NCBI GenBank assembly: GCA_050943055.1
Contig: JBMNOL010000005.1
Span: 1 to 58,607 of the forward strand
Direction: 5' to 3'
From: Patescibacteria group bacterium
Lineage (GTDB): Bacteria; Patescibacteriota; Patescibacteriia; Patescibacteriales; UBA12465
Length of the DNA stretch: 58,607 bases
The notes under the pieces were generated by a model. That model ran no database searches, was not told where the DNA came from, and saw nothing but the letters and a program-made list of their open reading frames with translations. Of the stretch, positions 1 to 58,607 are shown one piece after another (position 1 is the stretch's first letter; each line of letters begins with the position of its first letter). The translations under genes and the position numbers were made by a program.

Positions 1-27
1 AAAAACCCCCTTAAAAAGGGGGTTTTT
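1..27 (-). terminator. Bidirectional rho-independent terminator-like hairpin about 90 nt past the 16S 3' end
   Basis: The sequence is aaaaaccccc-ttaaaaa-gggggttttt. It forms 5 G:C pairs, extendable by the flanking A and T runs, with a U-run on either strand. Confidence 0.6.
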
Positions 28-113
28 GTAATTTATAACCTATAAGTTTCGCTTCTAATCGGCACCGTTTCGGGTCGACTGACATTTTAATAAATTAAAA
101 TGTTTAATCTCCC

Positions 114-1595
<1,482 letters not shown>

Positions 1596-1808
1596 AAGAG
1601 TCACTGACTCTAAATGAAAGCAAAATGCTTTCTTGTATTTTTATCCAATAAATTGGATTATGTTTTTATCACCGAATCGATGCCAATTAGCATCGAAACT
1701 ACATAGGTTGTAAATTGTGAAGGTTCTTCAAACAGGGCAGAAAAAAACAGAGATATTAAATATCTTGTTTTTGAACCAGTTTTTTCTGTTGTCAGTTTGA
1801 TGTTGCTT

Positions 1809-1837
1809 ATTTTATAGGACTTTAAAAATCTTGTCAA
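1809..1837 (-). promoter_or_regulatory. Sigma70-type promoter candidate for the 16S gene
   Basis: The minus strand reads TTGACA (1837-1832), a 17-nt spacer, then TAAAAT (1814-1809). This lies about 210 nt upstream of the mature 16S 5' end. Confidence 0.5.
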
Positions 1838-2084
1838 CCCCTGTAAAACAAGGGTTTTTAGATTAAAATTGTGGGCCGGAAATTAGAACCGAAATTCGCT
1901 TGCACTTTTTTGAATTAATTGTTAAGGTACTCGTTGCTGTTGTTTAACAACTATTTTCTCTTTAGCCATATAAAAAGGTTTGACGGGAGTCAGCGCCTTA
2001 CTTATTTTAAGAGCCCACGACGTGATGTTGATCGGCTCTTTTTTTATTATTTCCCTTAAAAAGCCCGTTTTTATCGGCTTTTTA

Positions 2085-2113
2085 TTGACCAAGAAATTTT
2101 TTGTTGGTATAAT
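2085..2113 (+). promoter_or_regulatory. Sigma70-type promoter candidate for the operon starting at 2160
   Basis: TTGACC (2085-2090), a 17-nt spacer, then TATAAT (2108-2113) preceded by TGg (extended -10). Confidence 0.5.
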
Positions 2114-2159
2114 TCAAATACGGATTTTTTGAAATCCTTATTATTGTTTTGATAAATTT

Positions 2160-2759
2160 ATGATTATTAATTGGTTAGGTGGACTATCTGTAAAACTACA
2201 AGATAAAACCAGTTCCGATGGGGTAACGGTTTTAATTAATCCGGTTAACGCTGCTATTGAAGGAACGATTGTCGCTTGGACTGACCCTTTAGAAAAAAAT
2301 AAAAAAGTAAAAGGTACTCCTTTTATAATTGATTGCGCTGGCGAGTATGATACCGCCGGCGTTTTAGTTGAAGGAATCGATAGCTACCCCGAGGAGGCGG
2401 CCGCTAAAAACTTACCGGCTGATAATTTAATTTATCGGGTTGAAATTGATGATATTTCTGTTGTTCATCTAGGTGCCTTGTCTCGTCCTTTAACTGATGA
2501 CCAATTGGGAAAATTATCGGGAGTTGATGTTTTACTAGTTCCCATTGGTGGTGATAAAATGATTGACTCCTCACAGGCCGCGGCGGTGGTTGCGCGAATT
2601 GAGCCCCGCCTGGTTATTCCGATTGGCTACGACGGAGAGGCTCAGGTTGAAAAGTTTGTTAAGCAGTTAGGGGTGACGCCGACGCGCGAAGAAAAATTGC
2701 GATTAACTAAGAGAGATTTACCTCAAGAGGAGATGGAGTTGGTAATTTTAACTAATTAA
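2160..2759 (+). CDS. MBL-fold (Lactamase_B_3/UPF0173-like) protein; canonical HxHxDH motif not evident
   Basis: 199-aa ORF. The overall pattern (N-terminal ...INWLGG.S..., ...VVHLG..., ...VDVLLVPIGG...) resembles short metallo-beta-lactamase-fold hydrolases. Confidence 0.5.
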   Translation: MIINWLGGLSVKLQDKTSSDGVTVLINPVNAAIEGTIVAWTDPLEKNKKVKGTPFIIDCAGEYDTAGVLVEGIDSYPEEAAAKNLPADNLIYRVEIDDISVVHLGALSRPLTDDQLGKLSGVDVLLVPIGGDKMIDSSQAAAVVARIEPRLVIPIGYDGEAQVEKFVKQLGVTPTREEKLRLTKRDLPQEEMELVILTN

Positions 2760-2772
2760 ATATTTTATTTTT

Positions 2773-3378
2773 ATGATTTCACATCCGAAAAAAGAACGTA
2801 CTTTAGTTATCTTAAAGCCTGATTCGGTTCAGCGTAGTTTAGTTGGGGAATTGATTCATCGTTTGGAGAGAACCGGTTTAAAGATCAGTGCCATGAAAAT
2901 GACAATGGCCACTGAGGATCAGTGCTGGGCTCACTATAATAAAGATGAGGCCTGGTTTCTAAAAAAAGGTGTGAACATCATTAAGAACCGTGAAACCTTG
3001 GGTTTACCAATTGAGAAAGATGCTCAGGAATATGGCAAAGATATTATCCGTGGTTTAGTTACTTTTATGACTTCCGGACCGGTAGTACCGTTGATTTTTG
3101 AAGGCAATCAGGCGATTGGAATCGTTAAAAAAATCGTTGGCGGCACCGAACCTTTAACTTCGGAAGTTGGAACGATTCGCGGTGATTACACTTTAGATTC
3201 TTACGAGCTGTCGAGCTTTGATGATCGCGCGGTGCGGAATTTAATTCATTGTTCGGATTCGGTCACTGAAGCCGAGCGGGAAATTAAACTTTGGTTTAAG
3301 GAAGAAGAGATTTTAAATTACCGCTTATTAGCCGAACATATTTTGTATGATATTAATTTAGACGGAATCAGAGAATAA
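2773..3378 (+). CDS. ndk: Nucleoside diphosphate kinase, expanded form (201 aa)
   Basis: Motifs seen are LVILKPDSVQRSLVGELIHRLERTGLKI, SGPVVPLIFEG, GTIRGDY, and NLIHCSDS with the catalytic His retained. Confidence 0.9.
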   Translation: MISHPKKERTLVILKPDSVQRSLVGELIHRLERTGLKISAMKMTMATEDQCWAHYNKDEAWFLKKGVNIIKNRETLGLPIEKDAQEYGKDIIRGLVTFMTSGPVVPLIFEGNQAIGIVKKIVGGTEPLTSEVGTIRGDYTLDSYELSSFDDRAVRNLIHCSDSVTEAEREIKLWFKEEEILNYRLLAEHILYDINLDGIRE

Positions 3379-3389
3379 AATTTAATTCT

Positions 3390-3872
3390 ATGAGCGCGGC
3401 CACAAAACAATTAAGTTTAAAGATTTTTTTAGTAACTCTAGCCTTGGCTATTATTGGTCTTTGGTTAGCTAATTTAAAAAACTCTATCGTTACTAACAAG
3501 GAGTCAAATTTATCGGCCGAGTCTTTTGCTGAAAATTTTAATAATAATCTAGAGGAAAACGCAAATCTAGTTGATTATTCTTCGGAAGATGAGAAGATTT
3601 TCGTTAACCAATTACTGGTGGAAGCTAATAATTTAAATGTCGCTACTGATACTCCGGACTCCGTTTTTGAAGAACCAGAAAAGGAGAGTGTGCCAACTGA
3701 GACCAGTGAGCTTGAATCGCCAGAGTTTGTTGACCTGGAGAATTCTAATCTGGTGACACCGGTCCAAACAAATTGCCCCGCTTATGTTAATTGTATGCCC
3801 ACTTCTGACGCTGAGCCTCGTCCTTGCGTGATTCCCCCGGGCTGTGAGGGGATAACTGAAAAAGTTTATTAA
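3390..3872 (+). CDS. Hypothetical membrane-anchored acidic protein with a Cys-containing C-terminus
   Basis: 160-aa ORF with an N-terminal TM helix ([16 protein letters not shown]) and an acidic low-complexity middle. It is tightly packed between ndk and gyrA. Confidence 0.6.
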
Positions 3873-3876
3873 TTAT

Positions 3877-6396
3877 ATGCCTGATAAAAAAGAAAAAGAG
3901 GAGAAGGAAGAGAACCTTTCCGAGGGGAATAACAATATCCGCAAAGAAACAGCTTTTGGAATTGTTGAAGAACAACCGATTGTCGAAGAGATGAGCCGTT
4001 CTTATTTGGAATATGCCATGAGCGTCATTGTCTCGCGCGCGCTGCCTGATGTTCGCGATGGCTTAAAACCAGTTCACCGCCGAATTTTATATGCGATGTG
4101 GAGTATTGGTCTTCGAGCCAATGGTAAATTTCGTAAATCGGCCACGGTGGTCGGTGAAGTCTTAGGTAAATATCATCCGCATGGTGATAGTGCTGTCTAT
4201 GATGCCATGGTTCGCCTGGCCCAAGACTTTTCCATGCGTTATCCGCTCGTTCGTGGCCAAGGAAACTTTGGTTCGATGGATGGTGATAGTGCGGCGGCGA
4301 TGCGTTATACTGAAGCCAAACTTTCCAGTATTGCTGAAGAGATGTTATTGGATTTGGATAAAAATACGGTTGACTTTATGCCTAACTTTGACGGTTCACA
4401 AAATGAACCGCGAGTTTTGCCAGCAAAACTACCCAACCTGCTGCTTAACGGCACTATGGGCATTGCTGTGGGGATGTCTACTAATATCCCGCCTCATAAT
4501 TTAAGTGAATTATGTCGGGCGATTATTCGTCTTTTAGATAACCCGGACCTAACCGTTGAAGATTTAATGGTTGATGTTAAAGGTCCGGACTTTCCGACTG
4601 GCGGCTTAATTTATAGTAAAAAGGATATTTTAGCGGCTTATTCGACCGGCAAAGGCGGGATTACCATGCGTGGTCGGGCGGAGATTGTTGAAGGAAAGAA
4701 TGGTTTTCGTATCGTTATTTCCGAAATCCCTTATCAGGTAAATAAGGCTGATTTGGTAGAAAAAATTGCCAATCTCGTTAAGGATAAAAAACTGCAAGGC
4801 ATTAAAGGTTTGCGCGATGAATCCGATCGCGATGGCGTCCGGGTAGTAGTGGATTTGAAAAAAGATGCTTATCCAAAGAAAGTTTTAAATGCTTTATTTA
4901 AGCACACTCCTTTACAAACTGTCTTTCACGTCAATATGTTGGCTCTGATTGAAGGAGGTATTCAGCCTCGCATTTTGACGTTGAAAATGATTTTGGAAGA
5001 ATACATTAAACATCGCCAAGAGGTAATTAAGCGTCGCACTCAATACGATTTAGATAAGGCTTTAGAACGCGCCCATATTTTAGAAGGTTTAATGATTGCT
5101 CTAAAAAATATTGATGAGGTTATTAAAACAATCAAAGCTTCAAAAGATAAAGAGGTAGCGAAAGTTAATTTAATTAAAAAATTTAAACTTTCTGAGCGGC
5201 AGGCGGTGGCTATTTTGGAAATGCGCTTGCAAAATTTAGCTAATTTGGAGCAGAAGAAGATTGAGGATGAGTTAAAAGATAAGCAAATTTTGATTAAAGA
5301 CTTAAAAGCTATTTTAGCTTCGGCTCTTAAGGTTAATCAAATTATTAAAGATGAGTTAGTGGCTTTAGAAGAAAAGCATGGCAACGAGCGGCGCACCGAA
5401 GTTATCTCTCACGGTGTTAAAGATTTAAGCGCAGAGGATTTAGTTCCTAATGAAGAGACCGTCGTAATGCTTACTCGTGATGGCTATATTAAACGGGTAG
5501 AACCGAGCACTTTTAAAGTTCAGGCTCGTGGTGGTAAAGGTATTGTTGGGTTAACTACTAAAGAGGAAGATTCGGTTTGGTTAATGTTTACGACCATGAC
5601 CCATAATGATATTTTATTTTTTACTAATAAGGGCCGTGTCTTTCAGTTAAAGGCTTATGAGATTCCGACCGCCTCTCGTGTTGCCAAAGGAACACCAGTG
5701 GTTAATTTTTTACAATTAACTACAGGTGAGCGTGTTGAAACAGTTTTACCGTTAGATAAGTTGTCAACCAGTCAATTCTTATTTTTTGCCACCAAAAAAG
5801 GCTTAGTCAAAAAAGTTAAACTGGATGCTTTTGCCAATCTTCGTCGTAATGGTTTGATTGCCATTAAAATTAAAGATGAAGATGAATTAATCTGGGTTAA
5901 GCCGACTACCGGTAAAGATGAAATTCAATTAATTACCGCTCAAGGACAATCAATCCGCTTTAAGGAGGCCGATGTTCGCGACATGGGTCGTAACGCGGCT
6001 GGCGTTACCGGTATTCGTCTTAAAAAGGATGATCGCGTTATCGGTGTGGGCGTGGCTCGAACCGAGAAAGAGAAGTTAAAGCAATATCAAGTCCTAACCA
6101 TTATGGCTAAAGGGTATGGAAAACGCACCAATTTCTCCCTCTATAAATTACAAGGGCGCGGCGGTTCCGGAATTAAGACCGTGAAGGTTAGCGATAAGAC
6201 GGGTGAGGTAACTAATGCTTTCCTCTTAAACTCTGAGGCGATGATGGACCGTGACTTACTGATCATCTCGGAAAAGGGGCAAGTGATTCGTCTCCCCTTT
6301 AAATCTGTTAGTGTTTTAGGTCGCTCCACCCAAGGAGTGAGAATTATGCGCTTTAAAAATCCTGATGACCGGGTGGCCAGTGTCACTTGGGCTTAG
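3877..6396 (+). CDS. gyrA: DNA gyrase subunit A
   Basis: Motifs seen are [30 protein letters not shown] and AAMRYTE (active-site Tyr), followed by C-terminal beta-pinwheel repeats. Confidence 0.97.
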
Positions 6397-6403
6397 TATT
6401 CCC

Positions 6404-6427
6404 GGCCGAGCTTTGCTCGGCCTTTTT
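6404..6427 (+). terminator. Rho-independent terminator after gyrA
   Basis: ggccgagc-ttt-gctcggcc followed by ttttt. Confidence 0.8.
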
Positions 6428-6470
6428 GTTTATTTGCTCCTCCTGATAAAAATCGCTAAACTATCAATAT

Positions 6471-7589
6471 ATGAATGACATGATACTAACAATATTAATC
6501 CTTGTTTTGCTGGTCGGCGTGGCCGCCATTATTTTTTTGCTTAAAAAGAAACCAGGGGCGGAAGATGATCAAACTAAGTCGTTGCTTTTAGAGCGCTTAG
6601 CGACTTTAACAGAACAATTAACCCAGGTGCAGCGCCAAAATTCTGAGCTCCGAACCGAGTTGGATCGTAAGTTGTCACAGACTCATCAGATTAATCAGGG
6701 GCAATACGAGCAGACGAATAAGGTCATGCGCGATATTAATGCACAGTCTTCCAAAATTATTGCCGAGGTGACTGAAAAATTAACTAAACTAGATGAAACG
6801 AATCGCCAGGTGGTCGGTTTTTCGGCGCAGCTGCAAAACCTTCAAGATATTTTGAAAAATCCTAAACAACGCGGCGTTCTGGGCGAGTATTATTTAGAGG
6901 AAACTTTAAGTAACGTCTTGCCACCGGGCACTTTTAAGCTGCAGTATTTGTTGGGCAAAGATGAAAAAAATAATCAAGAATTGATTGTTGACGCGGCTAT
7001 TTTCGTTAAGGAGAAAATTGTGCCCGTTGATGCGAAGTTTTCTTTAGAAAATTATGAACGCCTTTTAGCCGCCAAAGATCCGGACACTCGTAAAAAAATG
7101 GAAGCCGCACTTAAACAAGATTTAAAGAATCGGATTGATGAAACTTCTAAATATGTGCGCCCCAATTTAGGAACTTTGGAGTTCGCTTTTATGTTTATCC
7201 CGTCGGAGTCCATTTATTATGACTTACTCACCGATTCCGTTGGTAGTCGCGACATGATCGATTACGCTTTTCGGGAAAAGAAGGTAATTATCGTTTCCCC
7301 GACGACTTTTCTTGCTTACTTGCAAACAGTTTTACAGGGTTTAAGAGCGATGCAGATTGAAGAGCGGGCCCAAGATATTAAAAAGAATGTAGAAAAATTA
7401 GGTCGCCACCTAAATACTTATAATGATTTTTTACAAAAATTAGGAAACAGTTTGGATGCGAGCGTGAATCACTATAATCACGCGGCGGGAGAATTTAGAA
7501 AAATTGATAAAGATATTTTGCGCGTTACCGATGGCGAGAGTATTATTGATACAATCACTTTAGAACGAACTAAAGCGCATGAAGACTAA
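6471..7589 (+). CDS. rmuC: DNA recombination protein RmuC
   Basis: N-terminal TM helix and a long coiled coil, then an RmuC-type C-terminal region (VDAKFSLENYERL, FMFIPSESIYY, VSPTTFLAYLQ). Confidence 0.85.
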   Translation: MNDMILTILILVLLVGVAAIIFLLKKKPGAEDDQTKSLLLERLATLTEQLTQVQRQNSELRTELDRKLSQTHQINQGQYEQTNKVMRDINAQSSKIIAEVTEKLTKLDETNRQVVGFSAQLQNLQDILKNPKQRGVLGEYYLEETLSNVLPPGTFKLQYLLGKDEKNNQELIVDAAIFVKEKIVPVDAKFSLENYERLLAAKDPDTRKKMEAALKQDLKNRIDETSKYVRPNLGTLEFAFMFIPSESIYYDLLTDSVGSRDMIDYAFREKKVIIVSPTTFLAYLQTVLQGLRAMQIEERAQDIKKNVEKLGRHLNTYNDFLQKLGNSLDASVNHYNHAAGEFRKIDKDILRVTDGESIIDTITLERTKAHED

Positions 7590-8514
7590 GGCTTTTTTAA
7601 CTGAAGATGAATTGGAAAAATCTTTATTAAAAAGTTTAGTTTTTTTTGATCTTTTTTCTTACCCTTTGTCTCTCTGGGAGTGGTGGCAAAATTTAGAGTT
7701 AAAAACTACCTTAAGGGAGGTTGCTGAGGTGGCCGATCATCTTTTAGAGAGTGGACAGGTGGAGCGCCGTGAGGGCTGGTACTTTTTGCCTGGTCGCCAA
7801 GAAATTGTTTTTGAGAGACGGCGACGTTATAATTTTACTAATCAAAAAATTAAACGAGCGCAGAAAGCGACACGACTCTTTCGCCTTATCCCTAGCGTTA
7901 AGCTGGTAGCAGTTTCTAATTTAATTGGTCATCATAACTTACGGGCCGGGAGCGATATTGATTTATTTATTGTTTCGTCGCCGGGGCGGCTTTGGCTCAC
8001 CCGCTTTTTTTGCGCCGGTTTCATGAAGATTTTGGGTTGGCGACCACGACGAGGAAACAAACAAGACAAAATTTGTTTAAGTTTTTATGCCGCCACCACT
8101 GGTCTAGCCATGGACTCTTTACGTTTAGATGGCGGGGATGCTTATTTTGAGCATTGGTTGATGGGGCTTTACCCGGTTTACGATAAGGATCGTTATTTGG
8201 ATTATTTACGTTTTAAAAATCCCTGGCTAAAGGAGCTATTTCCTAATAGTTATTTATTAAAAGAGTCTTTTTCGGCTGATTATTTTAGCCACAACCTCTT
8301 AGACCGCTTACTCTTTAGTGTCGCTAACGCGGCTGAACCAATGGTAAAAAAAATTCAATACAAAATTTTGCCGCCGGCTTTGGCGAGTCAGGTCGGCAAA
8401 GGAACGGGGGTTATTTTAAGTGATCATCTCTTACGTTTTTATCTAGATGATCGCCGTCTTGAGCTGCAAAATCGTTATTTGGATAAACTTGCTTCTTTAG
8501 GGCTTTATGATTAA
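7579..8514 (+). CDS. Hypothetical protein with a minimal nucleotidyltransferase-fold motif
   Basis: 311-aa ORF overlapping rmuC by 11 nt and the next gene by 8 nt. It carries a GS-x-D-x-D-like motif (RAGSDIDLFIV). Confidence 0.55.
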   Translation: MKTKAFLTEDELEKSLLKSLVFFDLFSYPLSLWEWWQNLELKTTLREVAEVADHLLESGQVERREGWYFLPGRQEIVFERRRRYNFTNQKIKRAQKATRLFRLIPSVKLVAVSNLIGHHNLRAGSDIDLFIVSSPGRLWLTRFFCAGFMKILGWRPRRGNKQDKICLSFYAATTGLAMDSLRLDGGDAYFEHWLMGLYPVYDKDRYLDYLRFKNPWLKELFPNSYLLKESFSADYFSHNLLDRLLFSVANAAEPMVKKIQYKILPPALASQVGKGTGVILSDHLLRFYLDDRRLELQNRYLDKLASLGLYD

Positions 8515-9754
8515 AAAAGAAATAAGCACTAATTTACTCTACCTTTGGTTGCTCGTTTGGCCATGGAGCACTAAATTAATTTTACGCCCCGCTGAAACTA
8601 ATTATTTAGAAATTGCTTTTTATTTAAGTAATCTTTTTTTAGTAATTCCAGTTGGCGAACAAATAATTAAACTTTTTAAAAATAGGCAGTTGAAAAATGA
8701 GGGTAAAAAAATTCAGCCGCTCTGGTGGTGGGGGGCGGCGTTGTTTTTTATCGTTGGGACTCTATCAATAGTTTGGTCGCCTGACCAAACCTTGGCTCTT
8801 TTCCGTTGGTTTTCTTTAGCTGGCAGTTTAGCGGTTTTTGCTCTAGTTCTTAAGAGTCCGGCTCTTTTTAGAGAGCGGGCACTTAAGTTTTTTTTACTCG
8901 GTTTAATTGTCCCCGCCCTTTTGGGGATTATTCAGTTTTCTAGTCAGCTCGCCCCAGCTAATAAATATTTTGGCCTGGCCGCCCATAACCCTGACGATCT
9001 GGGAGTTTCGGTAATTGAAACTAATAGCGGTCGCTTTTTGCGCGCTTATGGTTCCTTTGATCATCCTAATATTTTTGGGGGAGTGATGGCCATTGCTTCT
9101 TTATTAGCCTTTTATTTGGGGCTAAAAGAAACGAATAAAAAAATAAAATTTTTCTGTTTTTCAGCCGGGCTCCTCTTTAGTGCTGGCCTATTAGTCTCTT
9201 TTTCGCGCAGCGCCCTTTTGGCTTTTGCTGTCGGGTTTTTAGCCTTAGCTTTAAGCCAGCGAAAAATTATTTGGCAACGTGGTAAAAGTTTTTTAATTGG
9301 CGGGGCTGTTTTATTAACATTGTTTAGCACTCTTTATTCTCCCCTACTGTTAACACGCACTAATTTGGAGTCCCGGTTAGAGGTAAAATCATTGACCGAG
9401 CGTCGCTTTTTTCAGGATCAGGCCCAACAAATCATTAAGCAACAGCCGGTCAGGGGTGTCGGTTTGGGTGGTTATATCCCCAGTTTAATGCTGGCTGACC
9501 CCTCACTTGAGCCTTGGGCTTATCAACCCGTTCATAACTATTGGCTATTGATTTGGGCCGAATTAGGCATCTTTGGCCTTTTTGGTTTTATTATCTTTTG
9601 GCTCGGCATCCTTCAGGTAGTGTTTAAGAATAAAATCTGGCCTTTTTGGGTGGTTTTTTTTGTGCTTAGCTTTTTTGATCACTGGCTCTTTAGTCAGCCA
9701 GTGGCTCCCTTAGCAATTTTCTTTATTTTTGGTCTTTTAAATAGGGTGGATTAA
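8507..9754 (+). CDS. O-antigen ligase (Wzy_C) family polytopic membrane protein
   Basis: 415 aa with about 10 or more hydrophobic helices and a Wzy_C-like region (RAYGSFDHPNIFGG ... SFSRSALLAF). Confidence 0.75.
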   Translation: MIKKEISTNLLYLWLLVWPWSTKLILRPAETNYLEIAFYLSNLFLVIPVGEQIIKLFKNRQLKNEGKKIQPLWWWGAALFFIVGTLSIVWSPDQTLALFRWFSLAGSLAVFALVLKSPALFRERALKFFLLGLIVPALLGIIQFSSQLAPANKYFGLAAHNPDDLGVSVIETNSGRFLRAYGSFDHPNIFGGVMAIASLLAFYLGLKETNKKIKFFCFSAGLLFSAGLLVSFSRSALLAFAVGFLALALSQRKIIWQRGKSFLIGGAVLLTLFSTLYSPLLLTRTNLESRLEVKSLTERRFFQDQAQQIIKQQPVRGVGLGGYIPSLMLADPSLEPWAYQPVHNYWLLIWAELGIFGLFGFIIFWLGILQVVFKNKIWPFWVVFFVLSFFDHWLFSQPVAPLAIFFIFGLLNRVD

Positions 9755-9765
9755 AAAAACCGGAG

Positions 9766-9984
9766 TTAATCCGATTTTTTCTTGATGAAATATTCTTTTT
9801 GCAGATACAATAAGTCTTGCTCCAACTCCGCTCCTTCCGCTTCCGGCCAAACACCTCTTTGTCGCCAAAGATTAAGAGTGGTGGCGAGAGTACCAAAATA
9901 ATCGTCGGATTTTATGTGAAAATTAACGCTCTCTTGGTCGTTAATAAAAAGAGAGGGGTATTTTTTTAAATGATAAGACGACAT
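9766..9984 (-). CDS. Hypothetical small protein, translationally coupled downstream of radC
   Basis: 72-aa ORF whose start abuts the radC stop at 9984. No recognisable motif. Confidence 0.45.
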   Translation of the reverse strand: MSSYHLKKYPSLFINDQESVNFHIKSDDYFGTLATTLNLWRQRGVWPEAEGAELEQDLLYLQKEYFIKKKSD

Positions 9985-10703
9985 TAACTTATTAAGCTAA
10001 CAAATTTATTTTTAGCAATAATTAAATGGTCAAGAAAATCGATTCCCAAGACTTCGCCGGCTTTTTTTAGTTGGCTGGTGGTTTCTTTATCGGCCATCGT
10101 CGCCTCTAGACTTCCCGAGGGGTGGTTATGAGCAACAATGACGGCAACAGCACCATATTCTAGAGCCGGTCGAAAAACTTCGCGCGGATGAACTAGGCCG
10201 GAGGTTAAAGTGCCAATTGAAATAACTTCATCGTGAACTAATTGATAGCGACTATTTAAGTAAAGACCGCGAAAATTTTCTTTCTTTAGCGCACCCATTT
10301 CTTTAAGATAATTAAAAGCCTGTTGGCTGGTACGAATAGTTACCGACCCATGCGGTTTTTTCTGAAAAAAGCGGCGTCCCAACTCAAAACAGGCAACAAT
10401 TTGGCAAGCTTTTACTAGGGGAACCTTAGCGTCAGCGGCCAATTTTTCGGGATTAGTTTGTGAGATTAGTCCGGCTGAACCATATTCTTTTAAAAGACGG
10501 TGACTTAATTCTAAAACACCTTCTTTCTTGTCGCCACTATTTAGGATTATCGCCAGTAATTCGGCCGACGAGAGTTCGTTGACTCCTTGATTTATTAATT
10601 TTTCTCGCGGCTTATCCTTATCCGCCAAATCCCTAACCCTGAGGGTATAGGCACGGTTTTCTCCCGTTACAAGATCATGGTCTTTAAGTTTGTAGTTAAG
10701 CAT
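9984..10703 (-). CDS. radC: RadC-family JAB/MPN domain protein
   Basis: N-terminal HhH-like region (LSSAELLAIILNSG) and a C-terminal JAB motif (VIVAHNHPSG). Confidence 0.9.
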   Translation of the reverse strand: MLNYKLKDHDLVTGENRAYTLRVRDLADKDKPREKLINQGVNELSSAELLAIILNSGDKKEGVLELSHRLLKEYGSAGLISQTNPEKLAADAKVPLVKACQIVACFELGRRFFQKKPHGSVTIRTSQQAFNYLKEMGALKKENFRGLYLNSRYQLVHDEVISIGTLTSGLVHPREVFRPALEYGAVAVIVAHNHPSGSLEATMADKETTSQLKKAGEVLGIDFLDHLIIAKNKFVSLIS

Positions 10704-10797
10704 AAAAAATAAACTTAAGCCAGGAATCTTAAACTCTGGCTAGTTTTAATTATATCAGAGGTGTGTTAAATTTAAAGGACTTAATGAATTAAATTTT

Positions 10798-12072
10798 ATG
10801 TCAACTTATAGTCAGCAAGTTTTAAATAATTCTCTGCCGGTTATTGTTGTTCCGGTAACGGGCACTAAAACGGTCACTGTGTTACTGATGGTTCGGACCG
10901 GCTCTAAATATGAAAATAAAAAAGAGAGTGGCCTTTCCCATTTTTTAGAGCATCTTTTTTTTAAGGGTACGGATCGTTATCCTGATGCCCGGACTTTAGC
11001 GGCGACCTTAGATCAAATCGGTTCTGAATATAATGCTTTTACTTCCAAAGAATATACCGGTTATTGGATTAAAGTAGCCGCCAATAAATTGGAAAACGCT
11101 TTGGATTTAGTGTCGGAGATGCTGTTAAATTCTCGTTTTAGAGGAGAGGATATTGAGAGGGAAAAGGGGGTAATTGTGGAGGAATTAAATATGTACGAGG
11201 ACAACCCGCTTTTAAAAATTGATGATTTACTGGAGAGCTGCCTTTACGGTGATACTCCCGCTGGTCGCGATATTGGCGGCACTCCTGAAAATGTTAAACG
11301 TTTTAAACGAGGGGATTTTCTCCGTTACTTTAAGCGTCAGTATGGTGCCAGCAGTAGCATTCTAGTGGTCGCCGGTCGTTTACCGAAAGATTATTCTCGC
11401 TTGGTAGAAAAATATTTTTCCGCCTTTCCAAAAAATGATTGGCGGGATAAGGTAAAAGCCAAAGAAGCCCAAAAGACGCCAAAAATATTGGCTAAATATA
11501 AAAAAACTGATCAAAGTACGCTTTCTTTAGGAGTGCGCGCTTTTCCGGCGGGTCATAAAGATGAAATTGCTTTGAAGTTATTGGCGACTATTTTGGGAGG
11601 ATCTATGAGTTCGCGCCTATTTAGTGAGATAAGAGAGCAGCGCGGTTTAGCTTATTCTGTTCACACTAGTGCCGAATTATATACCGATACTGGTTACCTA
11701 GCGACCACGGCCGGGATTAGGCTCGGTAAAGAAGAGGAAGCTATTACCGTAATTTTAGATAATTATCGCCGATTGACAAGTGAATTGGTTCCAGAATCGG
11801 AGTTGCAACGAACTAAAGATATGTATAAAGGGCGCCTGGCTATTTCGTTGGAGTCTTCGGATTCTTTGGCTAATTGGTATGGCGGGCAAGCGGTGATGAA
11901 GCGGCCCCTTAAAGCGCCGGAAGAATATTTAAAAGAGATTGAAGCGGTTCAGACCACTGATTTACGTCGGGTGGCTCGGAATATTTTTAAAGACCGCAAC
12001 CTTAATTTAGCTTTAATTAGTCCGGCCAGCAAAACCAAAATAAACAACCTTAAAAAAAATTTAAAATTTTAA
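10798..12072 (+). CDS. M16 (pitrilysin/insulinase) family zinc peptidase
   Basis: Inverted zinc motif HFLEH (GLSHFLEHLFFKGT) plus two M16 half-domains. Confidence 0.9.
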   Translation: MSTYSQQVLNNSLPVIVVPVTGTKTVTVLLMVRTGSKYENKKESGLSHFLEHLFFKGTDRYPDARTLAATLDQIGSEYNAFTSKEYTGYWIKVAANKLENALDLVSEMLLNSRFRGEDIEREKGVIVEELNMYEDNPLLKIDDLLESCLYGDTPAGRDIGGTPENVKRFKRGDFLRYFKRQYGASSSILVVAGRLPKDYSRLVEKYFSAFPKNDWRDKVKAKEAQKTPKILAKYKKTDQSTLSLGVRAFPAGHKDEIALKLLATILGGSMSSRLFSEIREQRGLAYSVHTSAELYTDTGYLATTAGIRLGKEEEAITVILDNYRRLTSELVPESELQRTKDMYKGRLAISLESSDSLANWYGGQAVMKRPLKAPEEYLKEIEAVQTTDLRRVARNIFKDRNLNLALISPASKTKINNLKKNLKF

Positions 12073-12074
12073 AA

Positions 12075-14969
12075 ATGAGTGGTGATATTTTAAAAAATCT
12101 TAACGAAGCCCAACAGGTTGCCGTTTTTCATGAAGACGGTCCGCTTTTGGTGGTCGCGGGCGCGGGCACGGGTAAAACCACTTTATTAATTGCTCGGCTC
12201 GTTCACTTGTTGCTTAATCAAAAATATTCTAGCAATAGTTTATTGCTGCTAACTTTTACGGAAAAAGCGGCGGGAGAACTAGAGGAGCGGGCCGATAAAG
12301 CTCTTCCCTATGGGTATTTAGATTTATGGATTCACACTTTTCATAGCTTTGGGGAGCGAATTCTCCGTGAACATGCTTTAGATATTGGTTTGCCGGCGGA
12401 TTTTAAAATGATTGATGAAACGGAACAATGGATTTTAGTGCGTAATAATTTAGAGCGCTTTAAGTTAAATTATTATCGCCCCCTAGGTAATCCGACTAAA
12501 TTCATTTCTGAGTTGCTAAAGCATTTTTCTCGGCTCAAAGATGAAAATATTTCTCCCGCCGCTTATCTCGCCGTTGCCGGTAAGGATCCCGATTTAGCAG
12601 ATGATGAAAAATTACGCCAGGAAGAATTAGCGAGCGCTTATCAGACTTATAACCAGTTGCTTTTGGAAAATAGTTACTTGGACTTCGGTGATTTAATCGT
12701 TTACACTTTAAAACTTTTTAAAGAACGTCCGCAAATTTTGGCCCATTATCAAAAACAATTTCGGCAGATTATGGTTGACGAATTTCAGGACACTAATGGG
12801 GCCCAATATGAGTTGGTTAAATTATTGGCGCTGCCCAATAATAATTTAACGGTCGTCGGTGATGATGATCAGTCAATTTATAAATTTCGTGGTGCCTCTA
12901 TTTCTAATATTTTACAATTTAAGGATGACTTTCCGGAAGCTAAAGAGTTGGTGCTCACGGACAATTATCGTTCCCGCCAAGAAATTTTAGATTATGCTTA
13001 CCGCTTCATTCAAAATAATAACCCTTACCGTCTGGAAGAAAAATTAAAACTTAATAAAAAGCTGTACGCTCGCGCCGATTTTGCCGATCTGGCCGTTCCG
13101 GCTGTCAGTTATCAGCAATTTTTGCGAGCGGAAGACGAGGTCGCTTATGTAGTCAGTGAAATTAAAAATTTACATGACCAAGGCTTGGCTGATTGGACTG
13201 ATTGCGCCATTTTAATTCGTGCTAATAACATGGCGGATGCTTATGTTAAAGAATTAGCGCGTCAGAACATTCCGCATCAGTTCGTTTCTTTGCGGGGGCT
13301 TTATTTTAAGCCGATAATTTTGGATTGTTTAGCTTACTTGCGCTTGTTAAATAATTTTCACGATTCAGCTTCACTTTACCGCTTGTTAAATTTGCCGCAG
13401 TTTAAAGTTGCCTATCCGGATTTAATTGCTATCAATAAAGTGGCGCGGAAGCGAGCGTGGTCGGTTTTTGAAACTTTAAATCAGGCTGGCAGCATTCCCG
13501 ACTTAAGCGCTGGTTCTCAAGCGGCGATTACGCGTCTGCTTAAATTGATTAAAGACAATTCGGCGCGAGTTGGCGACATGGAGCCTAGCCGCCTGCTTCT
13601 TTATTTTTTAAATGATTCCGGCTTGTTAACTAATTTAGATTTTGATCGTGATGCCGAAACCTTCTCTTATCTTAATCAGTTCTATCAAAAAATAAAAAAC
13701 TTCGAGAAGGATGTCGTCAGTCCTCAATTACGAGATTTTGTCGCGCTTATGGATTTGGAATTAGAGGCTGGACAAAGCGGTTCCTTGCGTTTAGAATTTG
13801 CCGATAATGACACGGTTAAAGTGATGACTATCCATTCCGCTAAAGGCTTGGAATTTAAATATGTCTTTGTGGTTAATTTAGTTGATAAGCGTTTTCCCAC
13901 TATTAACCGATCGGAAAAGATTACTTTGTCCGAAGAGTTTTTAAGTAAAACTTTGGTTACGACCGGCGATCCTCATTTCGAGGAGGAGCGGCGCTTATTT
14001 TATGTCGCCGCCACCAGAGCCAAAGATCAGCTCTTTCTTACGGGCGCACAAGACTACGGCGGCAAGCTTAAGAAAAAACCATCGGTATTTATTGAAGAGA
14101 TGGGCTTAACGGTTCAAGAGGTGGGCATGACGACGGTCCAAAATTTAGAATTGATTCACGACTTAGATAATTTAGATAATGATTCCGAGACTTTTTCAAA
14201 ATTAGCCTTGCCTAATCATTTTTCTTTTTCGCAACTGGAAATTTATTCCACCTGTCCGCTAAAATATAAATTTGCTAATATTTTAAGAATCCCGACCGAT
14301 GTTGACCGGGCTAATCTGATTTTTGGGCAACTGATTCACAGGACTCTTTACCACTTTCTTAAACCTTTAGAAGAAACGGAGCAGGGCTCGTTGTTTACTA
14401 AAGAGGTTGAAAAAGAATTAACGGAGGAAAATTTGAAAAAGCTTTACAATTATTATTGGACGGAAGAGGGGTATCGCAGTCCGGAGGAACGCCAGGCTTA
14501 TTATGAGCGTGGTCTCACCTGTTTACGTAATTTTTGGAAAGATTGGCAGGAGCAAAGGGAGTCAACAATTGTTTATTTAGAAAAGAAATTTACTTATAAG
14601 TTGGGGGGTCGCGTTATCAAAGGAACGATTGACCGCGTTGATCGTTTGCCTGACGGTACTCTGGAAATAATTGATTACAAAACGGGTACCGTTAAAGAGG
14701 CTTTGCCGGCCGATAGTAAAATTCAACTCAGTCTTTATCAATTAGTTTTAGAAGATCTCTTTGGAGTCAAAGTTAGTCGTCTAACTTACTATTATCTTGA
14801 GGGGCCGAAACGTTTATCTTTTACGGTTAAGCCGGAATTCTTAAATAAGGTTCGCCAAGAAGCATTGGCAAAAATAACGGCTATTAGTGAGGGAAAATTT
14901 CCGCCGGCCCCGGGATTGGTTTGCTCTTTTTGTGATTATAATAAAATTTGTCCGTATCGGGTTTTTTAA
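12075..14969 (+). CDS. UvrD/PcrA-type SF1 helicase fused to a C-terminal PD-(D/E)XK nuclease with AddB/Cas4-type Cys cluster
   Basis: Walker A (AGAGTGKTT), DEFQD and VGDDDQSIY helicase motifs. The C-terminus has C-x..(STCPLKYKF), IDRVD...EIIDYKTG and CSFCDYNKIC. Confidence 0.9.
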   Translation: MSGDILKNLNEAQQVAVFHEDGPLLVVAGAGTGKTTLLIARLVHLLLNQKYSSNSLLLLTFTEKAAGELEERADKALPYGYLDLWIHTFHSFGERILREHALDIGLPADFKMIDETEQWILVRNNLERFKLNYYRPLGNPTKFISELLKHFSRLKDENISPAAYLAVAGKDPDLADDEKLRQEELASAYQTYNQLLLENSYLDFGDLIVYTLKLFKERPQILAHYQKQFRQIMVDEFQDTNGAQYELVKLLALPNNNLTVVGDDDQSIYKFRGASISNILQFKDDFPEAKELVLTDNYRSRQEILDYAYRFIQNNNPYRLEEKLKLNKKLYARADFADLAVPAVSYQQFLRAEDEVAYVVSEIKNLHDQGLADWTDCAILIRANNMADAYVKELARQNIPHQFVSLRGLYFKPIILDCLAYLRLLNNFHDSASLYRLLNLPQFKVAYPDLIAINKVARKRAWSVFETLNQAGSIPDLSAGSQAAITRLLKLIKDNSARVGDMEPSRLLLYFLNDSGLLTNLDFDRDAETFSYLNQFYQKIKNFEKDVVSPQLRDFVALMDLELEAGQSGSLRLEFADNDTVKVMTIHSAKGLEFKYVFVVNLVDKRFPTINRSEKITLSEEFLSKTLVTTGDPHFEEERRLFYVAATRAKDQLFLTGAQDYGGKLKKKPSVFIEEMGLTVQEVGMTTVQNLELIHDLDNLDNDSETFSKLALPNHFSFSQLEIYSTCPLKYKFANILRIPTDVDRANLIFGQLIHRTLYHFLKPLEETEQGSLFTKEVEKELTEENLKKLYNYYWTEEGYRSPEERQAYYERGLTCLRNFWKDWQEQRESTIVYLEKKFTYKLGGRVIKGTIDRVDRLPDGTLEIIDYKTGTVKEALPADSKIQLSLYQLVLEDLFGVKVSRLTYYYLEGPKRLSFTVKPEFLNKVRQEALAKITAISEGKFPPAPGLVCSFCDYNKICPYRVF

Positions 14970-14992
14970 AAAATAATTTTTATTGTTTTTCT

Positions 14993-15781
14993 ATGGGAAA
15001 AAATTGGGGTCGCTGGCGCTACCTACTATATCTAATTCTTTTTAGTCTTTGGCTTTTTTGGTATGCCAATGTTAGAGTACTAGAGGGGGCGGCCAATATT
15101 GCCCTTGATTGCCACCGTCTGGAAACTTATTCGGCGGGTTTGGTCTTAGGTGCCCGGGCCTATAATGATAACGTGGTGAGCCCGATTTTTTCTGATCGTT
15201 TACTGACGGCCGCGGAATTATATCAAGCTGGCCGGATTGAAAAAATTATCATTTCCGGCGACCATGGCACTGACACTTATGATGAGGTCACCGCTGGTCG
15301 CAATTTTCTTTTGGCCCATAATATCCCGGGGGATGATATTTTTTTGGATCATGCCGGTTTTGATACTTATGATTCCGTTTATCGTGCCCAGGCAATTTTT
15401 GGCGCGCCTGAAGTTTTAATTATTACCCAACGTTTTCATTTACCCCGAGCTTTATATTTTGCGGCGGAACGAGATTTACCGGCTTTAGGTTGCGTGGCCG
15501 ATAAACAAATTTATGATAACCTTGACTATTTTGAAAATCGAGAAATGCTGGCCCGAGTTAAAGGCTGGTTAGAAACTTTTTTTAAGGTTAAGCCTAAATA
15601 TCTAGGTGAACCAATTGATCTAACCGGATCGGGCCAGGTCACTTGGGATGATTTTGTCGCACCTTTAGTACCGGAGCCGGAAGTGGAGCTGGATAAAGAT
15701 TTTTTAATTCCGGTTTCTTCCGCCCCTGATTTAAAGACGACCCCCATCTCTCAAGAGGATATGGTCTTAGATCTAAATTAA
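14993..15781 (+). CDS. SanA/YdcF (DUF218) family membrane-anchored protein
   Basis: The motif IIISGDHGTDTYDEV...DHAGFDTYDS is typical of the SanA family, and an N-terminal TM helix is present. I chose the ATG at 14993 over the track start at 14948, which overlaps the helicase gene. Confidence 0.75.
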   Translation: MGKNWGRWRYLLYLILFSLWLFWYANVRVLEGAANIALDCHRLETYSAGLVLGARAYNDNVVSPIFSDRLLTAAELYQAGRIEKIIISGDHGTDTYDEVTAGRNFLLAHNIPGDDIFLDHAGFDTYDSVYRAQAIFGAPEVLIITQRFHLPRALYFAAERDLPALGCVADKQIYDNLDYFENREMLARVKGWLETFFKVKPKYLGEPIDLTGSGQVTWDDFVAPLVPEPEVELDKDFLIPVSSAPDLKTTPISQEDMVLDLN

Positions 15782-15797
15782 AAAGTAATTATTTTTT

Positions 15798-16832
15798 ATG
15801 TCACTTGATCATGAATTAGAGACCGATGACCGCCTTGTCAGTCCTATGGAGAATAAACAAGAAGAACATTTTGATCTCTCTTTGCGTCCTAAGAAATTAA
15901 CTGACTACGTGGGCCAAGAAAAAATTAAATCCAATTTAGAAATTGCCATTAAGGCTACTAAAAAACGAGGAGAACCTTTGGAGCACGTTTTGCTTTACGG
16001 GGCCCCTGGTTTGGGTAAAACTACCTTAGCTCATATTATTGCTAATGAAACCGGAGCTAATATTCGGGTAACTTCTGGACCGGCGATTGAGAAAAGCGGC
16101 GACCTGGCTGCGATTTTAAGTAATTTGGAAGAAGGCGATATTTTATTTATTGATGAAATTCATCGCTTAAATAAAGTGGTGGAAGAGATTCTTTATCCGG
16201 CTATGGAAGATTTTGCTTTAGATATTGTGATGGGTAAGGGACCGACAGCGCGAACGCTGCGCTTGGATTTACCGCGCTTTACAGTGATTGGCGCCACGAC
16301 AATGGCTAGTCTTTTGTCAGCGCCACTTCGTGATCGCTTTGGTCATATTTATCATTTAGAATTTTATCAACCGGAAGAGTTGGCTAAGATCGTTCGTCGA
16401 AGTGCCAAAGTTTTAGCTGTCCGCTTAGATTCGGCCGCGGCCGGCGAGATTGCTCAACGGTCTCGAAAGACCCCGCGAGTAGCAAACCGTCTCTTAAAAA
16501 GAGTCCGCGATTATTCCCTGGTAAAAAGTGATGGGGTGGTGGATTTGCCGATTTGCAAAGAATCTTTTGCGCTGTTGGAAATTGATGATTTGGGCTTGGA
16601 CCAAACAGATCGCAAAATTTTAAAAACAATTATTGAAAAATTTAATGGCGGTCCAGTTGGTTTAAATACTTTAGCGGCAGCCACCGGTGAAGAAATAAGC
16701 ACGATTGAAAATGTTTATGAGCCCTACCTTTTGCAGCTAGGATTTTTAGATCGATCCGCTCGAGGACGCTTAGTAACCGAATCAGCTTATCGCCATCTAA
16801 AGATTAATCGGCCTGGACAGTTAGGTTTATGA
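15798..16832 (+). CDS. ruvB: Holliday junction branch migration helicase RuvB
   Basis: Walker A (GAPGLGKTT), Walker B (ILFIDEIH), and a RuvB-type C-terminal winged helix. Confidence 0.97.
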
Positions 16833-17866
16833 GTTACGAATTGCAAGCCTTTAACTACCACTTGCCGCAAGAACTTATTGGTCAAGAGCCCGCTAAACCG
16901 CGAGATGCGGCCCGACTCTTAGTTTTAAATCGCCAAACTCAAGAAATTCAAGAAAGTAATTTTAAGTGCTTAGCTGATTTTCTTCAGCCGGGCGATGTTT
17001 TAATAATTAACGATTCTAAGGTTTTGCCGGCACGATTATTAGGAAAGAAAGAAAGTGGTGGTCAAGTCGAGATTCTTTTACATCGCTTAGAAAAAGCTAA
17101 TGTTTGGGAGTGTTTGGTGGGCGGCCGGGTCCGGCCGGCGATGAAAGTATTTTTTAAAAAAGGTTTGGTGGCGACGCTAATTAATGACCAAGGTGACGGC
17201 ACTTGGCGAGTGTCTTTTAATCAAAGTGGCGCTAAATTCATTAAAACCGTCAGCGTCATTGGCTTAATGCCTTTACCACCTTATATAAAAAACGCCCGTC
17301 AGAAGTTAAGAGTAAATAAAAAACGGTACCAAACGGTTTATGCCGCGGCTAATAAAGTGGGGTCGGTAGCGGCGCCGACCGCCGGTCTTCATTTTACGCC
17401 TCGTCTCTTTAGAAGTTTAAAAAAGCGGGGAGTAGTCGTAAAAAAAATTACTCTCCATGTGGGTCTGGGAACCTTTGCGACGGTTAAAGAGTCCGATATC
17501 CGTAATCACCAAATGCATGCGGAGTGGGCGGTCATTGATAAGAAAACCGCTACTTATTTACGAAGCGCTAAGCAGGTGGGGCGCCGTTTAGTGGCGGTGG
17601 GGACGACCAGTGCCCGAACATTAGAGACTTGGGCACAAGCGGGTTGGCCTGAAGAGTTGGGCGTTTGGACAAAAATTTTTATTTATCCCGGCTATAATTT
17701 TTTAGCTGTTGATGCCTTAATTACCAATTTTCATTTACCACAATCAACATTATTAATGATGGTTTCGGCTTTTGCTGGTGAGGACTTGACAAAAAAAGCC
17801 TATCAGCTAGCAGTCGAAAATCGTTATAAATTTTATTCTTTTGGTGACGGAATGCTCATTGTTTAA
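16829..17866 (+). CDS. queA: S-adenosylmethionine:tRNA ribosyltransferase-isomerase
   Basis: Motifs [25 protein letters not shown] and [20 protein letters not shown] overlap with ruvB. Confidence 0.95.
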
Positions 17867-17900
17867 AGGCTTTTTGTGATTAGTGTTTTTGCTTCTTTAG

Positions 17901-17909
17901 TGTTATAAT
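17901..17909 (+). promoter_or_regulatory. Extended -10 promoter candidate upstream of lepB
   Basis: TGtTATAAT in the queA-lepB spacer, about 65 nt upstream of the lepB ATG. Confidence 0.35.
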
Positions 17910-17974
17910 AGCAAAAGTTTTTAGTTGGTACCGTTTTCTACTGGCGGACAGAATCGCACAACAGTTTTTTATCT

Positions 17975-18541
17975 ATGCTTAAAAAAATATTGTTAGGTCT
18001 TCAGGAGTTTATAAAAATGGCAGCCATTGCGGTAGTGATTATTGTGGCAGTTCGCTATTTTTTAATTCAACCCTTTTATGTTAAAGGCGCCTCAATGGAG
18101 CCAACTTTTTCTAACTACGAATATTTAATAATTGATGAGCTCTCTTACCGTTTTAAGGATCCGCAGCGGGGGCAAGTAGTCGTATTTAGATATCCGCGCG
18201 ATCCGCAAGAGCATTTTATTAAACGAGTTATTGGTTTACCCGGAGAAACCGTGCAAATAAAAGATAACCATGTTTACATCTATAATGAAGAGCACCCTCA
18301 CGGCTATATTCTTAAAGAAGATTATTTGGCAGATGATGAAATAACTATCGCTAATAGCGAGAACCTGGTTAAACTAGGAGCGGATGAGTATTACGTTTTA
18401 GGTGATAATCGTGACGCTTCTCAGGATTCCCGCTTTTTTGGTCCGGTGAAGCGCAGTTTTATTACCGGTAAGGTCTGGATTCGCGGTTTCCCGATTAATC
18501 GTTGGAATATTTTTACCGCTAAAGATCTGCCTCAGTATTAA
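17975..18541 (+). CDS. lepB: Signal peptidase I
   Basis: S26 boxes are present: GASMEPT (Ser), KRVIGLPGE (Lys) and GDNRDASQDSR. Confidence 0.93.
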   Translation: MLKKILLGLQEFIKMAAIAVVIIVAVRYFLIQPFYVKGASMEPTFSNYEYLIIDELSYRFKDPQRGQVVVFRYPRDPQEHFIKRVIGLPGETVQIKDNHVYIYNEEHPHGYILKEDYLADDEITIANSENLVKLGADEYYVLGDNRDASQDSRFFGPVKRSFITGKVWIRGFPINRWNIFTAKDLPQY

Positions 18542-18560
18542 ATATTAAAATGATAATTTT

Positions 18561-19988
18561 ATGACTCAAGCGAAAATTACTAAAAATTCCGCTGCTAAAA
18601 ATAGTGCTAAGAAAAAACCGGCACCGGCCTCCGTCAAAAAAGTTGTTCCCGCCGAGACAAAACCTACCGTTCGACATTTGGAGAAGAAAAATGCTAAGAC
18701 TTATCAGCACTTAATGGGTTTTAAGGATTATTTAGGCAAAGAGTTTTTGGCTTGGGATTTAGCGACGGCCAAGGCTTGGGAGTTAGCGCGTGCTTATGGC
18801 TTTACACCGATTAAAACTCCAATTATTGAGGAGTTAGGCATGTATAAGAAAACTAACCGCAGCGGTCAAGAAAAAGAGTTTTTTACTGTTGATTTGGATC
18901 CGGGACAAAAAGGCGCTCTTCGTCCGGAGTTGACTCAGGGGATGTTTCGTGCTTATCTAGAGAACAAGAATGAAGATAGTTCTTTGCCAACTCGGCTCTT
19001 TGCTATTGGCCCGGTCTTTCGCCAAGAAAAAGTTGGCGGCGGTCGCTACCGCGAATTTAATCAGTTAGATTTAGAAATTATTGGCGAACCGAAGCCGGTT
19101 TCTGAAGCTTTAATTATTAATGCGGCTTATCGCTATTTGAAAGAACTAGGGCTTAATTTTCAGTTGCAGATTAATAGTTTAGGCGATTCTGATGCTCGTC
19201 GCGATTATACCAATAAACTTAACGCCTTTTTTAAAGAACGGGGACGACGAACCAATCTTTGTAATAATTGTAAAAAAGCCTTGCCTAAAAGCCCTTTAGC
19301 CCTTTTAGATTGCCGTGAAGATGCGTGTCTTAAAGCTCGTGAGGGTGCGCCACAGATTGCTGACTTTTTGTCGGTAGAGAGTCGTGAACATTTTTCTAAA
19401 GTTTTAGAATATTTGGATGATTTGAACATTCCTTATAATTTTAATTCTTATCTGGTTCGCAATTTGAGCTATTATAGTGAAACAGTTTTTGAATTTTGGC
19501 CGGTTGGCGCTGATGGTAATGCTAATGGACGCCAGGCTCTGGCGGCTGGTGGTCGCTGTGACGCCCTACTTTCCTCTTTAGGAGGCAAAGAAAGTGCTTG
19601 CGGGGTGGCGATTGGTCTAGAAAGAGTAACCTCTCGGCTTAAAGAACAGAATGCGGTTTATAAATATCCTGACGAACAAGAACTGGTTTATGTGGCTCAA
19701 TTAAGTGAGCCCGCCCGTGTCCGCGCTTTACTTCTTTTTGAAGAATTGCGCTTAGCTGGTTTTAATGTTCGCCAATCTTTTTCAGTTGATGGCTTAAAGG
19801 CTCAACTTGAAGAGGCTAATAATTTACAAGCTAAGATAACTTTGATTTTAGGCAAGAAAGAGATTATGGATGAAACAATTTTGCTTCGCGATATGGAGTC
19901 AGGAGTTCAAGAAACGATTGCTATTAAAAAAGTCAAAGATAAATTAGATAAAAAAATAAATAGAAAGGTAGGTGTGATTTATGGCTGA
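18561..19988 (+). CDS. hisS: Histidine--tRNA ligase with a Lys-rich N-terminal extension and a Cys4 insertion
   Basis: Class II motifs are present (LRPELT, RLFAIGPVFRQEK..GRYREFNQLDLEIIG, GGRCD). A C-terminal anticodon-binding domain follows. Confidence 0.9.
   Translation: MTQAKITKNSAAKNSAKKKPAPASVKKVVPAETKPTVRHLEKKNAKTYQHLMGFKDYLGKEFLAWDLATAKAWELARAYGFTPIKTPIIEELGMYKKTNRSGQEKEFFTVDLDPGQKGALRPELTQGMFRAYLENKNEDSSLPTRLFAIGPVFRQEKVGGGRYREFNQLDLEIIGEPKPVSEALIINAAYRYLKELGLNFQLQINSLGDSDARRDYTNKLNAFFKERGRRTNLCNNCKKALPKSPLALLDCREDACLKAREGAPQIADFLSVESREHFSKVLEYLDDLNIPYNFNSYLVRNLSYYSETVFEFWPVGADGNANGRQALAAGGRCDALLSSLGGKESACGVAIGLERVTSRLKEQNAVYKYPDEQELVYVAQLSEPARVRALLLFEELRLAGFNVRQSFSVDGLKAQLEEANNLQAKITLILGKKEIMDETILLRDMESGVQETIAIKKVKDKLDKKINRKVGVIYG
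19961..19974 (+). promoter_or_regulatory. Extended Shine-Dalgarno-like element upstream of rpsU
   Basis: TAGAAAGG-t-AGGTG ends 6 nt before the rpsU ATG. The complement of this genome's 16S 3' tail, read from 114-126, is TAGAAAGGAGGTG. Confidence 0.6.
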
Positions 19989-20217
19989 TTATAAAAGAAG
20001 ACCCGGTGAAAGTTTTGAATCGTTTTTACGTAAGTTTCGGCGTGCCGTTAAAAACGGTAAGCGTTTGGAAAAGGCCAGGGAAAAACAACACTTAATTCCC
20101 GAAAAAACCAAGCGTCAACAAAAAAAACAAGCTTTAACAGGTTTGCGCTTAAAAAAGGAAAAAGACTTTTTACGAAAAACCGGAAAAATTGAAGAAGTAA
20201 CTCGTCGTCGCTTTTAA
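19981..20217 (+). CDS. rpsU: 30S ribosomal protein bS21
   Basis: 78-aa basic protein carrying ESFESFLRKFRRAVKNGKRLEKAREKQH, typical of S21. It overlaps the hisS end by 8 nt. Confidence 0.9.
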   Translation: MADYKRRPGESFESFLRKFRRAVKNGKRLEKAREKQHLIPEKTKRQQKKQALTGLRLKKEKDFLRKTGKIEEVTRRRF

Positions 20218-20233
20218 GAACATATTTACAAAA

Positions 20234-20259
20234 AAGTCACTCCTTAGAGTGGCTTTTTT
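20234..20259. terminator. Bidirectional terminator between convergent rpsU and rel
   Basis: aagtcactc-ctta-gagtggctt (one G:U pair), flanked by an A-run and a T-run. Confidence 0.65.
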
Positions 20260-21724
20260 ATTTAATTCCCGGAATGAAACGTTTAATATTTTCCAGAGTC
20301 GATTTTTTGGAGTATTGCTTAATATGATCGCGAGCTTTTTTTGTTTTCGCAAATTTAATCCAATCTTTACTTGGGTGGAGGCGGTTTTTATCGAGAATAA
20401 TTTCAACTAAATCACCATTTTTTAATTCTTGGTCCAAACGGCCTAACCGATCGTTAATCATGGCACCGGTGGCATGGTTGCCGATTTCGCTGTGGACTGC
20501 ATAAGCAAAATCAATCGGCGTCGCCCCCTCGGGAAGCTCAAAGACATCACCTTTAGGAGAGAAGACAAAAATTCGGTCATGAAAAACACTTAACTGAACA
20601 TTGGTAACAAACTCTTTCGTGCTGTTTAATTCTTTTTGGACTTCAGTAATTTCTTTAATCCAGTGCGGTTGTTTATCAATAGTTTCGTTAGATGATTTTT
20701 CTTTATAATACCAATGAGCGGCAATTCCATAAACCGACTCTTCATGCATTTGTTGGGTGCGAATTTGAAATTCAACTGCTTTATTTTCCGGACCAAAAAC
20801 AGTGGTATGTAGAGATTGATAACCGTTCGGTTTCGGTACAGCAATATAATCCTTAAAACGATTCGGTTTTGGTCGCCATAAAGTATGGACGATTCCTAAT
20901 ACTTTATAGCAATCATTAATGGTGGGCACAATTAAGCGAACGGCGAAAACATCGTAGATCTGGTCAAAGCGACGCTTCTTGTTCTGCATTTTTTTCCAAA
21001 TGCTATAAAGATGTTTAAAACGAACTTCCATTTCGTAGTCTACCTCCGCCTCCTTTAAGCGCGGAGCTAAAACATCTTTTATTTTTTGAAAATAAAGACT
21101 GCGTTCCGCTTTTTTTTCGACTTCATATTCTTGTTCCAATTCATGAAATTCTTCGGGGTACAGATATTTAAAACACAAATCCTCCATTTGCCATTTTAAG
21201 CGCCAAATTCCCAACATACCAGCGATGGGAGCATAAATTTCTAGAGTTTCTTTGGCGATGCGTCGCTGCTTTTCTTCCGGCAGAGCTTCTAAAGTTCTAA
21301 GATTATTAAGGCGATCGCAAAATTTAATGAAAACAATTCTAATATCCCCGGTCATTGCGAGGAACATTTTTTTTAAATTTTCTCGGTAACGTTCAATACC
21401 ACGGTATTTTAACTTTCCTAATTTAGTCACTCCGGCTACGAGACTGGCCACCTCCGGGCCAAAATTTTTTTCTACTTCTTCTAAGCTGACATCCGTGTCT
21501 TCGGGGACATCATGTAATAATCCAGCCGTTACCGTTGGCAGATCGGCTTTAATTTCTGTTAACAAATAAGCGGTGTGGAGGGCGTGGTTGATATACGGTT
21601 CGCCGGTTTTTCGAAATTGCCCCTCGTGAGCGGCCGCCGCAAAATCATAAGCTAGCCAAAGAATCTCGGCGTCAACTCCAGGATGGTTTTCTTTAAATTT
21701 TTTTACAATCCTGTCAATCGTCAT
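20258..21724 (-). CDS. rel: Short long-RSH (p)ppGpp synthetase/hydrolase with HD, SYNTH and TGS domains only
   Basis: HD motif (LHDVPEDT), a RelA/SpoT synthetase region (YQSLHTTV, EFQIRT), and TGS (IFVFSPKGDVFELPEGATPIDFAY). The protein ends about 45 aa after TGS. Confidence 0.9.
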   Translation of the reverse strand: MTIDRIVKKFKENHPGVDAEILWLAYDFAAAAHEGQFRKTGEPYINHALHTAYLLTEIKADLPTVTAGLLHDVPEDTDVSLEEVEKNFGPEVASLVAGVTKLGKLKYRGIERYRENLKKMFLAMTGDIRIVFIKFCDRLNNLRTLEALPEEKQRRIAKETLEIYAPIAGMLGIWRLKWQMEDLCFKYLYPEEFHELEQEYEVEKKAERSLYFQKIKDVLAPRLKEAEVDYEMEVRFKHLYSIWKKMQNKKRRFDQIYDVFAVRLIVPTINDCYKVLGIVHTLWRPKPNRFKDYIAVPKPNGYQSLHTTVFGPENKAVEFQIRTQQMHEESVYGIAAHWYYKEKSSNETIDKQPHWIKEITEVQKELNSTKEFVTNVQLSVFHDRIFVFSPKGDVFELPEGATPIDFAYAVHSEIGNHATGAMINDRLGRLDQELKNGDLVEIILDKNRLHPSKDWIKFAKTKKARDHIKQYSKKSTLENIKRFIPGIK

Positions 21725-21747
21725 AACTTTTTCTTTTTCTCACTTTT

Positions 21748-21756
21748 TGCTATAAT
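21748..21756 (+). promoter_or_regulatory. Extended -10 promoter candidate for the surface-protein island
   Basis: TGcTATAAT lies 36 nt upstream of the ATG at 21793, in the divergent rel/island spacer. Confidence 0.4.
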
Positions 21757-21792
21757 TTAGTATATCATAATGACTAAAAATAAAGTAAGTCA

Positions 21793-24489
21793 ATGAGAGG
21801 AAAAAATAATCTTTTTTTAAAAAAATTTGGACCAATAGCTTTAATGTTGGTTACTTTTTTATTAGGAGCAACCGGTGTTTTGGCGGTTACTAATGTTGAA
21901 TCGGGGATTAGTCAGGTTGATCAGAATATCGCTTTAAGTGCTACCTCGCCAATTGTTATTGTTTTGCGAGTAATTCAGGTTGCTTTAGGTCTTTTAGGAG
22001 TCATTGCCGTTTCTTTAATAATTTATGCCGGGTTCTTATGGATGACTTCCGCTGGCAGCGAAGACAAGATTACTCAAGCTAAGAAAATTTTAAAACAAAC
22101 CGTTATCGGCTTATTAATTATTCTTTCTTCTTGGGGAATTACTTATTTTGTTTTAGAGAAACTGCTGGGGGCGACTGGCGGTAGCCCTGGCTCAGAGTCA
22201 AGCCAGGGGCGCAATACTAGTGGTTTTAGTTTGAGTGCTCTAGGGTCTTGTTCACTAGAAACTGTTTTCCCGGAGCCCGATAGCAAAAATAATGTCCGCA
22301 ATACGGCGATTTTAATTACGGCCAAAGAGCCGATAAATTTAGAGACTGTTTGTTATAACAATAATGATGAGGCCTGCGCTTGTGATAATACGCCGAGCTG
22401 CAATAAGCTTAATTTTCGCAATATTCAAATCTTTAATACCGCCGCCGGCAACGCCTGCGTCAGTAATGATTGTGTGGGCAATGTCAATCAGGTGGAGGTG
22501 TCTGTTCCTCAAGATGGAAAAACTTTAGTTTTACGTCCGCTTAGTCCTTTAGGAAGTGCTGATGGTTATACGGAGTATAGTGTTCGTTTAAACTCGGCTC
22601 TTGAGAAAAAATTAATTAAAGATTCTTTATTTGCTTCTTGCACTAGTGATTATTTTGAGTGGACTTTTGAAGTTAGTGATAAATTAGATTTAACCCCACC
22701 GCAAGTTAAATCGGGCGGCATTTTCCCGCCGGCTGATTCGGCTGCGGATTTATTTACGGTGACCACTGAGGCGAAGATGGCTCAGGCAAAGATAACGGTT
22801 AGTTCTTGTCCTCGCCCTTATCAGATTGCTACCGGAAGTATTAGCCCCCGTGGAGCAGCGGTGGCCGCTACCTTAGCCGTTGATCCGGGCTATTCGGGGG
22901 TGATTACTGATTTTATTGCTCAAATAAAAGAAGGGCAGATGCAGCTTTTTAGTGGTAATGCCGCTTTAGGGACCAGCCCGATAGTGGATAATAAGGCGAC
23001 TTTTGCCGGCTATTTTGTTGTTTCTTTGGAATCAATAGTTGAAGGCAATTCCTGGTCGATCAGAGTTTATCCGGTTCGGGCGGCCGACTCTATCACGGTT
23101 GCCAATAAAACTTATATTTTTGTTGATAATAAATCCGGCGCGGGGAATGAAATTGTTTTGCCGGAAATCTGTGCCCCGGTGGCAACAGCGGAAAAAATAG
23201 CGCTCGCTTTGAGCGGTAATGAGAATGTTAATGTTTCGAGTTTAGGCAATGAAATCACTCTATTTTCTAAGGAGCCGGGAGCGGCGGGGAATAATTTACT
23301 CTTAGCTACTAATAGCGATGCTTTAAGATTAAGCCCTTTTAGCGGCGGCGTTGATAAAAATGAACTCTATACTATTAGAGGACTAAAGGATCAGCCCATG
23401 AATACTGTTATTCGGGTGGACTTTAATGAGCCGGTAAATCCCATGATCCTCTCTGGGCAAGCTGACGAGGTAGCGCCTTTTGTTCGTCTGGTAAATAGCG
23501 ATCCCCAAGCCCGACCAGCTGGCCACAATTGTGGTGACCCGAAAGATTGCTTATCTTATAATTGCCAAGCCTCTCTTTGTGTCAGTGATTATATTAGCGG
23601 CGATTTTTCTTTAACTAATAATTATCAAACTTTAGAATTTGTTTCCGACCGAGAATGTGGCGTTAATAGTTGTGGTGAAAAAATTTATTGTTTGCCGGCT
23701 AATAGTCACTTAGCTCTGCAGATTGAGGCGGCTAATTTAAAAAAATGTCAGGCTAGTTCTGATTGTCAAATCTTCGCACCTTATTCCGAGTGTCAAGCGT
23801 CGGAAAATGTTTGTCGCAACAATACGACCGCCACTAACTATCCGCAGGCTGATCCCTTGAATTTAGATGGCGTGGTTGATTTAGCTTTTAATTCCTTCGA
23901 TGGTAATCGCGATGGTCGTGCTGATGGTCGTCCACAAGGGGTTTATAATTATTTTGTTGAAGGGGAAAGCGATTTTTCTAAACGTGATGGTTATGAATTT
24001 TCCTTCTTTATTAATGGGGAAATTAATTTAGTTCCGCCAAAAATATCCTTAGCCTCACCCCGTTTAGCGGAGTCCGGTGTTTTAGCGACCCGTCCCGTGG
24101 TGATTGATTTTAATGATTTGATGATGGCCAAAACTTTAGCTACCGGTGCTGTGATTTTAGATAATGGTTTGGCGGCGACGGAGCATAAACTGATTAATTT
24201 AAGAAGTTCGGTAAACCAACCTTTAGGTTATTGGCTTAAAAACGAAAACAAAGAGATCGGTAATCCTGATGGTCAGCCTGATTATACCTCTTTGAGAATT
24301 GAGCATACCGATTTTTTTGAATCAGTTACCTACATTACACAAATTGGCTCGGGCGTAAAAAATATTTATCAAAATTGTTTTAAGCCCAGTATGGGGCCAG
24401 CTTGCTTGAGTTTAAGTGAAGATAATCCTTCTTGTTGCTTCGGTAGTGAAACTAATATTTTAGATGCCGCGGGCAACTGTGTCCGTTAA
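21793..24489 (+). CDS. Giant predicted surface protein A (898 aa) with a pilin-like multi-TM N-terminal anchor and an Ig-like, Cys-rich ectodomain
   Basis: The N-terminal hydrophobic hairpin plus the QAKKILKQTVIGLLIILSSWGITYF helix is shared with protein B. Ig-like segments are present (VFPEPDS...ITAKEPIN, RVDFNEPVNP). The C-terminal part is Cys-rich. Confidence 0.8.
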   Translation: MRGKNNLFLKKFGPIALMLVTFLLGATGVLAVTNVESGISQVDQNIALSATSPIVIVLRVIQVALGLLGVIAVSLIIYAGFLWMTSAGSEDKITQAKKILKQTVIGLLIILSSWGITYFVLEKLLGATGGSPGSESSQGRNTSGFSLSALGSCSLETVFPEPDSKNNVRNTAILITAKEPINLETVCYNNNDEACACDNTPSCNKLNFRNIQIFNTAAGNACVSNDCVGNVNQVEVSVPQDGKTLVLRPLSPLGSADGYTEYSVRLNSALEKKLIKDSLFASCTSDYFEWTFEVSDKLDLTPPQVKSGGIFPPADSAADLFTVTTEAKMAQAKITVSSCPRPYQIATGSISPRGAAVAATLAVDPGYSGVITDFIAQIKEGQMQLFSGNAALGTSPIVDNKATFAGYFVVSLESIVEGNSWSIRVYPVRAADSITVANKTYIFVDNKSGAGNEIVLPEICAPVATAEKIALALSGNENVNVSSLGNEITLFSKEPGAAGNNLLLATNSDALRLSPFSGGVDKNELYTIRGLKDQPMNTVIRVDFNEPVNPMILSGQADEVAPFVRLVNSDPQARPAGHNCGDPKDCLSYNCQASLCVSDYISGDFSLTNNYQTLEFVSDRECGVNSCGEKIYCLPANSHLALQIEAANLKKCQASSDCQIFAPYSECQASENVCRNNTTATNYPQADPLNLDGVVDLAFNSFDGNRDGRADGRPQGVYNYFVEGESDFSKRDGYEFSFFINGEINLVPPKISLASPRLAESGVLATRPVVIDFNDLMMAKTLATGAVILDNGLAATEHKLINLRSSVNQPLGYWLKNENKEIGNPDGQPDYTSLRIEHTDFFESVTYITQIGSGVKNIYQNCFKPSMGPACLSLSEDNPSCCFGSETNILDAAGNCVR

Positions 24490-24499
24490 TTATCTTTTT

Positions 24500-27400
24500 A
24501 TGCGTCATTTCGGAAAAAAAATTCTGATCCTAATTACCCTAATTATTTTAGCTGGTGGCTTAGCGGCCACAGCTTCGGCCACCGTTAATGTTGGTTTAGA
24601 AGAAGTGGGTAACACGATTGCTTTAAGCAATCAGGGGCCAATTGAAACCGCCACGAGAGTAATTAATATTTTTCTTGGTCTTTTAGGAATTATTGCTCTG
24701 GCTTTAATTCTCTGGGGTGGTTTTATCTGGATGACCGCTGGTGGTAGTCAAGAAAAAATTGCTCAGGCTAAGAAAATTTTAAAAAACTCAGCGATTGGCT
24801 TATTGATAATTTTATCTTCTTGGGGGATTGCTTATTTTATTCTCAGTCGACTAACGGGTGATGTCTTTGATAGTGGTTCTGGCTCCGATGGCTGTTCTAA
24901 TGGTAGCGTTGTTTCTTGTGGTTGTGGTGGCGAGCAGGTTTGTAATAATGGTGTTTGGGGGCCTTGTTTAGGTTCTTTTTGTGATCCTGGCAGTAGCAGT
25001 AATCCAGTTTCCTGTGATGGGAAGACAGAAGTAAGCGGTTGCCAAGCTGATAGTAATCTCTGTGGTCCCGATTATTTATGTAATAATTCCACTTGCGAAT
25101 GTGAACCCCGTTCAGCTTTAGGAGAGGCTTGTAACAACGATAAGAGTGGTAGCGGCCGCTGTGAAGCTAATGATAGTTTATGCGGCCCCTATTTAAAGTG
25201 TAATAATGAGTCCTGCCTTTGCGAAGGCCCCCCGGTAATTACGGCTATTAGTCCAGTCGGTGGTTTTTGTAGTAACGATCAAAATCGTGGCTGTAATTAT
25301 GATTCTGATTGTCTCTCCGGTGGAGAATGTGACCAGGTTTCACCTAATGGCGCGGCCAATAACTTTTTAACTCTTTACGGTTATAACTTTGGTTCTCTTG
25401 TTGATATTTCGCAAACGACTTTAACCCGGATTGATTTTGAGTCCGGTAGTGTGGGAGGGGTGCCAGCTTCTTGGGCAGTGAGGACACAGCAAAAATCTCA
25501 GGTAGGGATAAGTCAGGAGGCTGCTCGCTCGGGCTCTCAGAGTCTTAAAATCGGGCAAGCCGCCAATCTACCTTATCCTGGAGTTTGTAATCGACAGATT
25601 TGTACAGATTTAAATAGTTGTACTTGGAATGAGTTTAATCGAACTTGTACTTTTAATCAGCCTGATGAAAAAAATAGCCAAGCGCCGGCAGTTTATCGGG
25701 AAGGCGAGTCTTTAGTTTGGGGTAATACCAATAGAGTCATGTGGGCCGAAGTTACTTACGACCTTGCTCCTCTAGACTTGCGCCTTGGCGATACCTACAC
25801 TATTCAATTTTATTATCAAGGGCAAAATGATTCGGCTATTAACCTAGTTATTACGCCTGCTCCAGGTTGGAATAGTCAATGCCTTGGTTATGATGTTCCC
25901 GGCACTTTGAAATCCGGTTATATTTGGGATGGCGGGAAAGTTGTCCCGCCGGTAAGTGATGGGGAAGATCCTTGTCACTCAGATTACGGTCAGACTTGTG
26001 CCAATCAGCCTAATAATTGTTGCTTTAATGCGCCGGCGCAAAAAAAATGCTATCAACCTTTAAATTTGCCAGCCATTCCTTCCGGAAAAACTGCTGATTG
26101 GACTCTTTATTCTTATACTTTTCAATATACTCCCGAGATGGCGTCATGGGTAAATAGTGGTGGCAATAAACTACTTAAATTAGCTTTCAGTATTGGCTAT
26201 AATCGTACCAGTGCAGCCGGAACAAATTTTTATATTGATGATTTTCATGTACTTAAAAATTTGACTAACGGACGGGTCTCTTTTTTAGGGGGTGACCCTA
26301 GTCAAGCTCAGGCGGCTAACTTCCCTAATTCTTTAAATCCTAACTGCGTTAGCTATTGGACGGACCGACAAATAACTGTCGCTGTTCCCTCTGGAGCAGT
26401 GTCGGGCCCAATAATGATCGAGCGTGAAGGCTTAGGGGAAAATAATTCTGATACGACTAATGATAATATTGGACCAAAAATACCGGACTTTGTTCGCAAT
26501 AATGTTTATCGTCCGGGTCTTTGTCAAATTAGCCCCGAAGAGGGGCAATTAGGTGATCGCGTTTCTTATCAAGGAATTAATTTAAGAGATGCTGTTGCTT
26601 ATTTTGGTAAGTATAGTAATGCTTATCAGGGAATTAATTCTTCTTTTACCGCCGATAATTTATCCGGACAAACTCTCGCCCCAAATATTAGTTCTGGTCA
26701 GACCACGACTTTTGTGGAGCGGACTTTAGCCGGTATTAATCAAAAAAGTAATGCCTTAAAGTTTGTTAAAAATAAGGATCCGGAAGCGGGGCCGTATATT
26801 TCTGGTTTTTCGCCGGTCTCTGGTCCGGCGGGCCAATACCTAACGATTACTGGTGGCGGTTTTGGTAATCTTCGTGGTAGCCGTCAGGTTTTCATTGGTA
26901 ATCAAGAGGCGTCTTACGATTTTCCGGAAGTTTGTACAAGCGCCGTCTGGAGTGATAATCAGATAACTGTGAAAATCCCTGAAGGTTTAAGTCCTGGCCA
27001 TCATCAAATTAGAATTAATTTAGGAGATACGGTGATCAACTCGGATCTGCTGGCGCCTAATAATACTTTTCGTTTTGATTCGAGCGAGTCTTTAAAAACT
27101 AGTCTTTGTAAAATTGATCCCGAACGCGGACAAGTTGGCGATACGGTTTCTTTGTGGGGGGAATATTTTGGATTGGCGGGAAGCCAGGCGACAGTGGTCT
27201 TTAATCGCGGCATTAATACTTCGGCGACGGTTCAGAAAGAAAATCGGGCTGATAAAATTGTTACGACGGTGCCGATTAGCGCCAATGGCTCACCGGCAAT
27301 TACCGGGCCCGTTCGTGTTTTAAAAAATAGTGAGTGGGGAAATGAACTTAATTTTGTTGTTGGTCAATGTGCGGCCAATGATGAATGTGGTGCGGCGGCT

Positions 27401-30400
27401 CCTATTTGTTGTCCGACTGGAACTTATAAATCTGGTTCTTGTGAAAAAGATTTATTATCTTGTTACTTCCAAGTTCCCAATTCCGTTTACGAAACCCGTT
27501 TTGATACTGCTTCTTCGGGAACTGATACAGACGGTGATTATGCAGATTGTCAGGGCTTAGCTTCGGCTTTTGGCACTTGTCAGACCGGACAGTTCTGTCC
27601 GAATTCTCCAGGAAAGTGCTCTCCTTTTGATGGCTCAATTCCTAAAATTGGAAAAATTTGTGGCGCCGATTTAAAGCCTTGCGGAGCACTTAGTTATTGT
27701 CAGAGCAATGATTGTTTATATAACCAAGCTACAGATACTTGTCGCGCCAATACTTGTTTGTTAGAACAAAGCTTTACTTATTATCTAGGTGATAAAGAGT
27801 ATAGCGGTCTTACTTCTTGTCGTTCCTATACTGGGCCTGATGGACTAACCTCTCTAGTCAAACATTTAAAGGTAGAAACTTCTTGCCCCGATGGCTGGCA
27901 AGCTGTTGGTGGCGGTTATTGTGTTGGCAATGCGCCGACACCCTGCAATACTTGTGAAACAGGATTTAAGTGTGTAGCTGATAATTACCAAAGTGGAGAT
28001 ATTGGTGTTTGTGAATCGGCTAAAATTTGTAGTGGTCCGGGGGCTTACTGCGGCTTTAATATTCAGCAGCCTGGACAGTTGGCTTGTTTGAGTCCAGCCC
28101 AATCTTCTTGTGATTGTTGTTGCGAGATTGGCCAAGATGCGCGGGATTGTTGCGTGCCCTTAAAATGCGGTGGGACTTGTGGTAGCGACCAGAGTGCCGA
28201 TGGTGTTGGTTTTGGTTTCTGTACCGGCTGCACCGCCGCTGGTGACACAGCGGCTGAACGCGATGCTGCTTGTAATTGTTTGTCAACGAGCGGTAAATTT
28301 TGTGATATTAGTAAACCGGAAGGCGCTTGTGTTGATTGTGGCGCCCTAGATGAAGCTGGCTGTTTAGAGCACAGCACTCAGTGCTGTTTTGACCAGGCAA
28401 AACAAACTTGTCAGGGCGGTGATGGGACGAAATTAGCCGATGGGCGCTGTGCTTATTATGACTGTGATGCTAGCGACAAAACTGTTTGCAATGAGAATCC
28501 CGCGCCGACCGGAAGATTTAAAAAATTAGATACTTGCCAGAGTACTTGCCCCGAAGATCCGAAAACGGTTTGTGATTTAGCGACTACCGAGGCCGATTGT
28601 TCGCGATATGATGCTTGTTGCTTTGATGCTAAAAATAATAAATGTACGAATGGTACGGATAAAATTATCGCCGCGGAAGGGATTAATTATTGTGCTTACT
28701 ATAATTGTGAAGACGAAGTTAAAGAAATTGTTGATCCGGAGACCGGCGAGTCCTCTTTTGAAACTAAAAAAGTTTGCGATGATAGCACCGCGACTATTAA
28801 TGGTGAATATTTAGGTTTACCCGAGTGTCGTGCCCAGTGTACTAAAGGGCCTAATCAGCCCGGTAATTCTTGTCGCTCTGATTTATTAACAGCTTGTGAT
28901 ACTAGTGTTTGTCAGTCGCCCTATGAATGTCTAGGGACGGAAGAGTGTGGTTTCTGCTGCTGTACGCCTGGAGATAAACTAAATGAGAATCTTGTTTGCG
29001 TGGCCGATAAAGGTAATTGTACCGGCGGTGATCGTGGCTTATTTTGCGGGTGCACCAAGGATGAGCAGTGTGGCGGTGATGTTGGTTGCGGTAATGATAC
29101 TTGTTGCCATGCTCGTCCGCAAGTGATTAATGTTTTACCAAAAAATGATCAGACTAATGTTTGTCGCAATGCGCAAATTAAAATAGAGTTTAATGAGATG
29201 ATGCAGATTGGCACTTTAGCTAATAATATTCTATTGGTTGAAGAAAAAGATTACGATGATGGTGCTTGTCCGTCAGGAACACTGATTGCTGATGGCGGTC
29301 CTGATGAGCGATCATTTTTTGTCAAATTATTTGAGCGGGTGAAAAATTGGTTTAATCCGTCGCCATCGGCTTTGGCGGCTCTACCGGCTTCGGGGAAATT
29401 ATATTGCGCTAAACCGGTAGAATTAGTTTATAATTCTTCTTTCTATAATAATCAGCCGGCTACGACTGTCTTCTTGCGCCCCAAGGAATTGTTAGCGGCT
29501 AATGCACGTTACTTTGTCTTGGTTAAAGGCGATGAAAGTGCCGACAGTAATAGTGGTGTCTTAAATATTTATGGAGTCGGGATGAAGACCGGTCGAGCGG
29601 CGACTTTTAATATTCGCGACTTCAATAATGTTTACGTAACGAGTTTCGACACCTTAGATGATAAGTCTCAACAAAACGGTTTGTGTGAAATTGATTCCGT
29701 AAAATTAGATCCGACCAATGTTTTATTAAATAATCCCGATAATGATACTACCGATGATAATCCTAGTGATGCTAAATTTAATACCGTAAATGATAATGAC
29801 CGAGCTTTTTATGCCAATGCTTATAGTAAAGACGGTCAGATAATTCAACCGGTCATCGGTTATTATTGGAACTGGCGCTGGTCCTTAGATAATCAGTCGG
29901 TGGTGGAAATGGTGCCTTTAAGTGGTCTTTTAGCTGATCGCCAGGTAGTACGCAGTTTAGCGGGAGTTACTGATAATAGTACCAAGATTAAAGCGCTGAT
30001 TGATATGGATGGTGCAATTGACAATATTTCTTTTGTCGGTAACGGTTTTGAAGCGAAGGCTGATATTCAGGTTTTCCTTTGTGCTAATCCTTGGCCTCCG
30101 ATTAGAAATGGTTTGTGGCAGCCGTGGTACGATAGTTGTCGTGATCGCGATGGTCAGGCTATCGCTGGTTGTCTAAATTATAATTATAAATTTTATTATT
30201 GCCGTGATGCCGGCGAGCCGGGAACGGCTGATGATCTACCGCTAGTGATTGACCCCGCTCTTATTTTAGGGAGTTCCGGTAGTTTAGTTTGCAGCACTGA
30301 TAACAGTTCCTGCTCTTCGGCTGGAGCTGCCTGTGGCAATGGTGGAACTTGTATCTGGAGCGTCTTAAAAGAATCTTATTTCTTCCGCGAAACAATTCCT

Positions 30401-31009
30401 TTGGCGGGAGAAATTTGGGAAATTAAAAGTACCGGTCAGGGCGGAGAATTACGTTTAAGTTGGAGTAGTCCTTTGAGTTTGGATGTCCCAATTGTTGCTT
30501 TTAAGCTATACTATGGATTAGCAGGTAGTAATAAACAGTCATTTATAAAAACCATTCCTTTAGGAGCGGCCTCTTGCTCAGTCGTAGAACAAAAACAATA
30601 TTGTTCTCATGTGGTTAGCGGTTTGATAAATGAGGAGAAGTATATTTTTAGAATGACGGCGCTCACCGAGAACCAAGCGGAAAGCCCACTTTCTGGAGCG
30701 CGCGAAGCTTTTCCTACTGATACCACCCCACCAGCCATTCCGCAGGGGTTAAAGGCAGAATTAAATGAAAATCAATTAACCTTATCTTGGCTAGCCAATC
30801 GTGATGACACTCAGTATTATCGACTCTTTCATGGTATTTTCCCCGGAAAACGGGCGGCCGAATCTTTTGATTCCCAAAACAAAGCCACCAGAATTACTTT
30901 AGAAACAAATAATTTTCAGTCAGGTGAACATTACTTTTATTTAGTCGCGGTTGATGCCTCCGGCAATATCAGTCTTAGCTCTTCAGAAATTAAAGTTCTT
31001 ATTCCTTAG
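24500..31009 (+). CDS. Giant predicted surface protein B (2,169 aa) with a pilin-like N-terminal anchor, EGF-like Cys modules, a jelly-roll/CBM-like domain, several IPT/TIG-like domains, a Cys-dense core and two C-terminal FN3-like domains
   Basis: The anchor helix is QAKKILKNSAIGLLIILSSWGIAYF. IPT-like segments include ISGFSPVSGPAGQYLTITGGGFG and CKIDPERGQVGDTVSLWGEYFG. FN3-like segments include GELRLSWSSP... and PQGLKAELNENQLTLSW. I chose the ATG at 24500 (MRHFGKK) over the track start at 24464, which overlaps gene A. Confidence 0.85.
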   Translation: MRHFGKKILILITLIILAGGLAATASATVNVGLEEVGNTIALSNQGPIETATRVINIFLGLLGIIALALILWGGFIWMTAGGSQEKIAQAKKILKNSAIGLLIILSSWGIAYFILSRLTGDVFDSGSGSDGCSNGSVVSCGCGGEQVCNNGVWGPCLGSFCDPGSSSNPVSCDGKTEVSGCQADSNLCGPDYLCNNSTCECEPRSALGEACNNDKSGSGRCEANDSLCGPYLKCNNESCLCEGPPVITAISPVGGFCSNDQNRGCNYDSDCLSGGECDQVSPNGAANNFLTLYGYNFGSLVDISQTTLTRIDFESGSVGGVPASWAVRTQQKSQVGISQEAARSGSQSLKIGQAANLPYPGVCNRQICTDLNSCTWNEFNRTCTFNQPDEKNSQAPAVYREGESLVWGNTNRVMWAEVTYDLAPLDLRLGDTYTIQFYYQGQNDSAINLVITPAPGWNSQCLGYDVPGTLKSGYIWDGGKVVPPVSDGEDPCHSDYGQTCANQPNNCCFNAPAQKKCYQPLNLPAIPSGKTADWTLYSYTFQYTPEMASWVNSGGNKLLKLAFSIGYNRTSAAGTNFYIDDFHVLKNLTNGRVSFLGGDPSQAQAANFPNSLNPNCVSYWTDRQITVAVPSGAVSGPIMIEREGLGENNSDTTNDNIGPKIPDFVRNNVYRPGLCQISPEEGQLGDRVSYQGINLRDAVAYFGKYSNAYQGINSSFTADNLSGQTLAPNISSGQTTTFVERTLAGINQKSNALKFVKNKDPEAGPYISGFSPVSGPAGQYLTITGGGFGNLRGSRQVFIGNQEASYDFPEVCTSAVWSDNQITVKIPEGLSPGHHQIRINLGDTVINSDLLAPNNTFRFDSSESLKTSLCKIDPERGQVGDTVSLWGEYFGLAGSQATVVFNRGINTSATVQKENRADKIVTTVPISANGSPAITGPVRVLKNSEWGNELNFVVGQCAANDECGAAAPICCPTGTYKSGSCEKDLLSCYFQVPNSVYETRFDTASSGTDTDGDYADCQGLASAFGTCQTGQFCPNSPGKCSPFDGSIPKIGKICGADLKPCGALSYCQSNDCLYNQATDTCRANTCLLEQSFTYYLGDKEYSGLTSCRSYTGPDGLTSLVKHLKVETSCPDGWQAVGGGYCVGNAPTPCNTCETGFKCVADNYQSGDIGVCESAKICSGPGAYCGFNIQQPGQLACLSPAQSSCDCCCEIGQDARDCCVPLKCGGTCGSDQSADGVGFGFCTGCTAAGDTAAERDAACNCLSTSGKFCDISKPEGACVDCGALDEAGCLEHSTQCCFDQAKQTCQGGDGTKLADGRCAYYDCDASDKTVCNENPAPTGRFKKLDTCQSTCPEDPKTVCDLATTEADCSRYDACCFDAKNNKCTNGTDKIIAAEGINYCAYYNCEDEVKEIVDPETGESSFETKKVCDDSTATINGEYLGLPECRAQCTKGPNQPGNSCRSDLLTACDTSVCQSPYECLGTEECGFCCCTPGDKLNENLVCVADKGNCTGGDRGLFCGCTKDEQCGGDVGCGNDTCCHARPQVINVLPKNDQTNVCRNAQIKIEFNEMMQIGTLANNILLVEEKDYDDGACPSGTLIADGGPDERSFFVKLFERVKNWFNPSPSALAALPASGKLYCAKPVELVYNSSFYNNQPATTVFLRPKELLAANARYFVLVKGDESADSNSGVLNIYGVGMKTGRAATFNIRDFNNVYVTSFDTLDDKSQQNGLCEIDSVKLDPTNVLLNNPDNDTTDDNPSDAKFNTVNDNDRAFYANAYSKDGQIIQPVIGYYWNWRWSLDNQSVVEMVPLSGLLADRQVVRSLAGVTDNSTKIKALIDMDGAIDNISFVGNGFEAKADIQVFLCANPWPPIRNGLWQPWYDSCRDRDGQAIAGCLNYNYKFYYCRDAGEPGTADDLPLVIDPALILGSSGSLVCSTDNSSCSSAGAACGNGGTCIWSVLKESYFFRETIPLAGEIWEIKSTGQGGELRLSWSSPLSLDVPIVAFKLYYGLAGSNKQSFIKTIPLGAASCSVVEQKQYCSHVVSGLINEEKYIFRMTALTENQAESPLSGAREAFPTDTTPPAIPQGLKAELNENQLTLSWLANRDDTQYYRLFHGIFPGKRAAESFDSQNKATRITLETNNFQSGEHYFYLVAVDASGNISLSSSEIKVLIP

Positions 31010-31025
31010 CTTTTTATTATTTTTT

Positions 31026-33295
31026 AATACTCCACTCACATGCTTGCTTTAATTCGTCGTTTTAAGCGACCGCTAATTATCTCCAGCCTTCTCTTATTTG
31101 TGGCTGTTATTATTAGCCTCACGCCGCCGGGACGAGCGGCTGAATCTGACGCTATCGCCGTCCGGGTGTTGCCTAATTTGGAACACGACAGCATTGAAGT
31201 TTGGTATAAAAAGCAAGGGTATCAAGGTTCGCCGCAAAGTTTGACGGTTGACGGTTATGAGGCGATTCGTGATGGGCGCACCGTGTTTGTTAACGCTGCC
31301 AATGTTGATGGGAATAAAAAAATCTATACTAACGTCTACCTGATTTCCTATAACCAGGAGTCGCAAGATCAGACTCAAGATATTTTAGGACAATTAATTT
31401 CTCACTGGAAATTTAACAGCAACATCCCCCAAAAAGGGACTTGCTCAATTGCTTCTTTAACTTGTTCAAAGCCTGATGATTGTCCGAATGGTTTTATTTG
31501 TGCTAATGACCCTAACCAAGCCAATTATGGTAAGTGTGTTTTAAGCCAACCAATTGAATGCCTGATTGATAGCGACTGCCCGTTAAATTCTCATTGTAAT
31601 AGTTTAAAGGCTGGTCTAATTCGGGATATTAATCGTTTAGGGAAGTTAAGTCAGATTGAAGAAAAATTAGAAGCTTATAAAAAAGTTGAGGGTTCTTATC
31701 CCGATTTGAGTGAAGGTTCATATCTGCCGGGGGTGACTATTTCGGTATGGCCGAGTTGGACCGATAATTTTCGGGAGCTTTTAGGTTTGAACACTTTAGT
31801 GGTGGATCCGGTCAATTCTTTAGGTAGCTGCCCCGGATTTGAACCCGGAACTTGTTGGAATCCTCAAACAAAAAGATTTTTTGATTCTCAGTTAACGCTT
31901 CCGAGTGGTAGTTACGCCATGATTTATCGAGCCCTGCCGGGAGGTGTTTCCTATAACCTCTGTGCTACTTTTGAAACTCCGGCCTTAGGTTATGATACTG
32001 CTAATGCTCTTTTAACTTCTCGAAATTGCGCGAGTAAAGGCGGTTATCAAGGTGGCGTTATCAACCAACCCCCGTCCTTGATTAGTTCATTTTTAAAAGG
32101 AGAAGCAAATAAAGAATTTAATGGTTATCTTAAAGTTGGCGACCCAGAAGGTGATATTGTTTCTTGGCGCTTAGCTCCGGCTGGCAACTTTTCTTCTTGG
32201 AGCGCCATTCCGATTTTAGAAGCAACCGGCGATCCTTCTCAAAAAAAAGTTTATGCCTCTTCGGCTGGGAACCAGGGTACCTACCCCATGATTCTTACCC
32301 TTACTGACGGCCGCGGTGCTATAAGTACAACGCCGATAAATTTAGAAATTTTTGATATTTTAAAAATAGCGATTGAGGCTGAAGGTATCAGTTATAATTC
32401 TTTTCAAAGCGGATCTTTGCGCTACAATTTCTTTATTAACAGCAGTGACCCTCGAGTTAATTTTCAACTAAGCTCGCCCAACGCTACTTTAAATACCGGT
32501 TTAACTCAAGCGGTCGCGGGGGCAAAAATTACTAATGTCACTTCTAACCGCAAACAAATTTCTTTAGAGATTCCTCTTGCTCAGTATTTAAGCGGCCAAT
32601 ATGAGGTGAGAATTTCCGCTAGTGATAGCTCTGGCGCTGACGCCAAAACGGTAACTTTTGATTTTATCCGCGATCCGCTCACTTTTAATTTCTCTTGTGA
32701 TAATCAGGCTCGTTTGGGCAAAGGGTATCAAATTGGTGGCACTTCTTGTCTGCTCGGGCCCTTAAGCCAAGGAGTACGCACTATCAATTATCAAGTTGCT
32801 AACAATCCTTTTGGCTTTGTTGTTAGAAATTCTGGAGGCAATGCTTTCCTGGAAGCCTATCGAGTAACCAGTGGCAATGTTTCTAATCCCAATGCTCCTA
32901 CCACCACCCTTCTCACTCTTAGGGCCAGTGATAATTTTGGTGAGTCGACAGAAAAAAAATTAGCCTTACGCATTAATACTTATTGCGGTGATGGTATTAA
33001 GCAGCAACCAAATACCGAGGCCGCCGGCGGACCGCAAAATAATGGTATTGAACAGTGTGACGGTTTAGACGGCTTAGCTCCTCAAGGGCAAATTAGTAAT
33101 TCCTCTAATCAACAATATGCTTGTACTACTCCTCTCGGAGTAAATACTCCTTTCCCGATTAATAGTAATGAGCATTGCGCTTTTAAAGCTCCGCAAGATG
33201 GAGGTGGGTACTGTGGTGACGGTTTTTGCCAAGTATCGAGTGGGGGAATTTTAAGAGAAAATTGTAGTAATTGTCCTAAAGATTGTGGGGCCTGT
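31026..33295 (+). repeat. Copy 1 of a 2,270-bp direct repeat (partner at 37492-39761)
   Basis: Base-by-base comparison of several stretches, including both ends, showed no difference. The ORF translations are identical over 752 aa. The repeat starts 14 nt upstream of the ATG. Confidence 0.9.
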
Positions 33296-35113
33296 GAGTG
33301 TGTGCCTCAATGCACGGGCCGAGAATGTGGCGACGATGGTTGTGGTACTAATCCCAACGCTTGCGGTACCTGTGCTTCCGGGGAAACTTGCAGTAATGGT
33401 ATTTGTAAAGCGCCAGTATGTGTCCCTAATTGTACAGGTAAAACTTGTGGTACCGACGGCTGTGGTGGCACTTGCGGCACCTGTGCGACTGATGAAACTT
33501 GTAATGCTGGACTTTGTGAAAAAAATAAATGTATTCCTAATTGTACAGGTAAAACTTGTGGTACCGACGGCTGTGGTGGCACTTGCGGTACCTGTGCTTC
33601 CGGGGAAACTTGCAGTAATGGTATTTGTAAAGCGCCAGTATGTGTCCCTAATTGTACAGGTAAAACTTGTGGTACCGACGGCTGTGGTGGCACTTGCGGC
33701 ACCTGCGCCACTGATGAAACTTGTAATGCTGGACTTTGTGAAGAAAATAAATGCGTCCCTAATTGTTTAGGTAAAACTTGTGGTACCGACGGCTGTGGTG
33801 GCACTTGCGGCACCTGTGTCTCGGGCGAGACTTGCAACAATGGTCTTTGTGAAAAGATCGCTTGCATTCCCAACTGTAGTGGCCGAAATTGCGGTACTGA
33901 CGGCTGTGGCGGTACTTGCGGCACCTGCGCCACTGATGAAACTTGTAATGCTGGACTTTGTGAAGAAAATAAATGTATTCCTAACTGTACAGGTAAAACT
34001 TGCGGTACCGATGGCTGTGGTGGTACTTGCGGCACCTGTGTCTCGGGCGAGACCTGCAATAATGGTCTTTGTGAAAAAACTAGTTGTATTCCTAGCTGCT
34101 CTCTAAAAAATTGTGGTGATGATGGTTGCGGTAACTCTAATGGCTGTGGCACTTGCGCGGCCGGGGAAACTTGCAGTAATGGTATTTGTAAAGCGCCAGT
34201 ATGTGTCCCTAATTGTACAGGTAAAACTTGCGGTACCGACGGCTGTGGCGGCACTTGTGGAACTTGTCTCTCTTCGCAAAAATGTGAAAACAACAAATGC
34301 ATAACTACTTGTCAGCCAAGGTGTGGTATTAATGTCTGCGGCGACGACGGTTGTGGTGGTTCTTGTGGAACTTGTGCTTCTGGTGAAACTTGTATTTATG
34401 GCTTATGTTGCAAGAAGAATGCAACTATAAATGTTTGTGGCGATCGAGATACCTATGTCTATTTTAATGGGGCTTATGTAAATCAATCAGTTGAGAAATC
34501 ACCTTTAATGACTAATACTGTTAGTAATGTTAGGACCGGATATAATTATGTGCAAATTAAAGTTTACGATCATGGACCTTTTATCTGGGCAGGCAATAAC
34601 TTCGCTTTATCGGCCGGAATAACTTATACCGGTTGTCGCGGAAAAAGTGGAAATATATATTATCATTCAAACACTACTGATCTTTACAACTGGCGTTGCA
34701 CAAATAATTATAACTCTTCTTGGAATTCATATAATCCCTCTTTTGATTTTTATTCAATCCCGAAGTCGGTGTTATCTGACGCACCTCATGATACCGACAG
34801 TTGGTGTAATAAAGATTCTTTTTATGGACCCCCGTCTCACCAGATTTGGGCGGATACCAATAAAAGGCGATCAAACAGTGAGACGATTTATTGCTATCAT
34901 CGGTTTAATTTAGAAAGCATAGTTAGTAGCGGAAAAGCCAAATTGCCTACCTATTGGTGTGGCGACGGTACTTGTAATTCTGGAGAAACCTACTCTAACT
35001 GTTCGGCCGATTGCGATAAACCAACACTCCCTCCACATAAACCTCCTGTCGTTGAGCCTTGCGGGGATTGTCAACCTGGCAAGGTGTGCACTCCTTGTAA
35101 AGGTATTGAATAA
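31040..35113 (+). CDS. Secreted Cys-rich protein C (1,357 aa): shared 752-aa N-terminal part, 10 x 8-Cys modules, a beta-rich lectin-like domain and a terminal CGDGxC repeat
   Basis: Signal-peptide-like N-terminus (LLLFVAVIISLTPPGRA/AE). An Ig-like segment is present (GDPEGDIVSWRL...LTLTDGRG). The repeat array has the consensus CxPNCTGKTCGTDGCGGTCGTCxxxETCxxGxC. Confidence 0.85.
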   Translation: MLALIRRFKRPLIISSLLLFVAVIISLTPPGRAAESDAIAVRVLPNLEHDSIEVWYKKQGYQGSPQSLTVDGYEAIRDGRTVFVNAANVDGNKKIYTNVYLISYNQESQDQTQDILGQLISHWKFNSNIPQKGTCSIASLTCSKPDDCPNGFICANDPNQANYGKCVLSQPIECLIDSDCPLNSHCNSLKAGLIRDINRLGKLSQIEEKLEAYKKVEGSYPDLSEGSYLPGVTISVWPSWTDNFRELLGLNTLVVDPVNSLGSCPGFEPGTCWNPQTKRFFDSQLTLPSGSYAMIYRALPGGVSYNLCATFETPALGYDTANALLTSRNCASKGGYQGGVINQPPSLISSFLKGEANKEFNGYLKVGDPEGDIVSWRLAPAGNFSSWSAIPILEATGDPSQKKVYASSAGNQGTYPMILTLTDGRGAISTTPINLEIFDILKIAIEAEGISYNSFQSGSLRYNFFINSSDPRVNFQLSSPNATLNTGLTQAVAGAKITNVTSNRKQISLEIPLAQYLSGQYEVRISASDSSGADAKTVTFDFIRDPLTFNFSCDNQARLGKGYQIGGTSCLLGPLSQGVRTINYQVANNPFGFVVRNSGGNAFLEAYRVTSGNVSNPNAPTTTLLTLRASDNFGESTEKKLALRINTYCGDGIKQQPNTEAAGGPQNNGIEQCDGLDGLAPQGQISNSSNQQYACTTPLGVNTPFPINSNEHCAFKAPQDGGGYCGDGFCQVSSGGILRENCSNCPKDCGACECVPQCTGRECGDDGCGTNPNACGTCASGETCSNGICKAPVCVPNCTGKTCGTDGCGGTCGTCATDETCNAGLCEKNKCIPNCTGKTCGTDGCGGTCGTCASGETCSNGICKAPVCVPNCTGKTCGTDGCGGTCGTCATDETCNAGLCEENKCVPNCLGKTCGTDGCGGTCGTCVSGETCNNGLCEKIACIPNCSGRNCGTDGCGGTCGTCATDETCNAGLCEENKCIPNCTGKTCGTDGCGGTCGTCVSGETCNNGLCEKTSCIPSCSLKNCGDDGCGNSNGCGTCAAGETCSNGICKAPVCVPNCTGKTCGTDGCGGTCGTCLSSQKCENNKCITTCQPRCGINVCGDDGCGGSCGTCASGETCIYGLCCKKNATINVCGDRDTYVYFNGAYVNQSVEKSPLMTNTVSNVRTGYNYVQIKVYDHGPFIWAGNNFALSAGITYTGCRGKSGNIYYHSNTTDLYNWRCTNNYNSSWNSYNPSFDFYSIPKSVLSDAPHDTDSWCNKDSFYGPPSHQIWADTNKRRSNSETIYCYHRFNLESIVSSGKAKLPTYWCGDGTCNSGETYSNCSADCDKPTLPPHKPPVVEPCGDCQPGKVCTPCKGIE
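33299..34408 (+). repeat. In-frame tandem array of 10 modules of 36-40 aa (about 111 bp) with 8 Cys each, plus a 222-bp higher-order repeat
   Basis: A roughly 125-nt segment starting at 33361 recurs almost identically at 33583 (offset 222), and in part again at about 34145. All frames are open on both strands across the array. Confidence 0.9.
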
Positions 35114-35126
35114 TTAACTAAAATAT

Positions 35127-35384
35127 ATGCCGATAATAAAGTTAAAAAATAAAAAAACAGTTATTATTGCTTTTTTTGGTATTGTCGCTTTTGTTTTGCT
35201 TGCTGTTATTTTTGTTTTGAGCTGGCTAGAAAAAGGAAATAATGTTTCCTCATCACCTGAGGAGACTTATCAGACCAGGCCTATGAGAGAGGATGAAAAA
35301 TTAAGATATCAAATTAATCCAGAAAAAGAAGTTGAAGTCATCAAAGATAGTGAAGGAGATTTTATTTATAAAATAAATGAATAG
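35127..35384 (+). CDS. Hypothetical small single-pass membrane protein
   Basis: 85-aa ORF with one TM helix (VIIAFFGIVAFVLLAVIFVL), packed between island genes. Confidence 0.55.
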   Translation: MPIIKLKNKKTVIIAFFGIVAFVLLAVIFVLSWLEKGNNVSSSPEETYQTRPMREDEKLRYQINPEKEVEVIKDSEGDFIYKINE

Positions 35385-36240
35385 TTTTATGTTTAATGAT
35401 TTAAAACCAGTAAACCCATCAGTTAATGAAAATAATCCACCAGTGGATGATATTTTCGCTGATACCGATAAGGATGATTTACCGGCGCCAGCAGCGCCGG
35501 GAGCCAATCCCGATAATTCCGGTCAGCAATTTTCCGGATATTATGCTAATCAAACCGCGGCCCCAGAGACCAATGCGACTGAGCAAAATATTGAAGCTCA
35601 GTTAGCAGATTTAAATAATTTTTCCGGTCAGGCGAGTGGCCAAGGACCGAAAAAAAACCTTAAATTAATTGGTGGAATAGTTGCTTTTATTTTGCTAATA
35701 GTTTTGGGGTATTTAGTTTATAGCCAGTTAATTGCTAATAAACCAGAGCCAATTGTGGCGGAGCCAATTAATAATGCTTTAGAAAATGAGGAAATACCGG
35801 TAATTACTCCCAGTCTAGAAAATAATGTTGAGAGTGAGGAAGAATATTTACCCGAAGATAATGCTCCAGTAGTTAATCCGCCGGTAAGTGAGGAAGTGGA
35901 TTTTATTCCCTCAGTGCCGCTAGGGACAACTACGCCACCGGTAGCCAATATGGACAGCGATGGTGATGGGTTGTCTGATCAGCAAGAAATAATTTTAGGA
36001 ACCAATTCTTTGCGGACCGATAGCGATGATGATGGCCTGACTGATTATGAAGAGGTTAATATTTATTTAACCGACCCCTTAAACCCGGACAGCGATGGTG
36101 ATGGCCTCTCAGACTACGAAGAAATAAAAATTTACAAAACAGACCCTTTAAATTCCGATAGCGATAATGATGGCTATAGTGATAAGACGGAAATTGACAC
36201 CGGCTATAATCCTAATGGTCTAGGCAAATTATCAGAATAA
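35377..36240 (+). CDS. Membrane-anchored protein with four thrombospondin type-3-like Ca-binding repeats
   Basis: Central TM helix ([19 protein letters not shown]). The repeats are [36 protein letters not shown] and [12 protein letters not shown]. Confidence 0.75.
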
Positions 36241-36242
36241 TT

Positions 36243-37367
36243 ATGTTTAAAAACTCTAATAAAAAAACTAAAGAGAAGGCTGATAGCAATAAAAATAGTG
36301 AGGCCTCTGAAGATAAGATAAATAAAGAGATCAATGAAAATTTGGTTACTCATAAGATGCCGGCTTGGGAGCGTTTCTCTGGCCAGACCTATTCTTCTCA
36401 TAGTGAAAACATTGAAGCCAAGTCAGCAGTAATGGGGCAGCCTAAAAAAACTGGTGCCGTGCTAATAGCAGTTGGTATTTTAGTTTTAGTAGTCGTTCTC
36501 GGTGCGGGGTATTGGTTTATAATTAAACCAATTTTAGAAAAACCAACCTCCACTCCTAATCAAGTTGAGAATACTTATCAAGCTCCAATTGATCAAGAAT
36601 TAACTGATTATCCTGTTGAACCGACAGATACCGAAATCGCCACTACCAGCCCGATTAACGATGGGTCGGCTTCCAGCACTGAACTTGCGGCCACCTCGAC
36701 AGCCACTTCCACTGAAGAAATTATTTCCGAAGATATGCCGGTGGTAACCTCACCCTTAGTAGAATCACCAGATACCGATAATGATGGCTTAACCGATGCT
36801 GAAGAGCGAGTAGCAGGGACGGATCCGGAAAATGCCGATACCGATAATGATGGCTTAACCGATGCTGAAGAGCGAGTAGCAGGGACGGATCCGGAAAATG
36901 CCGATACCGATAATGATGGTTATTCTGATCTGCAAGAATTATTATCTGGCTATGATCCCTTAGTATCTAATGAAAAGCTGGGAATTAGCTCTGCTTTGCA
37001 GGCCAACAGTCTAGATGGTCAGGCGCGTATTTTATACCCAGTTGACTGGAGTGTGGTGGAAAGCCCTTCTACTAACACGGTGGTTTTTTCAGATAGTGAT
37101 CAAGCTTTCATTCAAGCCACTTATCATAGTAATGATAGTGCTTTAAGTGCCGGTGCCTGGTTGGCCAATGAAATGCCGGGGGCAGTCGCTAAAGAATTTA
37201 TTTCTGGTGAGGGCTGGACGGGCTTTATTCTAGATGATGGTTTAAGTGCTTATGTTTTTAGTGATGATGATAAACGAGTTTATACAATTACTTGTTTACC
37301 TCTCGCCCCCAACACCGACAGTCCGGCCGTCTTTACTTTAATGTTAAAAACCATCTTTGTTTTTTAA
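36243..37367 (+). CDS. Membrane-anchored protein with three thrombospondin type-3-like repeats and an uncharacterised C-terminal domain
   Basis: TM helix ([22 protein letters not shown]). The repeats are [12 protein letters not shown] (twice) and [12 protein letters not shown]. Confidence 0.75.
36771..36902 (+). repeat. Perfect 66-bp in-frame tandem duplication (2 units plus a 17-nt partial third)
   Basis: The unit gataccgataatgatggcttaaccgatgctgaagagcgagtagcagggacggatccggaaaatgcc occurs at 36771-36836 and again at 36837-36902. Confidence 0.9.
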
Positions 37368-37491
37368 TATTTTTTTGTTGATAGCCAAAATAGCTGATGG
37401 TTAACTTAATTAAAAATAAGTTTACTCTTAAATTACCGGTACAGTTTTTTTCTGAAAGTTGAAATATTTATCCTTTAACTTTATTCTCTTA

Positions 37492-39761
37492 AATACTCCA
37501 CTCACATGCTTGCTTTAATTCGTCGTTTTAAGCGACCGCTAATTATCTCCAGCCTTCTCTTATTTGTGGCTGTTATTATTAGCCTCACGCCGCCGGGACG
37601 AGCGGCTGAATCTGACGCTATCGCCGTCCGGGTGTTGCCTAATTTGGAACACGACAGCATTGAAGTTTGGTATAAAAAGCAAGGGTATCAAGGTTCGCCG
37701 CAAAGTTTGACGGTTGACGGTTATGAGGCGATTCGTGATGGGCGCACCGTGTTTGTTAACGCTGCCAATGTTGATGGGAATAAAAAAATCTATACTAACG
37801 TCTACCTGATTTCCTATAACCAGGAGTCGCAAGATCAGACTCAAGATATTTTAGGACAATTAATTTCTCACTGGAAATTTAACAGCAACATCCCCCAAAA
37901 AGGGACTTGCTCAATTGCTTCTTTAACTTGTTCAAAGCCTGATGATTGTCCGAATGGTTTTATTTGTGCTAATGACCCTAACCAAGCCAATTATGGTAAG
38001 TGTGTTTTAAGCCAACCAATTGAATGCCTGATTGATAGCGACTGCCCGTTAAATTCTCATTGTAATAGTTTAAAGGCTGGTCTAATTCGGGATATTAATC
38101 GTTTAGGGAAGTTAAGTCAGATTGAAGAAAAATTAGAAGCTTATAAAAAAGTTGAGGGTTCTTATCCCGATTTGAGTGAAGGTTCATATCTGCCGGGGGT
38201 GACTATTTCGGTATGGCCGAGTTGGACCGATAATTTTCGGGAGCTTTTAGGTTTGAACACTTTAGTGGTGGATCCGGTCAATTCTTTAGGTAGCTGCCCC
38301 GGATTTGAACCCGGAACTTGTTGGAATCCTCAAACAAAAAGATTTTTTGATTCTCAGTTAACGCTTCCGAGTGGTAGTTACGCCATGATTTATCGAGCCC
38401 TGCCGGGAGGTGTTTCCTATAACCTCTGTGCTACTTTTGAAACTCCGGCCTTAGGTTATGATACTGCTAATGCTCTTTTAACTTCTCGAAATTGCGCGAG
38501 TAAAGGCGGTTATCAAGGTGGCGTTATCAACCAACCCCCGTCCTTGATTAGTTCATTTTTAAAAGGAGAAGCAAATAAAGAATTTAATGGTTATCTTAAA
38601 GTTGGCGACCCAGAAGGTGATATTGTTTCTTGGCGCTTAGCTCCGGCTGGCAACTTTTCTTCTTGGAGCGCCATTCCGATTTTAGAAGCAACCGGCGATC
38701 CTTCTCAAAAAAAAGTTTATGCCTCTTCGGCTGGGAACCAGGGTACCTACCCCATGATTCTTACCCTTACTGACGGCCGCGGTGCTATAAGTACAACGCC
38801 GATAAATTTAGAAATTTTTGATATTTTAAAAATAGCGATTGAGGCTGAAGGTATCAGTTATAATTCTTTTCAAAGCGGATCTTTGCGCTACAATTTCTTT
38901 ATTAACAGCAGTGACCCTCGAGTTAATTTTCAACTAAGCTCGCCCAACGCTACTTTAAATACCGGTTTAACTCAAGCGGTCGCGGGGGCAAAAATTACTA
39001 ATGTCACTTCTAACCGCAAACAAATTTCTTTAGAGATTCCTCTTGCTCAGTATTTAAGCGGCCAATATGAGGTGAGAATTTCCGCTAGTGATAGCTCTGG
39101 CGCTGACGCCAAAACGGTAACTTTTGATTTTATCCGCGATCCGCTCACTTTTAATTTCTCTTGTGATAATCAGGCTCGTTTGGGCAAAGGGTATCAAATT
39201 GGTGGCACTTCTTGTCTGCTCGGGCCCTTAAGCCAAGGAGTACGCACTATCAATTATCAAGTTGCTAACAATCCTTTTGGCTTTGTTGTTAGAAATTCTG
39301 GAGGCAATGCTTTCCTGGAAGCCTATCGAGTAACCAGTGGCAATGTTTCTAATCCCAATGCTCCTACCACCACCCTTCTCACTCTTAGGGCCAGTGATAA
39401 TTTTGGTGAGTCGACAGAAAAAAAATTAGCCTTACGCATTAATACTTATTGCGGTGATGGTATTAAGCAGCAACCAAATACCGAGGCCGCCGGCGGACCG
39501 CAAAATAATGGTATTGAACAGTGTGACGGTTTAGACGGCTTAGCTCCTCAAGGGCAAATTAGTAATTCCTCTAATCAACAATATGCTTGTACTACTCCTC
39601 TCGGAGTAAATACTCCTTTCCCGATTAATAGTAATGAGCATTGCGCTTTTAAAGCTCCGCAAGATGGAGGTGGGTACTGTGGTGACGGTTTTTGCCAAGT
39701 ATCGAGTGGGGGAATTTTAAGAGAAAATTGTAGTAATTGTCCTAAAGATTGTGGGGCCTGT
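37492..39761 (+). repeat. Copy 2 of the 2,270-bp direct repeat (partner at 31026-33295)
   Basis: Same evidence as copy 1. The offset between copies is 6,466 bp. Flanks on both sides are unrelated between the copies. Confidence 0.9.
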
Positions 39762-40658
39762 TTTGAGTATTGTGGCAATGGGCATTGTGGTAGCAGTGAA
39801 AATAATAATTCTTGTCCCAGTGATTGTTTGCCTGTTTGTGGAGATAGTATCTGCAGCACTTCTCGGGAAAATTATTCTAATTGCAGTATAGATTGTGCAC
39901 CTATTTGTGGCGATGGTATTTGTGCTGGGGAAACTAAATATACCTGTCCTGGCGATTGCGGGGCTCCATCTGTTTGCGATGCCTCAGTGACTGATGATGA
40001 AGGCAATACTTATAAAACTGTTAAAATTGGAGAACAATGTTGGATGGCTGAAAATATCAATATTGGTAGTATGCTCTCATCGGTTTATGATTTGCCAAAT
40101 ACAACTGATAATGTTATTGAAAAATGGTGCTATGGGAATAACCCTGCTAATTGTGACAGCGGCGGTGGTTTGTATCACTGGGATGAAGCGATGCGTGGTT
40201 CACAAATTCCCGGTGCGCGCGGTATTTGCCCAGCCGGTTGGCATATCCCCACTGATGAGGAAATAAATATTTTGGAAGTTTATACTTTAAAAAAAATTAA
40301 TAGTTCGGTCACTCAATATCCTTGTGATGTTTTTACCATAGGTTCCCGTTGCGCTGATAACAACGGTAACGTGGGTGGTGGCGAGAAAGGGGTTGGTAAA
40401 TCTTTTAAAGGGGTTGGTATCGGCACTGGAGTAGGAGTTGGGGATGATTTGGTTGGTTTTAATGCTAAATTGCCAGGCTATTTTCATGGAGAGATTTCTT
40501 CTTTTATCGGCTATGGGGATTATCTTCTCTTATGGTCATCTACACCTATACTATCGTCTCGTGCCATATATCGTTATCTGGATTCAGAATATTCGGTAAG
40601 CTATCGAGATTCTAATTATCGGCTTTTTGGCTTCTCAGTACGCTGTTTACAGGATTAA
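37506..40658 (+). CDS. Secreted Cys-rich protein G (1,050 aa): the same 752-aa N-terminal part, three short CGxGxC...C..DC repeats and a C-terminal FISUMP (Fibrobacter succinogenes major paralogous) type domain
   Basis: The C-terminus reads DDEGNTYKTVKIGEQCWMAENINIG ... GGGLYHWDEA ... CPAGWHIPTDEE ... LWSST ... GFSVRCLQD. This matches the FISUMP pattern as I recall it. Confidence 0.85.
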   Translation: MLALIRRFKRPLIISSLLLFVAVIISLTPPGRAAESDAIAVRVLPNLEHDSIEVWYKKQGYQGSPQSLTVDGYEAIRDGRTVFVNAANVDGNKKIYTNVYLISYNQESQDQTQDILGQLISHWKFNSNIPQKGTCSIASLTCSKPDDCPNGFICANDPNQANYGKCVLSQPIECLIDSDCPLNSHCNSLKAGLIRDINRLGKLSQIEEKLEAYKKVEGSYPDLSEGSYLPGVTISVWPSWTDNFRELLGLNTLVVDPVNSLGSCPGFEPGTCWNPQTKRFFDSQLTLPSGSYAMIYRALPGGVSYNLCATFETPALGYDTANALLTSRNCASKGGYQGGVINQPPSLISSFLKGEANKEFNGYLKVGDPEGDIVSWRLAPAGNFSSWSAIPILEATGDPSQKKVYASSAGNQGTYPMILTLTDGRGAISTTPINLEIFDILKIAIEAEGISYNSFQSGSLRYNFFINSSDPRVNFQLSSPNATLNTGLTQAVAGAKITNVTSNRKQISLEIPLAQYLSGQYEVRISASDSSGADAKTVTFDFIRDPLTFNFSCDNQARLGKGYQIGGTSCLLGPLSQGVRTINYQVANNPFGFVVRNSGGNAFLEAYRVTSGNVSNPNAPTTTLLTLRASDNFGESTEKKLALRINTYCGDGIKQQPNTEAAGGPQNNGIEQCDGLDGLAPQGQISNSSNQQYACTTPLGVNTPFPINSNEHCAFKAPQDGGGYCGDGFCQVSSGGILRENCSNCPKDCGACFEYCGNGHCGSSENNNSCPSDCLPVCGDSICSTSRENYSNCSIDCAPICGDGICAGETKYTCPGDCGAPSVCDASVTDDEGNTYKTVKIGEQCWMAENINIGSMLSSVYDLPNTTDNVIEKWCYGNNPANCDSGGGLYHWDEAMRGSQIPGARGICPAGWHIPTDEEINILEVYTLKKINSSVTQYPCDVFTIGSRCADNNGNVGGGEKGVGKSFKGVGIGTGVGVGDDLVGFNAKLPGYFHGEISSFIGYGDYLLLWSSTPILSSRAIYRYLDSEYSVSYRDSNYRLFGFSVRCLQD

Positions 40659-40680
40659 ATAAAAATTAGTTTTAAAAAGC

Positions 40681-40707
40681 AAAAAAGACCGCTTTCGCGG
40701 TCTTTTT
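40681..40707. terminator. Bidirectional terminator between island gene G and convergent clpP
   Basis: aaaaa-agaccgc-tttc-gcggtct-tttt. Confidence 0.8.
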
Positions 40708-40723
40708 AGTTATTATTGTCGTT

Positions 40724-41302
40724 TTATTTTTTGAGAACCAAGTCGATTAAACCATATTTTTTAGCTTCTTCAGCACTCATCCAATTGTCGCGGTCGGAAT
40801 CTTTGTCGATTTCTTCTTTTTTATGATTGCTGTGTTTAGCTAGTAATTGATTAAGTTTATCTTTTATTTTTAGGATATGTTCCGCCTGAATTTTAATATC
40901 CGAAGCTTGCCCTTCGGTACCGCCCATTACTTGGTGAATCATGATTTCGCTATTAGGCAGAGCCATTCTCTTGCCGGGAGCTCCAGCTGCTAATAGAACT
41001 GAGGCCATAGAGGCGGCCATGCCCACGCAAATTGTGGAAATTGGCGCTTTAATATATTGCATGGTGTCATAGATGGCTAGCCCCGATGACACTGAGCCGC
41101 CTGGAGAGTTGATATAAAATTTAATATCTTTATCTTTATCCTCGGCGTCCAAAAACAAAAGCTGAGCAATAACATTGTTGGCCACGTGATCGTCAATCGC
41201 CTCACCTAAAAAAATAATCCGGTCTTTTAGTAGACGAGAATAGATATCATAGGCACGTTCAGAGTGCCCTTCTTTTTCAATTACTGTAGGTATTAGAGCC
41301 AT
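40724..41302 (-). CDS. clpP: ATP-dependent Clp protease proteolytic subunit
   Basis: Motifs [29 protein letters not shown] (catalytic Ser) and IMIHQ (His). Confidence 0.97.
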
Positions 41303-41464
41303 ATTTTTAAAAAAATTAAAATATTTCAGGCTTAGTATAAAAGATTATGCTTATTTTGTAAAGAATGACTCTTAAAAATATTGATTTTTTAATGATTTTA
41401 GTTTAAGCTGAGAAAAGAAAACAGGGCTGATTACCCGTTTTGCTTTTTTAATTATTAAATTACT

Positions 41465-43060
41465 ATGAAAACGCAGACAAACAAGTGGCTTTCTTCAAAA
41501 AAGAATAAGCTATACCTATCTTTGGTTTTAGTTTTGATTTTTGTGGCTACTTCTTTTTTAGCAGTTGCTGGTGGTTACTACAATCGCTTTAGTAATTACC
41601 TGGCCGAAAAAACTAATGACACTGTCGTTTTGCCGAAAGGACCGGAGCTGCCATTTGTTTTAGGTTTAGATTTACAGGGCGGAACACAGCTTACCTATGA
41701 AGCTGATGTTTCTAAAATCCCTGAGGCCGAGAGAGCCTCTTCTTTAGAGGGTATTCGCGATATTATTGAACGTCGGGTTAATTCTACGGGCGTAGCTGAA
41801 CCGATTATTCAAGTTAATCGCAGCATGGCTGGCGATTATCGAGTGATTGTGGAATTAGCAGGCGTGAAAGAAGCTGATGAGGCGATTAGAATGATTGGCG
41901 AAACGCCACTTTTAGAATTCCGAGAAGTAAGTGCCGCGCCGGTAGCGGAAACTCAAGAAATTCAAATTAATGAGGATGGAGAGGCTGAGCTGGTTTTAGA
42001 CGGCACCGGCAATACTCCTGCTGAACCAGAATTAATAAATACCGAATTAAGTGGTCGTAATCTGAAAAAAGCTTCGCTGCGTTTTGATCCTAATGATGGC
42101 ACCCCTATGGTCGCTCTGGAGTTTGATGAAGAGGGGGCGAAAATGTTTGAGGAAATCACCGAACGCAATATTGGTAAAATCGTAGCTATTGTTTTAGACG
42201 GCTATGTTATTTCGGCGCCGGTAGTTAACGAAAAAATTCCTAATGGGGAAGCAGTTATCTCTGGTAGTTTTAGTGTTGAAGAGGCCAAACTATTAGTTCA
42301 GCGGCTAAACACGGGCGCTTTACCTGTGCCGATTACTCTTATTGGTCAGCAGACCGTGGAGGCTAGTCTCGGGCAAGAATCTATCAATAACAGTTTGATT
42401 GCCGGATTAATTGGTTTTTTACTGATTGCGATTTTCATGATTCTTTATTATCGCTATCCGGGTTTCTTGTCGGTAGTCAGTTTGGCAATTTATGTGTTGG
42501 CGGTGTTAGCGATTTTTAAGATGATGCCTTGGTGGTTGATTGCCCTTTATTTGTTGGCACTTTTCTCTTTATTTGTGGTTACCCTTAAAGATTTAAAAAT
42601 CTTTGATGGCCCCTTATCAGTAATCATGTTTGTGGTTATTGGAGTATTCTTGATTTATTATGCGCAAACCCCGGTTACTTTAACTTTGGCCGGAATCGCT
42701 GGTTTCATTCTCTCTATTGGTATGGCCGTTGATGCTAACATTTTAATTTTTGAACGTTTGCGCGAAGAGTTACGGTTCGGCAAACCATTAAAAATTGCTA
42801 TTGATGATGCTTTCCGTCGGGCCTGGCCTTCAATTCGTGATGGCAACTTAACAACTATTTTAATTTGCTTTGTTTTAATGAGTTTTGGCACCGGCCTGGT
42901 TAAAGGTTTTGGGGCGACTTTATTTTTAGGGGTAGCTATTTCAATGCTCAGTAATATTGTTATTACCAGTATTTTAATGAAATGGACCGCTGGTAAGTGG
43001 CTGGAACGTAATTCTTGGCTTTTAGGGGTTAAGAAAAGCCCGGAGGGACAGGAGGATTAA
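41465..43060 (+). CDS. secD: Protein translocase subunit SecD
   Basis: N-terminal TM helix, a large extracytoplasmic domain (LGLDLQGG, VAIVLDG..ISAPV), and a C-terminal 5-TM bundle (DANILIFERLREE). Confidence 0.92.
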   Translation: MKTQTNKWLSSKKNKLYLSLVLVLIFVATSFLAVAGGYYNRFSNYLAEKTNDTVVLPKGPELPFVLGLDLQGGTQLTYEADVSKIPEAERASSLEGIRDIIERRVNSTGVAEPIIQVNRSMAGDYRVIVELAGVKEADEAIRMIGETPLLEFREVSAAPVAETQEIQINEDGEAELVLDGTGNTPAEPELINTELSGRNLKKASLRFDPNDGTPMVALEFDEEGAKMFEEITERNIGKIVAIVLDGYVISAPVVNEKIPNGEAVISGSFSVEEAKLLVQRLNTGALPVPITLIGQQTVEASLGQESINNSLIAGLIGFLLIAIFMILYYRYPGFLSVVSLAIYVLAVLAIFKMMPWWLIALYLLALFSLFVVTLKDLKIFDGPLSVIMFVVIGVFLIYYAQTPVTLTLAGIAGFILSIGMAVDANILIFERLREELRFGKPLKIAIDDAFRRAWPSIRDGNLTTILICFVLMSFGTGLVKGFGATLFLGVAISMLSNIVITSILMKWTAGKWLERNSWLLGVKKSPEGQED

Positions 43061-43087
43061 TAAGTTATCAGTAATCTATAATACTAT

Positions 43088-44005
43088 ATGAGAAATTATA
43101 AAATTATAAAGAATAGTAAAATCTGGTTATCGTTATCTACTGTTTTAGTAACTCTGTCAGTTGTTGCCCTCTTTCTTTGGGGTTTAAAGCCGGGCTTAGA
43201 TTTTACTGGCGGTAGTTTATTGGAAGTGGAATTTGCCGGGACTCAGCCGACGGTCGCTGAAATTAATGAGGTTTTTGCTCAGACGGACTTTGGTAACCTC
43301 GTAATTCAGCCGACTGGTAGCAATACAATTATTTTACGCTTTCAGGAAACTTCTCGAGAGAAGCATAACCAAGCTATCACCGCCCTTGAGAGTTTAGAAC
43401 AAGCTGAGGCGGGCTTAACGGAAATTCGCTTTGAATCGATTGGCTCCTCGGTTGGGGCTGAACTTAGAAGCCGAGCTTTTTGGTTAGTTTTCTTTGCCCT
43501 CTTAATTATTATTATTTACATTACTTTTGCCTTTAGGGTTGTGTCTAAGCCGGTACCGTCTTGGAAATATGGTTTGATTTCTATTGTCTCACTCGCTCAC
43601 AACATTCTTTTAACTTGTGGTGTTTTTGCTGTGCTCGGACACTTTTTCGGAACGGAAGTTAATACGACTTTTATTGTCGCCCTGCTAACTGTTCTTGGCT
43701 ATAGTATTAACGATACCATTGTTGTTTTTGATCGTGTTCGCGAGAACCTGCCCAAGAGTCACTTAAGTTTTGAGGAAACCGTCAACGATAGTTTAAACCA
43801 AGCTTTTGTTCGCTCAGTGAATACGACGACAACTACATTATTAGCTTTACTCTCCATCTTAATTTTTGGTGGGGAATCGATAAAAGATTTTGTTCTCGCT
43901 TTAGTGATTGGTATTTCTTGCGGTGCTTACAGCTCCTTATTCTTGGCGGCCCCATTATTGGTGTTAACGGAAAAAAGACAGAGACGGCGCCTGCAAAAGA
44001 ATTAA
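43088..44005 (+). CDS. secF: Protein translocase subunit SecF
   Basis: Motifs GLDFTGGS and GYSINDTIVVFDRVREN, with six TM helices. It lies directly after secD. Confidence 0.92.
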   Translation: MRNYKIIKNSKIWLSLSTVLVTLSVVALFLWGLKPGLDFTGGSLLEVEFAGTQPTVAEINEVFAQTDFGNLVIQPTGSNTIILRFQETSREKHNQAITALESLEQAEAGLTEIRFESIGSSVGAELRSRAFWLVFFALLIIIIYITFAFRVVSKPVPSWKYGLISIVSLAHNILLTCGVFAVLGHFFGTEVNTTFIVALLTVLGYSINDTIVVFDRVRENLPKSHLSFEETVNDSLNQAFVRSVNTTTTTLLALLSILIFGGESIKDFVLALVIGISCGAYSSLFLAAPLLVLTEKRQRRRLQKN

Positions 44006-44026
44006 TTTCAAAAATTTAATTTTTCC

Positions 44027-44054
44027 ACAAGACCCCAATCGGGGTCTTGTTTTT
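44027..44054 (+). terminator. Rho-independent terminator after secF
   Basis: acaagacccc-aatc-ggggtcttgt followed by tttt. Confidence 0.85.
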
Positions 44055-44055
44055 G

Positions 44056-44064
44056 TGTTATAAT
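44056..44064 (+). promoter_or_regulatory. Extended -10 promoter candidate ending 6 nt before the ATG at 44071 (possible leaderless mRNA)
   Basis: TGtTATAAT (44056-44064) immediately follows the secF terminator. A conventional start site about 7 nt downstream would fall on the A of the ATG. Confidence 0.4.
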
Positions 44065-44070
44065 TAAAAG

Positions 44071-46002
44071 ATGAAAATTAAAGACCAGCGCCTTTCTTTT
44101 AGTTGGAGTAACCTCATTGATGCTTGGGGCTTATTTTTATTGGCGCTAGTCCCTCTAGTCTTCAACTTTTTAGCGATTAGTAGTTTAGATTTAATTAAGG
44201 CGGTTTTTTTTCAGAACGGGGTAATAATTTTTTGTTTACTGGTGGCTTGCCAGTTGGCCTTTTCTAAATTTCGCCCGCACCTCGGAAAAAGTTTTTATCC
44301 CTTATTATTTAGTGGTTTATTTTTAGTTAGTGCACTGATTTTTTCCGTTGATCCGGCTCAGTCTTGGTGGGGGTCTTACGAGCGACAATTAGGCGGGCTG
44401 ACCTATTTAATTGGCTTATTGGGAGCCTTTTTCTTGTTGATTAGTCTAGCTTTAAGCCCGGCGCTGGAGCGAAGAAAGCGCCAAAGATCCTATCTTTTAG
44501 GGGTGGTGGCTGTGGCCAGTTTACTCTCCGTTTATGCTCTCTTTCAGCTCGCTGGTTTTGATATTGTTCGTTGGGCTGAACCCGCTTGGCAAACAAAACG
44601 GGCCTTCGCCAGTCTGGGGCAACCGACTTATTTCGCCGGGTTTCTTCTTTTAACAATTCCAATCACTCTTACCTTAGGCTTACAAAGCTCTACTCGTCGA
44701 TGCTATTTATTTCTAATCCCCTTAGTTTTGCAGTTATTGGGTTTAGTATCCACCGGCACCCGTTCCGCCCTCTTCGCTTTGGTTGGCGCGTTCTTAATAT
44801 TTTCGGCGATTAAAATTTTTCGGTCGCCACAAAAAATAAACCGAAATCTATTTAAAAAAATTGGCTTAGTTTTTTTGATTATATTTCTATTGGTTGGCTC
44901 CTTAGCTCTTAGTAATCCTGGTCGCTGGCAAGAACTTAATGATTTGCGCTCCGGCAGTCTGGGTTTACGCGGCGAACTTTGGCGAGAGGGAGTCGCTGCC
45001 ATTAGAGAAAAGCCTTGGTTTGGTTACGGCTTAGAAAACCAGCGTGAGGCTTATATCTATCACTATGATGCCCGCCTGATGCAATATCTGCGGCCCGACG
45101 TTTCTACTGATCGAGCTCATAACATAATTTTAGACACGGCTTTAAGTGCTGGAATTGTTGGTTGTTTTTTACTCTTACTTTTTATCATTTCCCTGGTGCG
45201 ATATTGGCGCTGTTTGCCTGACCGGGACCGTCCGCTGGCTCGTGGCCTTTTATTATCCGGGCTGACTTATTTTTTATTTTTACTTTTTAATTTTTCCGTT
45301 GTCAGTACTTTTTTTTATAGCAGTTTGTTATTAACGATTTATCTTTCTTTGGGGTTACCAGACGGGCAGGAACAAAAAAAGGTTTCACGATTATATTTTG
45401 TCCCATTAGCGCTTTTAATCCCGCTCACTTTAGGTTTTGGCCTTTTTTCCGAAGCGCGTCTGCAAGCTGATTATTATTACTATACCGCCCTTAACTCTTT
45501 AAATCAGAGGGATTATTTTAAGGCGCTAGTTTTAGATTCTTATGTTCAGGAGAATAAAATTGATCCGATTGGCGCTCGTTATTACCGACAAAATTTTACC
45601 TGGGGCTTAATTGATCATCTGATTCTTTACGATTTGCCGCTCGCCGACAAGAAAGTTGTTTTAGAGCGGGTGACTGCTAATCCGGAAAATGAAAAAACCC
45701 AAACTTTTGACAATCGTTTATTTATGGCCGCAGTTTCCGGTTTTAAAGGTGAAGAAGAAAAAGCTCAGGAAGAGTTAAATAATCTTTTGTTAGCGGTGCC
45801 GACTCTTCCTAAAATTTATTTGGTATTAGGTGATTTAAATTGTTACAATAAAAACTTAAGCGCCGCGACGGAAAATTGGACATCGGCGTCCAACTTGATT
45901 CCCGATTTTGAACCTCATTGGGGGGAAGATCAAAAGGGGCGCTTGGCTCAATATCAAAATATGTTAACCGCCCGTCAGGAACGCCTGGCGGCGACAGAAT
46001 AA
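44071..46002 (+). CDS. O-antigen ligase (Wzy_C) family membrane protein with a C-terminal TPR-like soluble domain
   Basis: 643 aa with about 12 hydrophobic helices and a Wzy_C-like region (TGTRSALFALVGAF ... GYGLENQ ... DRAHNIILD). The C-terminal roughly 200 aa are helical repeats. Confidence 0.75.
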   Translation: MKIKDQRLSFSWSNLIDAWGLFLLALVPLVFNFLAISSLDLIKAVFFQNGVIIFCLLVACQLAFSKFRPHLGKSFYPLLFSGLFLVSALIFSVDPAQSWWGSYERQLGGLTYLIGLLGAFFLLISLALSPALERRKRQRSYLLGVVAVASLLSVYALFQLAGFDIVRWAEPAWQTKRAFASLGQPTYFAGFLLLTIPITLTLGLQSSTRRCYLFLIPLVLQLLGLVSTGTRSALFALVGAFLIFSAIKIFRSPQKINRNLFKKIGLVFLIIFLLVGSLALSNPGRWQELNDLRSGSLGLRGELWREGVAAIREKPWFGYGLENQREAYIYHYDARLMQYLRPDVSTDRAHNIILDTALSAGIVGCFLLLLFIISLVRYWRCLPDRDRPLARGLLLSGLTYFLFLLFNFSVVSTFFYSSLLLTIYLSLGLPDGQEQKKVSRLYFVPLALLIPLTLGFGLFSEARLQADYYYYTALNSLNQRDYFKALVLDSYVQENKIDPIGARYYRQNFTWGLIDHLILYDLPLADKKVVLERVTANPENEKTQTFDNRLFMAAVSGFKGEEEKAQEELNNLLLAVPTLPKIYLVLGDLNCYNKNLSAATENWTSASNLIPDFEPHWGEDQKGRLAQYQNMLTARQERLAATE

Positions 46003-46006
46003 AACT

Positions 46007-46777
46007 ATGTTAATATTTGGTGCAATTTTTACTTTTATTTTTGGTCTCTTAATTGGCAGTTTTATTAACTGTTGGGCTTGGCGTCTTTACCAAGAAGAGA
46101 GTTTGATGAACCGTTCTTATTGCCCTCGTTGTCGGCACCAAATTCGGTGGTACGATAATATTCCTCTTCTTTCTTTCCTACTACTTAAAGGGCGTTGTCG
46201 CGATTGTAAAAAGACTATTTCTTGGCAATACCCAGCGGTGGAATTTTTAACTGCTCTTCTTTTTGCCGCTGCTTGGTTATTTTTTGGCGCTGATGTTTGG
46301 CTCTTCCTCCAAAGCTTAATTGTGATTACGATCTTAATCTTGGTGTTAATTTTTGATGCCCGCTGGTTCTTAATCCCGGTTAATGTTTTAATTGGTGGTC
46401 TCCTTTTTGTTTTTCTTTTTGGTTATTTAGGCTCTTCTCTGGGATTTTTGGGCTATCTCGGCGCCTTCCTGTCGAGCGCTCTAGTGGCCGCTCTTTTCTT
46501 TGCCTTGCAGTATATTTTGACTCGGGGCCGGGGCTTGGGGGAAGGCGATATTTGGTTGGGAGCATTTTTGGGTGGCGCCTTCGCTGACCTTGGACAACTT
46601 TTTGTTGCCTTAATATTAGCTTATTTTGTTGGTGCCTTAGTTAGTCTATTTTTATTATTGAAGGGCAAAAAGAAATGGAGTAGTCGCTTACCGTTGGGAA
46701 TTTTTTTGGTTATCGGCGCTCTGGTCGCTTGGTTTTTTGGAAAAGCTATCAGTACTTGGTATCTAGGGCTTTTATAA
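46007..46777 (+). CDS. pilD: Prepilin (type IV leader) peptidase, A24 family
   Basis: N-terminal CPRC...CRDC zinc-binding segment, catalytic Asp contexts (FDARWFLIP and GLGEGDIWLGAFLG), and a polytopic topology. Confidence 0.9.
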   Translation: MLIFGAIFTFIFGLLIGSFINCWAWRLYQEESLMNRSYCPRCRHQIRWYDNIPLLSFLLLKGRCRDCKKTISWQYPAVEFLTALLFAAAWLFFGADVWLFLQSLIVITILILVLIFDARWFLIPVNVLIGGLLFVFLFGYLGSSLGFLGYLGAFLSSALVAALFFALQYILTRGRGLGEGDIWLGAFLGGAFADLGQLFVALILAYFVGALVSLFLLLKGKKKWSSRLPLGIFLVIGALVAWFFGKAISTWYLGLL

Positions 46778-46790
46778 GCATTAGTATTGG

Positions 46791-46819
46791 TTGTTAAAAA
46801 AATAAAAATCTTGTATAAT
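46791..46819 (+). promoter_or_regulatory. Sigma70-type promoter candidate for ftsA-ftsZ
   Basis: TTGTTA (46791-46796), a 17-nt spacer, then TATAAT (46814-46819). Confidence 0.45.
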
Positions 46820-46904
46820 GACTTTAAACACTAAATCTTTTAGTATTAGCCAGAAATAGTGAAATTTTTTATTTTTTCGTGTTGACTTGTTACTCTTCAT
46901 AATT

Positions 46905-48161
46905 ATGAAAGAAGAAATTATTGCCGGCCTAGATGTTGGATCAACGGCGATTCGTTTAGTTATTGGTCAAAAAATTGACACCCCGACTGGGGAAGAGCTC
47001 CAAATTATCGGCGCCGTTTCTTCGCCAACTGCTGGTGTAAATAAAGGAGTGGTAAGTAGTATTGAAGAGACCACTTCTTCTATTTCGGCTTGCTTAGAAA
47101 AGGCTGAGCGCTTAATTGGCGTTCCGATTTCTAGCGTTTGGGTAAGCATTAATGATCCGCATATTAAGTGTGAGCGCAGTAAAGGCGTGGTGGCTGTCTC
47201 TAAAAGTGACGGTGAAATTAATGAGGTTGATGTGAGCCGGGCGGTAGAGGCCGCTCAGGCTTTAGCGGTGCCGGTTAATTATGAAATTTTACACGTAATT
47301 CCAATTAGTTTTACCGTTGATAGTCAAACTGATATTAAAAATCCGGTCGGGATGTCGGGCATTCGTTTAGAGGTGGAAACTCTTATTATTCAAGGTCTTT
47401 CTACCCAAATTAAAAACCTTACTAAAGCGATTTATCGCACCGGCTTAGAAATAGATGAGTTAGTTTTGTCGCCTTTAGCTTCGGCTGAGGCGGTTTTAAC
47501 ATTAAAACAGAAAGAGCTGGGCGTGGTTCTTGTTAATATTGGCTCATCAACGACCTCTTTAGCGGTTTACGAGGAGCGTAATTTATTACATGCCGCGATT
47601 TTACCAATTGGCTCCGAACATATTACTGCCGATATTGCGATTGGTTTACGATGTCCAATTAACTTAGCCGAACGCATTAAACGTGAATACGGCACTTGTA
47701 ACCCTGCCCTAGTTGATCGTGAGGAAGAAGTGGATGTGAGGAATTTAGTTAAAGAAGAAGATGTTAATGATGATATTGAAACTGTTTCCCGACACTATGT
47801 GTCCGAAATAATTGAAGCGCGGGTTGAAGAAATTTTGGATAAGATTGATAATGAGTTAAAATACATTGATCGTTCCGGGATGTTACCGGCGGGCGCAGTT
47901 TTTGTTGGTTCGGGGGCCGAGCTTGATGGTTTGGTTGATTTAGCTAAACGGCAATTACGTTTGCCAGCCTCCGTAGGCACACCGCGAAACTTAAATGTCG
48001 TGATTGATAAAGTAAAAAATCCAGAGTTTATGACCGCCCTCGGACTGGTTATTTGGGGCAGTAATAATGCTACCAGTGGTCAATCCGGAGATGGTTTACG
48101 GAAGATGAATAAAATTTTTGGTAAAGTTAAGGGCTGGGCTAAGAGGATTATTCCTAAATAA
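46905..48161 (+). CDS. ftsA: Cell division protein FtsA
   Basis: Actin-fold motifs (IIAGLDVGSTAIRLV, VLVNIGSSTTSLAV). I chose the ATG at 46905 (MKEEII) over the TTG at 46887 used by the ORF track. Confidence 0.93.
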   Translation: MKEEIIAGLDVGSTAIRLVIGQKIDTPTGEELQIIGAVSSPTAGVNKGVVSSIEETTSSISACLEKAERLIGVPISSVWVSINDPHIKCERSKGVVAVSKSDGEINEVDVSRAVEAAQALAVPVNYEILHVIPISFTVDSQTDIKNPVGMSGIRLEVETLIIQGLSTQIKNLTKAIYRTGLEIDELVLSPLASAEAVLTLKQKELGVVLVNIGSSTTSLAVYEERNLLHAAILPIGSEHITADIAIGLRCPINLAERIKREYGTCNPALVDREEEVDVRNLVKEEDVNDDIETVSRHYVSEIIEARVEEILDKIDNELKYIDRSGMLPAGAVFVGSGAELDGLVDLAKRQLRLPASVGTPRNLNVVIDKVKNPEFMTALGLVIWGSNNATSGQSGDGLRKMNKIFGKVKGWAKRIIPK

Positions 48162-48218
48162 TTAAGGCCAGTCACCCCAGTTTTTAATAGTTTTTAAATA
48201 ATCTAAAGATTTGAAAAT

Positions 48219-49433
48219 ATGGCAGAAGTAAAACCGGAGATAGAGACTTTCGCAAAGATAAAAGTCGTCGGCGTTGGCGGCGGCGGCGGCAGTGCTATCA
48301 ACCGCATGGTTAACAGCGGCATTAAAGGTGTTGAATTCCTGGCTATCAACACTGATATTCAAGCTCTTCATTATAATAAAGCTAGCGAAAAGATTCATAT
48401 TGGTAAAACGGTTACCCGTGGTTTGGGTGCTGGGATGAACCCTGATTTAGGGAAGGCCGCTGCGGAGGAATCGGAAAATGAGATTAGAGAGGCTCTCCAA
48501 GGCTGTGATATGGTTTTTATTACTTGCGGCATGGGTGGAGGCACCGGTAGCGGCGCTTCACCGGTCGTTGCGAAAATTTCTAAAGAGTTGGGAGCATTAA
48601 CGGTAGCGGTAGTGACTAAACCGTTTGCTTTTGAGGGTGGACAAAGGAGAAACATTGCCGAGCGTGCCTTTACTGAATTAGCGGACAATGTTGACACGAT
48701 TATTACTATTTCTAACGATAAATTGTTGCAGGTGATTGATAAAAAGACTTCTCTTCTAGACGCTTTCAAGGTGGCTGATGATGTACTAAGACAAGGAGTT
48801 CAGGGGATTGCGGAAATTATTACTACCCCGGGAGCAATTAACGCTGACTTTGCTGACGTTAAAGCGGTTATGTCTAACGCCGGCTCCGCTCTGATGGGCA
48901 TCGGGCAGGCGAGTGGCGAAAATAGAGCCATTGAGGCGGCTAAAGGAGCAATTAATTCCAGCCTTCTAGATATTTCTATTGATGGAGCCAGGGGCATCGT
49001 TTTCACCATTACCGGCGGCCCGGATTTATCCATGACCGAGGTTAGTGAAGCTGCTAAAGTAATTACTGCGGCGGCCGATGAAGAAGCAAAAATTATTTTT
49101 GGGGCGGTGATTGATGAAAAATTAAAAGACGAAATTAAAGTAACGGTTGTGGCCACTGGTTTTGACAGTACCGCGCCGGCACCGTCGTCAATTAGTCGTC
49201 TAGATTCGGTTAAACCGGTTGGATCTTTAATCCCCGATTTTGATGAAGATTTACGCGATGATTTAAGCACTCACCCGGTAAAAGGAGTGGAAAAGAGTAA
49301 ATCAAAATTAGCTGCTTTTAAAAATACCACTTTAAAACCCGTTTTGGAAAAAAAGATGGAGCGCCCGGTTGAAAAAGATGATGAGGATGATGATTTAAGT
49401 GTTCCGGCTTTTATTCGCAAGAAAATGTTATAA
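48219..49433 (+). CDS. ftsZ: Cell division protein FtsZ
   Basis: [17 protein letters not shown], the tubulin signature [15 protein letters not shown], and a conserved C-terminal peptide ([12 protein letters not shown]). Confidence 0.98.
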
Positions 49434-49445
49434 GAAAATTAGTTA

Positions 49446-49473
49446 ACGCCCCCGGTTTTCCGGGGGCGTTTTT
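49446..49473 (+). terminator. Rho-independent terminator after ftsZ
   Basis: acgcccccgg-tttt-ccgggggcgt followed by tttt (10-bp GC-rich stem). Confidence 0.9.
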
Positions 49474-49616
49474 GCTATTCCTCTTTATTGGTGGCGGCTG
49501 TTTTCTTTGCTATAATAGGCTTATTGGCAAGATGTAGTATCTTAACTATCAGGCTAACCACCACATCTTGTCCCTTTTTTCTTGACAAACTGTTGGTTTT
49601 TTATTAATTTTTGCCT

Positions 49617-50075
49617 ATGAAGTGCCCAATTTGCTATTTTGATGACACTAAAGTCATTGATTCTCGCGCCGCAACTGATGGCTTATCTATTCGTCGTCGC
49701 CGAGAGTGTTTAAAATGTGGTTTTCGTTTTTCTACTTATGAAGAAGTGGAAATTTTGGATCTGATGATTGTAAAGCGGGATGGCCGTCGCGAATCTTATA
49801 ACCGAGAAAAACTTGTTTCCGGCCTCAAAAAAGCTTTAGAGAAAAGAGCGATTACCGAAGATGAATTTAAGCGCCTAGTTCATGCTATTGAACGGGAGCT
49901 GCAAAAGATGCGTAAAAATGAAATTACGTCTCAGCAGGTGGGGCAAGTGGCCATGAAACAACTCAAGAAAGTGGACCAAGTCGCCTATATTCGCTACGCC
50001 TCTGTTTATCAGCAATTTAAGGATGCCAACGAATTTAGAAAAGAGTTAAATAAATTGGTCAAAGATAAAAAATAG
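49617..50075 (+). CDS. nrdR: Transcriptional repressor NrdR
   Basis: MKCPICYFDDTKVIDSR...CLKCGFRFSTYE zinc ribbon plus an ATP-cone. I chose the ATG at 49617 over the TTG at 49611 used by the track. Confidence 0.95.
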   Translation: MKCPICYFDDTKVIDSRAATDGLSIRRRRECLKCGFRFSTYEEVEILDLMIVKRDGRRESYNREKLVSGLKKALEKRAITEDEFKRLVHAIERELQKMRKNEITSQQVGQVAMKQLKKVDQVAYIRYASVYQQFKDANEFRKELNKLVKDKK

Positions 50076-50169
50076 CTGCCTGGGTTAGGAGTAGGCTTGG
50101 CTATAAGAAGCGAGAAAAAAGTGTTAAACTAGTTACTAGTAACCGATGTTTAGATAAAGTATTTTTAAT

Positions 50170-50439
50170 ATGTTAAATGAGATTTTAGATTCCGAAAAAA
50201 AAGCTAACCCCTCTTTAGATCCTTCGTCTCCATTGACTTTGGAATTGATGGAAATAAAAAATGAGCAAAAGAAAATTTCTGATGATTTAGCTATAATTAA
50301 GCGTTTTATTAAGTGGCGTCAAGTCTGGTTATTGGTTCAGTTCTTAATGATCATCACCCCGATTATTCTAGGAGTTATTTTTTTACCGGGCTATTTAAAA
50401 GAGCTAATCGCCTCTTTGCCGGATAAACTTTATTATTAA
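50170..50439 (+). CDS. Hypothetical small membrane protein
   Basis: 89-aa ORF with one TM helix (VWLLVQFLMIITPIILGVIFL), ending 5 nt before the ATPase gene. Confidence 0.5.
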   Translation: MLNEILDSEKKANPSLDPSSPLTLELMEIKNEQKKISDDLAIIKRFIKWRQVWLLVQFLMIITPIILGVIFLPGYLKELIASLPDKLYY

Positions 50440-50444
50440 TTATT

Positions 50445-52385
50445 ATGTCTAATTCAGAAATTGCGGTTTTTGCTGAAACAACTTTCCGTAATCAACGAAA
50501 AAAGTTTGGCATTAAATCCGACGATCGCCGCCGGCACATGTATTTAATTGGGAAAACCGGCATGGGCAAATCTACGGTGTTGGAGAATATGATTATTGAC
50601 GACATTCGCGCCGGTCGCGGGGTGGCGGTGGTTGATCCTCATGGCGACTTAGCGGAAAAAGTAATGGCCTATATTCCTGAGGAGCGGGTTAAAGATGTGA
50701 TTTATTTTAATCCGGCGGATATTGATTACCCAATTGCTTTTAACGTCGTGGAGCAGGTTGACAGTCGTCTGCAGCATTTAGTCGCTTCCGGCTTAATCGG
50801 CGTTTTTCAAAAATTATGGGCTGATTCTTGGGGGCCGCGCTTAGAGTATATTTTACGCAATGCTATTTTAGCGATTTTAGATTATCCCGGTTCTACTCTT
50901 TTGGGCGTGGTGCGCATGCTTAGCGATAAACCTTACCGTAAGCGCGTCGTTGCCAATATTAAAGATCCGGTTGTTAAAGCTTTCTGGGAAAATGAGTTTA
51001 CCGGCTATGCCGATAAATTTGCCTCGGAAGCAGTCTCGCCGATTCAAAATAAAGTCGGTCAATTTTTATCTAGCTCGTTGATGCGTAATATTGTTGGGCA
51101 AATAAAATCTTCCATTGATTTACGTAAAGTAATGGATGAGGGAAAGATTTTAATATTAAATTTATCCAAAGGCCGTATCGGTGAAGATAATTCTGCTCTA
51201 CTAGGGGCAATGATGATTACTAAGATTCAGTTAGCGGCGATGAGCCGAGTGGATATTTCTGAAGAGCAGCGCCGGGATTTTTATTTATATATTGATGAGT
51301 TTCAGAATTTTTCTACCGATTCTTTTGCTAATATTTTATCGGAAGCGCGTAAGTATAGACTTAATTTGATTTTAGCTCATCAGTATATTGAGCAGTTAAA
51401 TGAAAAAGTTAAGCCGGCCGTTTTTGGTAACGTCGGCACGATGATTGTTTTTAGAGTCGGTGCGTCTGATGCTGAAGAATTAGCGAAGGAGTTTCTACCA
51501 ACTTTTAACGAGGAAGATTTGGTTAATTTGCCAAAATACGAAATGTATCTCAAGTTAATGATTGATGGTGTGGCCTCAATGCCATTTTCAGCGCGAGGAC
51601 TACCACCTTTATCTAAAGCCGAGCGCACCGGTCAAGAAGAGGCCGCGATTAAGTGGTCCAGGGATCATTATGCCACTCCTCGAGAGGAGGTTGAAGACCA
51701 AATTGTGCGTTGGTATCAAGCCAATGCTGAAGAGACCGCTTTAAATGAGCAGCGCATCATTCGCGAACGGGCGGTTTCTACTTCTAACTCTAAAGAAACT
51801 TCTGCACTGGAAGGCTTTCCTTCAATTTGCGCTCTTTGCGGCACGACCACCTATACTCCTTTTGAGCCAGATGGGGTGCGGCCAGTTTTTTGTAAGCAGT
51901 GCTTGAGTAAGAAAAAAGAAGAACGCCGTCAAGAGTTAGAAAAAAAGGCTCTACCTTTTAATACTCCTAAGATAATCACCAGCGGCCATCAAACTCCCAT
52001 CTCCTTGGCCTCACAATCAGTGTCAGCACCTCGGTTACCAAGACGACCGGTAGCGGCTTCGACTAAGAGTCAAGCTGTTAATTATCAGAAAGCTTCAATC
52101 GGCGTAACTCCCGCCAAAAAGTCTAATCCTCTGAAGGTCCGTCCTTTTACGCCATCCGCAATGGAACCCTTTCTCGACAAACAGGTGAGCGGTCCCGCCC
52201 TGTCTCTTTCCGATTTAGCGCAGGCAACTTTACGGGATTTTAAAGGACAACCACAGAAACCAACCGAAAAGCCGGCCTCTGCTTCTCTTAAAAAAAGTTC
52301 TTATTTAGAATCGCCGATTTTAGATAATTGGCCGAGCGGCGAGGATTTAGAGGCAGACGAAGAAATTGATTTTACTAAAAAATGA
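50445..52385 (+). CDS. Soluble TraD/TraG/VirD4-like (type IV coupling protein-like) P-loop ATPase with a CxxC-x20-CxxC zinc ribbon and a disordered C-terminal tail
   Basis: Walker A (GKTGMGKST), Walker B (FYLYIDEFQNF) and an AHQ...QL motif. There is no N-terminal TM segment. The zinc ribbon CALCGTTTYTPFEPDGVRPVFCKQC is at 51828-51902. Confidence 0.7.
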   Translation: MSNSEIAVFAETTFRNQRKKFGIKSDDRRRHMYLIGKTGMGKSTVLENMIIDDIRAGRGVAVVDPHGDLAEKVMAYIPEERVKDVIYFNPADIDYPIAFNVVEQVDSRLQHLVASGLIGVFQKLWADSWGPRLEYILRNAILAILDYPGSTLLGVVRMLSDKPYRKRVVANIKDPVVKAFWENEFTGYADKFASEAVSPIQNKVGQFLSSSLMRNIVGQIKSSIDLRKVMDEGKILILNLSKGRIGEDNSALLGAMMITKIQLAAMSRVDISEEQRRDFYLYIDEFQNFSTDSFANILSEARKYRLNLILAHQYIEQLNEKVKPAVFGNVGTMIVFRVGASDAEELAKEFLPTFNEEDLVNLPKYEMYLKLMIDGVASMPFSARGLPPLSKAERTGQEEAAIKWSRDHYATPREEVEDQIVRWYQANAEETALNEQRIIRERAVSTSNSKETSALEGFPSICALCGTTTYTPFEPDGVRPVFCKQCLSKKKEERRQELEKKALPFNTPKIITSGHQTPISLASQSVSAPRLPRRPVAASTKSQAVNYQKASIGVTPAKKSNPLKVRPFTPSAMEPFLDKQVSGPALSLSDLAQATLRDFKGQPQKPTEKPASASLKKSSYLESPILDNWPSGEDLEADEEIDFTKK

Positions 52386-52410
52386 TTCTGACTGATTGCC
52401 CTAAAATTTT

Positions 52411-52986
52411 ATGTATTTATTTTTTGATACCGAAACGACCGGTTTGCCGCAAAATTATAAAGCCCCCGTCTCCGACTCTGAGAATTGGCCTCGACTCGTG
52501 CAGTTGGCCTGGCTTTGGTATGACGCCGAGGGTAATAAGTGGGAGAGTTATAATTTTATTATCAAACCCGAAGGTTTTGTAATTCCCGAAGAGGCGTCTA
52601 AAATTCATCGCATTAGCCAAGAGCGAGCCCTAAAAGAAGGGCGCCCTTTAAAAGAGGTTTTGGATTTTTTTACTGAAGAGGTTAATAAAGCTAGTTTTGT
52701 TATTGGTCATAATATTGATTTTGATTACCACATTCTGGGTGCTGAATATTATCGTTTAGGCAAAAAAAATCCTTTAGATACTGCGACTCAAATTTGTACC
52801 ATGAAAAGTAGTGTTAATTTTTGCGCCATCGCCAATGGTCGCGGCGGTTATAAGTGGCCTAATTTAAATGAACTCCATTATCGTTTATTTAATAAAGATT
52901 TTGAAGACGCTCATGATGCGCTGGTTGATGTTGAGGCGACGGCCCGCTGTTTTTTTGCTTTAAAAAGGGAGGGCATTATTAACTAA
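52411..52986 (+). CDS. DEDDh 3'-5' exonuclease (DnaQ/epsilon-like)
   Basis: Exo I (FFDTETTG), Exo II (GHNIDFDYHIL) and Exo III (HDALVDVEA). Confidence 0.88.
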   Translation: MYLFFDTETTGLPQNYKAPVSDSENWPRLVQLAWLWYDAEGNKWESYNFIIKPEGFVIPEEASKIHRISQERALKEGRPLKEVLDFFTEEVNKASFVIGHNIDFDYHILGAEYYRLGKKNPLDTATQICTMKSSVNFCAIANGRGGYKWPNLNELHYRLFNKDFEDAHDALVDVEATARCFFALKREGIIN

Positions 52987-52990
52987 AAAC

Positions 52991-54583
52991 ATGACTGATT
53001 ATTTAAAAATTGGCCGAGCCACTGAACTGACCGGTCGCGACTATCGCTTTTATCGATTCTTAGAATCCCTGCCGGGCATTTTATCCTTAGGGACGCTTTT
53101 AATTTTAACGGTTTTGTCTTATTTCAGGCCGAGCTGGGTGGCTTATTTTATGATCGCCTTTGATACTTATTGGTTGATTCAGGTTTTGTATATGGCGATT
53201 TATTTAGTTGTTTCTTATCGCAATGTTCAGAAAAATAAAAAAATTAATTGGCCCGAGCGTTGCCAAACTCTAAGTGTGAATACACCAGATTTGCCGGCTG
53301 ACTGTTTAGCTAAAAAGGGGCTCGCCTGGACCGATGTTTATCAGTTAATTATTCTGCCTACTTATAATGAAGATATTAGTATCATTAGAACCGCTTTGGA
53401 TTCTATTAAACAGCCTGCCTGGCCTAAAGATCGCATGATTGTGACTGTGGCCATGGAAGAAAGAGCTGGAGAAGCGGCGCGAGAACGCGCTCAGCAAATT
53501 CAGGCGGAGTATGGCGATAGTTTTGGCCACTTTATTATTACTTTTCACCCCGATGGAATTGTCGGCGAGATTAAAGGAAAAGGAGCTAATCAGGCTTGGG
53601 CTGGTCGTCAGGTAAAAAAAGATATTATTGATCCGCAAAATATTCCCTATGACAATATTTTAGTTTCAGTTTTTGATATTGATACCGTTATTAGCCCCGA
53701 TTATTTTTTCCTATTGACTTATAAATTTTTAACCGTTTCACGTCCGTATCGTGCCTCTTATCAGCCGGTGCCTTTGTATCATAATAATATTTGGTCGGCC
53801 CCTTTTTTCTCCCGCGTTTCCGCCGCTTCAAATACTTTTTGGCAGATGATGATGCAGGTTCGTCAAGACAAGTTGGTTACTTATTCGTCTCATTCTATGA
53901 CTTGGCGCGCTTTAACTGATATTGATTTTTGGTCGCCAAAAATGGTCAGCGAAGATTCACGGATTTTTTTTCACTGTTTAATGCACTATGAAGGTGATTA
54001 TCGCACCGAGCCTTTATATACCACCATTTCCATGGATATTACGGCTGATAAAGATTTTAAATCAACAGCCGTTAGTTTGTATAAACAACAGCGACGTTGG
54101 GCTTGGGGCGCCGAAAATGTTGCCTATCTGGTATTTAATTATTTTAAATTACCAAAAAAGACGCCACAACGTAAAAAAGTTTTTAAACAAATTTGGGTTC
54201 AATTATACGGTTTTCATTCTTGGGGCACCAGCGCTTTAATCATCGGCGTTATCGGTTGGCTACCGGTGCTCTTAGGCGGGGCCAGATTTGATGGCACGGT
54301 TTTGTCCGGTAATTTGCCGGCGGTGACCTCATTTCTAATGAACTTGGCAATGGTGGGAATGATTCTTTCCGCGCTTGTTTCTAGTTTGCTCCTGCCTAAA
54401 AGGCCTAAGGAGTATTCGCGCTTCAAAAAAATTGGCTTAGTGTTGGAGTGGATTTTTGTTCCGGTTAATATTGTTATTTTCGGCGCCATCCCCTGTCTTG
54501 ATGCGCAAATTCGCTTAATGCTCGGTAAATACATGGGCTTTTGGGTGACTCCTAAAATTCGGCTTAAAGAAGAAAATGGTTAG
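52991..54583 (+). CDS. Membrane-embedded family 2 glycosyltransferase (processive, synthase-like)
   Basis: Motifs ILPTYNED, FDIDTV and QQRRWAWG (QxxRW). TM helices flank the catalytic domain. Confidence 0.8.
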   Translation: MTDYLKIGRATELTGRDYRFYRFLESLPGILSLGTLLILTVLSYFRPSWVAYFMIAFDTYWLIQVLYMAIYLVVSYRNVQKNKKINWPERCQTLSVNTPDLPADCLAKKGLAWTDVYQLIILPTYNEDISIIRTALDSIKQPAWPKDRMIVTVAMEERAGEAARERAQQIQAEYGDSFGHFIITFHPDGIVGEIKGKGANQAWAGRQVKKDIIDPQNIPYDNILVSVFDIDTVISPDYFFLLTYKFLTVSRPYRASYQPVPLYHNNIWSAPFFSRVSAASNTFWQMMMQVRQDKLVTYSSHSMTWRALTDIDFWSPKMVSEDSRIFFHCLMHYEGDYRTEPLYTTISMDITADKDFKSTAVSLYKQQRRWAWGAENVAYLVFNYFKLPKKTPQRKKVFKQIWVQLYGFHSWGTSALIIGVIGWLPVLLGGARFDGTVLSGNLPAVTSFLMNLAMVGMILSALVSSLLLPKRPKEYSRFKKIGLVLEWIFVPVNIVIFGAIPCLDAQIRLMLGKYMGFWVTPKIRLKEENG

Positions 54584-54625
54584 ATGCTTAAAAATTTGCT
54601 ATCATAAAAATACTTTTTTAAAGCC

Positions 54626-55054
54626 ATGGGTAAGTTAAACAAATATCCACCCTCTCGCTTGTCCAGGGGGGCCAAAAAACAGTCTTTCTGGCGGCAATTT
54701 TTTAGCAGCCAGCGCCTTCTAGCGTTAATTTTTTTGCTTGTTTTAATCGCTGTCTCCATACCGCTTTTAAAAACCGCCACCCAAAATCGGGCGATTGATA
54801 AAGAAATTGCGGCCCTTAAAGAGCAGAATGAAGCTTATCTTTCTAAAAGCGCGGAGCTAAAAGAATTGGTTGATTATTTGCAGTCCGATGAGAGCTTAGA
54901 GGAGCGCGCGCGTTTAAATCAGGGTTTAAAAAAGCCGAACGAAACTGTCGTGGTGGTAAATATTCCTGACACTCCTTCCAAAAATAATGAAGTGGTGGTC
55001 GCCGATACCAGAACCGCCAATTGGAATCGCTGGTTAGCTTACTTCTTCCATTAA
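54626..55054 (+). CDS. Septum formation initiator (FtsB/DivIC family) protein
   Basis: A single TM helix, then a coiled coil (IDKEIAALKEQNEAYLSKSAELKELV) and ERARLNQGLKKPNE. Confidence 0.6.
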   Translation: MGKLNKYPPSRLSRGAKKQSFWRQFFSSQRLLALIFLLVLIAVSIPLLKTATQNRAIDKEIAALKEQNEAYLSKSAELKELVDYLQSDESLEERARLNQGLKKPNETVVVVNIPDTPSKNNEVVVADTRTANWNRWLAYFFH

Positions 55055-55083
55055 AAAAACCGGGTTCACCGGTTTTAAAAATG

Positions 55084-55156
55084 AGCCGAGGATGGGGATC
55101 GAACCCACGACCTGCGCGTTACGAGTGCGCTGCTCTACCAACTGAGCCACCTCGGC
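55084..55156 (-). tRNA. tRNA-Thr (anticodon CGU)
   Basis: The minus strand reads gccgagg-tg-gctc-agttggta-gagc-a-gcgca-CTCGTAA-cgcgc-aggtc-gtggg-ttcgatc-cccat-cctcggc-t. This is a 73-nt cloverleaf with the T-loop GTTCGATC. CCA is not encoded. Confidence 0.9.
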
Positions 55157-55206
55157 ACTGCCTTGATTATAAAAGGAAGACTCTCCTTAGTCAACTAAAA
55201 ATATAT

Positions 55207-56760
55207 ATGCGGAAAAATAAATTAACCTTAAAAAAATCTACTTTATTAATAATTTTAGCTTCGCTTTTTGGTGCTTATATTTTTTTGCCGCTGCCGGTTG
55301 CCGCTAATTCTCAAATTAGCGCAGCACTTACGGTTGCTGGCCCGGGAGAGTCTTTTCTTGCGGCTGATTTTGTCCGCTCTGATGAAAAACCAATTTCCGT
55401 TCTCGCTCAAATAGGCCCTTTAACTCCGCCTTGGGATTTTGTCGCTCTGACTCCAATTTATCAAGTCAGTTTGCCTGAGGGAAAATTAAAGCCCGGCGAA
55501 ACTTATGGCGTGGAATTAGATTATCCGGCTAATCCGGAAACTGATAACCTCTATAAGCAAGTTTTTTTCTTTGATCGCTTTACTAATAATTGGCATCCGC
55601 TGCCGACTATTGAAAATCCGCAGAGGCGGGTGGTGCGCGCTCAAGTTCCTTTTTCTTTTGTGCGCTTGGCAGTTTTAGCCAATGAAAAAGTTTTAGCTAC
55701 CGGTCAGGCTAGTTGGTACGCCTATAAAGGCGGGATGTTTGCCGCTTCGCCAGATTATGCCAAAGGTAGTGTGTTGCGGGTTCATAATTTAGATAACGGC
55801 AAGTTTGTTGACGTGACTGTTAATGATTATGGCCCTAATCGTACCTTGCACCCTAATCGGGTAATTGATCTAGATAAACAAGCTTTCCAAAAAATTGCCT
55901 CTTTAAGTGAGGGGTTAATTAACGTTAAAGTTGAGCCACTAAGATCTCTTGATCCGGTAATTAATCTCGTGCGGCCGGCGGGTGGTGAGCCACGTTTAGC
56001 GGGTTGGTCAGGAATTGTGATGGACGCCAAAACCGGGGAAGTCTTGTGGGAGAAAGATAGTCAGACGGTAAAGCCGCTAGCCTCTTTATCTAAACTAGTG
56101 GCGGCGCAAGTTTTTTTAGACACCAATCCCGATTTAGAAACAGTGGTCACTTATAAACTTCAAGACGAAGAATATAATTATGAACATTGTGAGCCCTGGG
56201 AGTCGGCGCGCCTGCACCTTAAGGAAGGGGACACTTTAACTCTAAAAGATTTACTTTATTCGGCTTTAGTCGGGTCGGCCAACAATGCCGTCGAAACTTT
56301 AGTGCGCTCTAGCGGCCTAAGTCGGCCGGAGTTTATTAAGCGCATGAACGAAAAAGTGGCTGCTTGGGGAGCAACTAGTACGAGCTTTATTGAACCGACC
56401 GGTTTAGCGCCGGCTAATGTGAGCTCTCCTTACGATTATGCTATAATAAGCAAAGAGGTTTTGAAGAATCCTTTAATTCAGAAAATTTCGACCACCGCCA
56501 ATTATAATTTTTTGACTTTAAACACTAAAGAAAGTCATCGTTTAAAAAATACTAATCCGTGGGTAGGGCAAAATCTTTATAATTTGGGAGGAACCAAGAC
56601 TGGTTACTTGCACGAGTCTTTATACTGTTTAATGAATAAGGTTACAACTAAGTCGGGCGCTGAGTTAATTGCTGTTAATTTTGGTTCGCCGACTCGGGCC
56701 GCTAGCTTTACTGATAATGATCAACTTATTCAATACGGAACACGTTTATTAAGCCAATAA
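55207..56760 (+). CDS. Fusion of an RlpA-like double-psi beta-barrel domain and a D-alanyl-D-alanine carboxypeptidase (S11)
   Basis: Signal or TM segment, then the RlpA-like GQASWYAYKGGMFAAS...VHNLDNGKFVDVTVNDYGP. The SxxK (SLSKL), SxN (SANN) and KTG (KTGY) boxes follow. I used the ATG at 55207 because the track start at 55021 runs across the tRNA-Thr gene. Confidence 0.8.
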   Translation: MRKNKLTLKKSTLLIILASLFGAYIFLPLPVAANSQISAALTVAGPGESFLAADFVRSDEKPISVLAQIGPLTPPWDFVALTPIYQVSLPEGKLKPGETYGVELDYPANPETDNLYKQVFFFDRFTNNWHPLPTIENPQRRVVRAQVPFSFVRLAVLANEKVLATGQASWYAYKGGMFAASPDYAKGSVLRVHNLDNGKFVDVTVNDYGPNRTLHPNRVIDLDKQAFQKIASLSEGLINVKVEPLRSLDPVINLVRPAGGEPRLAGWSGIVMDAKTGEVLWEKDSQTVKPLASLSKLVAAQVFLDTNPDLETVVTYKLQDEEYNYEHCEPWESARLHLKEGDTLTLKDLLYSALVGSANNAVETLVRSSGLSRPEFIKRMNEKVAAWGATSTSFIEPTGLAPANVSSPYDYAIISKEVLKNPLIQKISTTANYNFLTLNTKESHRLKNTNPWVGQNLYNLGGTKTGYLHESLYCLMNKVTTKSGAELIAVNFGSPTRAASFTDNDQLIQYGTRLLSQ

Positions 56761-56766
56761 TCCGAT

Positions 56767-57447
56767 ATGATTACTTTTGAAAAAGTTTATAAATCTTACG
56801 GTCAAAAAAATCCGGTTTTGCGAGATATTAATCTTCATATTAAGCCTGGCGAATTTGTTTCCATTGTCGGGCAATCCGGGGCCGGAAAAACAACGCTCTC
56901 GCGTATTTTAATTGGCGAGGAGCGCGTAGATTCAGGACGGGTTTTAGTTGGTGATTGGGATATTACCAGGATTAGTCGTGGCGATGTCTCTTTTCTGCGT
57001 CGGCAAATTGGCGTTATTTTTCAAGACTTTAAATTGCTACCCAAAAAAACTTTATCGGAAAATATTGCTTTTGCTCTTGAGGCCTGCGGGGCTTCCAGTG
57101 CCAAAATAAAAAAGATTGTTCCTAGTGTTTTAAAAATTGTCGGCTTGGAAGGCAAGGGGAATCGTTATCCACGAGAAGTTTCCGGCGGGGAAAAACAACG
57201 GGCGGCCATTGCTAGGGCTTTAGTTCACCAACCGAAAATTTTATTAGCCGATGAGCCCACTGGAAATCTGGATGCAATTAATGCTAATGAAATTATTAAT
57301 TTGCTTTTAAAAATAAATCAATTTGGGACAACAGTTGTTTTGGTTACCCATAATAAAGAAATAGTTAATCAGTTGCGCCACCGGGTTATTACTATGGACC
57401 GGGGGGTAATTATTAGTGATAAAGAGCGAGGCAAATATTTTCTCTAA
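56767..57447 (+). CDS. ftsE: Cell division ATP-binding protein FtsE
   Basis: Walker A (GQSGAGKTT), ABC signature (SGGEKQR) and Walker B (LLADEPTG). Confidence 0.95.
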   Translation: MITFEKVYKSYGQKNPVLRDINLHIKPGEFVSIVGQSGAGKTTLSRILIGEERVDSGRVLVGDWDITRISRGDVSFLRRQIGVIFQDFKLLPKKTLSENIAFALEACGASSAKIKKIVPSVLKIVGLEGKGNRYPREVSGGEKQRAAIARALVHQPKILLADEPTGNLDAINANEIINLLLKINQFGTTVVLVTHNKEIVNQLRHRVITMDRGVIISDKERGKYFL

Positions 57448-57452
57448 AATTT

Positions 57453-58361
57453 ATGATTTCTTTAATTCGTGCGTTGAAATTTAGTTTTCAAGATATCTTC
57501 CGCAATGTTTGGTTATCGATTGTGACGGTCACCATTCTGGCACTCGCCTTGTTTTCCATGAATGCTTTATTCACGGTAAAATTGATTAGCGAAAATGCGG
57601 TTGAGGCCGTTAAAGAAAGAATCAATATTAGTTTGTATTTTAAACCGGATGCCTCTGAAGCGCAGATTGTAGAAACGAAGCAGCGCGTCGAGAGTTTGGC
57701 GGGCGTCAAAGAAGTTATTTTTGTTTCTAAGGCTGAAGCTTTAGAAAATTTTCGTAGCAAAAACCAAAATAATCCGGAAATTTTAAATGCTCTTAAGGAG
57801 ATTGGGAAAAACCCACTCTCACCTTCCTTAATTATTACCCCAGCCGATTTTGATAATTCTGAAGCCCTGATAAATTCTTTAAAGGCTCTAGAGAGCGATG
57901 CTTTGGAGTCACGAGATTTTTCTGATAACTCGGTTATTTTAGAAAAGATCAACCAGATCACTTACAAGCTTAATGAGGTTGGTTTAATTTTAATTATTAT
58001 TTTTATCTTAATTGGTTTATTAGTCGCTTATAATGCGATTAGGGTGGCCATCTATACTCACCGTCAGGAAATTGAGATTATGCGTCTTGTCGGGGCTTCT
58101 AACTTTTTCATCTACATGCCCTATGTTTTTTCAGCTTTTTTCTATGCCCTGGCGGCAACACTGATTGTGGCGGTTTCTCTGTTCCCGCTTTTATCAATTG
58201 TACAGCCCTATCTTGAGGTTTTCTTTACTGGTTATACGGTAAATATTATTTCTTTTTATACTGATAACGCTTGGTCTATTTTTGGCGCTCAGTTTGGCGC
58301 GGTGTTTGTCGTTACTTTAATTGCCACCTGGTTAGCGGTTCGAAAATATGCTCGTGTTTAG
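57453..58361 (+). CDS. ftsX: Cell division permease-like protein FtsX
   Basis: Four TM helices with a large first extracytoplasmic loop, plus EIEIMRLVGAS. It lies directly after ftsE. Confidence 0.88.
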   Translation: MISLIRALKFSFQDIFRNVWLSIVTVTILALALFSMNALFTVKLISENAVEAVKERINISLYFKPDASEAQIVETKQRVESLAGVKEVIFVSKAEALENFRSKNQNNPEILNALKEIGKNPLSPSLIITPADFDNSEALINSLKALESDALESRDFSDNSVILEKINQITYKLNEVGLILIIIFILIGLLVAYNAIRVAIYTHRQEIEIMRLVGASNFFIYMPYVFSAFFYALAATLIVAVSLFPLLSIVQPYLEVFFTGYTVNIISFYTDNAWSIFGAQFGAVFVVTLIATWLAVRKYARV

Positions 58362-58412
58362 TGGTTTATTAGTTGACTTCATTTTCGCTCTAGTTTAATA
58401 TAAGAAAGCAAT

Positions 58413-58483
58413 TCGGGGATCGTCTAATGGTAGGACTCCAGGTTTTGGTCCTGGCTATCGGGGTTCGAATCCCTGTCCCCGAG
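58413..58483 (+). tRNA. tRNA-Gln (anticodon UUG)
   Basis: The sequence is tcgggga-tc-gtct-aatggta-ggac-t-ccagg-TTTTGGT-cctgg-ctat-cgggg-ttcgaat-ccctg-tccccga-g. It is 71 nt with a U1:A72 pair, typical of bacterial tRNA-Gln. Confidence 0.9.
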
Positions 58484-58495
58484 CTGTATTGACAA

Positions 58496-58519
58496 AATAG
58501 CATTTTAAGTGCTATTTTT
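58496..58519 (+). terminator. Terminator-like hairpin after tRNA-Gln
   Basis: aatagca-ttttaag-tgctatt followed by ttt (AT-rich stem, weak). Confidence 0.45.
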
Positions 58520-58607
58520 GTTTTATAAAATAGTAATATTAACAATCTAAATATATAGCAAATGGAAGCAAATTATGACACAAAAGAAGGAATTACTAAA
58601 TCCATTG

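Follow-up and report, generated by a model that had tools for sequence, protein, structure and literature searches.

The window, a Patescibacteria contig stretch of 58,607 nucleotides, carries two real, tandem, same-strand genes (A and B), predicted to encode adhesin-like cell-surface proteins. They share an N-terminal part, the stalk, and end in different tips. We consider it probable that these are true twin genes, gene A being ancestral and gene B inserted, and that their stalks are kept identical by RecA-type gene conversion. Gene B was inserted, as a 3.29-kb segment, between the last gene of an operon and its old terminator. Conversion would overwrite across the entire homologous stretch of the two genes and halt at the limits of homology, namely the leader and the stalk/tip junction. 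The stalk presumably must stay matched to its operon partners. The features are collected in Table 1.

Base-by-base comparison at an offset of 6,466 nt gave a single exact run of 2,270 nt between the two repeat copies (R_A and R_B), with chance-level identity (24-32%) over 50-500 nt outside either end. The 0 mismatches come from one assembly and may hide a few real copy differences: a de Bruijn assembler that traverses a U-R-L-R-D loop would give both copies the same consensus, and a divergence of 3% would not collapse. Both start codons lie 14 nt into the repeat, which ends after codon 752 (...NCSNCPKDCGAC), and the translations are identical over their first 752 aa. These results bear out the first-pass annotation, which had described a 2,270-bp direct repeat and a shared 752-aa part, starting 14 nt before the ATG and stopping at the end of a Cys-rich linker. 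The antisense ORFs that it reported as identical are indeed so, trivially, because both lie within the repeat. Its description of the upstream flanks as unrelated holds in essence, with a weak, doubtful resemblance in the last ~45 nt (~69% with gaps, p ~0.04 against shuffles).

Table 1. Features of the twin-gene locus, in window coordinates.
Feature	Coordinates	Strand	Evidence
First operon gene, 898 aa; N-terminal VirB2-like T4SS_pilin domain and Ig-like domain	21793..24489	+	Pfam PF18895 3.9e-08; NCBIfam pilin-like conjugal transfer family
Second operon gene, 2,181-aa giant; T4SS_pilin, TIG, Big_5 and fn3 domains	24464..31009	+	Pfam matches; synteny kept in relatives
Repeat copy 1 (R_A); 14-nt leader and gene A codons 1-752, the family-conserved stalk module	31026..33295	+	Exact match to 37492-39761
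Gene A, 1,357 aa; stalk and tip A; ancestral, syntenic copy	31040..35113	+	ORF, translation; orthologues in relatives
Tip A, first part; ten 37-aa modules in tandem, each with 8 Cys; period 111 nt	33299..34405	+	Repeat families D1 and D2, module listing
Tip A, distal part; beta-sandwich domain, one CGDGxC module, Cys/Pro-rich tail	34406..35113	+	AlphaFold model
Gene x, 85 aa; conserved small operon gene	35127..35384	+	Same place in all relatives examined, 82-101 aa
Gene y, 287 aa; bacterial thrombospondin type 3 (TSP3, Ca-binding) repeats	35377..36240	+	Pfam TSP3_bac 1.3e-26
Gene z, 374 aa; TSP3 repeats; last gene of ancestral operon	36243..37367	+	Pfam TSP3_bac 2e-20
Lineage-specific insertion, ~3.29 kb; spacer, R_B and tip B	37368..40659	+	Empty in L012 (sister species) and L017 (same species)
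Spacer upstream of copy 2, unique, 124 nt	37368..37491	+	No other copy in window
Repeat copy 2 (R_B)	37492..39761	+	Exact match to copy 1
Gene B, 1,050 aa; stalk and tip B	37506..40658	+	ORF, translation, structure model
Tip B; three short CGxGxC modules and FISUMP (Fib_succ_major, C-type-lectin-like) domain at aa 832-1050	39762..40658	+	PF09603, TIGR02145
Ancestral bidirectional terminator hairpin between operon and clpP, now 3' of gene B	40682..40707	.	Terminator scan
clpP, conserved right-hand neighbour	40724..41302	-	Pfam CLP_protease 3.8e-85

The earlier account of the tips, with ten 8-Cys modules and a beta-rich domain in A, and three CGxGxC repeats and a FISUMP domain in B, was confirmed by the module listing and by PF09603 and TIGR02145. 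The AlphaFold model of the distal part of tip A shows beta strands (pLDDT 69). For this domain Foldseek returned only weak lectin/CBM-like matches (best E = 0.04), and it is seen again in about 18 tips of the stalk-tip family. The three modules of tip B read CG[DN][GS]xC, and its FISUMP domain scores 85.6 bits against PF09603 (cut-off 33.9; 7e-24) and 93.6 bits against TIGR02145 (cut-off 41.65; 2.2e-26). In the structure model of gene B the stalk is confident, with residues 40-750 mostly at pLDDT > 90 and three Ig-like domains. The spacer before gene B holds a promoter-like site, TTGAAA-17-TATTCT, at 37459-37487 (promoter scan). The two tips may well confer two different binding specificities, with host or substrate glycans as the probable targets.

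The stalk opens with a helix that serves as signal or anchor, followed by an N-terminal domain and three Ig-like domains, and closes with a Cys-rich, disulfide-rich linker whose end is DCGxC; it is predicted to form an extracellular Ig-like array. It has no Pfam model. Its family signature, a conserved N-terminal region of ~750 aa ending GGGYCGDGxCQ...ENCxNCxxDCGxC with a variable tip after it, fits both genes. The search for stalk homologues gave 387 matches, every one covering the stalk, and the family, a large and uncharacterised one of Patescibacteria, amounts to 1,289 representative clusters. The stalk contains 24 Cys, and many Cys and Trp columns are invariant across the family. Alignment to it stops at residue 749-752 in 113 of 120 homologues, so that the repeat coincides exactly with the family module. 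The first-pass annotation had pointed to related genomes as a place to look for alternative tips behind a common N-terminal part. These were found, with at least 26 tip clusters past the module among 114 homologues. Tips diverge much faster than stalks, with for instance 93% identity in the stalk versus 52% in the tip.

The locus lies in a housekeeping neighbourhood (gyrA, ruvB, queA, hisS, relA, clpP, secDF, ftsAZ). The conserved order is relA(-), a 0.9-kaa and a 2-kaa pilin-domain gene, the stalk gene, the small gene, the TSP3 genes, clpP(-) and secDF. The first operon gene keeps its position in L001, L005, L007 and L008, and the second has its stop codon 16 nt upstream of repeat copy 1. Gene A occupies the conserved stalk slot, as in L001, L005-L008 and L012, and in L001, L002 and L012 this slot holds orthologues with an A-type tip. 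Gene B is an extra copy outside this ancestral slot. Gene z contains a perfect 66-nt tandem duplication (repeat family D5), and is 352 aa long in L017 and L012.

Comparison with relatives reveals gene B as a clean insertion between z and the ancestral terminator. In the relatives L005-L008 and L012 the same operon contains just one stalk gene, and the terminator and clpP come directly after z; hairpins homologous to this terminator lie 3' of z in L012, L017, L005, L007 and L008. The empty site of L012 is marked by its positions 5079 and 5086, which align to window 37366 and 40660, respectively, and in L017 the alignment skips from 37366 to 40655. Gene B is thus absent from the closest related species and from one strain of the same species (L017), whose identity to the window is 98.5-100%, and 99.7-100% in the adjoining z and clpP. 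On these alignments, gene B is a presence/absence polymorphism within the species. Filled and empty sites showed no terminal inverted repeats, target-site duplication or attC at the junctions, and no mobile-element gene (transposase, integrase) occurs in the window. A mobile element (IS, transposon or integron cassette) was rejected as the origin of gene B on these grounds.

Two junctions are new relative to the related genomes, z-spacer-repeat and repeat-tip B-ClpP, and both are reproduced by contigs from seven other datasets, with clpP serving as the anchor for finding strain contigs. One contig (L011, JGI 3300060823) matches window 33582-37590 at 100%, crosses the z-spacer-repeat junction and breaks off 99 nt within R_B. 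Since it was assembled separately, the z-spacer-R sequence derives from reads and is no creation of the assembler. Contigs of the other six datasets (L003, L013, L014, L015, L016, L018) all carry R-tip B-terminator-clpP and, L003 excepted, end 28-344 nt inside the 3' end of R. The contig of L014 (megahit, k = 141) starts 141 nt before its first site able to distinguish the copies, and that of L013 (Logan, k = 31) starts 30 nt before a site of this kind.

The first-pass annotation had offered an assembly artefact as the alternative, and these junctions make it highly improbable. Under an artefact or a mis-resolved strain mixture there would be one stalk segment, or a chromosome U-R-tip B plus a distinct circle of 6,466 bp (R-tip A-x-y-z-spacer). 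The assembly graph is indeed a simple loop open to both readings, short reads cannot span an exact repeat of 2.27 kb, and two contigs extend into R (L003 by 1,705 nt; L018 by 344 nt at k = 31). However, the z-spacer-R junction stands at 100% in the separately assembled JGI contig, and the insertion is cleanly bounded against the empty-site alleles. Five independent contigs break at a k-mer-scale distance inside R, as a true two-copy repeat predicts. Moreover, x, y and z are chromosomal and beside clpP in every relative, so the tandem form would be at least the parent of any circle.

The age of gene B bears on how the stalks came to be identical. In strains L013, L014 and L016 (96-97.7% ANI), tip B is 95.8-97.4% identical to that of the window, with 11-16 synonymous-codon differences per 894 nt; in the same strains seven flanking genes have 140-186 per 8,268 nt. 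Tip B is therefore as diverged as its flanks in strains 3-4% diverged, which places gene B before the strain split. At the flank rate, ~38-51 synonymous differences would be expected between independently evolving stalk copies, and 0 were observed. As gene B is older than the strain split and yet the stalks differ nowhere, concerted evolution is favoured over a fresh duplication. Of the two possibilities named in the first-pass annotation, a recent duplication or gene conversion, it is thus conversion that the 0 differences in 2,270 nt point to, and we infer that this process homogenises the stalk copies.

A very recent one-off event, in which the stalk of gene A was copied before a FISUMP-coding segment in the window lineage, would need no gene conversion. 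It fits the 0 differences between the stalks, the 99.7-100% identity of the empty-site strain in z and clpP, which suits a young insertion, and the GC3 of tip B (0.284 vs 0.36 +/- 0.036 for the genome), which is a mild hint of foreign origin. We consider it unlikely. Gene B is found with the same right-hand junction in the 3-4% diverged strains, where a tip B that is 2.6-4.2% different, with synonymous changes proportional to those of the flanks, is too much for a young gene. A single-step build would also need three novel joints (spacer-R, R-tip B and tip B-terminator).

Between genomes the repeat does differ. The window R and the B-linked R of other strains show 7 differences in 159 nt (L014), 6 in 73 nt (L013) and 3, all synonymous, in 1,705 nt (L003); the within-genome value set against these is that of the window pair only (0 in 2,270 nt). 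The L014-type variants of the B-linked stalk fall at the equivalents of 39641, 39644, 39698, 39700 and 39733. Strains L014 and L016 have the same sequence throughout tip B and the flanks, yet they are told apart by positions 39744 and 39746, which lie at the end of R. Judged from these contigs, such a mosaic is the pattern that a conversion tract would produce. The positions at which contigs break suggest that the A-linked stalk of the diverged strains equals their B-linked stalk.

Two observations count against twin genes homogenised by conversion. The first is L017, which has no gene B although its z and clpP nearly match those of the window. This would suit a recent gain of gene B by the window haplotype, which then needs transfer of an old B allele by homologous recombination. 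The second is the 1,705-nt run of L003 into R with three private SNPs, which one would not expect were R exactly repeated in that sample.

The first-pass annotation had also pointed out that recombination between the direct copies would delete 6,466 bp. The reasoning is sound, but the deletion variant was not observed; the polymorphism found is the presence or absence of the whole gene B (L017). If tip-switching were programmed, the direct repeats would allow RecA-mediated pop-out, re-insertion or amplification of the 6,466-bp segment, and a subpopulation would express stalk-tip B from the operon promoter, much as in phase variation. Perfect direct repeats of 2.27 kb are highly recombinogenic, the geometry is such that the deletion would leave stalk and tip B fused in frame within the operon, and the family swaps tips at exactly this boundary. 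Nevertheless, we regard this as very unlikely: there is no deletion junction or single-copy U-R-tip B contig among the contigs found, and no recombinase or inverted repeats. The deletion would lose x, y and z, which are kept in every relative, including L008, whose single stalk gene carries a FISUMP tip. Lastly, the polymorphism that we observe concerns loss or absence of gene B and not of tip A.

Patescibacteria (CPR) are mostly obligate epibionts, and to our knowledge their host-recognition molecules are largely unknown. The locus defines a very widespread unannotated family in which the Ig-like stalk is rigid, the junction precisely bounded and the lectin-like tips quick to change, so that candidates for host or ligand specificity are in hand. 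The family is plausible as an attachment apparatus, since it shares a conserved operon with giant pilin-domain proteins. One strain can show two tips on one scaffold, and the second gene comes and goes within the species. Tentatively, and with considerable doubt, episymbiotic Patescibacteria may change their binding through recombinase-free cassettes of constant stalk and swappable tip, across more than 1,000 clusters. Each new tip would be acquired as part of an additional, complete stalk gene beside a conserved surface-appendage operon. Conversion would overwrite the incoming stalk to fit the giant pilin-domain and TSP3 proteins, and the tip past the invariant DCGxC junction alone would be free to diverge. 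Such a system would be maintained as a within-species presence/absence polymorphism. Exact multi-kb repeats break short-read MAGs precisely at these genes, so such duplications are probably under-counted.

Several known systems resemble this arrangement in part. The likeness to phage tail fibres and Rhs/CDI systems, raised in the first-pass annotation together with the lack of their marker motifs, stands as an analogy only; no marker motif was found, and there is no recombinase or phage context. A tail fibre or prophage was rejected on the housekeeping neighbourhood and the absence of a DNA match in phage or plasmid collections, and Foldseek against viral structures returned generic Ig arrays only. 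FISUMP / DUF1566 (CLec2) proteins are targets of diversity-generating retroelements (PMC5758913). Tip B is a FISUMP domain, and its closest relatives P0122 and P0125 (~60% identity) adjoin an Avd-like gene and a reverse transcriptase. In the window, which was the scope of this search, no ORF has an RVT domain and no part of tip B has a second copy; strain substitutions are not adenine-biased, and tip B was rejected as such a target.

In the phage Mu G segment, the P1 C segment and the R64 shufflon pilV, a constant N-terminal part and alternative C-terminal receptor-binding parts are likewise encoded side by side, with one constant segment, inverted sites and a dedicated recombinase (Gin, Cin, Rci). 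Here, in contrast, the constant part occurs twice in direct orientation, with no recombinase and no phage context. No inverted repeats of at least 40 nt are present in 28000-43000, and no recombinase or integrase domain among the window ORFs, so a shufflon or invertible tail-fibre segment (Rci/Gin/Cin) was rejected.

In Rhs/CDI loci the N-terminal bulk is conserved and ends at a sharp junction motif, past which come hypervariable C-terminal tips that are swapped by recombination; orphan tips also occur. Conserved N-terminal part, sharp junction and variable tips are shared with our locus, but here the second copy is a full gene and not an orphan fragment, and the tips look like binding domains (FISUMP; beta-sandwich) rather than toxins. 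An Rhs/CDI toxin was rejected, as Pfam and NCBIfam gave no RHS/YD or filamentous-haemagglutinin repeats, VENN-type motif, toxin domain or immunity gene in genes A/B and their neighbours.

Gene conversion is a familiar bacterial route to varied surface proteins. In the sapA S-layer family of Campylobacter fetus, a single promoter is moved by DNA inversion among silent copies. The paralogues have an identical 5' region, coding for the anchoring N-terminus, and divergent exposed 3' regions, with recombination in the conserved 5' region, as would be the case here. On the other hand, genes A and B are both complete, in direct orientation and each plausibly expressed; inversion sites are lacking and the proteins are unrelated to SapA.

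The textbook case of concerted evolution by RecA-dependent gene conversion is tufA/tufB of Salmonella and E. coli. Our locus differs from it in that homogenisation covers just the 5' three quarters of the genes, next to unrelated 3' parts, and in that the copies are in tandem, 6.5 kb apart, and encode surface proteins instead of a housekeeping factor; conversion here is deduced from the pattern. For tufA/tufB the two copies in one genome stay (near-)identical and the orthologues of other strains diverge, a pattern that our locus probably shares; in both cases the limits of identity are those of homology.

The two copies form one unbroken identical run of 2,270 nt when compared base by base at an offset of 6,466 nt, and the pair was also seeded by a generic repeat finder. 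Outside both ends, identity over 50-500 nt is 24-32%, which is the chance level. The run starts 14 nt 5' of the ATG in two same-strand ORFs, here gene A and gene B, and its last codon is number 752 (...NCSNCPKDCGAC). What is repeated is the stalk module and the 14-nt leader, nothing more. Past it, gene A continues into ten 37-aa modules with 8 Cys each (111-nt period) and then a beta-rich domain (tip A), while gene B continues into three CG[DN][GS]xC modules and a FISUMP domain (tip B; PF09603, 85.6 bits, cut-off 33.9; TIGR02145, 93.6 bits, cut-off 41.65). With the exact run, the chance-level flanks and both sets of tip modules confirmed, the first-pass annotation of the repeat and its tips was accurate. 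The identical antisense ORFs that it listed are present, yet they are a trivial outcome, because the repeat itself is identical. An exact-protein look-up of genes A and B matched no record.

Features of the stalk-tip locus and its surroundings
Feature	Position	Strand	Remark
Wzy_C (O-antigen ligase-like) membrane protein gene	8507-9754		
Co-directional gene block	21793-37367		tightly packed
3' end of 2,181-aa gene	30981-31025		
Repeat copy 1	31026-33295		2,270 nt
Gene A	31040-35113	+	1,357 aa
Antisense ORF over tip A repeats	33307-34302	-	331 aa
Gene x	35127-35384		85 aa
Gene y	35377-36240		
Gene z	36243-37367		374 aa
Tandem duplication in z	36771-36836 = 36837-36902		66 nt, perfect
Insertion	37368-40659		~3.29 kb
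Segment 5' of copy 2	37447-37491		~45 nt
Promoter-like sequence	37459-37487		TTGAAA-17-TATTCT
Repeat copy 2	37492-39761		2,270 nt
Gene B	37506-40658	+	1,050 aa
Bidirectional terminator	40682-40707		ancestral
clpP 3' part	40883-40994		matches last 112 nt of contig L003
Second Wzy_C gene	44071-46002		
VirD4/TrwB-like coupling ATPase gene	50445-52385		treble-clef zinc finger
D-Ala-D-Ala carboxypeptidase/DPBB ORF	55021-56760	+	TTG start
tRNA-Thr(CGT)	55083-55156	-	

The segment 5' of copy 2 shows a weak alignment (~69% with gaps) to the 3' end of the 2,181-aa gene located 5' of copy 1. The resemblance is marginal against the copy 1 flank (p ~0.04) and not significant against relatives. It may be what is left of an originally longer duplication that has since decayed, or may have arisen by chance in AT-rich sequence. 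Separately, the 111-nt tandem repeats of tip A produce a long antisense ORF, and on L011, a JGI contig of this locus, the public gene call at 2-724 is a 241-aa minus-strand "gene" over these repeats, which is almost certainly a gene-calling artefact.

In terms of setting, the window is a chromosomal housekeeping stretch with GC of ~41%, carrying gyrA, rmuC, addA-like, ruvB, queA, lepB, hisS, relA, clpP, secD/F, pilD, ftsA/Z, nrdR, a VirD4-like ATPase and two tRNAs. The co-directional block opens with two giant proteins (898 and 2,181 aa) that have an N-terminal VirB2-like T4SS_pilin domain and Ig-like domains, and goes on with gene A, x, and then y and z, both with thrombospondin type 3 (TSP3) repeats. 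VirB2-like pilin-domain genes are common in Patescibacteria (PMC12102498). The layout relA(-), pilin-domain gene, giant pilin-domain gene, one stalk gene, small gene, TSP3 genes, clpP(-), secD, secF is common to relatives throughout the family, as in L005 and L006 (55% amino acid identity), L007 (46%) and L008 (38%). In L008 the single stalk gene bears a FISUMP tip. The coupling ATPase lies ~10 kb downstream of the pilin-domain operon, and the window holds no relaxase or VirB4. There are two separate Wzy_C genes, the second of which, between secF and the prepilin peptidase gene, keeps its position in all relatives examined. The carboxypeptidase/DPBB ORF, called mechanically from a TTG, overlaps the tRNA-Thr gene on the opposite strand, and translation probably begins further 3'.

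Among relatives with context, L012 is the closest; it is a sister-species empty site and the sole locus returned by the metagenome scan. The genome-contig scan, of a collection without the window's own genome, gave no more than a 1.8-kb piece from one relative (L004). In L012 the stalk is 87.5% and the downstream sequence 89.5% identical in nucleotides, and an A-type tip is followed by x, y and z. Its position 5079 aligns to 37366 and 5086 to 40660, so window 37368-40659 is one clean insertion made up of a 124-nt spacer, the repeat and tip B, between the z stop codon and the terminator. It is not accompanied by a transposase, an integrase, an inverted repeat or a target-site duplication, and searches of phage and plasmid DNA collections gave no match to the insertion. 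Codon usage and GC3 of tip B, as a test of foreign origin, give only a 2-SD hint.

A second empty site appears within the species. In L017 (Logan SRR14932674) z runs directly into the terminator and clpP (junction GTTTTCTAG CCAGTTAAATAAAAATTAG), and because this junction retains the ancestral TAG stop seen in L012, it reads as an empty site and not as a deletion scar. Mismatches to the window number 19/950 nt in tip A, 14/864 nt in y, 3/1,125 nt in z and 0/817 nt on the clpP side. The z gene is 374 aa long in the window and L011 and 352 aa in L012 and the same-species L017; the duplication adds one TSP3 repeat unit, and the size difference is a repeat copy-number polymorphism. A 35-kb megahit contig from a 77%-identical species (L001) ends 16 nt before the z stop (equivalent to window 37351), just where gene B starts in the window; this break could reflect an insertion or repeat of its own, or mere chance. 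The deletion of 6,466 bp between the copies, predicted in the first-pass annotation, would join the upstream sequence, one repeat and tip B. No such contig was found, and the event would also take away x, y and z, genes that all relatives retain.

Two of the four repeat junctions, from the upstream sequence into copy 1 and from copy 1 into tip A, are ancestral synteny (L001, L002, L012). The other two are novel, and the earlier suggestion that they came from an assembly artefact was not borne out, as both recur in other assemblies. L011 (JGI 3300060823), a contig of 4,012 bp, is 100% identical to window 33582-37590, runs through z and the spacer into the repeat and stops 99 nt inside copy 2. 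The junction of repeat, tip B, terminator and clpP is present in six contigs, which reach into the repeat from its 3' end by 1,705 nt (L003, NCBI GCA_028697425.1), 344 nt (L018, Logan ERR10905742), 159 nt (L014, ENA ERZ27247813), 127 nt (L015, JGI 3300060823), 73 nt (L013, Logan SRR16297627) and 28 nt (L016, Logan ERR3094297). De Bruijn assemblers stop at k-mer-scale distances in genuine two-copy repeats. The L014 contig (k = 141) begins exactly 141 nt before its first variant that could tell the copies apart (39744), and that of L013 begins 30 nt before its own variant at 39719, with the Logan k assumed to be the usual 31. The repeat interior rests on a single assembly, and an assembler that resolves loops writes out the same consensus for both copies. 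A few true differences between them may thus be hidden; a divergence of a few per cent would resolve into two paths. In L003 the last 112 nt of the contig, in the clpP 3' part, carry 17 substitutions at 3-nt spacing, whereas tip B has none. No more than about half agree with the clpP allele of L013/L014. This end is either a strain chimera or a third clpP allele brought in by recombination.

As for the age of gene B, L013, L014 and L016 are strains 96-97.7% identical to the window over clpP-ftsZ, with 95.8-97.4% identity in tip B. Synonymous-codon differences number 11-16 per 894 nt in tip B and 140-186 per 8,268 nt in seven flanking genes (in clpP, for example, 23, all synonymous). Since tip B is as diverged as its flanks, gene B was already there when these strains split. 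Independent stalk copies of that age should show ~38-51 synonymous differences in 2,256 coding nt; 0 were observed, in the single assembly. The stalk itself is not frozen, and B-linked repeat sequence differs from the window's at 7/159 nt in L014, 6/73 nt in L013 and 3/1,705 nt in L003 (all synonymous). Furthermore, L014 and L016 share the same 38 tip B differences and have matching counts in flanking genes, but they part at two sites within the final 28 nt of the repeat, 39744 and 39746, where L014 has the other-species state and L016 the window state. A conversion tract would give such a local mosaic. A query of the stalk end plus the tip A start, for A-linked stalk fragments of diverged strains, returned only distant Cys-rich proteins.

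An old gene B, zero copy differences, strain variation in the repeat and the L014/L016 mosaic together point to concerted evolution of the stalk copies. The evidence best supports gene conversion, in which an ancestral adhesin-like gene and an inserted paralogue with another tip are the partners; the feature is real, and among the readings offered in the first-pass annotation, whose interpretation was sound, this one stands best. Some room is left for a recent origin of gene B. Its divergence in step with the flanks in L013, L014 and L016 speaks against this, and the main unexplained tension is an old B allele next to flanks near-identical to those of L017. Such a combination implies that homologous recombination carries either the B segment or the empty allele from strain to strain. 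Gene conversion would cover the whole homologous region and halt where homology stops, at the leader and the DCGxC junction. The identical stalks may be a neutral by-product of long-repeat recombination, or they may be favoured, if the stalk must fit co-encoded partner proteins.

The 752-aa part is a conserved module of a large family, with 387 matches in a word-indexed search, and 1,289 representative clusters at E <= 1e-3 (526 at E <= 1e-30) in an exhaustive HMMER search. Stalk homologues with names are Patescibacteria, such as Candidatus Falkowbacteria. The alignment stops at residue 749-752 in 113/120 homologues, directly preceded by an almost invariant GGGYCGDGxCQ...ENCxNCxxDCGxC motif. 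Past the stalk, relatives do carry alternative tips, with at least 26 unrelated clusters among 114 tips, and one family member has no tip at all. Between close orthologues, tip sequences change much more quickly than the stalk (93% stalk against 52% tip identity; 92% against 48%), and at stalk identity of 76% or less they are often swapped outright. A literature search on the family found nothing relevant.

With 85 family sequences as input, AlphaFold gives a confident model over residues 40-750 (mostly pLDDT > 90). It shows a hydrophobic helix at residues 12-27, a predicted signal or anchor, followed by an N-terminal domain, three Ig-like beta-sandwiches (~residues 345-650) and the Cys-rich linker. 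Foldseek relates it to tandem Ig and cadherin ectodomains (titin I65-I70 at 8e-14; desmocollin). The term "stalk" is apt for this module, because model and Foldseek show an Ig-like array. The model of the distal tip A domain is a beta-sandwich whose matches to lectin/CBM-like folds are weak (E = 0.04) and no more than compatible with carbohydrate binding. The FISUMP tip has pLDDT below 50, and PDB sequence searches found nothing. Both proteins would be exported and anchored by the N-terminus, with the Ig-like stalk holding the tip off the cell and the tips acting as binding modules. Both genes are complete. Gene A occupies the operon slot; gene B lies behind a 138-nt gap with a promoter-like sequence (a consensus match only) and no upstream terminator.

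FISUMP domains are surface-exposed and C-type-lectin-like, and are diversified by diversity-generating retroelements (DGRs) in other bacteria (PMC5758913). The closest tip B relatives, P0125 and P0122 (636 aa, ~60% identity), are DGR targets elsewhere in their own genomes; a tip B search found no stalk-bearing orthologue outside the window's species. At L009 10001-13872 and L010 10001-13928, P0125/P0122 is followed by an Avd-like 115-aa gene (weak PF05635 match, L009 only) and an RVT_1 reverse transcriptase, adjoining a type IV pilus operon; in these related Patescibacteria the arrangement resembles a DGR cassette. Between strains (L013, L014, L016), tip B has 12-22 non-synonymous against 11-16 synonymous codon differences, whereas in flanking housekeeping genes the ratio goes from 0 (clpP; L013 secD) to ~0.6, apart from L013 secF at 2:1. 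By this contrast, selection on the FISUMP tip appears to be relaxed or diversifying.

Finally, we compared the locus with known systems. Tip B in this window is not a DGR target, as there is no reverse transcriptase, template repeat or A-biased change, and the absence of inverted repeats and of a recombinase excludes a shufflon or invertible segment. The locus is neither an Rhs/CDI system nor of phage origin, and the earlier statement that marker motifs of Rhs/CDI systems and phage tail fibres are missing holds in marker, neighbourhood, DNA and Foldseek searches: no Rhs/CDI repeat, junction-motif, toxin or immunity marker was found, the neighbours are housekeeping genes, the phage DNA collection was negative, and the viral Foldseek library gave generic Ig arrays only. 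Concerted evolution of surface-protein paralogues is an already known phenomenon. What is of interest here is the size and precise modularity of an uncharacterised Patescibacteria stalk-tip family, a second tip gained or lost within one species, and a testable tie to host or ligand recognition.
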